Source: Tubulanus polymorphus
Taxonomy: Eukaryota; Animalia; Nemertea
Assembly (NCBI RefSeq): GCF_964204645.1
Contig: NC_134032.1
Coordinates: 13,690,275 to 13,754,274 of the forward strand
Direction: 5' to 3'
Length of the DNA stretch: 64,000 nucleotides
Under the pieces are notes generated by a model. That model ran no database searches. It saw only the letters and a program-made list of their open reading frames with translations, and was not told the origin of the DNA. Made by a program: the position numbers and the translations under genes. Below, piece after piece: positions 1-64,000 of the stretch. Numbering within the stretch: the stretch's first letter is position 1; each line of letters opens with the position of its first letter.

Positions 1-3000
1 CATTGATCAAAATAAATTGCGAGAATCACCCTCTTTCAAGGTACTGAACTGAAAATCTGAAAATTAATGGAAGATTCTTAATAAATACATTTTAAAATTC
101 AGAAACCGACGAGAAGGATTTTCCAATATCACACTTCTACTCACATTCTGCAGTACTAAAATACCAAGTTCACCACACATTGTCTCAGTAGGGGTCGATT
201 CTGTAGGAGGTTCTGTATTAATCTTACATGGTTCTGAAAATGGAATAAGAGAGTCACTTAGAATTTCTTGCAATTCAACTCACATTCTGCAACACATTGG
301 ATGTAATGCATACCAGACAGTCTCACTTGGGTAGATTCTGCAGCACTTGAAATCTATTTCACATGGCAATGAACTGCAAATATAATGAAAGATTCATCAC
401 AATGATATTCTCACATCTAGAAAACAAAAGTGGGTCCAAGATTACATTTTTTCTCCCATACCGTAGCACTCCGATGCTGGGTTCACCAATCTCCAACTGA
501 TGGTAGATTCTCTTGCATATCAAGTTGATCGTACAGCATCTCACCAGTAACAGATTCTGCAGCATTCAGAATCCAATTGTTGAATTTGTGAACGATTCTA
601 CACCAGGCGTTTCTAAATCAGTACAAAATTGTATAAAAGGTGAGTATTATCCAAAAGTGGAAGCCAAAAATGGGAATAATTGGTAAATGGCTGATATCAA
701 ACTTTGATAATATGTTTTACTCACTCAGAATCATTGTCAAATGAATGTCCGGTTTGTGACAAGATGTTGAGAGAAAAGATTTCAGCATCTAAAAACATAA
801 AATAGATTAAAAAAACTCCTTTCTAAAAAGATGATTGATAATTTTGGTGTGAATAAATACCACTTATGATTTCGTTTGTAATCAGCAATGGACTGTAAGT
901 GTCAGGGCTGCTGAAGCTGCTGCAAGCTAAATCAAAATGATGTTCTTCATGGACTTGTTCATCGCATAAAGGATCGATCTTTTACATGGTTTTGAACTTA
1001 AAATAAGATAAAACATTCTCTTTTCAAGTCATTTTGAAGCATAGAAACAAATAGGTTAGATTTCCAATTTGACACTTTTCTACTCACATTCTGCAGCGCT
1101 TGGACGTCAAGTTTACCAGACAGTGTTTCACTAGGGGTTGGATTCTGCAGCACTTGGAATTCATCTCTTATGGGAATGAACTGAAAATATAATGAAAGAT
1201 TCATCGTGAATACATTTTCACACCTAGAAAACAAAATGGAGTATTTCAATTTCCAATTTTACACATTTTTTCTCACATTCTGCAGCACTTTGATGCTGAG
1301 TTCACCAATCTCTAACTGATGGTAGATTCCAAAATACTTGTATATCAACGTTGATCAGACAGCGTCTCACCAGTAACAGATTCTGCAGCACCCTGAATCC
1401 AATTGTGGAATTTGTGAATGATTCTACACCCGACATTTCTAAATCAGTACAAAATTATATAAAAAGTGAGTATTATCCAAAAGTGAAAGCCAAAAATGGG
1501 AATAATTGGTAAATGGCTGATATCAAACTTTGATAATATGTTTTACTCACTCAGAATCAATGTCAAATAAATGTTCTGTTTGTGACAAAATGTTGAGAGA
1601 AGAGACTCAGCATCTAAAAACATAAAATAGATGAAAAACTCATTTCTAAAGATGATTGATCATTTTGGTCTGAGTACATACCACTTATAATTTCGATTGT
1701 AATCAATTATATGAACTGTAAGTGCTTCTGCTGCTGCTGCTCAGGCCATATCAAAATGATGTTCTGTATGGACTTACTTGTTCATTACTTATAGAATCAG
1801 CCTTTTACATGGTATTGAACTGAAAATAGAATAAAACATTCCCAATTAATTCATTTTCAAACATAGAATCCAATAGGGAGGATTTCCAATTTAGCACAAT
1901 TTCTACTCACACTCTGCAGCACTTGGATATCAAGGTTACCAGAAAGTGTTTCACTAGGGGTAAATTCTGTAGCACTTGGAATTCAACTCTCATAGGAATG
2001 AACTGTAAATATAATGAAAGATTAATTTTTCACACCTTGTAAACCAAATGGTGGATTCTAAATTTCCAATTAAGAATTTCTTCTCACATTCTGTAGTACT
2101 TGGATGCTAAGTTCACTAGACAAAGTCTCCCTGACGGTTGTTTCTACAATACTTTGATATGAAAGTTGCTAAGACAGTTTCTCACCAGTGACAGATCCTG
2201 CAGCACTCTGAATCCAATTGTGGAATTTGTAAATGATTCCACACCAGGCACTTCTAAATAAGTACAAAATTAAATAGAAGGTGAGTATTAGCTAAACGTG
2301 GCAGCCAAATGCGGGCATAATTCATAATGGGTATCAATTTCATATATGATTTACTTGGATTCAATGTCACATGAATGTTCTGTTTGTGAATAGATGATGA
2401 TATCGCACCTCATCTGAAAGAAACAAATGGATGAAAAATACACTTCAAAAGATGATTAATCATTTCATTAAAATGAAATTGAATTTCTGTCTGAATACAA
2501 ACCACTTATATTTCTATCACAATCAACAATGGACTGTAAGTGTCAAGGGCTGCTGCTGTTAAGATCCCATTGATCAAAATAAAAATTTCTGTTGACTTGT
2601 GACAATCAACCTCTTTCATGGTACTGAACTGAAAATCTGAAAGTAAAAGAAAAGATTCTCAATAAATACATTTTCAAATTTAGAAACTGATAGGTACGGG
2701 TTTTCAATAATTACACTTCTACTCACATACTGCAGTACTAAAATACCAAGTTCACCACACATTGTCTCAGTAGGGGTCGATTCTGTAGGAGATTCTGTAT
2801 CCATCTTACTAACATGGTACTGAACATAGAATAAGAGAGTCTTCACGAATTCAATTTCAAACATAGAAACCAATGGGGTGGATTTCAAATTCTTTGCATT
2901 TCTACTCACATTCTGCAGCACTTGGATACAATGCATACCGGACAGAGTCGTACTTGGAGGTTGATTCTGCAGCACTTGGAATCCATTTCATACGGCAATG

Positions 3001-6000
3001 AACTGAAAATAAAATGAAAGATTGATTTTTGAATATATTTTCAAACTTAGAAAACAAAAGGGGAATTCATATTTCCTAATTACACTTTTCTCCTCACATT
3101 CTGTGGCACTTGCATGCTGAGTTCATCAGACAGTCTCACTGAGGGTCGAGTCTACAATAGTTGCATATCAAGTTGATCAGACAGCGTCTCACCAGTGACA
3201 GTTTCTGCAGCAATTTGAATCCAATTGTGGAATTTGTGAACGATTCTACACCAGGCGTTTCTAAATCAGTACAAAATTATATAAAAAGTGAGTATTATCC
3301 AAAAGTGAAAGCCAAAAATGGGAATAATTGGTAAATGGCTGATATCAAACTTTGATAATATGTTTTACTCACTCAGAATCAATGTCAAATAAATGTTCTG
3401 TTTGTGACAAAATGTTGAGAGAAGAGACTCAGCATCTAAAAACATAAAATAGATGAAAAACTCATTTCTAAAGATGATTGATCATTTTGGTCTGAGTACA
3501 TACCACTTATAATTTCGATTGTTATCAATTATATGAACTGTAAGTGCTGCTGCTGCTGCTCCTCAGGCCATATCAAAATGATGTTCTGTATAGACTAACT
3601 TGTTCATTACTTAGAGAATCAGCCTTTTACATGGTATTGAACTGAAAATAGAATAAAACATTCCCAATTAATTCATTTTCAAACATAGAATCCAATAGGG
3701 AGGATTTCCAATTCAGCACAATTTCTACTCACACTCTGCAGCACTTGGATATCAAGGTTACCAGAAAGTGTTTCACTAGGGGTAAATTCTGTAGCACTTG
3801 GAATTCAACTCACATAGGAATGAACTGTAAATATAATGAAAGATTAATTTTTCACACCTTGTAAACCAAATGGTGGATTCTAAATTTCCATTTAAGAATT
3901 TCTTCTCACATTCTGTAGTACTTAGATGCTGAGTTCACCAGTCAAAGTCTCACCGACGGTTGTTTCTACAATACTTTGTTATGAAAGTTGCTAAGACAGC
4001 TTCTCACCAGTGACAGATTCTGCAGCACTTCGAATCCAGTTGTGGAATTTGTAAATGATTCCACACCAGGCATTTCTAAATCAGTACAAAATTATATAGA
4101 AGATGAGTATTAGCTTAAAAGTGGATGAAAATGGGTGAAAAATACACTTCAAAGGATATTTAATAATTTCTTTAAAATGAAAGTGAATTTCGGTCTGAAT
4201 ACAAACCAGTTATGTTTCTATCACAATCAACAATGGATTGTAAGTGTCGAGGGCTGCTGCTGTTGAGGTTCCAAAATAATGTTCATTATGGAGTTGTTCA
4301 TTACTTAGAGGATCAACCTTTTACATCAAGTTGAACTGAAAATAAAATAAATCATATTTCATTAATTCATTTTCAAACATAGAAACCAATAGGAAGATAT
4401 TCAAATTTCACTCTTTTCTACTCACATTCTGCAGCACTTGGATGTTAAGTTTACCAGAAAGTGTTTCACTAGGGGTAAATTCTGCAGCACTTGAAATCCA
4501 TCTCTTATCGGAATGAACTGAAAATATAATGAAAGATTCATCACAAATATATTTTCACACCTAGAAAACAAATGTGGTCCAAGATTACACATTTCTTCTC
4601 ACATTCCGAAGCACTTCAATGCTGAGTTCATCAGTCTCTCACTGAGAGTTAATTCCACAACACTTGCATATCAAGTTGATCAGACAGCGTCTCACCAGTG
4701 ACAGATTCTGCAGCATCCCGAATCCAAATGTGGAATTGTGAATGATTCCACACCAGGCATTTCTAAATCAGTACTAAATTATATAGAAGGTGAGTATTAG
4801 CTAAAAGTGGCGGCCAAAAGCGGGCATAATTAATGATGGATATCAAACTTATATGATTTACTTGGAATCAATGTCACATGAATGATCTGTTTGTGAATAG
4901 ATGATGATATTGCACCTCATCTGAAAGAAACAAATAAATGAAAATTACACTTCAACACATGATTAATGATTTCTTTAAAAGAAAATTGATTTCGGTCTGA
5001 ATACAAACCACATTTCTATCGTAATCAACAATGGACAGTAAGAGTCGGGGGCTGCTGCTGCTGCTGCTCAGGCCAGGTCAAAATGACGTTCTTTATGGAC
5101 TTGTTCATTACGAAGAGAGGATCAACCTTTTACATGATGTTGAACTGAAAATAAAACGAATCATTTTTCATTAATTTTCAAGCATAGAAACCAATAGGAA
5201 GATATTCCAGTTTCACACTTTTCTACTCACATTCTACAGCACTTGGATATCAAGTTTACCAGAAAGTGTTTCCCTAGGGGAAAATTCTGTAGCACTTGGA
5301 ATCCATCTCTTATCGGAATGAACTGTAAATATAATGAGATTCATTTTTCACACCTTGTAAACTAAAGGGTGGATTCTGAATTTCCATTTAAAAATTTCTT
5401 CTCACATTCTGTAGTACTTGGATGCTGAGTTCACCAGACAAAGTCTCCCTGACGGTTGTTTCTACAATACTTTGATATGAAAGTTGCTAAGACAGCTTCT
5501 CACCAGTGACAGATTCTGCAGCACTCTGAATCCAATTGTGGAATTTGTAAATGATTCCACACCAGGCATTTCTAAATAAGTACAAAATTATATAGAAGAT
5601 GAGTATTAAATGTGGTGGCCAAAAGCGGGCATAATTGATAATGGGTATCAAATTCATATATGATTTACTTGGAATCAATATCACATGAATGATTTGTTTG
5701 CGAATAGATGATGATATTGCACCTCATCTGAAAGAAACAAATAGATGAAAAATACACACTTCAATCAGATGATTAATAATTTCTTTAAAATGGAATTGAA
5801 TTTCGGTCTGAACACAAACCAGTTATATTTCTATCACAATCAACGATGCACTGTAAGTGTCGAGGGCTGCTGCTGTTGAGGTCCCATTGATCAAAATAAA
5901 AATTTCTGTTGACTTGAGAGAATCAACCTCTTCCATGGTACTGAACATCTGAAAGTAAAAGAAAAGATTCTCAATAAATACATTTTCAAATTTAGAAACT

Positions 6001-9000
6001 GATAGGTACGGGTTTTCAATAATTACACTTCTACTCACATACTGCAGCACTAAAATACCAAGTTCACCACATATTGTCTCAGTAGGGGTCGATTCTGTAG
6101 GTGATTCTGTATCCATCTTACTAACATGGTACTGAACATAGAATAAGAGAGTCTTTACGAATTTATTTTCAAACAAAGAAACCAATAGGATGGATTTCGA
6201 ATTTATTGCAATTCTACTCACATTCTGCAGTACATGGATGCAATGCATACCAGAAATAGTCTTGGGGGTTGATTCCGCAGCACTTGGAATCCATTTCACA
6301 CGGCATTGACAACTGAAAATAAAATCAAAGATTCATTTTGCATTTATTCTCAAACTTAGAAAACAAAAGGGAGAATTTTCAAATTACACGTTTCTCCTCA
6401 CATTCTGTGGCATTTTGTCACATGAATAATCTGTTTGTGAATAGATGATGATATCGCACCTCATCTGAAAGAAACAAATAAATGAAAAATACACACTTCA
6501 ATCAGATGATTAATAATTTCTGTTAAAACAAAATTGATTTCGGTCTGAATACAAACCACATTTCTATGGTAATCAACAATGGACAGTAAGAGTCGGGGGC
6601 TGCTGCTGCTGCTCAGGCCAGGTCAAAATGACGTTCTTTATGGACTTGTTCATTACGAAGAGAGGATCAACCTTTTACATGATGTTGAACTGAAAATAAA
6701 ACGAATCATTTTTCATTAATTTTCAAGCATAGAAACCAATAGGAAGATATTCCAGTTTCACACTTTTCTACTCACATTCTACAGCACTTGGATATCAAGT
6801 TTAATAAATACATTTTAAATTCAGAAACTGACGAGAAGGATTTTCCAATATTACACTTCTACTCACATTCTGCAGTACTAAAATACCAAGTTCACCAAAT
6901 ATTGTCTCAGCAGGGGTCGATTCTGTAGGAGATTCTGTACTAATCTTACATGGTACTGAAAATGGAATAAGAGTCACTTAGAATTTCTTGCAATTCAACT
7001 CACATTCTGCAACACTTGGATGTAATGCATACCAGACAGTCTCACTTGGGTAGATTCTGCAGCACTTGGAATCTATTTCAAATGGCAATGAACTGAAAAT
7101 ATAATGAAAGATTCATCACAAATATATTTTCACACCTATAAAACAAAAGTGGGTCCAAGATTACACATTTTTTCTCACATACTGTAACACTCCGATGCTG
7201 AGTTCACCAATCTCTAACTGATGGTAGATTCCAAACACTTGCATATCAACGTTGATCAGACAGCGTCTCACCAGTAACAGATTCTGCAGCACCCTGAATC
7301 CAATTGTGGAATTTGTGAACCATTCTACACCAGACATTTCTAAATCAGTACAAAATTATATAGAAGGTGAGTATTAGCTAAAAGTGGCGGCCAAAAGCGG
7401 GCATAATTAATGATGGATATCAAACTTATATGATTTACTTGGAATCAATGTCACATAAATGATCTGTTTGTGAATAGATGATGATATTGCACCTCATCTG
7501 AAAGAACACAAATAAATGAAAAATACACTTCAACACATGATTAATGATTTCTTTAAAAGAAAATTGATTTCGGTCTGAATACAAACCACATTTCTATCGT
7601 AATCAACAATGGACAGTAAGAGTCGGGGGCTGCTGCTGCTGCTGCTCAGGCCAGGAAGATATTCCAGTTTCACATTTTTCTACTCACATTCTACAGCACT
7701 TGGATATCAAGTTTACCAGAAAGTGTTTCCCTAGGGGTAAATTCTGTAGCACTTGGAATTCATCTCTCATAGGAATGAACTGTAAATATAATGAAAGACT
7801 CATTTTTCACACCTTGTTAACTAAATGGTGGATTCTGAATTTCCATTTAAAAATTCCTTCTCACATTCTGTAGTGCTTAGATGCTGAGTTCACCAGTCAA
7901 AGTCTCCCCGACGATTGATTCTACAATACTTTGATATGAAAGTTGCTAAGACAGCTTCTCACCAGTGACAGATTCTGCAGCACTCTGAATCCAATTGTGG
8001 AATTGTGAATGATTCCACACCAGGCATTTCTAAATGAGTACAAAATCATATAGAAGATGAGTATTAGCTAAAAGTGGCGGCCAAAAGAGGACATAATTGT
8101 TAATGGATATCAAATTCATATATGATTTACTTGCAATCAATGTCACATGAATGATTTGTTTGTGAATAGATGATGATATTGCACCTCATCTGAAAGAAAC
8201 AAATAGATGAAAAATACACACTTCAAAAGATGATTAATAATTTCTTAAAGATGGAATTGAATTTCGGTCTGAACACAAACCAGTTATATTTCTATCACAA
8301 TCAACAATGGACTGTAAGTGTCGAGGGCTGCTGCTGTTAAGGTCCCATTGATCAAAATAAAGCTTTCATGCTTTCATGGTACTGAACTGAAAATATGAAA
8401 ATAAAAGGAAAGATTCCTAATAAATACATTTTCAAATTAAGAAACCGATAAGTAGGGCTTTTTCCAATAATAACACTTCCACTCACATACTGCAGTACTG
8501 AAATACCAAGTTCACCACAGATTGTCTCAGTAGGGGTCCATTCTGTAGGACATTCTATTTACATCTTGGTACTGAACATAGAATAAGAGTCTGCATGCAT
8601 TTCATTTTCAAACATAGAAACAAATAGGATGGATTTCGAATTCTTTGCAATTCTACTCACATTCTACAGCACTGGGGATAGATTTTGTAGCACTTGAAAT
8701 CCATCTTTCACAGGAATGGACTGTAAATATAATGAAAGATTCATTTTCACACCTTGTAAACAAAAGGGTGGATTCTAAATTTGCAATTTAACATTTCTTC
8801 TCACATTCTGTAGCACTTGGATGCTGAGTTCACCAGACAAAGTCTCCCTGACAATTGATTCTACGATACTTAGACATAAAAGTTGATCAGACAGCCTCTC
8901 ACCAGTGACAGATTCTGCACACTCTGAATCCAATTGTTGAATTTGTGAATGATTCTACACCAGGTTTTTCTAGATAAGTACAAAATTATATAGAAGGCGA

Positions 9001-12000
9001 GTATTAGCTAAATGGGGCAGCCAAAAACGGGCATAATTGATTATGAATATCAAATTCATATATGATTTACTTGCAATCAATGTGGCATGAATGGTCTGTT
9101 TGTGAATAGATGGTGATATTGCACCTCATCTGAAAGAAACAAATAGATGAAAAATACACACTTCAATCAGATGATTAATAATTTCTTTAAAATGAAATTG
9201 AATTTTGGTCTGAACACAAACCAGTTATATTTCTATCATAATCAACAATGGGCTGTAAGTGTCAAGGGCTGCTGCTGTTGAGGTCCCATTGATCAAAATA
9301 AAAATCTCTGTTGACTTGAAAGAATCAGCATCTTTCATGGAATTGAACTGAAAATCTGGAAATAAAAGATAAATACATTTTCAAATTTAGAAACAGATAG
9401 GGAGGATGGATTTTCCAATAATTACACTTTTACTCACATCTATACTGCAGTACTAAAATACCAAGTTCATCGCACATTGTCTCAGTAGGGGTCGATTCCG
9501 TACTTGAAATCTAAACATGGCAATGAACTGAAAATAAAATGAAAGATTCATTTTGAATATATTTTCAAACTTAGAAAATAAAAGGAAGAGTTTTTAATTT
9601 CTAATTTTACACATTTCTCCTCACATTCTGTGGCACTTCCATGCTGAGTTCCTCAGACAGTCTCACTGAGGGTCGAGTCTACAATAGTTGCATATTGTTG
9701 ATCAGTCAGCGAGTTGCAAGTTGATCAGCTTCTCACCAGTGACAGATTCTGCAGCACTCTTGAATCCAATTGTGGAATTTGTGAACGATTCTACGTTACA
9801 CCAGGCATTTCTAAATCAGAACAAAATTGTATAGAAGGCGAGTATTTGCCAAAGAGGAAGCCAAAAATGGGAATAATTGATAATGGCTGATATCAAAATA
9901 TGCTTTACTTTATCGGAATCAATGTTGAAGGAATGATCTGTTTGTGAAGAGATGTTGAGAGAAGATATTTCAGCATCTAAAAACACAAAAGAGATGGAAA
10001 ACTCATTTCTAAAAATAATTGATGACTGCTTTAAAAGAAAATTGAATTTTGGTCTGAATATACATACCGCTTATATTTTGATTGTAATCAATGATGAACT
10101 GTAAGTGTCAGGGTCTGCTGCTGCGCGGACTAGATCAAAATTGATGTTCTTCATGGACTTGTTCATTTCTTAGAGGATCAACCCTTAACATGGTGTTGAA
10201 CTGAAAATAAAATAAATCATTTTTCATTAATTCATTTTCAAACATAGAAACCAATAGGGAGATATTCCAGTTTCACACTTTTCTACTCACATTCTGCAGC
10301 ACTTGGATATCAAGTTCACCAGAAAGTAGGGGAAAATTCTGTAGCACTTGGAATACATCTCTAATAGGAATGAACTGTAAATACAATGAAAGATTCATTT
10401 TTCACACCTTGTAAACGAAATGGTGGATTCTAAATTTCCAATTAAACATTTCTTCTCACATACTGCAGCACTCCGACGCTGAGCTCACCAGTTTCACTGA
10501 AGGTTGATTCTACAATACTTTGATATCAAAGTTGATCAGACAGCGTCTCACCAGTGACAGATTCTGCAGCACACTGAATCCAATTGTGGAATTTGCGAAC
10601 GATTCTACACCAGGCATTTCTAAATCAGTACAAAAATATATAGAAGGTGAGTATTAGCTAAAAGTGGTGGCCAAAAGCGGGCATAATTGATAATGGATAT
10701 CAAACTTATATATGATTTACTTGGATTCAATGTCACATGAATGTTCTGTTTGTGAATAGATGATGATATTGCACCTCATCTGAAAGAACACAAATAGATG
10801 GAAAATACACTTCAAAAGATGATTAATAATTTCTTCAAAATGAAATTGAATTTCGGTCTGAATACAAACCACTTATATTTTCATCATAATCAACAATGGA
10901 CTGTAAGTGTCAAGGGCTGCCAGTGTTCAGGTCCCATGGATTGAAATAAAAATCTCTGTTGACTTGAGAGAATTAACCTCTTTCATGGTACTGAACTGAA
11001 AATCTGAAAATAAAAGAAAAGATTCTCAATAAATACATTTTCAAATTCAGAAACCGATAGGGAGGATTTTCCAATATTACAATACTACTCACATTCTGCA
11101 GTACTAAAATACCAAGTTCACCACACATTGTCTCAGTAGGGGTCCATTCTGTAGGAGATTCTGTATCCATCTTGGTACTGAAAATGGAATAAGAGAGTCT
11201 TCATGAATTTATTTTCAAACATAGAAACAAATAGGATGGATTTCGAATTTATTGCATTTCTACTCACATTCTGCAGCACTTGGGATGCAATGCATACCAG
11301 AAATAGTCTTGGGGGTTGATTCCGCAGCACTTGGAATCCATTTCACACGGCAATGAAAACTGAAAATAAAATGAAAGATTCATTTTGAATATATTTTCAA
11401 ACTTAGAAAACATAAGGGGAGTTTATGATTTCCTAATTACACGTTTCTCCTCACATTCTGTATCACTACAATGCTGAGGTCACCAGTCTACAATAGTCGC
11501 ATGTCAAGTTGATCAGACAGCATCTCACCAGTGACAGATTCTGCAGCACTCTGATTCCAATTGTTGAATTTGTGAACGATACCACATCAGGCGTTTCTAA
11601 AGTACAAAATTATATATGGAAGATGAGTATTAGCTAAAAGTGGAAAAATTGGAATAATTGCTAATGGCTGATATCAAACTTTGAATGTGTTTTACTCACT
11701 AGGACTCAACGTCAAATGAATGTCTGTTTGTGACGAGATATTGAGAGAAAAGATTTCAGCATCTAAATACATAAAATAGATTTAAAAAACTCCTTTCTAA
11801 AAAGATGATTGATAATTTTGGTGTGAATACATACCACTTATAATTTCGATTGTAATCAACAATGGACTGTAAGTGTCAGGGCTGCTGAAGCTGCTGCAAG
11901 CTAAATCAAAATGATGTTCTTCATGGACTTGTTCATCGCATAAAGGATCGATCTTTTACATGGTTTTGAACTGAAAATAAGATAAAACATACTCTTTTCA

Positions 12001-15000
12001 AGTCATTTTGAAGCATAGAAACAAATAGGTTAGATTTCCAATTTGACACTTTTCTACTCACATTCTGAAGCGCTTGGACGTCAAGTTTACCAGACAGTGT
12101 TTCACAAGGGGTTGGATTCTGCAGCACTTGGAATTCATCTCTTATGGGAATGAACTGAAAATACAATGAAAGATTCATCGTGAATACATTTTCACACCTA
12201 GGAAACAAAATGGAGTATTTCAATTTCCAATTTTACACATTTTTTCTCACATTCTGCAGCACTTTGATGCTGAGCTCACCAATCTCTAACTGATGGTAGA
12301 TTCCAAAATACTTGCATATCAACATTGATCAGACAGCGTTTCACCAGTTACAGATGCAGCACCCTGAACCCAATCGTGGAATTTGTGAATGATACCACAT
12401 CAGGTTTTTCTAGATGGGAACAAAATTATATAGAAGGTGAGTATGAATCAACAATGCCAGCCAAAAATGAGCATGATTAATAATGGATATCAAAGTCATA
12501 TATGATTTACTTGGAATCAATATCGCATGAATGGTCTGTTTGCAAATAGATGATGATATTGCACCTCATCTGAAAGAAACAAATAGATGAAAAATACTCT
12601 TCAAAAGATAATTAATAATTTCTATAAACTGAATTTGAATTTCGGTCGGAATACAAACCAGTTAAATTTCTATCATAATCAACAATGGACTGTAAGTGTC
12701 AAGGGCTGCTGCTGTTAAGGTCCCTTTGATCAAAATAAAACTCTTGTCGACTCGCGACAATCAAACTCATTCATGGTACTGAACTGAAAATATGAAAATA
12801 AAAGGAAAGATTCCTAATAAAAACATTTTCAAATTAAGAAGCCGATAGGTAGGGCTTTTTCCAATAATAACACTTCCACTCACATACTGCAGTACTGAAA
12901 TACCAAGTTCACCACAGATTGTCTCAGTAGGGGTCCATTCTGTAGGAGATTCTATTTACATCTTGGTACTGAACATAGAATAAGAGTCTTCATGCATTTC
13001 ATTTTCAAACATAGAAACAAATAGGATGGATTTCGAATTCTTTGCAATTCTACTCACATTCTACAGCACTGGGGATAGATTTTGTAGCACTTGAAATCCA
13101 TCTTTCATAGGAATGAACTGTAAATATAATGAAAGATTCATTTTTCACACCTTGTAAACAAAAGGGTGGAATTTGCAATTTAAAAATTTCTTCTCACATT
13201 CTGTAGTACTTAGATGCTGAGTTCACCAGACAAAGTCTTCCTGACAATTGATTCTATGATGCTTAGATATGAAAGTTGATCAGACAGCGTCTCACCAGTG
13301 ACAGATTCTGCACACTCTGAATCCAATTGTTGAATTTGTGAATGATTCTACACCAGGTGTTTCTAGATAAGTACAAAATTATATAGAAGGCGAGTATTAG
13401 CTAAATGGGGCAGCCAAAAACGGGCATAATTAATAATGGATATCAAATTCATATATGATTTACTTGCAATCAATGTCGCATGAATGATCTGTTTGTGAAT
13501 AGATGATGATATTGCACCTCATCTGAAAGAAACAAATAGATGAAAAATACACACTTCAATCAGATGATTAATAATTTCTTTAAAATGAAATTGAATTTTG
13601 GTCTGAACACAAACCAGTTATATTTCTATCATAATCAACAATGGACTGTAAGTGTCAAGGGCTGCTGCTGTTGAGGTCCCATTGATCAAAATAAAAATCT
13701 CTGTTGACTTGAGAGAATCAGCATCTTTCATGGAATTGAACTGAAAATCTGGAAATAAAAGATAAATACATTTTCAAATTTAGAAACAGATAGGGAGGAT
13801 GGATTTTCCAATAATTACACTTCTACTCACATACTGCAGTACTAAAATACCAAGTTCATCACACATTGTCTCAGTAGGGGTCGATTCTGTACTTGAAATC
13901 TAAACATGGCAATGAACTGAAAATAAAATGAAAGATTCATTTTGAATATATTTTCAAACTTAGAAAAGAAAAGGGAGAGTTTTTAATTTCTAATTTTACA
14001 CATTTCTCCTCACATTCTGTGGCACTTCCATGCTGAGTTCCTCAGACAGTCTCACCGAGGGTCGAGTCTACAGTAGTTGCATATTGTTGATCAGTCAGCG
14101 AGTTGCAAGTTGATCAGCTTCTCACCAGTGACAGATTCTGCAGCACTCTTGAATCCAATTGTGGAATTTGTGAACGATTCTACGTTACACCAGGCATTTC
14201 TAAATCAGAACAAAATTGTATAAAAGGCGAGTATTTGCCAAAGAGGAAGCCAAAAATGGGAATAATTGATAATGGATGATATCAAAATATGCTTTACTTT
14301 ATCGGAATCAATAATGAAGGAATGTTCTGTTTGTGAAGAGATGTTGAGAGAAGATATTTTAGCATCTGAAAACATGTAATAGATGGAAAACTTATATCTA
14401 AAGATAATTGATGACTGCTTTAGAATAAAATTGAATTTTGGTCTGAATATACATACCACTTATATTTTGATTGTAATCAACGATGGACTGTAAGTGTCGG
14501 GGGCTGCTGCTGCTGCGGCTGCTCGGACTAGATCAAAATTGATGTTTTTCATGGACTTGTTCATTACCGGTTCTTAGAGGATCAACCTTTAACATGGTGT
14601 TGAACTGAAAATAAAATAAACCATTTTTCATTAATTCATTTTCAAACATAGGAACCAATAGGAAGATATTCCAGTTTCACACTTTTCTACTCACATTCTG
14701 CAGCACTTGGACGTCTGTAGCACTCTGATTCCAATTGTGGTATTTGTGAACAATTCTACACCAATAAGTACAAAATTAAATAGAAGGTGAGTATTAGCTA
14801 AATGTGGCGGCCAAAAGCGGGCATAATTTATAATGGATATCAAACTTATTTATGATTTACTTGGAATCAATGTTGTATGAATGTTCTGTTTGTGAATAGA
14901 TGCTTATATTGCACCTCATCTGAAAGAACACAAATAGATGAAAATTACTTTTCAAAAGTTGAGTTATAATTTCTTTAAAATGAAATTGAATTTTGGTCTG

Positions 15001-15878
15001 AATACAAACCACTTATATTTCTAATCAACGATTGACTGTAAGTGTGAAGGGCTTCCAGTGTTCAGGTCCCTCGGATTAGAATAAAAATCTCTGTGGATTT
15101 GCGATTATCAACCTCTTACAACCTGGTACTGAACTGAAAATAAGTGAAAATAATAAATACATTTTCAAATTTAGAAAGCGATAGGCAGGATTTCTAATCT
15201 TACACGTTCTGCAGCACTAAAATCCCAAGTTCACCAAACATTGTCTCAGTAGGGTCGATTCACTAGGAGTTTCCATCCATTTTATTTGGTACTGAACATA
15301 GAATAAGAGAGTCTTCATGAATTAATTTTCAAACACAGAAACAAATAGGATGGATTTGGAATTTCTTGCAATTCTACTCACATTCTGCAGTACATGGATG
15401 CAATGCATACCAGACAGTCACTTGGGTAAATTCTGCAGCACAATGGATGTTCACCAGACGGTGAGTTTCACTGGGGAAAGACTCTGTAGTACTTGCAATC
15501 CTTTTTTCATGGCGCTGATCTATGAAATAGAATTCAAAATTCTTCATGAATACATTTTCAAACATAGAAACCAATACGGAGGATTTCCAATTTTACACAA
15601 TTCTACTCCTCTCCTCACATTCTACAGCACTTGGACATCAAGTGCACCAGAAAGTGTTTCACTAGGGGTAGATTCTGCAGTACTTGGAATCCATCTCTTA
15701 TGGGAATTAGCTGAAAATATAATGAAGGATTCATCAAGATTATATTTCCATATCTTGAAGACAATAGCAAGCATTTTCAATTTCCAATTTTACACATTTC
15801 TTTTCACATTCTACTAAATTCATTTTTCAAACAGTTAGGGCGGATTTCCTATCTCCAGTTTGACTCAGTTCTACTCAC
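1..15878 (-). repeat. Macrosatellite of ~0.8-1.0 kb units (at least 18 copies, truncated by the window's left edge), each built of four exon-like blocks and four short GT-AG introns on the minus strand
   Basis: The marker 'ctgtaagtgtc(a/g)agggctgctgctg' recurs near 905, 1725, 2547, 3545, 4251, 5047, 5864, 6597, 7627, 8325, 9266, 10112, 10914, 11879, 12703, 13659, 14500 and 15049. Higher-order duplications are visible (e.g. ~1380-2250 vs ~3180-4100; ~8330-10100 vs ~12720-14500). Confidence 0.93.
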
Positions 15879-16440
15879 ATTATGCAGCACTTTGAAGTCA
15901 AGTCCACCAGACAGTGTCTCGCTGGGGATAGATTCTGCAGTACTTGGATGTCAAGTTCACCAGACAGTGTCTCACTGGTGGTAGATTCTGCAGCACTTGA
16001 AAGTCAAGTTCACCAGACAGTGTCTCACTGGGAGTTGATTCTGCAGTACTTGGATGTCAAGTTCACCAGACAGTGTCTCACTGGGGGTAGATTCTGCAGC
16101 ACTTGGATGTCAAGTTCACCAGACAGTGTCTCACTGGGGGTTGATTCTGAGCACTTGGATGTCAAGTTCACTGGACAGTGTCTCAATAGGGGTAGATTCT
16201 ATAGCACTTGGATGTCAAGTTCACCAGACAGTGTCTCACTGGGGGTTGATTCTGAGCACTTGGATGTCAAGTTCACCAGACAGTGTCTCACTGGGGGTTG
16301 ATTCTGAGCACTTGGATGTCAAGTTCACTGGACAGTGTCTCAATAGGGGTAGATTCTGCAGCACTTGGATGTCAAGTTCACCGGACAGTGTTTCACTTGG
16401 GGTAGATTCTGCATCAGTCAAGTTCACCGCACAGTGTCTT
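15879..16440 (-). repeat. Tandem array of a 53-bp unit (~10 copies); the same motif is embedded in the macrosatellite exons
   Basis: Unit gattctgcagcacttggatgtcaagttcaccagacagtgtctcactggggg(t/g)(a/t), period 52-53 bp (e.g. 16090 to 16143). Bounded by a minus-strand donor (tactcac at 15872-15878). Confidence 0.95.
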
Positions 16441-16957
16441 ATTTAGAACAAATTCTGTACTTCGGATGTCTCATCAGCGTTGATTGCATCATCAGAAATT
16501 TCACAATTTGCAATTTTTCGCCGTGAATGAAATAAACGGAAGAGAAATCATGTAATAAAATCACAATCAATAAATATCCCAAGACTTTATAAGTGAACAG
16601 TAAAACTAAGTCAAGTTTGAATCCTTTAGCGCTAGAAGTAAGTCTCAAATATACAAAATGTCTGAATATCTGAAAAAGCCGACAATATGGATCGACAGAA
16701 CATTTTGAGACGTGCATATTTTTAGCAGTTTTAAAACAAGTAAAAAGCATCACTCTGGTACATCCCATCCCAGGAATTGTCAAAATTTCTGACTGTTAAG
16801 TGTCAGTTCTTATAAATCTTGAGTTTTATTCCAACGAAAATACATTACACTGAGGCCACAATTTTGAATTGGATCACATAAAATATTCAAATATTTCTCC
16901 CTATGATTTTTATCCGTTATAACTTAGAAATTTCGAATATTCATCTAACATTCCAAA

Positions 16958-17382
16958 TTCCTCGTCCGAGCTAAACTTATTCCAGTGGTTTACAAAGACG
17001 GCCGACACCTCTTTCTTTCTGTTTTGTTCTTTTTTGCGCCCGTGAATTACGCTTAAACATGTTCGAGGTGATTTTTTCAAACTGTTTTAAGGTGCGTCCC
17101 CGCAGACAACTGAGGCTAGGATAGAAATGCCCGTATCCCTTGACGCACAGGACTACCCTATCGAGTAAGTGATCATACACACGATACTCTCAGGCCCCGG
17201 AGTCCGCGGTTCAGTAAAGGAGCGTCCGATGCCCTGATGCTATCGTCCTCCCCGGGCGGCCTTTCGCCATCCCTGTCACCGAGCATATTCACTTTAAGGG
17301 CTACCACCCCCCTTACCGCCACCGCTATTTTTCTTCCCGCCGACTCGCAACCACAGAAATTAAGTTTAGCTCGGAAAAGGAA
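16958..17382. mobile_element. Non-autonomous DNA transposon/MITE with ~35 bp imperfect terminal inverted repeats
   Basis: ttcctcgtccgagctaaacttattccagtggtt at 16958 is the inverse of aaccacagaaattaagtttagctcggaaaaggaa ending 17382; the interior is GC-rich. Confidence 0.6.
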
Positions 17383-18257
17383 GAACCCGAATGGATTCAA
17401 TCGGATTTATACGTGTGGTCAGGTTTGGGTTCGTATCCCGAGGCACCGAGCACGACGTATTTCGATGTGACCAGTTTGTCACTAACGTCACTGATTCTGA
17501 ATAAGTTCCCGAAGTGAGATTAGAAATGAATCAGCGAAAATAGAGAATTTTGAAATCATAAGAATAAATATCTGCATTTTTATGTATCCAAAATAGAAAC
17601 CAGTATTATTAGACCTCGTGATTGAACAAATGAATTTTGAATTTTGATAGTTATAAATTGGAAAAAGGTTTAGAATATTGAGCTATTTGACAACCACACG
17701 TGTGTCGATGTATTTAGTTAGAATTCACTCAAAAACAGTCAAAACACCTCATCGACAACTGGTCAAATTGTTGTCTTCACAGCATATCTTTTGATTCCTA
17801 GGTATTCGAAATCAAAAGGATTCAAACCTGACAGAGAAATTTATATCAATGATTCTTTGAATGATTTTACTCACCTTCTGCAGCACCTGGATGTCGAGTT
17901 TTCCAGTTCATCAGAGTTTAGCATCACACTGGAGGTAGATTCTTTAGCACTTTGGATGCCAGGTCAATCAGCAGTAAGTTCACTGGTGGAATAGAAATAG
18001 AAAAAAAGCTTAATAGAATTCAATATCTTGGAAATCTGGAAATTTTCACCAGATTTCACTGCATATACTCACCAGCTCTGGAGTCAGCTAGGGCTGTGGA
18101 TGTATGACTCGAGGTCATATTGTTCAAAATGTGGACAAGTCCATACTCTGAAATGCCAAAAATACATTGGTTCAAATGTAAATATTTCTTGAGTCTGATT
18201 AGGGTATGCCCTTAAGAGTACCTATAGTATTTCGAACCTACACTAAGCATGAGTAAT

Positions 18258-18990
18258 TTGTTCACTTATTTCTCCACAGTTTGAAGAATGTTTGTTCTCT
18301 CATCTTCGTTAGTAATGAAAAGCGTTCCCATCCGCGTAACTACGACATCACTACATTCCCACTTCTCTGACTGTAGTGTGGATTAGGAGAGGGAGGTTTT
18401 GGTTTGGAATGGGGAAGGGTACAGGGAGTTCACAGGTAGGGTAGAATGGGGCAATGTGATAAGGTTAGGTCTGGGTTGGATAATGCAGGGTGTTTGGTAT
18501 GGCTGGGTTGTCGGATGATGAGTTTGCTAGAACTGATCGGGGGCGGTGTATATGGTAGGATAGTTTAGTGTAGTTAAGTAGGTGTGTGATAAGAGAGAAA
18601 GGGTGATGTTAAGGCAGTACAGAAGTGATGGTGGTAGGGTTAGGGTAGAAGGATGAAGCGGGGTAGGGTAATAGGATAGAGTAGGACAGGATGTGGTAGG
18701 GTAAGGTCTATTTTGGATGGAGTAGGGTATTTTTGGTTTAGTTGAGGAGAGGAACGAGTTTTCTGTGGTTGGGTTGGGATGATTGGGCCGTATTCAGCAG
18801 GGGGCAGGGATGGGGACCATTTTTTTCCCTTTTGGGTTCCTCTGCCCCCTATAAGTCAAAATCTTTGTACGGCCCTGGATGAATGGAGTCCTTAGAAGGG
18901 TATAGGGTAGTGATATTTGATAGGCATACGGTAAGAGGCAGTGTAAGGGTGTTCAGGGAGTGAAAGCACTGTGTGTTATGGGGCAGGGTT
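18258..18990 (-). repeat. Dispersed repeat (GGGTAG/CTACCC-rich), copy 1; inverted relative to the copy at 28290-28900
   Basis: The reverse complement aligns along its length with 28290-28900 (e.g. gaagatgagagaacaaacattcttc, ccccattccaaaccaaaacct, ccctgcccca). Interrupted by a small GC-rich insert at ~18785-18877. Confidence 0.8.
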
Positions 18991-20741
18991 TGTCGATGGA
19001 ACACAAATAGCATCTTGCACGCGAGTAGCAGAGGAGATCGCTGTATGAGGGTCCTCTGTGGATAGAATCACCACAAACGAAGTAGCTAACACAAAACCAA
19101 AGGAACCGGAGGGAATGGAGGGTGTATGGTAGGCACCTTTACCCTCAGACCAAGAGCTTATCTCGACACAAAGGAACACGCAAGATATCAAGAGATGATC
19201 CCTGGAAGATTCTGAATTCAGAGGCATAAAGAAACACCAGGAATTGACAACAGGAGAATCGACATCACTCATTGAGGCAAGTGAAGGATTTTTGAAGCAA
19301 TGACGACGCAGATCTAAATATCCGAATATCTTTTATCCAACCCTATTACAAGCCTTGTAAGCAGCAAATGTTGAGAAAGAGAATTTCATAAGCCAAATAT
19401 AGATTGGTTGTTTCGTTCAAGGTTTAACGCATAGAATGATTGATAACATCATTCAATTTATTTCTACCACTTCCATCCAGTGGAACATGAATCGCTCTCC
19501 GCTCTCATTCTATCTCATTTGTCATGCCATTTTTCAGCACATCGTGAAGAGGCAGAAGTACGCAGACCACTGCCCGCCATCTTAGCCTAGAGGGGACTAC
19601 CCCACTTTTGTGCTTGGTGGCTTTAAGCTCACCTTTTTTTGAGTCGAGGTAGGAATAGACCACTGCCTACCCGCTAGGCGGACATTGCACTAAACCTTCG
19701 AATTGCTCTCGGACCCCACTCTTTATATTTTCCTTTTTTCATTTTCCTTTCATGGCTGGCATTCCTCGCTATGCATCAGTACCAACTGGCAGTAGTGTAT
19801 AGAAATAGATTGAAGATGTTTGATACCAGAAAGAGAACTTGGCTTGAAATCCCCCTCAACAATTTTCTAAAATCAGTAATAGAGTTATCGTGAATAAATC
19901 ATTGCCGATCAGAATCACTGGCTGCTGATATTTTTTGCATTTGCGGCATCATTGCTCCAACAAAAAAAGTCTCCATAACTTATTAATGAACTTATGAATT
20001 CAGCCTACTTATAATATATTCATCATCTGAATAGCCAACCTTCAAGAGCATCATTCTCAGCTTATCTTGCATGCTGTGTGTAACTAGAAAGGACTCAGGT
20101 TTCTAGATCATACTCGAGATATAGTTTATGAAATATTACGAGTAATGGAAACTTTTACAAATTAAACTCTAAAGACAATCAAAAAGCTCTGATCACTTAG
20201 TCAAATAAATTGAACTATACCAGTGGCAGATCCAGACGTGCAACCCGCCCCCTCATATTTTTTGCCGAGCAAAGAATTTTTTCAAGCCGCTATATAGATG
20301 TATATGAAAAAACTATATTTGCTGGATGTACCCGCAAATGTATGCGTTACGGAGGATTAACCGAATGAATCATTTTCTTTCTATTATATTGCAAAAGTAC
20401 TGAATGCACCTCATTGCATCTATTTTTCCAAAATTTTCTGGGGTAGGGCCCCAGACCCCCCTAAATCGCTTTGGATTGGCTTCGCCATCCTGTTGTTGCT
20501 TTAATTTGTGCCAGCTTCCGCCTCTATCTTTATGCTCCATCGACTGTTGTGGTGATTTCCAAGTTATGGAAACTTTTACAAATCACCTCTAGACAATCAA
20601 AAAGCCACATTTAGAACGCGATGAACTCGAACAAACAATATATCTACTAGTAGTCGAATAAACACGCGTGTATACTGTATCATAATTGTATCATAAGAAA
20701 TCCCGTTATTCGAATATTAAATAAAATCTGTTATTTTGAAA

Positions 20742-20783
20742 CCACAATGTTTCGGATATTGACTAACAGCCATCGTCAGGTGG
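20742..20783 (-). ncRNA. Minimal type I hammerhead ribozyme motif (Penelope-type), slightly degenerate
   Basis: CCAC-CUGACGA-U-GGCUGUU-AGUC-AAUAUCC-GAAAC-AUU-GUGG: stem I CCAC/GUGG, intact core, stem II with one mismatch, stem III palindrome disrupted. Confidence 0.7.
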
Positions 20784-20956
20784 AATGATCAGAAACACAA
20801 GTAACAAAGTATATATAAACTCACAGAATGAAAAGTAGTAGAAGCTATGCGTCAGAATCAAAGAATAACAGACCAAGCAATAAAAACACAAGGGATACAC
20901 CGTAGAAACCACAGAAATTCTAAACAGTTCGGAAAGTGTACAAATTATAAAACTAA

Positions 20957-23900
20957 AGCTGCGATCACACTAAGCGTTTTTGGCCTCAGCCAAATTTTAG
21001 CACTTTTAGCCTCTTTACACGGGTACCAGTTGCAATTCAAACACAATCATTTATCTCTATACTTTGGCTCGAGCCTGGTCAGTCGTTTAAGGCCCGGGCC
21101 AAATTTAGCTCGAGTCTGATCCATGCCAATTTGGCCCGGGCCAAATTGTCTCCGTGTGATCGCAGCTATAAGCCGCGATCACATGAGCATTTCTAGCCCG
21201 GGCCAAATTTGGCCTAGAACAACTGTTCACATGGGTGCCAAATGGGCTGAGCCTGTTTGGCCCAGGCCAAAGAGGTTGGACCAGGCCCGAGCCAAATTTT
21301 AGCACGAGACTACCGTGTGAACAGTTGTCCCGGGCCAAAAACGCTCATGCGATCGCGGCTATAACTTAGCACGAGACAATAGCCACGATCACACGAGGAT
21401 TTTTAGCCCGGGCCAAATTTGGCCCAGAACAACTATTCAAACGGATGCCAAATGGGCCGAGCCTGTTTGGCCCAGGCCAAAAAGGTCAGACCAGGCCCGA
21501 GCCAATTTTCAGCACAAGACACCCGTGTGAACAGTTGCCCCGGGCCAAAAACGCTCGTGGGATCGCGGCTATAATCTAGCATGAGACAATAGCCACGATC
21601 ACACAAGCATTTTTGACTCAGGCCAAATTTGCCCGAGCCTGTTTGGCCCGGGCCAAATTTGACCGGACCAAAAACATTGGACCAGGCCGGAGCCAAATTT
21701 TAGCATGGGACAAATGATTGCGTTTGAATTACAACTGGTTCAGGAAATGACCGACTTTGTTTCTGTGTGATCGCAGCAATAAGCCGCGATCACACGAGCA
21801 AATTTGTCCTGTTCACACGGGAACCAGTTGCAATTCAAATGCAATCATTTGTCACGAGCTAAATTTTAGCTCGGGCCTGGTCAGTCGTTTTAGGCCCGGG
21901 TCAAATTTGGCTTGAGTCTTGTCTGAGTCAATTTGGCCCGGGCCAAATCACCTCCGTGTGATCATAGCTATTAGCCGCGATCACAGGAGCATTTTTAGCC
22001 CGGGCCAAATTTGGCCCAGAACAACTGTTCACACGGGTGCCAAATGGGCCGAGCCTGTTTGGCCCAGGCCAAAAAGGTCGGACCAGGCCCGAGCCAAATT
22101 TTAGCAAAAGACACCTGTGTGAACAGTTGTCCCGGGCCAAAAACGCTCGTGCGATCGCGGCTATAATTTAGCACGAGACAATAGCCACGATCACACGAGC
22201 ATTTTTGGCTCAGGCCAAATTTGCCCGAGCCTGTTTGGCCCGCGCCAAATTTGACCGGACCAAAAACAATGGATCGGGCCCGAGCCAAATTTTAGCATGG
22301 GACAAATGATTGCGTTTGAATTACAACTGGTTCAGGAAATGACTGACTTTGTTTCTGCGTGATCGCAGCAATTAGCCGCAATCACACGAGCAAATTTGTC
22401 CTGTTCACACGGGTACCAGTTGCAATTCAAACGCAATCATTTTTCACATCTAAACTTTGGCTCGGGCCTGGTCAGTAGTTTTAGGCCCTCGCCAAATTTG
22501 GCTCGAGTCTAATCTGAGCCAATTTGGCCCGGGCCAAATCGTCTCCGTGTGATCGCGGCTCAAACATTTGTCTCGTGCTAAAACTTGGCCCAGAACGAGG
22601 GTGCCACATCGGCCCGAGCCTGTTTGGCTCGGGCCCATTTTTCAGACAGGCCTGAACCAAATTTAGCACGAGACATTAGCCGCGATCACACAAGTATTTT
22701 TGGCCCAGAACAACTGTTCACTCGGATGACAAATGGGCCCAAGCCAAACAGGCTCGGGCCGATGTGGCACCCTCGTTCTGGGCCAAGTTTTAGCACGAGA
22801 CAAATGTTTTTTGGCCCAGGCCAAAAAGGTCAGACCAGGCCCGAGCCAATTTTTAGCACAAGACACCCGTGTGAACAGTTGCCCCGGGCCAAAAACGCTC
22901 GTGCGATCGCGGCTATAATCTAGCATGAGACAATAGCCACAATCACACGAGCATTTTTGGCTCAGGCCAAATTGCCCGAGCCTATTTGGCCCGGGCCAAA
23001 TTTGACCGGACCAAAAACATTGGACCAGGCCCGAGCCTTAGCATGGGACAAATGATTGCGTTTGAATTACAACTGGTTCAGGAAATGATCCACTTCACTT
23101 CTGTGTGATCGCAGCAATAAGCCGCGATCACACGAGCAAATTTGCCCTGTTCACACGGCTACCAGTTGCAATTCAAACGCAATCATTTTTCACATCTAAA
23201 CTTTGGCTCGGGCCTGGTCAGTCGTTTTAGGCCCGGGCCAAATTTGGCTCGAGTCTAATCTGAGCCAATTTGGCCCGGGCCAAACCATCTCCGTGTGATC
23301 GCGGCTCAAACATTTGTCTCGTGCTAAAATTTGGCCCAGAACGAGGGTGCCACATCGGCCCGAGCCTGTTTGGCTCGGGCCCATTTTTCAGACAGGCCTG
23401 AACCAAATTTAGCACGAGACATTAGCCGCGATCGCACAAGTATTTTTGGCCCAGAACAACTGTTCACTCGGATGACAAATGGGCCCAAGCCTGTTGGGCC
23501 CAGGCCAAAGAGGTCGGACCAGGCCCGAGCCAAATTTTAGCACGAGACTACAGAGTGAACAGTTGTCCCGGGCCAAAAACGCTCATGCGATCACGGCTAT
23601 AACTTAGCACGAGACAATAGCCACGATCACACGAGCTTTTTTAGCCCGGGCCAAATTTGGCCCAGAACAACTATTCAAACGGGTGCCAAATGGGCCGAGC
23701 CTGTTTGGCCCAGGCCAAAAAGGTCAGACAAGGCCCGAGCCAATTTTTAGCACAAGACACCCGTGTGAACAGTTGCCCCGGGCCAAAAACGCTCGTGCGA
23801 TCGCGGCTATAATCTAGCATGAGACAATAGCCACAATCACACGAGCATTTTTGGCTCAGGCCAAATTGCCCGAGCCTGTTTGGCCCGGGCCAAATTTGAC

Positions 23901-24996
23901 CGGACCAAAAACATTGGACCAGGCCCGAGTCTTAGCATGGGACAAATGATTGCGTTTGAATTACAACTGGTTCAGGAAATGATCCACTTCGCTTCTGTGT
24001 GATCGCAGCAATAAGCCGCGATCACACGAGCAAATTTGCCCTGTTCACACGGCTACCAGTTGCAATTCAAACGCAATCATTTTTCACATCTAAACTTTGG
24101 CTCGGGCCTGGTCAGTCGTTTTAGGCCCGGGCCAAATTTGGCTCGAGTCTAATCTGAGCCAATTTGGCCCGGGCCAAACTGCCTCCGTGTGATCGCGGCT
24201 CAAACATTTGTCTCGTGCTAAAATTTGGCCCAGAACAAGGGTGCCACATGGGCCCGAGCCTGTTTGGCTCAGGCCCATTTTTCAGACAGGCCTGAACCAA
24301 ATTTAGCACGAGACATTAGCCGCGATCACACAAGTATTTTTGGCCCAGAACAACTGTTCACACGGATGACAAATGGGCCCGAGCCTGTTGGGCCCAGGCC
24401 AATGAGGTCAGACCAGGCCCGAGCCAAATTTTAGCACGAGACTACCGAGTGAACAGTTGTCCTGGGCCAAAAACGCTCGTGGGATCGCGGCAATAATCTA
24501 GCACGAGACAATAGCCACGATCACACGAGCATTTTTGGCTCAGGCCATTTGACCGGACCAAAAACATCGGACCAGGCCCGAGCCAAATCATCTCCGTGTG
24601 ATCGTGGCTCAAACATTTGTCTCGTGCTAAAATTTGGCCCAGAATAAGGGTGCCATTTTTCAGACAGGCCTGAACCAAATTTAGCACGAGACATAGCCGC
24701 GATCACACGAGTATTTCTGGCCCAGAACAACTGTTCACTCGGATGACAAATGGGCCCGAGCCTGTTTGGCCCAGACCAAAAACGTCGGACCAGGCTCGAG
24801 CTTAATTTAGCAGTAGACAAATGATTGCGTTTGAATTGCATCTGGTACCGGAAATGACCCACTTTGCTTTATTTAGTATCAAGTGAGTGCATGCATGTGG
24901 GCGCGCTCGGTCTTATTAGGCACAGGCCAAATTTGGCTCGGGCCTAATACGCGCCAATTTGGCCCGGGCCAAATCGGTTCTGTGTGATCACGACAC
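20957..24996. mobile_element. PIF/Harbinger-like MITE concatemer/satellite of palindromic GGCCCGGGCC-AAATTT units
   Basis: Begins AGCTGCGATCACAC after TAA (20954-20956) and ends GTGTGATCACGACAC before TAA (24997-24999), i.e. a 3-bp TAA TSD. TIR-like junctions (gtgtgatcgcagc..taagccgcgatcacac) recur internally, with a ~0.75-0.9 kb higher-order period. Confidence 0.8.
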
Positions 24997-26464
24997 TAAC
25001 CAAAATCTAATAGAGAGTTGATAATAATTGCTTATGTGGAGAAAAACCAGTATTTAAATTAGTAGATAAGTTGGATTTCGAAAGTTTAGAAATAAGGGCT
25101 GATTGCACAATTAGTCTCCTATGAATGTCTTTACAGGGATAAAACAAGTTGGCTATATTTCGAATTCTGAAAGTCAAATCGGTGATTAGATTAGTTGTTG
25201 AAACATGATTTGCTATCCTACCCTTCCTGTCTCTGGCTTAGGTTGGTTATGAATCAATTTCTTCTTCAATAAGCTGATTAAGATTACGTCCCGTCTCAAC
25301 GGTGTACATCATATTGCAGTCTTTATACGGTAGGCCTATCTTATAGACCCCAGCCTCAATTAGCTCTATGTGGGGTGGGTTTTTTGGTTAAAACCCATCA
25401 GGTGGCGTGGTCACTTGGGGCGTGACGGCGAAAATTTTGAGATATCAATATTGTCACCTCAGGCGTGACTGACCTACTGACCTAATTGTCCGCTAGATGG
25501 CGAACTAGTTGTATGTGCACTATAGCATGCTTTAGAGCTGTCTTACGGTCGTTGAGATGCCCAAACACTGATGAAAGGTGGCGGGAATTTTTGTGCCAAA
25601 AATATTAAGAGTTTTTCTTTATTCCCCACCGAAAGCGATTTATGAAAAATTGGTGAGTTTCTTCCTGTGCCGATGGTGCTTAATGTGGATTTAAAGCGTT
25701 CCAAAGTAGGTAAATACGGGATTATTCTTTTGAGCTCTGCGTTTTGCCTAAGGTCATATTACCTCCAAAGTGAAAAATTCGGGCTGCGAAATAAGCTTTA
25801 TTCAAAATTTTGTCTGGATAAGCTAGTTTCTTGACGGCAGTTGCCATGTGTTTGATTTTTTCATCTGAAAACATTTGATCTCAAATACGTAGAGCTCGAA
25901 GATATAATCCTGGGGCTATTCAAATGGCAATGTTCAAAGGAGTAAATGAGAAAAAATGAAGATAAGCTTCAGCATTAGTCGGTTTTCGATATAAAGAGAA
26001 TTTCAAATTTGTTTTGAAAATATGAGTACATCGAGAAACGGGATGCGGTTATTTTCTTCCCACTCAAAATCGAAATTTAAAGTAGGATATGAAGAGTTCA
26101 AATAATGTAAGAACCCGTTCAAATTGAAATCGAGGGCAACTAAACAGAGATATCACCAACGTAACCGCGCAAAAGTTTGGATTTGCAATCAGTGTAAAGA
26201 GGAAGAATTTCACTTTCAACGTATTCCAAAAATAAACCAGCTAAAACAGGGGAGAGTGGATTCCCCATAGCCATACTAAGGTATGTTCAAAGAAATTAGA
26301 ACCAAATTGAAAATGTAAGTTTTTTGTACGAAGTTCGATTAAATCCAAGAGACTATCAAAATCTGTGGTTTCTAGAGTATCCCTTGTGTTTTTTTTCGAA
26401 ATGAAAATCAGAAGTAGGTTTCAACTCTCTCCTAAGAAAATCCAAAGTAATATAAGAGAATAGC

Positions 26465-27190
26465 TCGCAACATCAAAAGATATAGATAATTTATCATGCC
26501 CAGGACTAAGATTTTTTGACATTCTAAATCCTGATTATGACGCAAGTGGGCATTCGAAAATGAGCCAAGAACCGGTGAAAGCGTTCTAGCCAAATATTTA
26601 GAAAGTCCTAAGATGGTGAATCGCAATTAGATATGATCGGTCGAAGTGAATACGCCCAACATCAAAAGATATAAATCTATCATGCCCAGGAATAACTTTT
26701 TTTTACGGATCCTGATTATGACGCAAGTGGGCATTCGAAAATGAGCCAAGAACTGATGAAAGAGTTCTAGCCAAATATTTAGAAAGTCTATAAGATGGTG
26801 AATCGCAATTCGATATCATCGGTCGAAGTGAATACGCCCAACATCAAAAGAGATAAATCTATCATGCCCAGGAATAACATTTTTTTTACGGATCCTGACT
26901 ATGACGCAAGTGGGCATTCAAAAATTAGCCAACAACCGGTGAAAGCGTTCTAGCCAAATATTTAGATAGTCTATAAGATGGTGAACCGCGATTCGAGATG
27001 ATCGTTCGAAGTGAATACGCCCAACATCATTCGATATAAATCTATCATGCCCAGGAATAAAATTTTTTTACATTCTAATAAATCCTGATTATGACGCAAG
27101 TGGGCATTCGAAAATTAGCCAAGAACCGGTGAAAGCGTTCTAGCCAAATATTTAGAAAGTCTATAAGATTGGTGAGTCCCAATTCGATCC
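26465..27190. repeat. Tandem repeat, ~183 bp x 4
   Basis: caacatcaaaagatat...tatcatgcccagga...gacgcaagtgggcattcgaaaa...tagccaaatatttagaaagtc starts near 26468, 26657, 26838 and 27021. Confidence 0.9.
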
Positions 27191-28289
27191 GTCGTAGCGG
27201 AGTTATCCTTCTTGTGAATTTTTTGAAGTCCACAGAGATAAGGAAGCGACGGTAACCGTTTTTGAAACATCGTAATCTTTGTAATTCGCAATAATGTCCG
27301 AAAGTCCTTTATTGAATTTGCTTTGCATAATTTCTGAGTTATTAGTATACGTCTTGGTTACTGAGGAGATCTCGTATTTTAGAATCATATGATTCAATAT
27401 CCATAAGCACATTGCGGTTTCAAAATAATAAATTCTATCATATAGAATTAGAATTGTGGGATTTCTTCAATTATTAAGTTATCCACTTTTTACAGATTCT
27501 ACAATTTGAACTGTAGCCAAAGATCTCCATTTCCAAAATAGGATCGTTTCCAAAACAGGTAAACCTGCTTAACTGAAAGCAATCATATCAAAACAATCAA
27601 AACGATTTTGATACTTCATTTCCCTTTCTGTCTTCAAGATGCGGAAAGAGTTTATACATCCAACAAAAGATGCGCCAATGAGTTTGATCTTGATTGTCGA
27701 ATCGCGTTAAGACTATTCAAAGCAATAGTATTTCGACCTATTGCATACTTTGGAAATATGGCCCAGTTGATATCAAACTCTGGGAAAACCTGGGTCTCAA
27801 AATCCTTGGTATTAGTATAACATGCTAACTTGGTATTAGCGGCATTTACTATCTGTATTTCAAAAGGTTGTTCGTAACTTTTTGTGGCCAACCTTCCTTT
27901 TCAAAATTTGTGGCTTAAACTTTAAAAGCTATGAGTCCTTCTTGAAAGTATTGAGAGCAGATCCAGATACGTGCTGTACCAGTCATCATACTATATCGAA
28001 ATGGTTGATGCTGGTACTAAACTATTTGAAATGACAATTTATGGCAACGTCTGACTTTCAAAAACATTGCCACAGTAAGGTTCCATGCGTTAGATAGCAT
28101 TTCAAATTGCTATAGCATTTACACGTTCACTAATTAAAGAGCAAAATAGTATGAAATGATTAGATTTTCTGCGTTATTTTATTTTCATCTCTTTCATTTT
28201 TCGGTGATAGCAAAATCTATGATTTTCTCATTGCGTAATTTCTTTTTTGATCAGATATCTGAGTTCGGTCCATTCAAGTTCAACACGTT

Positions 28290-28900
28290 CTACCCTGCCC
28301 CATTTCACCTGGTCCTACAATGTCCTACCACCACTTACACTGCCTATTACCATACACCTATCAAACATTGTACTAGCATACCCTTCCAAGAACTACACCC
28401 ATCCCAAACCCAACCACACGACCCTACCCCACCCAGAGACCTTACCCTATCGCATCCTCTCCTACTCTATCCTATCACCATACCCCACCTCACCCTCCTA
28501 TCCGAACCCTACCACCGTCACTTCTGTACTGCCTTAACACCAGCCTTTCTATCTCTTATCACAGACCTACCGAACTACACTACCCTATCCTACCACATAC
28601 ACCACGCACCCCGTTATCAGTTCTACCAAACTCACCATCCAACCCAACCACACCAACGCACCCTGCACCATCCAACACTCGACCTAACCTTATCACATTG
28701 TCCTATATATCTTACCCTACGTGTGAACTACCTCTGTACCCTTCCCCATTCCAAACCAAAACCTACCTCTCCTAATCTATACTACATTCAGAGAGGTAGA
28801 AATGCTATGATGTCGCGGTTAAACGGATGGGAGTGATTATCAATACTAATGAAGATGAGAGAACAAACATTCTTCCAAATGAGGAGGAATAAGTGAACAA
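28290..28900 (+). repeat. Dispersed repeat (CTACCC-rich), copy 2
   Basis: Diverged inverted copy of 18258-18990. It accounts for the spurious His/Pro/Thr-rich ORF 28156-28836. Confidence 0.8.
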
Positions 28901-31309
28901 ATGACTGTGAAGGCAATCAGTGTGACATGTACATCAACAATGAGTGTGAAACTTCTACACGTAAAATCTTACACAAATCAGACTGCATTGAAAACCTTTA
29001 CAGCTCCTAGTGATAAATATAACTCTACTTATCTTTTTTTGAGCGATTCATTTTCTGTTGCTTCTTTTTGCTCCTTTTTTGCTCCTCTGTCGCTCCTGTA
29101 CTGCTCTTGTTGCTCCTATGTTGCTGAAAATGTTTGAATGAATTAATTGGCTTGAATGGCATCATTGGCAAAAACAAATTAGTTTGTGAATCTATTATAC
29201 TGCGCATTAACGAAAGCTATGAAGCGATCTCTATCGTTTACCGAAAAATTTTACAAAAAAACGATGTATAAAAGACTATCGAAATAGAAATTACTGAATT
29301 ATATAAACCACTGTTTGGGGATGTCAGGAGCTCCTGGTGGTATCATCTCGCGGTGGAACTAAATCCCGGACCTCTGTAAAGGTTGCCAATATTTTCTCCA
29401 GTCATAATCTTGGGAAAATCCTCACGCTCTGAAAAATCTTGACAGTTGCCGGTTCTGTATTTTTAGCTAAGGGGTGAGAAACTTATCTTTGAACTTACTT
29501 ATCTTTAAACTTTTGATGCTGCTTGGATCCCATGTTCCCATGTTGATACCATATTTTACTAATTTCGTGCTGCTGTTGCTGTTGCTGCTCCAAAGTCGAC
29601 AGATGCTGCTCCTATTGACAGACCACTTGCAGATCCTGTTACACATGATGAATACCCTTAGTGAAACGATACCAGAAAACTCAATTAATTATTTCGATTT
29701 TCTGTAATGGTTGAAAGATCTTAATTCATTCTGATATGAAATGAATACTCACCAAACCATTCAGATTAAATGAAGATGCTGTTTTAATGTTAACTATTCA
29801 ATCGATTTTGTTTCCAGTGGCTATCAATCTGAAATAGAGATACAAATTATTCTAAAAAAAGAAATCTTCACACTTAGAACTAACGGCAATGAAGACAATG
29901 AATACTTACTGTTATAACCTAAAAGTTTTTCGAAAATACCTTTCAGACTTGTCGAGACATCTATCAGTAGGGCGTTTTTGGTATCTGAAAACGAAAATTA
30001 AAGATTTTAAGATTTCCAAACGAAAATGTCAATTATCAGAATGAAATCAATTGAACTTAATGAGCAATTAAACTAGGCCAGAAATACAAGATTTGAAAAC
30101 AAAATTCATTTCAGTTTTTCAGGAATGGTACTTTACACCTCCAACAAAATCTTACTACAAAATCATTAATTGTCACTTAAAATGAAAAAAAATTCACGAA
30201 GACACTGTTTTTAATACATTTCATATTCGTTGTATCTTAATTATATCTAAAACTTACCAGATATGTTAAGATTTTCTGACTTGGCTTTTGGCGGGTAATT
30301 ATTTCTCACTACAGACTCTTCGCTGTTGTACGTGCGTTATACGTGGTGGCTGGTCGTCGAATGAAGCGGTGCGCTCTAACCATGCGTTACGATAAATCCG
30401 CTGTTGGCACAATACAATTTGGGCCGCGGCTATTGTGCGGAAAGTCGATCAAATCGTGACCCAAAATGGACACAATGATCGGACCGAAGGAGTGCCAAAC
30501 TGTTCGAATTCTATTGGCAAACTATCTGTTTCATTATTTTATGCTACGGACGGATTTGATAAACCAGCTTCAGCCGGTTCAGAACTCGGCTGCAAGACTG
30601 AATAAAGAGGCAGAAATAAATATATTCACATCACTCTTTTTTCTAATAACTATATGTATTCTAGATTTTATGATATTGCATAAATAAGGCCTTATTAAAT
30701 TGTGGTCGTTTTACATAAAACAATGTAATTAGTTACTTTATGCAACGGCACGAAAATTGACGGCCATCCTCGGATCAAGGTCTCCTTAATGCCAAATGTT
30801 ATCGTACAAAAATATATGATGGTTTCTATATTTGCCTCTGTTTTGTCAGTGAAATAGTGTTCTCAGTTTTATTTGGTGGCTGTGGTAGTGTTTTCAAAAC
30901 TCATTTCTATAAAAGACAAAACTGTATGTTGCCGTGTGTGTGAATAGTCAAGTTTTTCAAATGCTGCAGGGCCGAGACCCCGGCGGGATAATCGGATGGG
31001 AATGGGATAATCGGAATTTCTTAGGTTCATCCTGGGACTTAGGTCTCATGGGTCCGTTTCCACGTAAGGAAATTAGAATTCTAAATTGTTTTTGTTTGTT
31101 TGAGTGAGGATTACTAATTACTCGGCAGCCGTAGAACCTAAAGTCCAAACTACGTGATTTATTGTTAACAATTTAGTCCGAAAAGCGCGATTTAGTGTAT
31201 AAGAATTCCCAGGGATACCGGAAGCGATCGAATTACGGTTGTTAGGGTAGTGCGTTTCGATTATTGCAATCAAGGATCAGATTCAGTTTTAGTCACAAAT
31301 TCGAGCGAA

Positions 31310-34300
31310 ATGTCGAGAACGTCATCAACTTTCCGCAAGCAGTCGCCTCTTAGGTCTTCCAAATCTGCACAGAAATCATTAGGAGGTCAGTAATTAGTCT
31401 AATCAACAGTTTTAACACACGTTTAAACCCCGTTTCTAAGGAGTACTTGACACAAAACGGGAACCTGCTCGGGCACCTGCTAGCTATACGATTTGACAGA
31501 TCGCGAGAATTCGGGTTAAAAATATTCGATAACTGTCGTTAGAATAGTGGTTGCGATCTGATAGAGCGATTAAAGCGATTAAAATGCCAATAACCAGAGA
31601 GATTTCGCAACCAATCGGGGACAAGAGTCCCGATGTTTTGCAGTGGAAGGAGACTTTAAGGTCGCCTTCCCCGACACCGAAAATGGATCAAAAACTTCGT
31701 TCTTCATCGAGATCTGGTAAGAATTAATTCAAGCTGGCAAATCTTTCACCATCAATAGATTATCACTGCTGTATAAAAAACAATAGTTAAAGAAATTATA
31801 ACAGATTTTGTCGCTATTATACTAACCATGTCACTTTTATAATACAGATAATAGTTTTGCCATCACAAATCTATTTTTCTAATAGATGTCGTAGGCCCTA
31901 TAATAGTAGATTTCTCTTAATTGTTGGGATCATCAGAGGGCCCACATCGATGGACAGGGGATAGCAATTAGGTTTTATTTAATAAAACACATTGCTTTCT
32001 ATTAAGATGCTCTGATGGGTGCATGGGTGTGTCCACTCACTCAAATGATCAGGTCTTTAACAATAAGTTGAAGAAATGGTGACTGACTAAAACTTCCGAG
32101 TTATCCTCATTTTCACTCCCCTCTTCCTCTAGCCTTTTCTCTGCCTCCTGGCCTGCACATTCAAGTTTTTCTCACTCCCTATGGGTCCAGTACCACAATT
32201 AGGCCCTATGGCTTAGTCCAAAAGAAGTCCACAAAGTTGGTCTTAATTGTAAGATTGGCTTAATACTAAGAATGCTCCGCTAATCCATAGCTGTTTGCTG
32301 GTCGTTAAATAGTGCTAGTTGCGTGATCAGTATTTGAGGTGCTGGTTTTCTATATGTGTTTATATTGAAGGTACATATTCCACTGATGTAGGTTTAAGAC
32401 GCAGCAACAGCTTTGGAAGTCTGAAACGCAGCAACAGCAACGGAAATCTGAGAAAATCGGCTGCTTCGTTCAACGGTAGCAGGTCAGTATCGAAAACTGT
32501 TCATCTTTAAATTGTTCCGCAATTAATTTCTTCAAAAATTTTGAAAATTTGTTCTTCTTCAAAGCTGCAGGATTTTCATAGATCAGGGAATTTCGGATTT
32601 ATTTAGCCTATTTTTCCTGCAGGAAATTCTGACTTTTCTTGAAAATCAGGGAATGCGAATATTTGGTGTCTCGTTATTCATGTGGGGAAACTCTTGATAA
32701 AAACAGCCCCTATCTCGTAATTCAATCGGGGAATTTTGGAATCCCTGATCTGTAAGAACCTTGCTTAACCTTTTTTATTCCAAAACCAAAATTTCAAAAA
32801 GAAAAACATCACTTTTTTAAATTTTGTATTATTTGTAGCGGTAAACTGAATAAGTCGATGGAGTTGTCGAACATCGAAGGGGAATACATCAAAAACCTTC
32901 AGAAACAAATCTATTTCCTCGAACTGGAATCAAACTATCTATATCCTTTTACCGATAAACGACTTCACAACTATCTCCACAACCTTACGAAATCTATAAA
33001 ACATCGAAAATATTCACAAGTTTGTTTCCTTGACCGAGAATATCTACGCGGGAACAAGCTCGTAAAGCGACCAGCATGCATCCGATAATGACATCGGAGG
33101 CAGAGAGAATGCTTAGTAAACTCAGAGTAAGTAAATCAACAAGACTTTCCGTGTATATAGAAACTATTCTTCATATGGAAATATTTTTCTGACCTTCCAA
33201 ATTATATACAAACTCTCAGTTATCAAATCATAAAAATTGTGTCCTGTCCAAAAGGATACATGTAATCAATAGCTCAATATTTATTGTACCTTAATGGTTT
33301 TTAGGCTAAAATAAAATGATATCTTGTTTCCTCTAATCGGCCGGTCATTTTGTAAACTGCAATAAAATCAGTTCATTTCCTATAACTGCCGGGTCTGTTA
33401 TCGTAAAGCTTGATCATGATTGAAAAAAAAGTAATGTACAGGTTATAAAGGTGGCCAGCAGTGTCAACTGTTAAGCCCAGCATAAATGAGAAACAAGGTA
33501 TCAATTTCCTTTAGCCTTACTTTGTCATCTTCACCCGTCAAGGGATTCGAACCCACTACGCTAAACCTGTTCGCCGAACCCCTTGACCTCACGAGTCGTT
33601 GGAGTCGTTACTAGCCGACCAGAATCCGGTTGTACCAATCACAGCGTTTGTAACAAACGATTTAAGGCTTCTATTGGGTTTCCCGTTAAATAGACCAATC
33701 AGCGAACGTTTTACTGAACAAGGAAGCATTTCGCAAATCGATATATGACGTCATGCGCAACAGCGCCAGTAATGAAATCACGCTTCGTTAGGCCAGGGGG
33801 CTGGTGGAAGCGAGTTCGGGAGTGATGCCGGTACCTGGCAAGCGAGGATGTACTTTCTGTGAAGAGCTGTGATGAAATTCATCTAGAACAGCGCTATGAG
33901 AAAATAATTTACTCTCACAGGGTCCCTACAACTACTTGAATCCTTGAAAACTCCTTGATTTTTGAATATACTTTTCAAGGTCCTTGAAAATCCTTTAATT
34001 TTGAGAAATATCCATAAACTCCTTGAAACTCCTTAAATTCTGGGAAAGTCCTATTGAAAATTTTCAAAAGGTCCTTTTCAGAAGACAGTGTATTCTATTA
34101 TTCTTCATTGTGTGACTTGTGAGTGAAAGTTGTTTCACTTTGAGATTTAAAACATTTAAACATGTAAAACCAAAACGGCATACACAACAACTGATCAAAA
34201 TTTGAGAAAAACATGGATTTTGTTTTTGAATTTTCGACTTTTTTTCCTTATATATGACCGCGAAAACCTCCTTGAATTTTGAAAATTACTCCTTGAAAAT

Positions 34301-34363
34301 TCCTTGAAAAGTCCTTGAATTCTGGATACCAGGAATTGTAGGAACCTTGTCTCATATATTATT

Positions 34364-34395
<32 letters not shown>

Positions 34396-37300
34396 GTAGA
34401 TTAAATGAAATATACTCATGTCGTATAATTGATTTATGTTCAGACAATGCAGACAGAGTTAGACGGGTTACACCTGGAGAATCAGCGCAAAGAATCGAAC
34501 CTCGATCAGCTCGGAACGGAGAAATACCGTCTGATGGACCGAATCAAAATCGACACGAGCACTTTCGCTAAAGAGCGCCGCCTATTGACCGAGGAGATCA
34601 TCCAATTGAAGAAAGATAATAACGCGTTGGAACGCGAACTATCGCAGAGAGACGCTCAGATCGGTTTGCAACGCGACGAGTTGGAGAAAAACTCGACCGC
34701 GATTCGAGCCTCGGACGAGAGAGTTACTCTACTCCGTAACCAGGTAACAGGCAATAATCATTACTCTACTCCGTAACCAGGTAACAGGCAATAATCAATC
34801 GATGTTACAATGAATCAATTAGCTGTTGATCTGTAGGTTAATTAATTACCCATCAATTAGTCTGTAAATGAAAATCAATTGGATAGCTAATTACTCATCA
34901 ATGAGTGACTAAATGATAATCAATTGTGGATTGCTAATTACTCAATGTTAGTAAGGTGAATTGACCTTGCTTAAGTCGGACAATCTGGCGAAAGTGATCC
35001 AAGTTAAGTGAAAGTTTTGTTTAAGAAACGAAAGAAAAATGTCAGGAAGTCGGAAAATAATTTTGTTTTGTCTGAATAAGTCAAAAGTCAAAGTTGGCCA
35101 TATCTGAGTTAGGTGAGATTTACTGTATGTGAAATTATATTGTGAATGTCAATTATAATTGTGCATATTTATTCGTAGCTGGATCAAAGAATCGAACAAC
35201 ACAAAATGACGCAGTTAGCTTTAGAAGAGAAGAGAGCGGAATGTTTGAGAGTCGAAGCTCAACTGCGAGAAATAGAGGAGAAATACTACAGCAGTAGTTC
35301 AGCGTTAGCCGATAAAGCTACGAAAGATCTGAGGGTAAGCGATGAATCTCTTGTCCCACCCCATTAGAATTTCATACACACCGCTGCCAACCTCTGCATT
35401 CGGCAACGAATTGAATCGGTAACATTTGAATGAAATATGTTTGAATTATCAGAAATGAAAGTTATGATAACCATTGAAGAAACACTATTCCGTGTTGTAA
35501 CGATATAGTAGAGAATCCCACACTGATAAAACGAAAGCCTATAACCTAATAGTCATCTTGATGACAATGAGGTTATAGTCGAAACGTCAAATGAATAAAA
35601 ACACATCAGCTATATAGGAAACATTTTTCGGACTTCATCTTTCGTTTCATCAGTGTGGGATTCTCTACTATAGAAAGTTATGATCTTCGGTTACATATTT
35701 CTCATTTCCTACACATCAAACGTCTGAATCACATCAGTATTTTTTGGGACAAAATACTGAAAATCAGGAACAGTTGGCAGCTGCGCATACCCGGTACTCC
35801 CTCGGCAGTGCACTGGTCCACTAGGGCAGAGTTAGTCTCATGATGTCATCAGGTTCAAATCCCTGTGAGGAAGGATCTGTCTATGAAGGCAGAGTCTCAT
35901 GACGTCCCTATAAAGGAGGTTATATTGACTAGAACAGTCTCAATATGTCATCAGGTTTGAATCCCTGCTGAGGGAGGATGTGTCTACTAGGGGCAGCAGT
36001 TTGTACTGTGACAGAATCTCACGATGTCATCAGGTTTGAATCCCTGCTGAGGGAGGATGTGTCTACTAGGGGCAGTTTGTACTGTGACAGAATCTCACGA
36101 TGTCATCAGGTTTGAATCCCTGTTGAGGGAGGATGTGTCTACTAGGGGCAGCGGTTTGTACTGTGACAGAATCTCACGATGTCATCAGGTTTGAATCCCT
36201 GCTGAGGGAGGATGTGTCTACTAGGGGCAGTTTGTACTGTGACAGAATCTCACGATGTCATCAGGTTTGAATCCCTGCTGAGGAAGGATGTGCAGGGGTT
36301 TGTACTCGGGGCCTATTCTTGCGATGTCATCGGGTTAAAAATATCGAAATTCTAAATTGTCTAATTTTTCGACAGGACGAAATTCGAATGTTGCGACAGA
36401 AAATGAAGGAGACAGAAATGGCAGCCGATCAGGATCGGTATCTACGCACTAAACTGACCGATGACAGCAGCCATCTTGTACAAGAGAACGCTTTACTGAA
36501 TCAACAAGTTATCGAACTAACTCGAACTATCGATCGCGTAAGAATCTGGGAAAAACTTTTTTTCAAATCACAAAGTTAGGCGAAATCTCTTAATTTAAGA
36601 TTTGAGATGTCATTTATTTGACGAGATCGATGAAATTTGAATGATTTATTTCGATCTGATTCGATATTTTGTAGGAGCGTGATTTGAGAGAGAGTCAGGA
36701 GACTCGACGCAGCGCCGATTTCACCGAGTTATTGTCGGCTAAAGACGGTCAGAAACATTTACAACTGGAGATGAATCAAATGAGGGACGAGTTACAACGC
36801 GAACGAGAACTCAGTAAACACTACCGAGAACAGGTACGTAAGGTCGCGTGGAGCTCAAAACCTTTTATACCGACTAAAAGCTGCTACAGGGTCCCTATAG
36901 ATCGGTCATTCCTGGATATAAGGAGTCCCTACAGATCGGTCATTCCTGGATATAAGAAGTCCCTACAAATCGGTCATTCCTGGATATAAGGAGTCCCTAC
37001 AGATCGGTCATTCCTGGATATAAGAAGTCCCTACAGATCGGTCATTCCTGGATATAAGGAGTCCCTACAGATCGGTCATTCCTGGATATAAGGAGTCCCT
37101 ACAGATCGGTCATTCCTGGATATAAGGAGTCCCTACAGATCGGTCATTCCTGGATATAAGGAGTCCCTACAGATCGGTCATTCCTGGATATAAGGAGTCC
37201 CTACAGATCGGTCATTCCTGGATATAAGGAGTCCCTACAGATCGGTCATTCCTGGATATAAGGAGTTAACAAGCAGGGTCCCTATAGATCGGTCATTTCT

Positions 37301-38850
37301 GGATATAAGTTTTCAAAGAGAAAATTTCAAATCACTTTCATATCCCGATTACAGCAGACTCCTGAATCAGTACGGTTTATCTCGGTAGACTGATAATTCG
37401 GTGGTTTTGTAAGCAGATTTTTATCCTATACACTACTTGAATTCAGTTTCTAATTCGGTAACTGTCTGATTTGGTTTAAATGGATATACTCGATCTTCTA
37501 ATTCCCTATTTATATATCTTTCCAAATCACTTTCATATTCCTATTACTGTAGACTCCTCTCAGTAAACCATTAATTCAGTGGTTTTGTAAGCGGATTTTA
37601 TACACCCGACTTGAACTCATTCTGTTTCTTATTTGGTAACTGCCTGATTTGGTTCAAAAGAATAGACTCGTTCCTCAGCGTCTAATTCCTTATTTATATA
37701 TCTTGCGAAGTGCAGCTCTACAGAAAAATATTATCACACCTGCTTTGCAGCTATATTTATAACGATATCATTTTCTAGTTGGCGAAACAGGAACATTTAT
37801 CGACGTCGACCGAATTGAACGCATCGACGACTCGATCCCGTCTGAACGAAATCGAGGCTCTACATCAGAACGCTGAAACCGAGAATACTCAGCTACGCAG
37901 AGATAAAATGTTGTTGGTCGATCATGTTGCCGATTTACAAAAACAGGTACAGCGCCATCTATAGTCTATAAATGACATCCCCTACATTACCGGTACATCA
38001 TCCCTGTTCTTGTAAATGCATGACAGCGCCCTCTGTTGTCTGATGAATTTAATTCAGCACCCTCTGCTGTCCCCCAAATACAACATAACCCTGTATTTTC
38101 TTCTAAATGTGCTAAAGCGCCCTCTGTTGTCCCCCAAAATACAACAGATAACCTTGTATTTTCTTCTAAATGTGCTAAAGTGCCCTCTGCTGTCCCCCAA
38201 ATACAACATAACCCTGTATTTTCTTCTAAATGTGCTAAAGTGCCCTCTGTTGTCCCCTAAAATACAACAGATAACCATGTATTTTCTTCTAAATGTGCTA
38301 AAGTGCCCTCTGTTGTCCCCTAAATACAACATAACCCTGTATTTTCTTCTAAATGTGCTAAAGTGCCCTCTGTTGTCCCCTAAAATACAACAGATAACCT
38401 TGTATTTTCTTCTAAATGTGCTAAAGTGCCCTCTGTTGTCCCCCAAATACAACATAACCCTGTATTTTGTTCTAAATGTGCTAAAGTGCCCTCTGTTGTC
38501 CCCTAAAATACAACATAACCCTGTATTTTGTTCTAAATGTGCTAAAGTGCCCTCTGTTGTCCCCTAAAATACAACAGATAACCTTGTATTTGTTCTAAAT
38601 GTGCTAAAGCGCCCTCTGTTGTTGTTTTTTATAGATAAGAGATAAAGACGATGAAGTGTTGAAACTGAGAGCGATGTGCGGCACTGTCAGTCATCGGTTG
38701 GAAGATTTAGATCATCTCCAAACGCTCGATAACATCCGTCAATCACAGAAATGGGAGGAGTTTGAGAAATTAGCCGATACGATGAGATCATTGTCGCATT
38801 CGATGGCACTCGCGTCGAGTCCGAGACCAGCGAAATATGCAGAGTATTAA
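31310..38850 (+). CDS. Uncharacterised coiled-coil protein (~510 aa), 10 coding exons, one U12 AT-AC intron
   Basis: join(31310-31385,32371-32482,32839-32940,33048-33126,34444-34743,35179-35334,36376-36537,36675-36833,37779-37946,38635-38850). All phases match and the frame is open from MSRTSSTFRKQSPLRSSK through EGEYIKNLQKQIYFLELESNYL|REQARKATSMHP to RPAKYAEY*. The sequence is E/K/R/Q/L-rich and heptad-like. The exon 2 acceptor could instead be 32392. Confidence 0.9.
31584..31716 (+). CDS. Alternative first coding exon of the coiled-coil gene
   Basis: ATG at 31584 opens MPITREISQPIGDKSPDVLQWKETLRSPSPTPKMDQKLRSSSRS-G and ends at G|GTAAGA in phase 1, the same phase as exon 31310-31385. Confidence 0.6.
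32941..33047 (+). other. U12-type (minor spliceosome) AT-AC intron, 107 nt
   Basis: 5' site ATATCCTTTT, branch-point TTTCCTTGAC at 33025-33034, 3' site ...TCTAC at 33047. Removal joins CT|G (Leu) and keeps the frame. Confidence 0.93.
33526..33850. mobile_element. hAT-type non-autonomous element
   Basis: Ends CATCTTCACCCGTCAAG...CCTGGCAAGCGAGGATG, flanked by a near-identical 8-bp TSD (tactttgt/tactttct). Same TIR family as 52459-52555. Confidence 0.7.
33918..34349. mobile_element. hAT-like MITE with internal 'tccttgaa' repeats
   Basis: CAGGGTCCCTACA...TGTAGGAACCTTG termini with subterminal repeats at both ends. Confidence 0.65.
35504..35672. mobile_element. Small foldback MITE with ~34 bp TIRs
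   Basis: tatagtagagaatcccacactgataaaacgaaag ... ctttcgtttcatcagtgtgggattctctactata. Confidence 0.75.
35800..36335 (+). repeat. Intronic minisatellite, 75-80 bp x ~6, each unit with a Pol III B-box-like motif
   Basis: atgtcatcaggtttgaatccctgctgagggaggatgtgtctactaggggcag...gacagaatctcacg repeats near 35946, 36024, 36100, 36179 and 36254. Confidence 0.85.
36888..37308 (+). repeat. Intronic minisatellite, 34 bp x ~12
   Basis: Unit gtccctacagatcggtcattcctggatataagga. Confidence 0.95.
38056..38622 (+). repeat. Intronic minisatellite, alternating ~59/63 bp units x ~9
   Basis: Unit ttctaaatgtgctaaagtgccctctgttgtccc(c/t)aaa(a)tacaaca(ga)taacc(c/t)tgtattttc; it runs up to the last acceptor of the coiled-coil gene. 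Confidence 0.95.
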
Positions 38851-39788
38851 TTACCAATAATAGGTGGCGTTAGTAGGTAAACCTACAGGGGTTTTATATT
38901 TACGAATTACAATCTATTTTTATCATTAGATTTTGAGGTTTTAGAAAATATAGAAATTTAATCTTAAAATATTAAGAAAATTGTATAGAATTTGAAAGGT
39001 GTTAATGTTTATTGTATTAAAACAGGGGCCACAGTTTCATAGACTTATATCGCGTGAATCATTTTGAAAATAAATTCAGCCGATAATTAGGCCAACTGGA
39101 TTCAATTTGGTCCCCTTGCCTGTTTAGGTCTGGTTTCACAAAAATGATTAATGCCTTGAATCAATTATCAACAGTTGAAACTTTTTTTTTGTGAAACTGG
39201 ACGCAGACCACTCTCACAATTCGAGGTGAAAATTTGGCTAGGGTCGAAACCGTCAAATTGAACAGGAAACTGCGGTCCTTATGTTTATAACGTTGTTTTT
39301 GTTGGTGCTTGTTTTATTGTAACCCGTCCAACTGTTAAGTAGTAACCAGTCCAATTTATTATTTACCATCCAGTTTTAATAAAAATATATAATTATCTGT
39401 TTATATCGATACATAGCTTGTCTTCTATGTAGTATATTGTATTAGTTTTATTGAAATCTATATCGAATCTTTACATCCTTTTAAACAGCTGAAAAATTTA
39501 TTTATTTCAAAGTGGATGCTATTTTACTTGAGAGTCAAAAATATGACGTCAAAATTTGTTCGATTGAGAATTTAAATAAATTATTTGAATCGTGAATTTA
39601 TTTCTTTGTAATCGTGGATATTATTCATATTAATATAGATTTATATTTTACGATAAAAAAAATTGTTGTTTCAAGAAGTTGTTTTTGGTCTTTGGAGAGG
39701 AAAAATATGTTCAACGTTTCAACGAAACGGCTCCGACTGAAGACATCTACAGAAATTTGAACTTTTGGTGTCTTGTTTTTACTCATTA

Positions 39789-39952
39789 GGGATCATTCAT
39801 TTATTACGTACGCATAAAATTTGAATTTTTCCAACCCCCCTCCCCTCTGTACGCAAAATCGGCCATTCTTTCATATTCATTAAGCATTACAATACGCAAT
39901 TGCACTTAACCCTACCCCTCCCCTAATGCATACGTAATATATAAATGATCCC
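39789..39952. mobile_element. Tourist/PIF-Harbinger-type MITE
   Basis: TTA|GGGATCATTCATTTATTACGTA...TACGTAATATATAAATGATCCC|TTA: TIRs plus a TTA TSD. Confidence 0.85.
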
Positions 39953-40321
39953 TTAGTGGATAAGAAACAGCCCCCACTGAAGATATCTTACAATTTAATC
40001 AGGGAATATTTGGTCATCGACGGTCAGAGAATTATCAGGGAAACTGCATTCTCTATTCTGTAAGAACCATGAGTATATATGGCACCAGTCACGAGGAGAC
40101 GAGCAACAACAACAGAAAATAAAAGTGCTTTTGATTCCTTTTATTCTTTGCATGATTCATTGTTAATATCATGATCAAGATCACTTTCGATCATCGCGAT
40201 TAAAAAAAATATTCCACTAAAACGAGTCCCTGGCAAATACGCACCAGATTATAGTTTATCACAGAACTAACTACACGCGCGAGGGGTGTTTATTCTCCCA
40301 AATAAACACCAGAGGGCGCTA

Positions 40322-43300
40322 TTACGATACAGTCTCGGGTCCGTGAGTCCAGTTCGGAGGTCGTTTCTCTAAGAAAGCTTTGATTCCTTCCTGACCATCT
40401 TTCAAGGACAGATTCGAAACCATAACTTGCTCAGCAGTTCTATAGAAAATATGATTTTTTAGATTTTAACAACGACCGACGGGCGGGAAGAGGGCAGGAG
40501 TAGGAGAGGGGTTTACCTGTAAGCTGATTCCCGATCGAGTCCGACCTGGGAGTAGAATGTAGCTTTACCCAACGCGACGACCATTCGACTCGTTTCACAA
40601 ATACGATCGGCGATTTTCATCGTCTGAAATATCGTGAAAAATATCCATTTATCGCAAATGAATAAAATATCAACGACTTCTGTAATATCAATATTCGTAT
40701 TTCACATATACCTCTGCATCTAATCTATCATTAGGGACGACTTTGTTGACCAAACCATGAATTAAAGCTTCTAAAAAAGAATTTCAACAATTTCGTCATC
40801 ATTAAAGTCTAATGATGAGCGGTAAATGGCGCAAGTTCGATTTAATACCAACCCTGAGCTGTAATCGGTGTACCGGTCAGTAACATCTCCATGGCAACCT
40901 TACGCGGTACAGCGCGAGCGATGGCGACACCTGGCGTCGAACAGAATAAACCGATATTCACTCTTAAAAAAAAAAAACAGAAAAAAAGCGCTACTGTACA
41001 AAACCGCTGAAATAAATACTACAGGACTAAACTAAACATGGCAATTCAGAGGCGTAGTGTTGCAGAGATATGTGACTCTTAAGACCAAAAGTGGTCTTAA
41101 CTTAATCGGGTCTTAACTTTTTAGATTGTTTATAGAACCAAAATGAACTTAGACTGGTCTTAAGTTGTTAGATTTGTTAGGATTAAGATGAGCCTAGACT
41201 GGGCTTAAGTTAAAGGATTAAGATGAGCTTTAAACTGGCCTTAAATCTTAAAACCATGACTGCATGCCCTCGACTGAATTTCGGACTATATCTTCGGAAG
41301 GATTTCGGGGTAGTAGTGTCTACGACAGCCACTGGGGGTCGCTAGTGTGAATACTAACCCCGGAGTCGCGAATTGAGCTGATTCCGAAACGACGGCCAAA
41401 TCACAACTAGCGACGAGTTGACAACCGGCGGCTGTGGCTAAACCACGTACCTGAGCTATAACTGGAACCGTCACATCCTGTCAATAGATGAACATAAAAT
41501 ACAACACTATCGGTCTTCTAAACACCCTCCCCCTAATCACCACCCCCTAATGAATCATGAATCATGGCAGAATACCTGGACTAACTTCATTAATTCCGTA
41601 CATCTCTGAAACAATTTCACGTGGAATCCTTTCCCTGATTCTGAAGTCTGAAAATAATTTTTTTTTAAATATATCATATTGAATATCAACCTCCAGGGTT
41701 CTATCTAAGGAATGAAAGCCACTTGCCCGGGGGCAAGCATATCTGGAATTTCGCTTGCCCCCTCCAAAAGCCACTTGCCCTTCACAGGCAGTCCGATTGG
41801 TGGCACTATCATCCGTTGTATCAAGTGGGGAAAAGGCTTTGTGACAACTTTTGCACGACTAGCCCTGCGGACAAGTGATAATGATTACCTACTTGCCCTG
41901 ATGAGAATATACTTGTCCCGGGCGATCGGACAAGTGCTTAGATCGGACCCAGGCCTCAGTCAAGCATGTAAAGGGCAGAGCAAGAGACTAGGAAAAGTAT
42001 ATCGCTTTAAGGATGCATTCTAGGGTGGCTATTTCAACATAATTTCGAAACATCTCTTCAAAATTGAGGTCTGTTTAGACATAAATCACCCGTCCATTTA
42101 TTAATCAAGGGAGCACATGAAATTTCAAAGTTGTGATAGACGTCTCAAAAGATCTATCGCCAGACCTGAGTACCTGATATCTCTAATTTGGGAAATTTTC
42201 ACCAAAATTGAGACTCAAATAGTTGTTTGATTGAAAATGAACCGATGAAATAAAAACCCGACCGATTTCGAGAGTAGGACACATATTAGTACAATATCCA
42301 TACTCAAACGTGGTAAACAGATAATAAGATAAAAACCCACAATGCACTAGTTACACCTGAAGATGATGTCTAGGGTGTCTATTTTATATTCTAGATTTTT
42401 TGAATAAATAAATTCTCGATTCTAAAATTCTTTTAACTTGCACATAGTGAGTTTTTATCTTAGTACACACAAATTATGATATTTTGGGGGAAGTTGGGCT
42501 GTTAAAATTAAACTACTCTTGAATAGCAGTTGTACTGGCGTCTGCTTTGCTAGATCCCCGGCCCTAAATCTCGGATATCTCAAATATTTACGATTACCAA
42601 TTCTCTGAGATCGTGCCCCGATGAAAAAACATTCTCTTCAGCTTTGATAATGATCACTCTCAATTCCTCGCTGTCCATATTCTTCCGTATGTCGGCGATT
42701 AACGCCTCGATCATCGCTATCGACAACGCGTTCCTAAAATACAACAATACCATCCATCAATCAACCAACAAGATCATTGTCTGTGCAGATCGGTCATTCC
42801 TGGATATAAGGAGTTTACAAGCAGGGTCCCTACAGATCGGTCATTCCTGGATATAAGGAGTTTACAAGCAGGGCCCCTACAGAACGGTCATTCCTGGATA
42901 TAAGGAGTTTACAAGCAGGGCCCCTACAGATCGGTCATTCCTGGATACAAGGAATTTTCAAGCCAGGTCCCTATAGATCGGTCAATCCTGGATATAAGGA
43001 GTCCCTACAGATCGGTCATTCCTGGATATAAGGAGTTTTCAAGTCAGGTCCCTATAGATCGGTCATTCCTGGATATAAGGAGTTTTCAAGCCAGGTCCCT
43101 ATAGATCGGTCAATCCTGGATATAAGTTGTCCCTACAGATCGGTCATTCCTGGATATAAGGAGTCCCTACAGATCGGTCATTCCTGGATATAAGGAGTTT
43201 TCAAGTCAGGTCCCTATAGATCGGTCATTCCTGGATATAAGGAGTTTTCAAGCCAGGTCCCTATAGATCGGTCAATCCTGGATATAAGTTGTCCCTACAG

Positions 43301-45771
43301 ATCGGTCATTCCTGGATATAAGGAGTCCCTACAGATCGGTCATTACGGCATATAAGGAGTCCCTACAGATTGGTCATTCCTGGATATAAGGAGTTTTCAG
43401 TGTCGTAAGGCGCTTATATCGCTATTAGCAACCAGTTTGACAACCAGTGGATGCATTGTTGAACCGAAATCTAAGGAATTTTGTGATGAGTGCTGACCTT
43501 TTCTTAGGGTTATTCAAAGTGATAGTTCGGATGCCATTTTTTTCAGTTGTCAAGACGATGGGTTCTTGTTTCGTAGTTTCGGCAGTTGACATCGTTCTGA
43601 CTGCGCTTGTGGGACCGGCCGCCCGACTTGCCGGGCCTGCCGCCCGATACCAACCTCCAACAACTACCTAGATATTCACAAAAAACACAGCTTTTAACAA
43701 GGACTGTTTAGCAATCCCCGGAAATAGTGAAAAATGAATTAACAATGGACGTTTTTGTTCAACTGCGTGTCGTCCATTCTAATGTCTATTTCAACCTGAC
43801 TTGAGAGCATTCCGGGTGGCCTAACTCGCTAATCTCTGGTAGTACATACCTGATAAAGGTCTTAGTGGGACCAGAAAGGACAGGCAGTCGACCTAAACCA
43901 TCACTTTTTAATCCATTTGCAACTGTATTGAAGGATATCCAAAAAGTCTTCACTGAAAGGGGTTAAATGAAGAGAAGTGACTCCATGATTTGAAAGTTTA
44001 ACAATATGTTTCCATGCCTACATACCAAATTTCAGTTGGTAGGCATGGAAACATATTGTTAAACTTTCAGATCATGGAGTCTCTTTTCTCTCATGAACCC
44101 CTTTCAGTGAAGACTTTTTGGATATCCTTCAATACAGTTTCAAATGATTAAATAATTTTGATTTAGGTCCACTGCCAGTCCTTTCCTGGTCTTACTAAGA
44201 CCTTTATCAGGTATGTACTACCAAAACTGAGCGAGCTAGGCCACCAGGAATGCTCTCAAGTCAGGTTGAAATAGACATAAGTCAATGATCAATGGAAAAT
44301 TTGATCATTACTTGTCGCTCTCCCCCTAGACTAGTAGAATGATGATGTCAACTTTGAATGTGGCTTTCCAGGCAATGTGTAGTAACAAGTTGAAATAGAC
44401 ATATGAAGTATCTAATTATCAGATGTTGTAAATGTAAAGGACCACGTCTTGGGGTCCCCTTATTACCGAGATGACGTAATTTACCAAGATGAACCGAGAT
44501 GACATATTTATTTATTCCTAATCGATTTTTAACAATTGAAATCATATTATATCAGTAATTAATACCTTCTAGAGTCATACTTTTCCGGATATACATATTT
44601 ATTTATTCCTTATCGATTTTAACAATTGAAATCATATTATATCAGTAATAAATACCTTCTAGAATCATTTTTTTCCGGATATTTTGTAAAAAAAACTTTG
44701 ACTTCAAATACGTCATCTCGGTTAGCAATAAAATTTCAATGAATTTGATTGATCGATGATCTCATCTCGGTAAAGTTAAAAGTTATTTTTCTACAAAAAT
44801 ATCCGACAAAATATGTAAAATATGACTCCAGCAGGCATTTATTATTGATATTATATGATTACAAGTGTTAAAATCGGTAAGGAATAAATAAATATGTTAT
44901 ATTTCATGTCATCTCGGTTGATCTCGGTTCATTTCGGTAAATTACGTCATCTTGGAGGACCGCGTCTGGTATTCAGACTAAATGTGTTTCCTCGAACACT
45001 CAGGCTATTTTTACGACCCTGTAAACGGACGACACTAGCTATATTTACGACGTTTCATTCTGATTGGCTATTTCACGTTGCGCATGCGCACTAGGGTGCA
45101 TGACTTAGAAAAATCAAGAGTTAGAGAAAATAGAGCGGATAGAGCGAGACTCGAACCCGGGCCAGTAAATTACTAGCACAGCATCATACCACTAGACCAC
45201 CGAGCTCGCTGAAAACCACTCGAATGTTTTAACTAAATATAGCCTCACCTTACCCTAATCCTATCCCGAGGGGGTAAAACGGACCCTTACCCTAACCCTA
45301 AAACCCTCTGGACCCTCTTCTCACCCTCTTGACACTAATCCTCTCCTCTCTAGACCATAATCCTAAATTCAATATAAAACCGTCGTAAATATAGAATTTA
45401 CGACCGCTTTACGACGCCGTAATATAATATAGCCACTTTGTTCCTCGAAACTGCTCTTCTATTCAATGGCAACTCCTCTTCCTTTCAGTTTAACTCGCAC
45501 TCTCTCATTCCGTTGCCCTAGATGCCAAATATTGGCCATGCAACGTAGGTAACTAGAACTTGAACTTGAACTTGCTGCAAGTGCAAACAACCGGCGGTAC
45601 CATATTTTCATTGAATTGATTATTAAATCAATTTTATTTCGTCTAATTACACAACATTTCGAAGCGGTTTTTGACTCGAAAGATTCTTCGATAGTTCAGA
45701 CTTACATTGAATTTATCTACTTGAGTTGTCAAGCGCCTCAAACTTCGTAAACTCGCGGAGAAAAAAGACAT
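40322..45771 (-). CDS. ECHDC3: Enoyl-CoA hydratase domain-containing protein 3, mitochondrial (318 aa, 9 exons)
   Basis: complement(join(40322-40439,40517-40623,40712-40770,40853-40962,41359-41477,41576-41647,42598-42733,43498-43667,45706-45771)), all phases consistent. Motifs [101 protein letters not shown]. The N-terminus is an R/S/L-rich mitochondrial-type presequence. Confidence 0.95.
41694..41952. mobile_element. hAT-like MITE in an ECHDC3 intron
   Basis: CAGGGTTCTATCTAAG...CTTAGATCGGACCCAG termini with internal acttgccc repeats. Confidence 0.6.
42786..43398 (+). repeat. Intronic minisatellite (34 and ~47 bp variants), same family as 36888-37308
   Basis: gtccctacagatcggtcattcctggatataaggag(tttacaagcagg) x ~15. 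Confidence 0.95.
43782..44278. mobile_element. ~500 bp whole-length palindromic (foldback) element, copy 1, in ECHDC3 intron 1
   Basis: atgtctatttcaacctgacttgagagcattcc...ggaatgctctcaagtcaggttgaaatagacat; the arms pair up to a ~7-nt centre near 44029-44035. Confidence 0.9.
44441..44970. mobile_element. Palindromic MITE with ccgagatgac subrepeats
   Basis: agatgacgtaatttacc...ggtaaattacgtcatct inverted ends and inverted internal blocks. Confidence 0.7.
45003..45434. mobile_element. Non-autonomous element carrying a tRNA-derived segment and CCCTAA-like repeats
   Basis: GGCTAT..TTACG / CGTAA..ATAGCC ends. Minus-strand A box TGGTCTAGTGG and B box GGTTCGAGTCT at ~45147-45200; ccttaccctaaccctaa at ~45285-45300. 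Confidence 0.55.
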
Positions 45772-46480
45772 TTTCTCTTGCTGTATGACCTGCTGTGTGT
45801 GATTGAGTTGACATCGATTGATTTGATCCAAACAACTAAAACGCGTATGACGGACTTTAAGTCCACGATCGGAGTTTTAGTGTCGGCTGGCAGTGCCAGT
45901 AGTCCGACGTCATTGTAACGGCGGGGATAATAAAACATTAAATCTGAAGAAATCCATTGCCATTTTCTATCATCTCCTTCTCTCAATTCTCCATCTCTAC
46001 AATCTCAAGCTTCCCGGCTTTCACTTTTTTGAACGACTTGAAGAAATGTAACGGGCTCCTGGACTCGCTTTAAACCCAGGGGCGTGGGCGTACGCCCAAA
46101 GTGGGCCATGAGTTGGAGATCCTTGCATATTTGTGGATATATTTCTAATTTAGGTGGGGCGGCCTATCGGTGTCGTTGCTGCTCTATCCTCATTCTGAGT
46201 TTCCGCGTTCGATCCATCCTGGTATTGAAAGTTTTTTCAAAAACGAGTCGCGTCGTCGGCCGAATTAAAGTTAACCCGTCGCCACAGACGTCTTACTCAG
46301 CCTAATAGTTCCATTGCTAAGTGCCTTACTACCTACCGGTACATTGGTTAACAACCAACTAATACGTAAGCTTTATGAATATGGCTGCCGGCCTTCAGTT
46401 AAAATCTTTTGCTTCCTTATTGCCTCGAGTGCGCCATAACCAAATGACGTTTGATCGTGTCGTTCCTTAGCTTTTATGCA

Positions 46481-46590
46481 GGACCCAGTTCCACAGTTGT
46501 GAGTTAGAGTTAACTCCGAGTTAAAACTAGTTTATTTTCAATTAGTTGACTCTGAGTTAAATCTTAACTCAGAACTGTGGAACTGGCTCC
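46481..46590. mobile_element. Short MITE (gagttaactc family)
   Basis: ggacccagttccacagttgtgagttagagttaactc...aactcagaactgtggaactggctcc; related copies at ~52630-52760 and 63935-64000. Confidence 0.75.
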
Positions 46591-47422
46591 AGATTAGCAA
46601 ACCATCGAAAAAGCGTTAAATTGCACGGTCAATGAAAAATCGTTAGAATGATCATTTCGAATCAGAAATTGTCGTTTTATTTTTCGATCAAATACTTCAT
46701 CAATGAAACTGGATCAAATTTTTCACGATCAGAATTTATTTCAAGATATTCGGATGATTTTTTGTTGATTCAAACATATGTAGACTCTGATTTATGTACT
46801 TATAATATCGAACTTTCTCATAAAGATCCTGTAAAGAAAATAGTTTCCGTTTTCGTTACTTCGCCAGTTACTCGAAATTTCGAGATATCGTTTACAAGTT
46901 TCATCTTGGGTTTTCCCCGCGCAATGCGCGCTCCATGTTCAAGTTTCAAAAATCCCGGAGATCGACGCTCATGATTTGCGAAGGCTTATATTCACTAAGC
47001 GTTTTTCGAAGTTCAGTAAGCCCCCCCCCCTTGCCAAGAAATTTGTTAAAAGTAGATGTTTATAAGTGATACCCTTGTTTCTTTGGACAATCATCTATGT
47101 CAAAAGGTAATAGAAATTGTGCTTGGTGAAAAATACGAATACGAATACGAATATTTATTACACTCCAACCATTCCCATGGTATATGGAGGAAAAAAAGTA
47201 TTTACAATTATTTACAAAAACAGTAGATAAAAGCACTTTGAAACATAACAAACGTTATTACAACATACTATTTACACACTACCGGAGGGCCCCATATTTT
47301 CTTCAAATGTGCTAAAGCACCCTCTGTTGTTGTTTTTTTTTTTATAGATAAGAGATAGAGACGATAGGAGGCCCGGGATACTTGCGCCCCCTGGATTTGT
47401 TTGTGTCTAGCTTTGATTCGAC

Positions 47423-47665
47423 TTACTTTTCACAACTTGAATCGCATCTTGGGCAGATACAACATTTACTACCCGGGGTAGTGCATGTTTCAGAATCGCG
47501 TGATTTACCATCACCAAAACAGTCAAGATTTTCTCTTCTACAATAATAGTAGTTATCGTCATCCTGGTAATTACATTCTTCACCGTCGACTTCAACGATA
47601 CCACATTGCAACAATGTAATCATCATTACTAAACCAATCACCGTCGTCAGTTGGTAACTAACCAT
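47423..47665 (-). CDS. Small secreted cysteine-rich peptide, copy 1 (80 aa; signal peptide plus 9-Cys mature region)
   Basis: MVSYQLTTVIGLVMMITLLQCGIVEVDG-EECNYQDDDNYYYCRRENLDCFGDGKSRDSETCTTPGSKCCICPRCDSSCEK*. Acceptor (ttttcag) 1 nt before the ATG; putative non-coding first exon ends at 49381 (CAG|GTAGGT). Paralogue at 56238-56480. Confidence 0.85.
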   Translation of the reverse strand: MVSYQLTTVIGLVMMITLLQCGIVEVDGEECNYQDDDNYYYCRRENLDCFGDGKSRDSETCTTPGSKCCICPRCDSSCEK

Positions 47666-48201
47666 TCTGAAAAGAGAAAACACACATGGCTGCCAACCTC
47701 TGAAAAGTGCTATCAGTAAAAAATTGAATTTTTTTCAGGAAGATTTCATTGAAATATGAAAGAAAATGTTCAAATTAATCAGTAATCAACAGTGAGACCC
47801 TCAGTAACATTCATATATCTGTTCAAATTAATCAGTAATCAGCAGTAAGACCCTCAGTATCATCTTCCATATTTCTAATCTGCATCAAAAAAATCTAATC
47901 AGTATTTTCTTTTATAAAAAAGTAACAAATACTGCAAATCAGGAACTGATGGCAACTCTGAATACGTTAAGCTTGACGAAGGTTTAAATCCATAAACCAG
48001 CGCTCGATAATAATTCACCACTCCAATTTCTAATCAGTCGCTTTCATCGGTTTTTATCGTTTTGACTGTGTGTCAGTACTGTGCACGGAAACACGGAAAT
48101 GTGGAAACAAACATCCATGCTTGGAAACTTTAATTGTTCCCGAAGAAACTATGTTTCTCGTTGCGCGAAAACGCACACGCCACAGGGAAACGCTCGCAAA
48201 C

Positions 48202-48404
48202 ATAGTCGACAAAAACCCACGATAAAAAAAAAACTATCTGGTAGCTTAACGTTTCAACTCAATTCTATGAGCCATTTTCAAAAACAGTATTTGAAAATGG
48301 TATTTGAAAAAAATATACAGTTTTTGAAAATGGCTCATAGAATTGAGTTGAAACGTTAAGCTACCAGATAGTTTTTCTTTTTATTGTGGGTTTTTGTCTA
48401 CTAT
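48202..48404. mobile_element. ~200 bp foldback MITE in the intron of peptide gene copy 1
   Basis: atagtcgacaaaaacccac...ctatctggtagcttaacgtttcaactcaattctatgagccattttcaaaaac followed by its near-perfect inverse, ending gtgggtttttgtctactat. Confidence 0.85.
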
Positions 48405-49380
48405 TGATATTGGACAGCCACTTGTCTATGGAAACCCAACTCGGAAACATATAACTGTTTCCGCGTTTCCTTGACTTAATGAAATAGGAGATGAGTATCA
48501 CTTTATTTTACAACGTCCTGTTTTAAAAGATTTAAGAACGCAATTCATACCGAATTTATTTGTTTACCAGACATCCACAAATATCATGTATTCAATTGTT
48601 CACGCAAGTCAGTAAGAAAACTAGTTATGTACATGAGAACATGTTCAAAACTACTATTATAAGATATTGTTATCCTTTTCTTTTCCTGTTTTATATGTAA
48701 GGAAATATTGTAAGAAATTTTATCTGTGCTCATATGTGGAGCAAATAAAATCTGAATTTGAATCTGAAATAGTTGACAGATTCTTTATTGCTACGGATTC
48801 TTATCGCGCGATAGCGATAGTCCGGGCCGATAGTCGTACTACCGAAAAAAACTTTCTCGAGTCACCGACCTGTGTAGACGGTGCACGATATAAATACCGC
48901 ATTAGCGAAAGGCGGCTTTCCGAAAAGCGGCTTATCTGGTTAAAATGTAGATTAAGTAAGTGACAAATAGTGTCTGTCAAGAACGACCTTAGAAGAATCG
49001 TATCAACCAGGTTCAACTGTACAAAGCTCTTTTATACAAAAAAGAGACAGAATAGGAAATAATTCAATAAGTTACACCGATTAACAGCAAAATTATCATA
49101 ATTTCACCCCTAAAAATTGTCATACCATTTTCATTGAAGTTAACGGTCATCATAAGGGATTGACAAAATTTAAGACCTCGTCAGAAAAAAATACAGAACG
49201 GTTTCCCGACTGCTGAGTGCGGAGTCTGGTTTTTAGAAAAATAAACAGATTGATTGCAAAGTTGTTGATTGACTAAAATGAACGCAGAATCGTCACTTCA
49301 TAAGTTTACCATATACGTGAGCTTGTCGCGCACTCAAATTCAGTTACATACGGCGCCAGTCTCAGTAAAAATGGACCTAC

Positions 49381-49497
49381 CTGCTTAATATTTCGTCGTC
49401 GTCGAAATGTTTTCAGTGATGAACGAGAGAGAGTCTTCCTGCGTCAAACGGCTTTCTCGATTTACACCGAAATACGACGCCTTCTTATACACATTGG
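49381..49497 (-). promoter_or_regulatory. Putative non-coding first exon and TATA-like box (TATAAGA) of peptide gene 1
   Basis: Donor GCAG|GTAGGT at 49381/49380; gtgTATAAGAagg at ~49483-49489 with CCAAT immediately upstream; homologous to 57281-57397. Confidence 0.55.
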
Positions 49498-49954
49498 CGA
49501 ACAATCATGATTTTTGGTGTCAATATCTTGATTTCTGATTTATGTCAGTTGCTCCGCCTCCAGATGACAGATCATAAAATGACACGAAACACACTCACAG
49601 AATAATTTTCACCATTCATTCGATATGAATCAATTTTCTAAAATTCATTATTTCATATATTTACAGTAAAATGTTCACGAAAAAGAAATGTACACTCTTA
49701 TATGCAATTATGAATAATGCATGTAGATAATATGGCATTTGTATATTTTTATATCATTCTGTGGTCTTGCAATGGCGAATATAACAAATTAATTTCTGTA
49801 AAGGCCCTCGGATCTTCCAGTGGATCCGCTCATATTGCCGAATCAGTTTTTAGATTAGTTCATTTTGACTGTTTGGAACTGAGAGTCAAATTTAACTCAA
49901 AACGGTAGAACCGAGGCCTTGAACCAGTTGTATGTACGGTTTCATCCAAATTTT

Positions 49955-50416
49955 ATGAGTTAGAGTTAACTCTGAACTCATGATCCAGTTCTACAGTTAT
50001 GAGTTTGAATTAACTCTGAACTCATTATCCAGTTCTACAGTTATGAGTTAGAGTTAACTCTGAACTCATGATCCAGTTTCACAGTTATGAGTTTGAATTA
50101 ACTCTGAACTCATGATCCAGTCCCACAGTTGTGAGTTAGAATTAACTCTGAACTCATGATCCAGTTCTACGAGTTTGAGTTGACGCTGAATTCATGATCC
50201 AGTTCTACAGTTGTGAGTTAGAGTTAACTCTGAAGTCAGGACCAAGTTCTACAGTTATGAGTTAGAGTTAACTCTGAACTCAGGATCCAGTTCTACGGTT
50301 GTGAGTTAGAGTTAACTCTGAAGTCAGGATCCAGTTCTACAGTTATGAATTAGAGTGAACTCTGAACTCAGGACCCAGTTCTACAGTTATGAGTTTGAGT
50401 TAACTCTGAACTCAGG
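49955..50416 (+). repeat. 44-bp tandem repeat x ~10 derived from a MITE terminus
   Basis: gagttaactctgaactca(t/g)gatccagttctacagttatgagtt(a/t); matches the left end of the MITE at 46481. Confidence 0.92.
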
Positions 50417-51559
50417 AAAAATTCATTTTGCGAATTATTCGTTCGTTCGTGCACATCGCAGTCCGAGAGAATCCGGAACAGCACACAACATACAGTATAC
50501 ACTTAGTAACCGAGTTGTGCTAAGGATTTCCATAACTTAATCAAAAATCTAGAAATTTTTTGAAAATAATTTGTTTTATCTTCATCATCTTAAATCTTCT
50601 TTTACTCGGTCACTCGATCGGTTCTTACTGGCCTGATTCGTATCGCTCAGGACAAGTTTGACCAAGAAAGCGCAATAGCCGTGTGGTAAAAGCCATCGGT
50701 CAAAGGTTTTAACAAAGTCTACATCTGTTTTCAAAACTAACAACAAACACAAAATGCAAAAGCGAAATCTGAAAATGGCGATCAGGTACATTTCTTCGCA
50801 AGGAAAAGGAACTTTCTTCTGACAAAACTTGGATGATATCATTTTCAAATTAGTTTCCGTAAAAAGGCCCTCAGATCGTGCCGTGGATTCCCGGGTTCAG
50901 TTTTCAAATTAGTTCATTTTCACTGTTTGGAACCGAGAGTCAAATTTAACTGAAAACTGTTGAACCGAGGCCTTGAACCAGTTGTACGGCTGTGAGTTAG
51001 AGCAGTGTCGTATAGAAGAGTTAGTTAGTTGTGAGTAAGAGTTAATTCCGCGCGAAAAATTCGTTCGATAGGTCATCTCTTACTGTGGAATTTGATCCAG
51101 GGATAGAATAGAATAGAATATATTCTATTGCTCACAAAAATACATTTGCTAAGATCGCAAAAAGACAATGCAACATGTTATACATTATCAGAAACAAAAT
51201 TCTGTGTTATATTGGATAGATGATAGCTAAGGCTAATATTTATCCAAGAATTCACAAACTTTGGGATGTCTGTCGTGAAATCACTTCATTGTGTTTGGCC
51301 ACCAATATGACACGTAGTCACTTGGTTAAAGCACATAAGCCTGTATATAGCAGGCCTATAGTTCTCTGGGAGCGCTAGAAAAATCGATGCAGTAAATGAC
51401 AGTGACAAGTAATCGAATTGCGGAGATAGAAAATCAGAAAACACCTGTTTTTGTTTTTCATCGTCGCTAACTGATGATGTAGGCTTTTATCGCAGAGATC
51501 GAAATCATTCCCCGATTTCCAGTAAACGCCGGTCGATTGGGCCGCTCTGTACCGCTCAA

Positions 51560-52043
51560 TACCAGCCCGGTGGATTGCTGCTACCAGCCCGGGTGGATTG
51601 CTGCTACCAGCCCGGGTGGATTGCTGCTACCAGCCCGGGTTGATTGCTTGCTACCAGCCCGGGTGGATTGCTGCTACCAGCCCGGGTGGATTGCGGCTAC
51701 CAGCCCGGGTGGATTGCGGCTACCAGCCCGGGTGGATTGCTGCTACCAGCCCGGGTGGATTGCGGCTACCAGCCCGGGTGGATTGCTGCTACCAGCCCGG
51801 GTGGATTGCGGCTACCAGCCCGGGTGGATTGCTGCTACCAGCCCGGGTGGATCGCCGCTACCAGCCCGGGTGGATCGCTGCTACCAGCCCGGGTGGATCG
51901 CTGCTACCAGCCCGTGTGGATTGTGGCTACCAGCCCGGGTGGATTGCTGCTACCAGCCCAGGTGGATTGCCGCTACCAGCCCGGGTGGATCGCTGCTACC
52001 AGCCCGGGTAGATCGCTGCTACCAGCTCGGGTGGATTGCTGCT
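51560..52043 (+). repeat. GC-rich minisatellite, 23 bp x ~21
   Basis: Unit ctaccagcccgggtggat(t/c)gc(t/g/c)g. Confidence 0.96.
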
Positions 52044-52458
52044 CCGATTTCAATCACTCGTGAAATGAGAAACATGGTTTCGGGAAACTTAATGATCCAA
52101 GATCAAAAATGTTTGATTCCGTGTTCTGTTTTCGTGAGTCATGTGCGTTTGAACGAAGTCATCATCATCTTTTTGCAGTTCAACTTACATTAATCGCCAT
52201 TTCTAAATGTCTTCTGATTTGATCAGTATCATAACTGTATAAAGATTGAGAAAATATTCTCATGAGACAGAATATAAGTCGTAAGTCATGTTCGGATTCG
52301 AAGAGTTCTAACACATGCCTATACGTGTACATATAATTGTGATGACACTTTGACAGGTGCACGTCACATTCTTTCGTTTTCAGTAAATCGATTTCGAAGC
52401 GAATTGTAAATGAATTTATGAAATGACATGCGCTTCCATTAGAGGAGAATGCATATTG

Positions 52459-52555
52459 CATCCTCGCTTGCCAGGGTTTGATTGTCGCCCGTTAGGCCTG
52501 GGGTTGTGTTGGCGTGAGCTTAGCGGGCGCAATCAAACCCTGGCAAGCGAGGATG
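52459..52555. mobile_element. 97-bp hAT-type MITE
   Basis: 26-bp perfect TIR CATCCTCGCTTGCCAGGGTTTGATTG; 8-bp TSD gcatattg/gcatatcg. Confidence 0.9.
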
Positions 52556-54909
52556 GCATATCGTCGATTGATGAACTATACAGTGACGATATTAATCGGC
52601 CGCATATCTACCAAGTGAATAACATCTCTTGACCCAGTTCCACAGAAGTGAGTTAGGATTTGACTCATTGAAAATGAGCTGATTCTAACTCAGACTTAAC
52701 TCCAACTCACAAATGTTGAACTGGGTACCTTCAGATTTAACTCACAACAGTGGAACTGGAACCAATTGTTAAGAATTGGTTAATTCAACCGTTTTGTGAT
52801 TAAATTTCTTTTTCACATGAAAGTGGACCCTGCTGGATACCCACAAGAAACGTACGTAAAGGTCCTGCCATCAGTCATGCCATATATGCGCCTTACCTAC
52901 CCCACCCCCATATGAGATCATGGGCGGAACATGCACAGGCATACGAGTAAATGCGGCTCCCCTCCCCGTCCACGTAAGAATGAAATTGACGGCCATTTGA
53001 ATTCGGCCAGACGAATTTGTGATCTTCGATGACTGATTCAAAAAAGGTATAGCATATTTTCAAATTGTTTCCAAAGCAACATAAAGCGAAAAAGAGATAT
53101 TAATTTCAATGATTAAAAAATGGAGAAAAAAAAATTCGACAATTAATCTTGAAATTTCGACGGCTGAAAAAATGACTTGGAGTTTTGCCATAAAATGATA
53201 ACAAAAATGAAAATAATTTTCTTTTCAGAGGATGGATGAAACAGGCGTTTTATTAACCTCGATGATATCTAGTTTATTTGCAATTAGTCAACCGATGTGG
53301 TGGCGCTCATGGCATCATTCGTAACGGCGGAAATATTTACTATAACATTGTTATTTTGCTAATCTGGTATCTATCGGATGTAAATTGGTCAAGAAATAAA
53401 TGAAATTAATTTCATCGCTTTCTGCAAATCCTCTCCGTCTCCACAGCCTCCATCTCTACAGCCTCCATCTTATACAACCTCCATCTTTACAGCCTTTATC
53501 TCTACTGTCTTTGATCGATTTACTTGAATTGTGATGATCCCTAAATAAACCCTAAAAATCTGTTGTGACAATTCTGTCAGAAATGCAGACGCTCACGATG
53601 GACAGCTGTGCAAAGTGAAAAACAACGGCTACTTTACAAAATCTGATGATAAAATAAATTGAATTGATTCCGGGTTTAGAAGCTTCCAGTTGATGTAAAT
53701 CGAATAGAGTCGTAATACTTGGTTCCTCATTGCTTCTGTTACAGAGTTGAGCTATGATTATATAATCATTAGTGCATGTTTAAACATAATTTCGCTTCAG
53801 TTTTAAATATAGACCTCTAGAGTAGCCAGTAATCCTATAGCTGACCATATTTAGTTACGCAGTACAGTATGAGTACTGTTATTATACGACTCGTGTTGTT
53901 GACGCTGATAGCCGCTTCGGTCGTACTTCTTCTGAAACCTTTGACAGGTTTGGAAAGTCCAGAGAGACAAGATGATTTGCTCTAAATTGCGTATCGTAGT
54001 TTATTTCCAACTTGGAACTCCAAACGGTGTATGCTAGCTTGTAGCTAAGACATATATTCATCTTCTGTTTACATTTTTAGTTATATTTATATGTACAAGA
54101 ATAAGTGATGAGTGCAAAACTATAACAAAGGTTGTCGGGTGACGAGACATGACATGTTTTTCACAGGTGCAACAGATAGAACAGTTTGAGCAAGACAGAG
54201 ACATAGTTGGACAAAGACAATGAATGAGGTGCGACAGACAGATAAATAACAGGCTAATTAATAATTCACAGGCAACATGTAACAACAACTATAGACAAAG
54301 AAAATATGAATCTTACACTATAATACTGAGTCATGTAGTTTACCTCGGGAGTTGCGTAACCATCAGGCTCCGGGGAGAGATCTTACATCGAGTCTCTCCT
54401 CGTAAATAATCGGTCAAATGAAATACTAGTATGTAGAAACCAAAATGGAATACTTATGTGTTGTTTCTCACGGAGATGGCATCGGATTATTAATATATAC
54501 ACGATAAATGCGCATTTAAAGAGAATGAAAAGTCATCTTTAACAAAACCAATTCGATACAGAAATACTCTATAAACATTTCTCGGTCAAGTAGGTCTTCA
54601 AAAAATAGTTTTGATGATTCGATAAGATCGTAGATTGTTTACTTTATTTCAAGATATTCGAAAGATTTGTGTGTGATTTTCAGATTTTTCTTAATTCGGA
54701 GGTTACTTAAGAGGTCTCTTCCTCCATCCATCCTCTGAATAGAAAATAATATCCATTTTCGTTATTTTTCAATAATCGAAATTTCCGATAATTTTCTTAA
54801 ATTTGGGAACCGCGCTTTGTTGTTCTGTGTCTGCGTAGCTGCGAATCTGACAAATTTGATTGTAAAGTGATCGAAAACGAAATTCACGGAATAAAGCGTT
54901 GACTTGACT

Positions 54910-55144
54910 TTACTTTACACAACCTGTTCCTTTCGGACATATATAACATTGACCAGGCTTGCTAGTATCACAGTAGTTAGCATCGAACTTTTCATGTTTA
55001 AGCTCATCAGTGTCCAATAACAATCACCTTTTTAACAAACATAGTAGTTTTTCCATCTTCATAGAAACAATCTCTTTTGGCTTCAACGATGCCAGATTGC
55101 AACACACATATCACCATTACTAAACCGATCACCGTTGTCAGTCT
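54910..55144 (-). pseudogene. Pseudogene of the cysteine-rich peptide family (copy 3)
   Basis: Reads RLTTVIGLVMVICVLQSGIVEAKRDCFYEDGK/(frameshift)YYVC*KGDCY/(frameshift)TDELKHEKFDANYCDTSKPGQCYICPKGTGCVK*. The start codon is missing, and there is one in-frame stop and two frameshifts. Confidence 0.85.
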
Positions 55145-55777
55145 CCATCACAGTCTCCATCTCTCCAGGCTCTGGTAGATTTACTTAAAAATTGCGAAGA
55201 CCCTTAAATGAAAATGCCCTACAAGTCTGTGACAGTGATTGTTGATAGACGGCCACCCCGTTCGCCCAGGGATTCTTCTCTCTTCGCACGTATTTTTAAT
55301 TTAGGGGCTGCCTTTCTGCGTTGCTGTTCCAACTCCATCCACGCTTACCAGGTTTCCCAAAAACCTTGTGTTTAGATAATCCGCGTCACTACTTTTACAT
55401 TTTTTTGAAAGGTTTTTCTCAAAACAGTTTGATAGATAAGTTATTTTAACTGAAACCAAAATCTTGTAACTAAAATTCTGTAACAAAGGTTGTAACGACT
55501 ATGATGAAATCTAAATCCGAAATCTAATGATGAGTAATTAGTATAGTTTTCATTGGTGATTGATTAATTCCAAAAAATTAATTCTTCTCTAATTGAAATG
55601 TAGAAGAAATTAAATGCAGAAGACTGAATAAGAACTAGTGAACATTCTATGTATAACTATTGTTTGTTGCATCGGTCTATGTTGATGTCATTAACTTTTC
55701 GCCGATTAGAAAATTATTTTAAAAACCGGTAAAATACATTTCCATGACATTCGAATACATTAGAATAAATTTCCATT

Positions 55778-55819
55778 CCACCTGATGATGGCTGTTAGTC
55801 AACAGCCAAAACGTTGTGG
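55778..55819 (+). ncRNA. Minimal hammerhead ribozyme motif with a G12-to-A core mutation (probably inactive)
   Basis: CCAC-CUGAUGA-U-GGCUGUU-AGUC-AACAGCC-AAAAC-GUU-GUGG; perfect 7-bp stem II; same family as 20742-20783. Confidence 0.7.
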
Positions 55820-56237
55820 TTTCGTTCTAACAAATTATCTCATATAAAATTGGAATTGTGGGACTTATTCAATTCAGGTAAAATACCCTTGTTCGAACGT
55901 CAAAAATAACGAATACTCTACACCTTGAAAATACCATTTGGGTTCAGACATTGCTTTTTTTATTTTTCAGTCAAGTTCTTCGATAATACGATAACACCAA
56001 TTACACCAATTATCAGATTATTCGTTCGAAGTCTTTTTTAATTTCGTCATGAAATGTCTGAAAAAAAAAGTCTTTCGTTTAAGGTTTATTTGTCGGTGAG
56101 TCGAGCTATTTTTGTCAAATTTATGTTGTTTTATTTTGCTGACCACGCGATGCTCTTTCGTCTCTAACGCGGTTGCGCTGACAACCACAAACGTAAAGAA
56201 ATGTAAAGTTCACATAGAATACAATGTTTGACTTGAC

Positions 56238-56480
56238 TTACCTTTTACAGCTTGCGCCTATAGGACAGATACAACATTGATCTCCGTAGGAATCGCAATC
56301 GCCCTCCCTAGTTTCATATTTATGTTCCTCCGAGTCCCCATAACAATCACCGTTTTTACAAACATAGTAGTTATCATCATCCTGATAATTGCAAGGTGCT
56401 TTGGCTTCAACGCTGCCACATTGCAACAATGATAACACTATGACGATACCGATCACCATCGCCAGTCGATAACTAACCAT
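56238..56480 (-). CDS. Small secreted cysteine-rich peptide, copy 2 (80 aa; signal peptide plus 8-Cys mature region)
   Basis: MVSYRLAMVIGIVIVLSLLQCGSVEA-KAPCNYQDDDNYYVCKNGDCYGDSEEHKYETREGDCDSYGDQCCICPIGASCKR*. Acceptor just before the ATG; non-coding first exon ends at 57281; TATAAAA at 57384-57390. Confidence 0.88.
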   Translation of the reverse strand: MVSYRLAMVIGIVIVLSLLQCGSVEAKAPCNYQDDDNYYVCKNGDCYGDSEEHKYETREGDCDSYGDQCCICPIGASCKR

Positions 56481-56503
56481 TCTGAAAAAAAACTGAAATG
56501 ATT

Positions 56504-58430
56504 AAGTCAGTAAGAAAACTAGTTATGTGCACGAGAACATGTTCAAAACTACTATTATAAGATATTGTTATCCTTTTCTTTTCCTGTTTTATATGTAAGG
56601 AAATATTGTAAGAAATTTTATCTGTGCTCATATGTGGAGCAAATAAAATCTGAATTTGAATCTGAATTAGTTGACAGATTCTTTATTGCTACGGATTCTT
56701 ATCGCGCGATAGCGATAGTCCGGGCCGATAGTCGTACTACCGAAAAAAACTTTCTCGAGTCACCGACCAGTGTAGACGGTGCACGATATAAATACCGCAT
56801 TAGCGAAAGGCGGCTTTCCAAAAAGCGGCTTATCTGGTTTAAGTGTAGATGAATTAAGTGACAAATAGTGTCGGCCAAGAACGACCTTAGAAGAATCGTA
56901 TCACCTAGGTTCAACTGTACAAAGCTCTTTTATACAAAAAAGAGACAGAATAGGAAATAATTCAATAAATTTACACCGGTTAACAGCAAAATTATCATAA
57001 TTTCACCCCTAAAAATTGTCATACCATTTTCATTGAAGTTAACGGTCATCATAAGGGATTGTCAAAATCTAAGACCTCGTCAGAAAAAAAATACAGAACG
57101 GTTTGCCGACTGCTGAGTGCGGAGTCTGGTTTTAAAAAAAATAAACAGATTGATTGCGAAGTTGTTGATTGACTAAAATGAACGCAGAATCGTCACTTCA
57201 TAAGTTTACCAAATACGTGAGCTTGTCGCGCACTCAAATTCAGTTACATACGGCGCCAGTCTCAGTAAAAATGGACCTACCTGCTTAATATTTCGTCGTC
57301 GTAGAAATGTTTTCAGTGATGAACGAGAGAGAATCTTCACTGCGTCAAACGGCTTTCTCGATTTACACCGAAATACGACGCCTTTTTATACACATTGGCG
57401 AACAATCATGATTTATGGTGTCAATATCTTGATTTCTGATTTATGTCAGTTGCTCCGCCTCCAGATGACAGATCATAAAATGACACGAAAAACAGACACA
57501 GAATAATGTTCACCATTCATTCGATATGAATCAATTTTCTAAAATTCATTATTTCATATATTTACAGTAAAATGTACACGAAAAAGATACTCTTACATGC
57601 AATTATGAATAATGCATGTAGATAATATGGCATTTGTATATTTTTATTTCATTCTGTGGTCTTGCAATGGCGAATATAACAAATTGATTTCTGTAAAGGC
57701 CCTCGGATCTTTCAGTGGATCCGCTCATATTGCCGAGTTAATATTGCCATATTATCCAGTTCTACAGTAATGAGTTTGAGTTAACTCTGAACTCAGGATC
57801 CAGTTCTACAGTTATTAGTTTGAGTTAACTCTGAACTCAGGATCCAGTTCTACAGTTATGAGTTTGAGTTAACTCTGAACTCAGGATCCAGTTCTACAGT
57901 CATGAGTTTGAGTTAACTCTTAACTCAGAATCCAGTTCCACAGTTTGTGAGTTTGAGTTAACTCTGAATTCTTAATCCAGTTCTACGGTTGTGCTGAACT
58001 CAGGATCCAGTTCCACAGTTATGAGTTTGAATTAACTCTGAACTCTTAATCCAGTCCTACGGTTGTGAGCTAGAGTTAACTCTGGACTCAGGAAGAATCC
58101 ATTTTGCGAATCGTTCGTTCGTTTGTTCGTACGTGCACATCGCAGTCCAAGAGAATCCGGAACAGCACACAACATACAGTATACAGCTAGTTATCGAGTT
58201 GTCCTAAGGATTTCCATAACTTAATCAAAAATCTAGAAATTTTTGAACATAATTTGTTTTATCTTCATCATCTTAAATCTTCTTTTACTCGGTCACTCGG
58301 CTCTTACTGGCCTGATTCGTATCGCTCAGGACAAGCTTGAAATAGCCGTGTGGTAAAAGCCATCGGTCAAAGGTTTTAACAAAGTCTACATCTGTTTTCA
58401 AAACTAACAACAAACACAAAATGCAAAAGC
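56504..58430. repeat. Segmental duplication copy B (intron, 5' exon and promoter of peptide gene 2)
   Basis: Nearly identical to 48606-50763; includes a shorter 44-bp array at 57756-58093. Confidence 0.92.
57281..57397 (-). promoter_or_regulatory. Putative non-coding first exon and TATA box (TATAAAA) of peptide gene 2
   Basis: Donor GCAG|GTAGGT at 57281/57280; gtgTATAAAAAgg at 57384-57390. Confidence 0.6.
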
Positions 58431-58721
58431 ACAACGTAATCAAACTATTCGCTGTGATTTAGGTTCTCGTTGAAATCTTGAACACCTAATTCTTTTCGAG
58501 CGGATCCAGTGTCAACTAAAGGGGACCAAAAAGTGTCCATTTAAGAAATAAAGAACCTTTTTCTTAGCTTCATCGCGATTCCGTTCACACGTTCATGATG
58601 ACTGTTTAAACTTCTTTGATAGTAAAACAGCTAATTAGAGCGACTATCAAATCTAAAAATGAATATCAAATGCGTAAAAACCTCACAATTTATGATTGAA
58701 TCTAAAAAGTTTATTCAAACA

Positions 58722-58765
58722 TTAGAAATATTTCGGGTGGATGCTACCACCCATCTTCAGTCTAA
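58722..58765 (-). ncRNA. Intact minimal type I hammerhead ribozyme motif (Penelope-type)
   Basis: UUAGA-CUGAAGA-U-GGGUGG-UAGCAU-CCACCC-GAAA-U-AUU-UCUAA: perfect 5-bp stem I, perfect 6-bp stem II, full core, palindromic AUAU stem III; AAUAAA follows 6 nt later. Confidence 0.8.
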
Positions 58766-59080
58766 AAATATATCGTCCAAGCTATAGTTTGACTTTTCTG
58801 CTGAAATTATTCAGTTAGGAATGTTTGGGGATGGAATTTTCAAGGGTCGTCCAATTTTTAAGGGTGTTCGGGTCCCCATGGTCACCCCTGTACCGCCACT
58901 AGGGCATCTTCTGAAGAACAAAGGCATAATTTCAAATATTCTGGAAAATGACCACTATATTTTCTGCGAATCTGACCTTTGATTCAAATTTCATCTGTGG
59001 AGCTGTGCCACGCCATATTGTTTTCAGTTTGAGTTACTTTTAAGCGTCGGGTAAGTTTTTTCTCAATGGATTGAACTATC

Positions 59081-60790
59081 GAATCAAATCTCAACTCAGA
59101 ATTAGGAACCGGGTCTAGGGAGTTTACAAACTTCGAGGGTCTGACACGTTAATTATTTATCGTGTTAGTCAAAATTTTGCTCAACTACATATTTCATATT
59201 GCTATGGAGAACTGCTAACATTTGCAATAAAATGACAGTGACAATAAATCGAAAACGAGATATGACTAGATATGAGGACACGGATAGAATTAAAATCAGA
59301 AAAGACCCGATGTATCCACGAAGGGTACTTGAACAATTAGCTAGCTCCACCCTACGTACTTAACACTGACAGGAGAATTATTTTTTTTGCCGCAGTAAAT
59401 CGATATAATCGTACTAGGCGACCCAGTACGATGTGGAAAAAGCTGATTATAGGCGCCCTCGAGCATGTTCCAACATCAGCAATGCCACACCACACGGCAA
59501 CATAATCCCAGGACCCGGTTTTATAGACTGGTATTAACCCAGGGGCTAACTCAATTCATTTTCAATTGAGTTAACCCCTGGGTTAAAAGATAATACCAGT
59601 CTACAAAACATGGGCCCAGGATGATATTATTTTGATTGTGTTCGTTAAAGGCGTTCATGATTTTTGGCGGCCGTTTGGAAATGTGGCTCAAGTCTCCGAG
59701 TGCCCAAACGGCCGATTACTACTAAAATACGAAATCATTGCAATCATGTGAAGATATTCATTAAATCCACATATAAAAAGAAAGGGCTGTGATTGGTATT
59801 AAAGCATGTTATAAAAGTAATTGAAAGATTCCTGAAAGATAGTGGAGATGGTGAAGTGTGCACAGGGAGGCGAACTGACCCGTTCGTGAAACCGGGCCCA
59901 GTGGATAGATACCATAGCAAATATGGACTTTCAATTGTCACCATGGTTAACTATAACCAATTTCTTTAGCAACTGACCGCTGTTCCGAAGACTTCCCAAA
60001 AGATACTACGGCAAAGGATGATCAGGAACCAGTCCAAAAGTTAGGAGTAGTTCATTTCAATGGATCATGAATTCTAGAATCAAATATCAACTCAAAAGTG
60101 CGGATCTGGGTCCAGGGAATTCACAATTCGATGGTCTTACACGTAAATCGCTTATTGCGTTTGCAAACCAATATGAGTTATGCATGTCGAAAAAGCACAT
60201 GGTTGCAAGAATAAATGGAACTGATACCCGAGCGTTGGAATAATCTCTGCACACATTGACAGTGGAATCAAACGATGTATCTGCTCAGATAGAAAATCAG
60301 AAAACACCTGATTTATATCAATACACGTAAAGGATACTTAAACAATTAGCTAGCTACAACTACATGGACAGGTGGATTGTTTCACTGCGAGCTAGTAAAA
60401 TCGATACAATCGTACTAGGCGACCCGGCATGATCGAATGATTAATCTAAAAAAGATTGTTGGTATCCACGACACACCACAAAATATCCCCAGGATGATAC
60501 TATTTTACTTGCATTCGTTAAAAGGCCGCATTCATCACATCGGCGGCCGCGTCTGGTGCCAGGCCAAGGTTCGGGACACCGAGTATACGTCTCCACTGAA
60601 TGAGAGGCACGAAATAAATCATGCAATATGTGAAGATATTCATTAAATCCACTTATGACAATACAATAGAATTGGTTGGATTGGTATTAAAGCGAGTTAT
60701 AACGCAATCGCAAAGTTATCGAAGGATCCCACAAGCGCCGGACGACATGGTGATCAGGAGCTGACGAAGTGTGCACAGGGAAGCGAGTAA
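59081..60790. repeat. Old diverged tandem duplication, ~1 kb period
   Basis: Collinear blocks at 59081/60077 (gaatcaaat.tcaactca), 59292/60293 (aaaatcagaaaa), 59411/60412 (gtactaggcgaccc), 59746/60629 (atgtgaagatattcattaaatccac) and 59852/60766 (gaagtgtgcacaggga). Confidence 0.8.
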
Positions 60791-61123
60791 AATGGAGCAG
60801 CATAGTGTGCACAGGGAAGCGAGTGAAGTAGACGGCGCTACTGGATAATTTCGTCTGTTTCCGGGAAAATTTAAATTCACTCAAAATCCTCGTTTTAAAC
60901 CTCATTTTACTCGTAATTAAGTGGCCTTTAATTCTTAATAAGCTCGATATTTAATTCGACCCTGTGTTTTTGATAAATTGAATTATGCTTCAATCGAAAA
61001 TATGCAGTAAATCGCTTTGAAAATCACGAAAAGTAGAAAAACAAGAAGGCCAAATATCAATCATCGTACTACCTAATTTTATTGAATCGGTGACCGCGTC
61101 GCTCCGGCTGTTGTGCGGTGAAG

Positions 61124-63011
61124 ATGGCAGTCAGTAGTGGAAGAATCAAAAGGAAATCTCTAAAACTTCTCGAAGCAGAAGGTCTTGGAGTTGAAGACAT
61201 TTTCAGTACAGTAAAGTGAGTGCAATGTCGATGATGTTGTTTCCGCCGGTTGTTTTCAGTTTTGCAGTAGGCCTTGTTGCCTACCTGAGCTGAGTTTGAG
61301 AATGCACAACCTAATCGCAGCACCTTTCCCACTACTAGGTTCAGATGCTGTATCCTGAGGATTTTCAAAAAAAATACACCTACACTTCATCTAGAGGCGA
61401 CCCTACACAGGCTACATATTGTAGTAGGGTGTATTTCAACTTTTACTTAGGCTGTTACCTGTCTCTGGTTTAGTTTTATGAACCGATATTTTCATTGGTA
61501 AAGACTCATCCAATTATAAAAGCTTACCACCAACGATTATGTTAATAATTTCAACTTAGCTTAAGAGAACGTTGAATGTTGCCCTTGCTCAGTCAGTTTC
61601 TGATTAGTCTTGTACCTAATGTCTATTTCAACCTGACTTGAGAGCATTCCGGGTGGCCTAGCTCAGTCAGTTTTGGTAGTACATACCTGATAGAAGTCTT
61701 ATTAGGACCAGAAAGGACAGGCAGTCAACCTAAATCATCAGTTTTTAATCCATTTGAAACTGTATTGAAGGATCCAAAAAGTCTTCACTGAAGGGGTTAA
61801 ATGAAGAGAAGTGACTCCATGATTTGAAAGTTTAACAATATGTTTCCATGCCTACGTACCAACTTCAACTTGGTAGGCATGGAGACATATTGTAAAACTT
61901 TCAAATCATGGAGTCTCTTTTCTCTCAGGAACCCCTCTCAATGCAGATTTTTTGGATATCCTTCAATACAGTTTAAAGTGGATTAAAAAACGATATTTTA
62001 GTTCAGCTGCCAATGCATTCTGTTCCTAATAAGACTTCTATCAGGTAGTTACTACCAAAACTGACTGAGCTAGGCCACCCAGAATGCTCTCAAGTCAGTT
62101 TGAAATAGACATTGGCCGTTATTCTCAAACAAACGGTGGTCAAAGTGCAGATCCGCACCTCTCGTGATTGAAGCAATCTGCTGAATGACAGAATCCAGGC
62201 TAAAATCTTTCTACTCTCTCTAGTGAAGATATCTTAAAATTAGCCGATGGCAATGTACTGAATTGCTGATGACATTTTGAATCTGAAACAATGATATTTC
62301 GTGTAATTGATTGAACCGTTTACGCGGAGAGGTGCGGATCTGCACTTTTACCCAAACGGTTGTAGGGAACCCGTAACAATAACTGGTATTCAGACTTCAT
62401 ACCCGTCTTAATGGGACCAGTGGGCAGTTGAGTTAAAGCATCGATTTTCAATCCATTTTACACACTGTATTTAAGGATTGCCAAAATATCTTGTTGAAAT
62501 ATGTGGTGGCTTTTTTGAGATTTTACCTGTGACCGTTTGAATATTTCAGGAAAGACGCGAATAAATCGCCCGCTGCGAAAAAACCGATCACAATCGCGTC
62601 GAAATCATCGGAACCGGAGCGAAAAAAACTGAAAATCAAATTGACACCGACGACGCCGAAACAACAACCGACTGCGGCGAGCGAGGATTCGGGTAAAAAA
62701 TCGGCCGAGAAAAAAACGACGAAGAAAGTTAAATTGAATAAAGACGGTACGCCTAAAGTGCGCGGGGCAGAGGGCGCCGCGTGTTCGAATTTGAAATGTA
62801 GTATAGCGCCGACGTGTGGAGCAGCAGCCGTTCCTAGGTATCTATCTCTCCATCGATCTATCTCCCTCTCTTCCATATCTCTGATTTGAATGTGATGATT
62901 ATATTTCCGTTGTTGTTTTAGTTGTTGTGGAAGTGGAAAGACGTCTCGATGGTATCACATCTCGTCCACCGATCATTATTGTAACATGTGTTTCGAGTAT
63001 TTCTACCGACC
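61124..63011 (+). CDS. KDM1B: 5' part of a lysine-specific histone demethylase 1B (LSD2)-like gene; continues beyond the window
   Basis: join(61124-61215,62550-62837,62922-63011,...), phases consistent. A Lys-rich N-terminus is followed by CSNLKCSIAPTCGAAAVPSCCGSGKTSRWYHISSTDHYCNMCFEYFYR, matching the LSD2 C4H2C2 zinc finger (TSRWYH...H.CN.CF...YR). The CW, SWIRM and amine oxidase domains are not in the window. Confidence 0.78.
61618..62113. mobile_element. ~500 bp palindromic foldback element, copy 2, in KDM1B-like intron 1
   Basis: Same sequence family and termini as 43782-44278. Confidence 0.9.
62142..62348. mobile_element. MITE with 22-bp perfect inverted repeats
   Basis: aaagtgcagatccgcacctctc ... 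gagaggtgcggatctgcacttt. Confidence 0.7.
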
Positions 63012-63226
63012 GTAAGTCTCTTCAGCGTCAAATTGAAATTTTACGTGAAATCTTTTTCTGCTCGATTGATCTGATAAAGACCATGCTCGATTCAATATGG
63101 CCGCTTTAATATTGAATGGGTAGAAAATCGAGGTTGGGTGTAACAAATTTGACTACGACTTCTATTTGAGAGTCTGTATAAGAGGTCCAGACATCAAACT
63201 GCTCCCAAAAAATACAAATATGAGAC

Positions 63227-63359
63227 CTGGGACCAGTTGCTCAAAAGTTGGTTAGAGTTAACCATTGGATAGTTGACATAGTGACAATTAAAAGTTCATT
63301 GTTACTTTGGTATTTATCTGCCGGTTATCTTTAACCAACTTTTGAGCAACCGGCCCCAG
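63227..63359. mobile_element. Short MITE
   Basis: ctgggaccagttgctcaaaagttggtta ... taaccaacttttgagcaaccggccccag. Confidence 0.75.
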
Positions 63360-63438
63360 TAGTACTTTATAGGTTAACCATGTATGGAAAGTGTGTAGTA
63401 GCTTCAGCAGGTGATGAAAAGCTACTACAGTAGAACCT

Positions 63439-63478
<40 letters not shown>

Positions 63479-63765
63479 GTAATAATAATAAACACGAATT
63501 TGTAAAGCGCCTCTTTCCCTGTGTACAAAGTTCAGCTGTGCTGTCAAACCTGATTATTATTACCCAGCTTCTGTTACCATTCCATAGCAGTCTTACTCTC
63601 TCTGGGGAGATACAACACCGATCAGCAAATCACGATCAGGCGTCGTCAGCCGGTAGCAAGTGTGAATTAATGCCTTGCCTAAGGACACTACAGCATAGCC
63701 GGGGTTCGAACACTGGACATCTCGATTGAGAAGGCAACGCCTTTAACCTTTAGGCCATGCCACTC
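63439..63765 (-). mobile_element. tRNA-derived SINE with an (ATT)n tail, inserted in a Tc1/mariner-like MITE
   Basis: Minus strand: A box TGGCCTAAAGG, B box TGTTCGAACCC, central gtgtccttaggcaaggca block, 3' ggcgctttacaaat then (ATT)~17 (63439-63491). The flanks tacagtagaacctt... and ...cgaggtacaactaca form the host MITE. Confidence 0.75.
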
Positions 63766-64000
63766 CACTATAACCAACTCGGATACAACGATTCATCGGA
63801 TTCTAACAAATATGAAATTTCGTCCTTAGTAAGACTAATTTCATACTGGATATAACGAACGTATCGGTTATAGCGAACATATTTTCTGGTCCTGTAAAGT
63901 TCGATGTAACGAGGTACAACTACACTAATACTATGGGTCTAGTTCCACAGTTCTGAGTTAGGATTTGACCCTGGGTTAAAACATTGAAAGTGAACTAACT

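Follow-up and report, generated by a model that had tools for sequence, protein, structure and literature searches.

A macrosatellite of exon-like and intron-like modules with conserved predicted splice sites in the nemertean Tubulanus polymorphus

Introduction

Tandem arrays whose units can be read as chains of small exons and introns raise the question of whether such a locus is a gene, the remains of one, or a satellite that has come to look like one. This question was posed by a 64,000-nucleotide stretch of the Tubulanus polymorphus genome (contig NC_134032.1, positions 13,690,275 to 13,754,274; hereafter the window), the beginning of which is occupied by a repeat of ~820 bp. A preliminary description made from the sequence alone had interpreted this repeat either as a spliced repeat RNA or as a pseudogene of a Ser/Thr/Glu-rich repeat protein. 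A search of the literature on repeats of the T. polymorphus genome returned no reports. Coordinates below are window positions unless a contig is named, and array features are given as read on the minus strand.

Extent and higher-order structure of the array

The ~820-bp repeat described for positions 1-15878 was found to be real and to belong to an array larger than had been proposed. A search with the example unit using nhmmer gave 180 matches, all on the same strand and including 54 near-full units, and placed the array at a single locus (C8:13,628,085-13,706,687; 78,604 bp, one orientation). It starts 62,190 bases before the window start and ends at window position 16413. The part within the window, as defined by these matches, covers 1-15878 and is capped by a pure array of about 10 copies of a 53-bp satellite (15879-16413, identified by sequence match), with the opposite end capped likewise by a 0.8-kb array of the 53-bp satellite situated 60.8-61.6 kb before the window start. 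About 311 intron-like modules were counted over the whole array, 76 of these in 1-15878 (17 A-type, 16 D-type and 43 B/C-type), in agreement with the "about 75" of the preliminary description.

Adjacent units are ~76% identical, whereas the best-matching units are ~98% identical and lie 4.4, 10.2 or 20.9 kb apart, indicating a higher-order repeat structure. The array is a macrosatellite with higher-order repeats, its units being arranged head-to-tail on one strand and homogenised in blocks. Transposable element-like inserts were found to have been amplified together with the units. A common family with another macrosatellite on C8 (about 15.66 Mb) was rejected, as the two sequences have no similarity.

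Classical higher-order repeat behaviour and the co-amplification of inserts are what would be expected of an inert satellite. By this explanation, fragments of an old transcription unit were present in the founder by chance or were what it was assembled from; the GT..AG motifs and the alternating composition are relics that amplification carried along, and the array is today silenced heterochromatin, repeat-methylated and unspliced. This is a serious possibility, although we lean against it.

Exon-like and intron-like modules of the unit

In the example unit, exon-like segment A (1682-1819; 138 nt, GC 0.39) is followed by intron-like segment A (1614-1681; 68 nt, GTATGT..TTTTAG, GC 0.25, T 0.46), exon-like segment D (1551-1613; 58-64 nt in most units of the unit alignment) and intron-like segment D (1439-1550; 112 nt, GTGAGT..ATTTAG). 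Exon-like segment C (1277-1438) consists of about 42 nt of unique sequence and about 2.3 copies of the 53-bp monomer, and is separated by intron-like segment C (1181-1276; 96 nt, GTGAGA..TTTCAG) from exon-like segment B (1088-1180), which consists of 22 nt and about 1.3 copies of the monomer. The unit closes with intron-like segment B (997-1087; 91 nt, GTGAGT..TTTAAG, with a consensus end of TTTTCAG; GT in 44/44 and AG in 41/44), of which intron-like segment C is a paralogue. All four introns were thus reproduced exactly as first described, in both their coordinates and their border motifs. Across units, the exon-like segments measure 112-148 nt (A), 58-64 nt (D), 131-186 nt (C) and 60-95 nt (B).

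The neighbouring gene on the plus strand possesses a real intron of about 137 nt (GTAAGA..TTTGTAG), with which the sizes of the intron-like segments, likened to those of neighbouring genes in the preliminary description, are in keeping. Under a strict motif rule, 2/4 introns of one unit qualified, while 5000 dinucleotide shuffles gave 0.28 on average. Taken alone, the parse of one unit exceeds chance only moderately, a result that the inert satellite would accommodate; support for the modules rests on conservation across units. An array of spliced-leader RNA genes, suggested by an Sm-site-like AAATTGG after a donor, was also considered; it was rejected on the grounds that the spacers also end in an acceptor, the exons measure 60-190 nt and the U-run is too short.

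Satellite origin of modules B and C

"Exons" B and C were found to consist largely of a 53-bp satellite monomer with copies dispersed through the genome. Positions 424-543 of the unit model (exon-like C) match pure 53-bp arrays and positions 662-732 (exon-like B) equal the monomer, while more than 20 further loci in the genome carry pure arrays like the one at 15879-16413. Modules B and C are paralogues built on this monomer. That their cores are genuine dispersed satellite is a further point in favour of the inert satellite. Intron-like segment C was aligned by nhmmer to a leader that precedes the 53-bp arrays at dispersed loci. An introner-like element was rejected, as 41/41 matches of intron-like segment C fall inside the array. 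The A/D part of the unit was found by genome search at the array locus only, with no parent copy elsewhere in the genome.

Beyond the cap lies a CpG-rich core of 1.1 kb (16819-17943; CpG observed/expected about 1.0), a member of a low-copy dispersed family. Copies of this core are 81-86% identical, occur on C1, C3, C6, C8 and C10, and are flanked by 53-bp arrays at about 20 loci. At the present locus, the remnant of a second 53-bp array is found on the far side of the core (17865-17974), followed by a mini-exon-like piece bordered by TTTCAG and GTGAGT (18026-18173) that is homologous to the piece preceding the dispersed 53-bp arrays. The core holds a 67-codon ORF that is open in all copies; this was not taken as a gene, since it has no ATG and its protein identity (66-89%) is about equal to the DNA identity.

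Coding capacity

Reading frames were assessed for each exon separately and for the consensus in unspliced form. About 49/54 units lack an open frame in exon A (in the example unit it is closed in 3/3 frames), and almost every subfamily, as well as the consensus, has this exon closed in all frames. No frame is open for exon C in ~35/54 units, and for exon B one frame is open in most units. The majority consensus, when doubled, has no open stretch of more than 57 codons on either strand. Exon lengths were confirmed across units to differ by non-multiples of three, and the exons to contain stops, as had been reported. Three-base periodicity of substitutions was absent for exons A, B and C (p = 0.47-0.83); the 63-nt exon D gave p = 0.04, in a set of eight tests. 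A protein search with the 158-codon read-through ORF at 5823-6299 (minus strand), meant to pick up peptides predicted from spliced assemblies of transcripts, gave no match, and neither did Rfam for the whole window (gathering threshold) or for two dispersed loci (E up to 0.1). The array is non-coding; a conserved reading frame is absent, as first described, and is missing from the unit consensus as well.

A protein-coding gene composed of iterated exons, or a pseudogene of it that died recently, is accordingly very improbable. Such a gene would be in keeping with the frame of the 53-bp monomer that reads as a Ser/Thr/Glu-rich peptide and with the open frame of exon B, and iterated modules with introns as homogenised as the exons do occur in real genes, such as that of spider Flag silk. 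However, the closed exons A and C, the closed consensus, the irregular exon lengths and the lack of codon periodicity would not be expected of it. Furthermore, 53 is not a multiple of three and the monomer carries a TGA in one frame, so arrays of it cannot stay open or code; the Ser/Thr/Glu-rich protein is thus an illusion, being one frame of a satellite. With exon A closed, the A/D part lacking a parent copy and no protein relatives found, the pseudogene put forward in the preliminary description is not upheld.

Conservation of splice signals

Splice dinucleotides were found to be retained across most units, as originally claimed. For A-type modules of the whole array, GT is present in 49/49 and AG in 46/49, and all four GT/AG columns of intron A show 0 Fitch steps. 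B/C-type modules retain GT in 163/173 and AG in 158/173. D-type modules retain AG in 64/64, with GT at the aligned column in 39/64 and intron-start strings offset by 1-4 nt in the remainder; their donor is GTGAGT, GTAAGT or GTAAAT depending on the subfamily. A canonical dinucleotide has been lost in about 9% of modules, and on average about 80% of units carry the majority base at a given alignment column.

Rates were compared, as the preliminary description had proposed, on a tree of the 54 units. GT/AG columns changed ~4x more slowly than other columns (0.56 versus 2.29 Fitch steps, p = 8e-5), and the donor positions +3 to +6 (1.19 steps) and the pyrimidine tract (1.55 steps) were slow as well (both p = 0.01). 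Exon-like and intron-like columns evolve equally (2.32 versus 2.25 steps), which agrees with an inert satellite. The slow GT/AG columns, donor positions and pyrimidine tracts are left unexplained by it, as is the finding that splice GT/AG change less than other GT/AG. Elsewhere in the unit there are 40 GT and 43 AG dinucleotides, with a mean of 4.4 summed steps; the sums at the splice sites are 0, 3, 4, 1 and 0, 1, 0. G and C columns generally change more (2.8 versus 2.0 steps), and the splice sites are slow nonetheless. In six diverged units outside the part on which the modules were first described, splice dinucleotides are kept in 88% of cases versus 56% for other GT/AG (p = 0.005).

Canonical splice sites are conserved above background, a result that covers 7-8 sites, in effect three independent intron families, which were possibly picked partly for being conserved; heterogeneity of site rates would let any such bias extend to the held-out units.

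Composition, CpG decay and flanking sequence

On the minus strand, the four intron-like parts have a GC content of 0.25-0.30 and a T content of 0.38-0.46, while the exon-like parts have a GC content of 0.35-0.43. This alternation might be inherited from a gene-derived founder. Splice-like motifs in the array are biased between strands, GTGAGT occurring 111 times on the minus strand versus 22 on the plus strand and TTT[CT]AG 244 times versus 44. High exon GC is named as a pattern of multi-exon lncRNA loci in PMC4338330.

CpG observed/expected drops from 0.94 in the remainder of the window to 0.36 in the array, the change being abrupt at the edges. Columns with CpG are hypermutable (4.93 versus 2.64 steps, p = 2e-6), changing almost only to TpG/CpA. 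This points to germline methylation of the array, of which the CpG decay is the apparent mark. In invertebrates, germline methylation is chiefly a feature of transcribed gene bodies. Repeat silencing would account for the CpG decay equally well, and the dispersed 53-bp loci are likewise CpG-poor, in line with the inert satellite.

Constraint on splice signals and methylation apply equally to an array lying in a larger host transcript, as a series of untranslated exons or as a very long intron removed stepwise via internal splice sites. The splice signals would then serve the correct processing of a flanking gene, giving every splice site a selective cost, and the mini-exon-like piece at 18026-18173, just upstream on the minus strand, would fit such a transcript with its acceptor and donor and its conservation at dispersed loci. 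Minus-strand coding exons were, however, found in neither flank: the ORFs in 16.4-20.6 kb, including nine in 16.4-19.7 kb, had no meaningful Pfam match and the far flank contains short, repeat-like ORFs only. We regard a host transcript as improbable.

Sequencing runs

The sequence was found in three sequencing runs of unspecified kind, none recorded as RNA. Contigs of these runs are colinear across predicted introns (e.g. 810-1101, 1059-1423 and 1627-1805), without any 60-120-nt joint, which would count against splicing if any of the runs is RNA. One RNA-like run was examined and gave no match to the array. Unspliced contigs and an empty RNA-like run are both to be expected of an inert satellite.

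Proposed origin and expression of the array

The explanation that we tentatively prefer is that the array is a non-coding macrosatellite that is, or was until recently, transcribed from the minus strand and spliced, with its splice signals under selection. Of the two earlier interpretations it is the spliced repeat RNA that fits the GT/AG conservation, the otherwise equal rates of exon-like and intron-like columns, the composition and the CpG decay; transcription and splicing are inferred, as are the start site and any function of the array.

The array may have grown out of a dispersed 53-bp satellite locus, where a module of an intron-like spacer and satellite monomers would have been duplicated to give modules B and C. 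These would have been joined to the locus-specific A and D to form the 820-bp composite, with subsequent amplification of the composite presumably proceeding by blocks of 2.7, 4.4 and about 10 kb. Minus-strand transcription into the array plausibly begins in or near the putatively unmethylated CpG-rich core (16.8-17.9 kb), a possible start region. The T-rich spacers of ~90 nt would be removed as ordinary short introns, the product being an RNA of concatenated 60-160-nt exons without a reading frame. Selection would act on the splice signals and not on exon sequence; any function would accordingly reside in transcribing and splicing as such, or in properties of the RNA in bulk, rather than in an encoded product. 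A selective cost of losing a single intron is difficult to envisage for a non-coding RNA with about 310 of them.

The array may represent, although this fuller description is put forward with some doubt, a single gene-like locus of ~78 kb with about 310 short introns, born of a satellite and yielding a spliced RNA that codes for nothing, with selected splice signals, drifting exons and germline methylation of the gene-body type; what such a transcription unit conserves would be its splicing. Were the array transcribed and spliced, nature would provide an example of selection keeping splice sites in hundreds of copies while the rest evolves freely. This would be a clean system in which to separate the contribution of splicing, or of spliceosome recruitment, from that of the RNA product, and would illustrate how a short satellite can become a gene-like locus. 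If silent, the array would be a documented satellite carrying a relic exon-intron architecture that mimics a gene. Annotators should be aware of such satellites, since they will lead gene predictors to false multi-exon models.

Comparison with known systems

To our knowledge, no macrosatellite locus that contains about 310 introns has been described, and no literature on exon-intron macrosatellites was found. Human D4Z4 and DXZ4 are macrosatellites of higher-order repeat structure with kilobase-scale head-to-tail units, those of D4Z4 bearing an intronless ORF (DUX4) and those of DXZ4 bearing CTCF sites. Like D4Z4 and DXZ4 (for the context of DXZ4, see PMC6125249), the array occupies one locus, has homogenised blocks of units and has a methylation state unlike that of its flanks (here inferred from CpG decay). 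The units of D4Z4 and DXZ4, however, are neither chains of small exons and introns nor based on a short dispersed satellite.

Drosophila Su(Ste) derives from a protein gene (of the CK2 beta family) and acts via antisense piRNAs. The array shares with Su(Ste)/Stellate tandem gene-like units that have kept introns and lost coding, along with amplified transposon inserts, but unlike Su(Ste) it has no parent gene and all of its units lie in one orientation. The genes of spider flagelliform silk and the Chironomus Balbiani rings consist of repeated exon and intron modules. In these, as in the array, modules evolve in concert and introns are as similar between repeats as exons; a long open frame is kept in these genes, whereas no frame survives in the array, even in its consensus.

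In Xist, FIRRE and hsr-omega, repeats lie inside exons or unspliced transcripts. Known multi-exon lncRNAs have a handful of unique exons, unlike the array with its about 310 introns. The likeness to them lies in the pattern of constraint, which in multi-exon lncRNAs is confined to splicing signals (PMC4338330): in both, exon sequence is near-neutral, while splice-related positions and exon GC are maintained.

Extent and organization of the array

The window lies on contig C8 at 13,690,275-13,754,274. The ~820-bp repeat, in one orientation, that the preliminary description had placed at 1-15878 was recovered both by self-comparison and by an nhmmer search using its example unit. Position 1 is not where the array starts: with 70 kb upstream of the window added to the analysis, it was found to extend ~62,190 bases past the window's left edge. 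Its other end is at position 16413, and its 78,604 bp comprise 54 near-full units plus many partial ones. Identity between adjacent units is only ~76%; every unit is ~98% identical to another at a distance of 4.4, 10.2 or 20.9 kb (2.7 kb in the far part), the pattern of a classical higher-order repeat. No copy of the A/D half was found elsewhere in the genome.

Amplification of the units in the far part also took in 1.12-kb transposon-like inserts and a 0.9-kb C/T-rich insert. Four of the 1.12-kb inserts, 98-99% identical, are part of a 2.66-kb higher-order block (L012-L013, 44.1-53.2 kb upstream of the window); they have inverted ends that are rich in TTCCGGAAAT and contain an internal open stretch resembling, by eye only, the zinc-finger N-terminus of hAT-type transposases. 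One copy of the C/T-rich insert (L014 ~2990-3100, minus strand, 36.9 kb upstream of the window) holds a short piece that resembles the terminal part of an ionotropic glutamate receptor exon (..NGTWNGMIGELVRK), with GTACGA coming next. A 434-bp segment, possibly a mobile element, is present on both sides of the array in inverted orientation with 95% identity (33917-34350 and 65.0-65.4 kb upstream of the window). A different macrosatellite, with blocks of ~2-4.4 kb that are 94-98% identical, was identified at L023 (C8:15,662,000-15,671,999) and shows no similarity to the ~820-bp array; kilobase-unit tandem arrays seem to be common in this genome.

Relationship to a 53-bp satellite

The B and C modules are paralogues, the exon-like cores of both being copies of a 53-bp monomer. 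A pure array of this monomer lies at 15879-16413, further tracts occur inside the macrosatellite, and its far end has one of 0.8 kb. Contigs C3, C6 and C8 also carry arrays of the monomer, at over 20 loci, where they flank a 1.1-kb core (~20 copies, 81-86% identical to 16819-17943). The satellite is always accompanied by this CpG-rich core, as a low-copy family of ~20 loci (L018-L022 among them). Homology between these loci is colinear over 5 kb or more, and ahead of each 53-bp array lies a mini-exon-like piece (acceptor, then GTGAGY and YAG; window copy at 18026-18173) whose spacer aligns to intron-like segments B/C. The stretch at 15.9-19.8 kb of the window is thus one copy of this family. 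The macrosatellite would have grown at the satellite end of this copy, making the 53-bp satellite its putative birthplace.

An introner family was also considered and rejected, since the sequence of intron-like segment C is confined to the array. The copies of core and satellite on C3 are spaced ~44.5 kb apart (432.8, 477.2, 521.7 kb and beyond), a regularity suggestive of a large segmental tandem duplication. A ~400-bp element that looks MITE-like occurs twice in the window (18252-18649, 28510-28994) and as an inverted pair at dispersed loci, e.g. L018 524-922 and 3001-3400.

Exon-intron-like structure and coding capacity

The coordinates and motifs previously assigned to the example unit proved exact, and the estimate of about 75 modules compares with 76 intron-like modules counted in 1-15878 (A 17, D 16, B/C 43); the whole array holds ~311. 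Retention of donors and acceptors across units was likewise seen, with canonical dinucleotides in most modules: GT in 49/49 and AG in 46/49 for A, AG in 64/64 for D, and GT in 163/173 and AG in 158/173 for B/C. The D donor is GTGAGT, GTAAGT or GTAAAT, with an alignment offset of 1-4 nt in some subfamilies. Parsed alone under strict motif rules, one unit exceeded chance only modestly. Real intron size in the neighbourhood can be gauged from a coiled-coil gene at 34429-36989 (plus strand), which has an intron of ~137 nt (roughly 36538-36674, GTAAGA..TTTGTAG).

Coding capacity was assessed exon by exon and on the unspliced consensus. The reported lack of a conserved reading frame was borne out: all frames of exon A are closed in ~49 of 54 units and those of exon C in ~35 of 54, substitutions show no three-base periodicity, and open stretches in the majority consensus, which was doubled so as to circularize it, do not exceed 57 codons on either strand, so that the founder unit was already non-coding. 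Searching for protein relatives of a 158-codon read-through ORF gave no match. The pseudogene of a Ser/Thr/Glu-rich repeat protein previously offered as an alternative was rejected, the supposed protein repeat being one frame of a satellite whose arrays cannot stay open beyond ~2 monomers because 53 is not divisible by three and TGA is present in one frame of the monomer. That the array is a coding gene, or a recent pseudogene of one, is very improbable.

Possible constraint on splice signals

Substitution was counted as Fitch steps per alignment column on a tree of the 54 units. Exon-like and intron-like columns change at equal rates (2.32 vs 2.25 steps). As the preliminary description had asked, splice positions were compared with others and found to be slower: splice-dinucleotide columns (n=16) average 0.56 steps vs 2.29 (p = 8e-5), donor positions +3 to +6 average 1.19 (p = 0.01) and the pyrimidine tract 1.55 (p = 0.01). 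The predicted splice GTs have summed counts of 0, 3, 4 and 1 (p = 0.05) and the AGs of 0, 1 and 0 (p = 0.006), against a mean of 4.4 for the other 40 GT and 43 AG of the unit; G and C columns are normally more changeable than A and T, yet the splice GT/AG change less. Six diverged units outside the window (77-82% identical to the window consensus), held out to lessen site-choice bias, retained 88% of splice dinucleotides vs 56% of other GT/AG (p = 0.005), although site-rate heterogeneity could carry that bias into them.

We tentatively favour a non-coding, germline-methylated macrosatellite, derived from the 53-bp satellite, that is or recently was transcribed from the minus strand and spliced, and in which only the splice signals are under constraint. 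The main rival, an inert satellite with relic gene architecture, is a serious possibility. The constraint tests cover only seven or eight sites in three independent intron families. A role for the array inside a larger host transcript is unlikely. Array sequence is present in three sequencing runs of unrecorded kind and in none recorded as RNA; the contigs of the three are colinear across the predicted introns with no 60-120-nt joints. These runs look like DNA, and the contigs would count against splicing if any of the runs were RNA. Array sequence was not found in an RNA-like run. It is transcription and splicing of the array that we infer.

CpG depletion and base composition

The array is a CpG-poor domain with sharp edges (o/e 0.2-0.5 vs 0.8-1.3 in the flanks). 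Its CpG columns are hypermutable to TpG/CpA (4.93 vs 2.64 steps, p = 2e-6), pointing to germ-line methylation of the array during its diversification. Methylation of this type in invertebrates lies mostly on transcribed gene bodies. Repeat-directed methylation may also apply, as the dispersed satellite loci are likewise CpG-poor. The 1.1-kb core, which in the minus-strand direction lies just upstream of the array, is CpG-rich, with an o/e of 1.0.

Splice-like motifs in the array show a strong strand bias. On the minus strand, the four intron-like parts share an AT- and T-rich composition (GC 0.25-0.30, T 0.38-0.46) and the exon-like parts have a GC content of 0.35-0.43; high exon GC content is among the patterns named for multi-exon lncRNA loci (PMC4338330).
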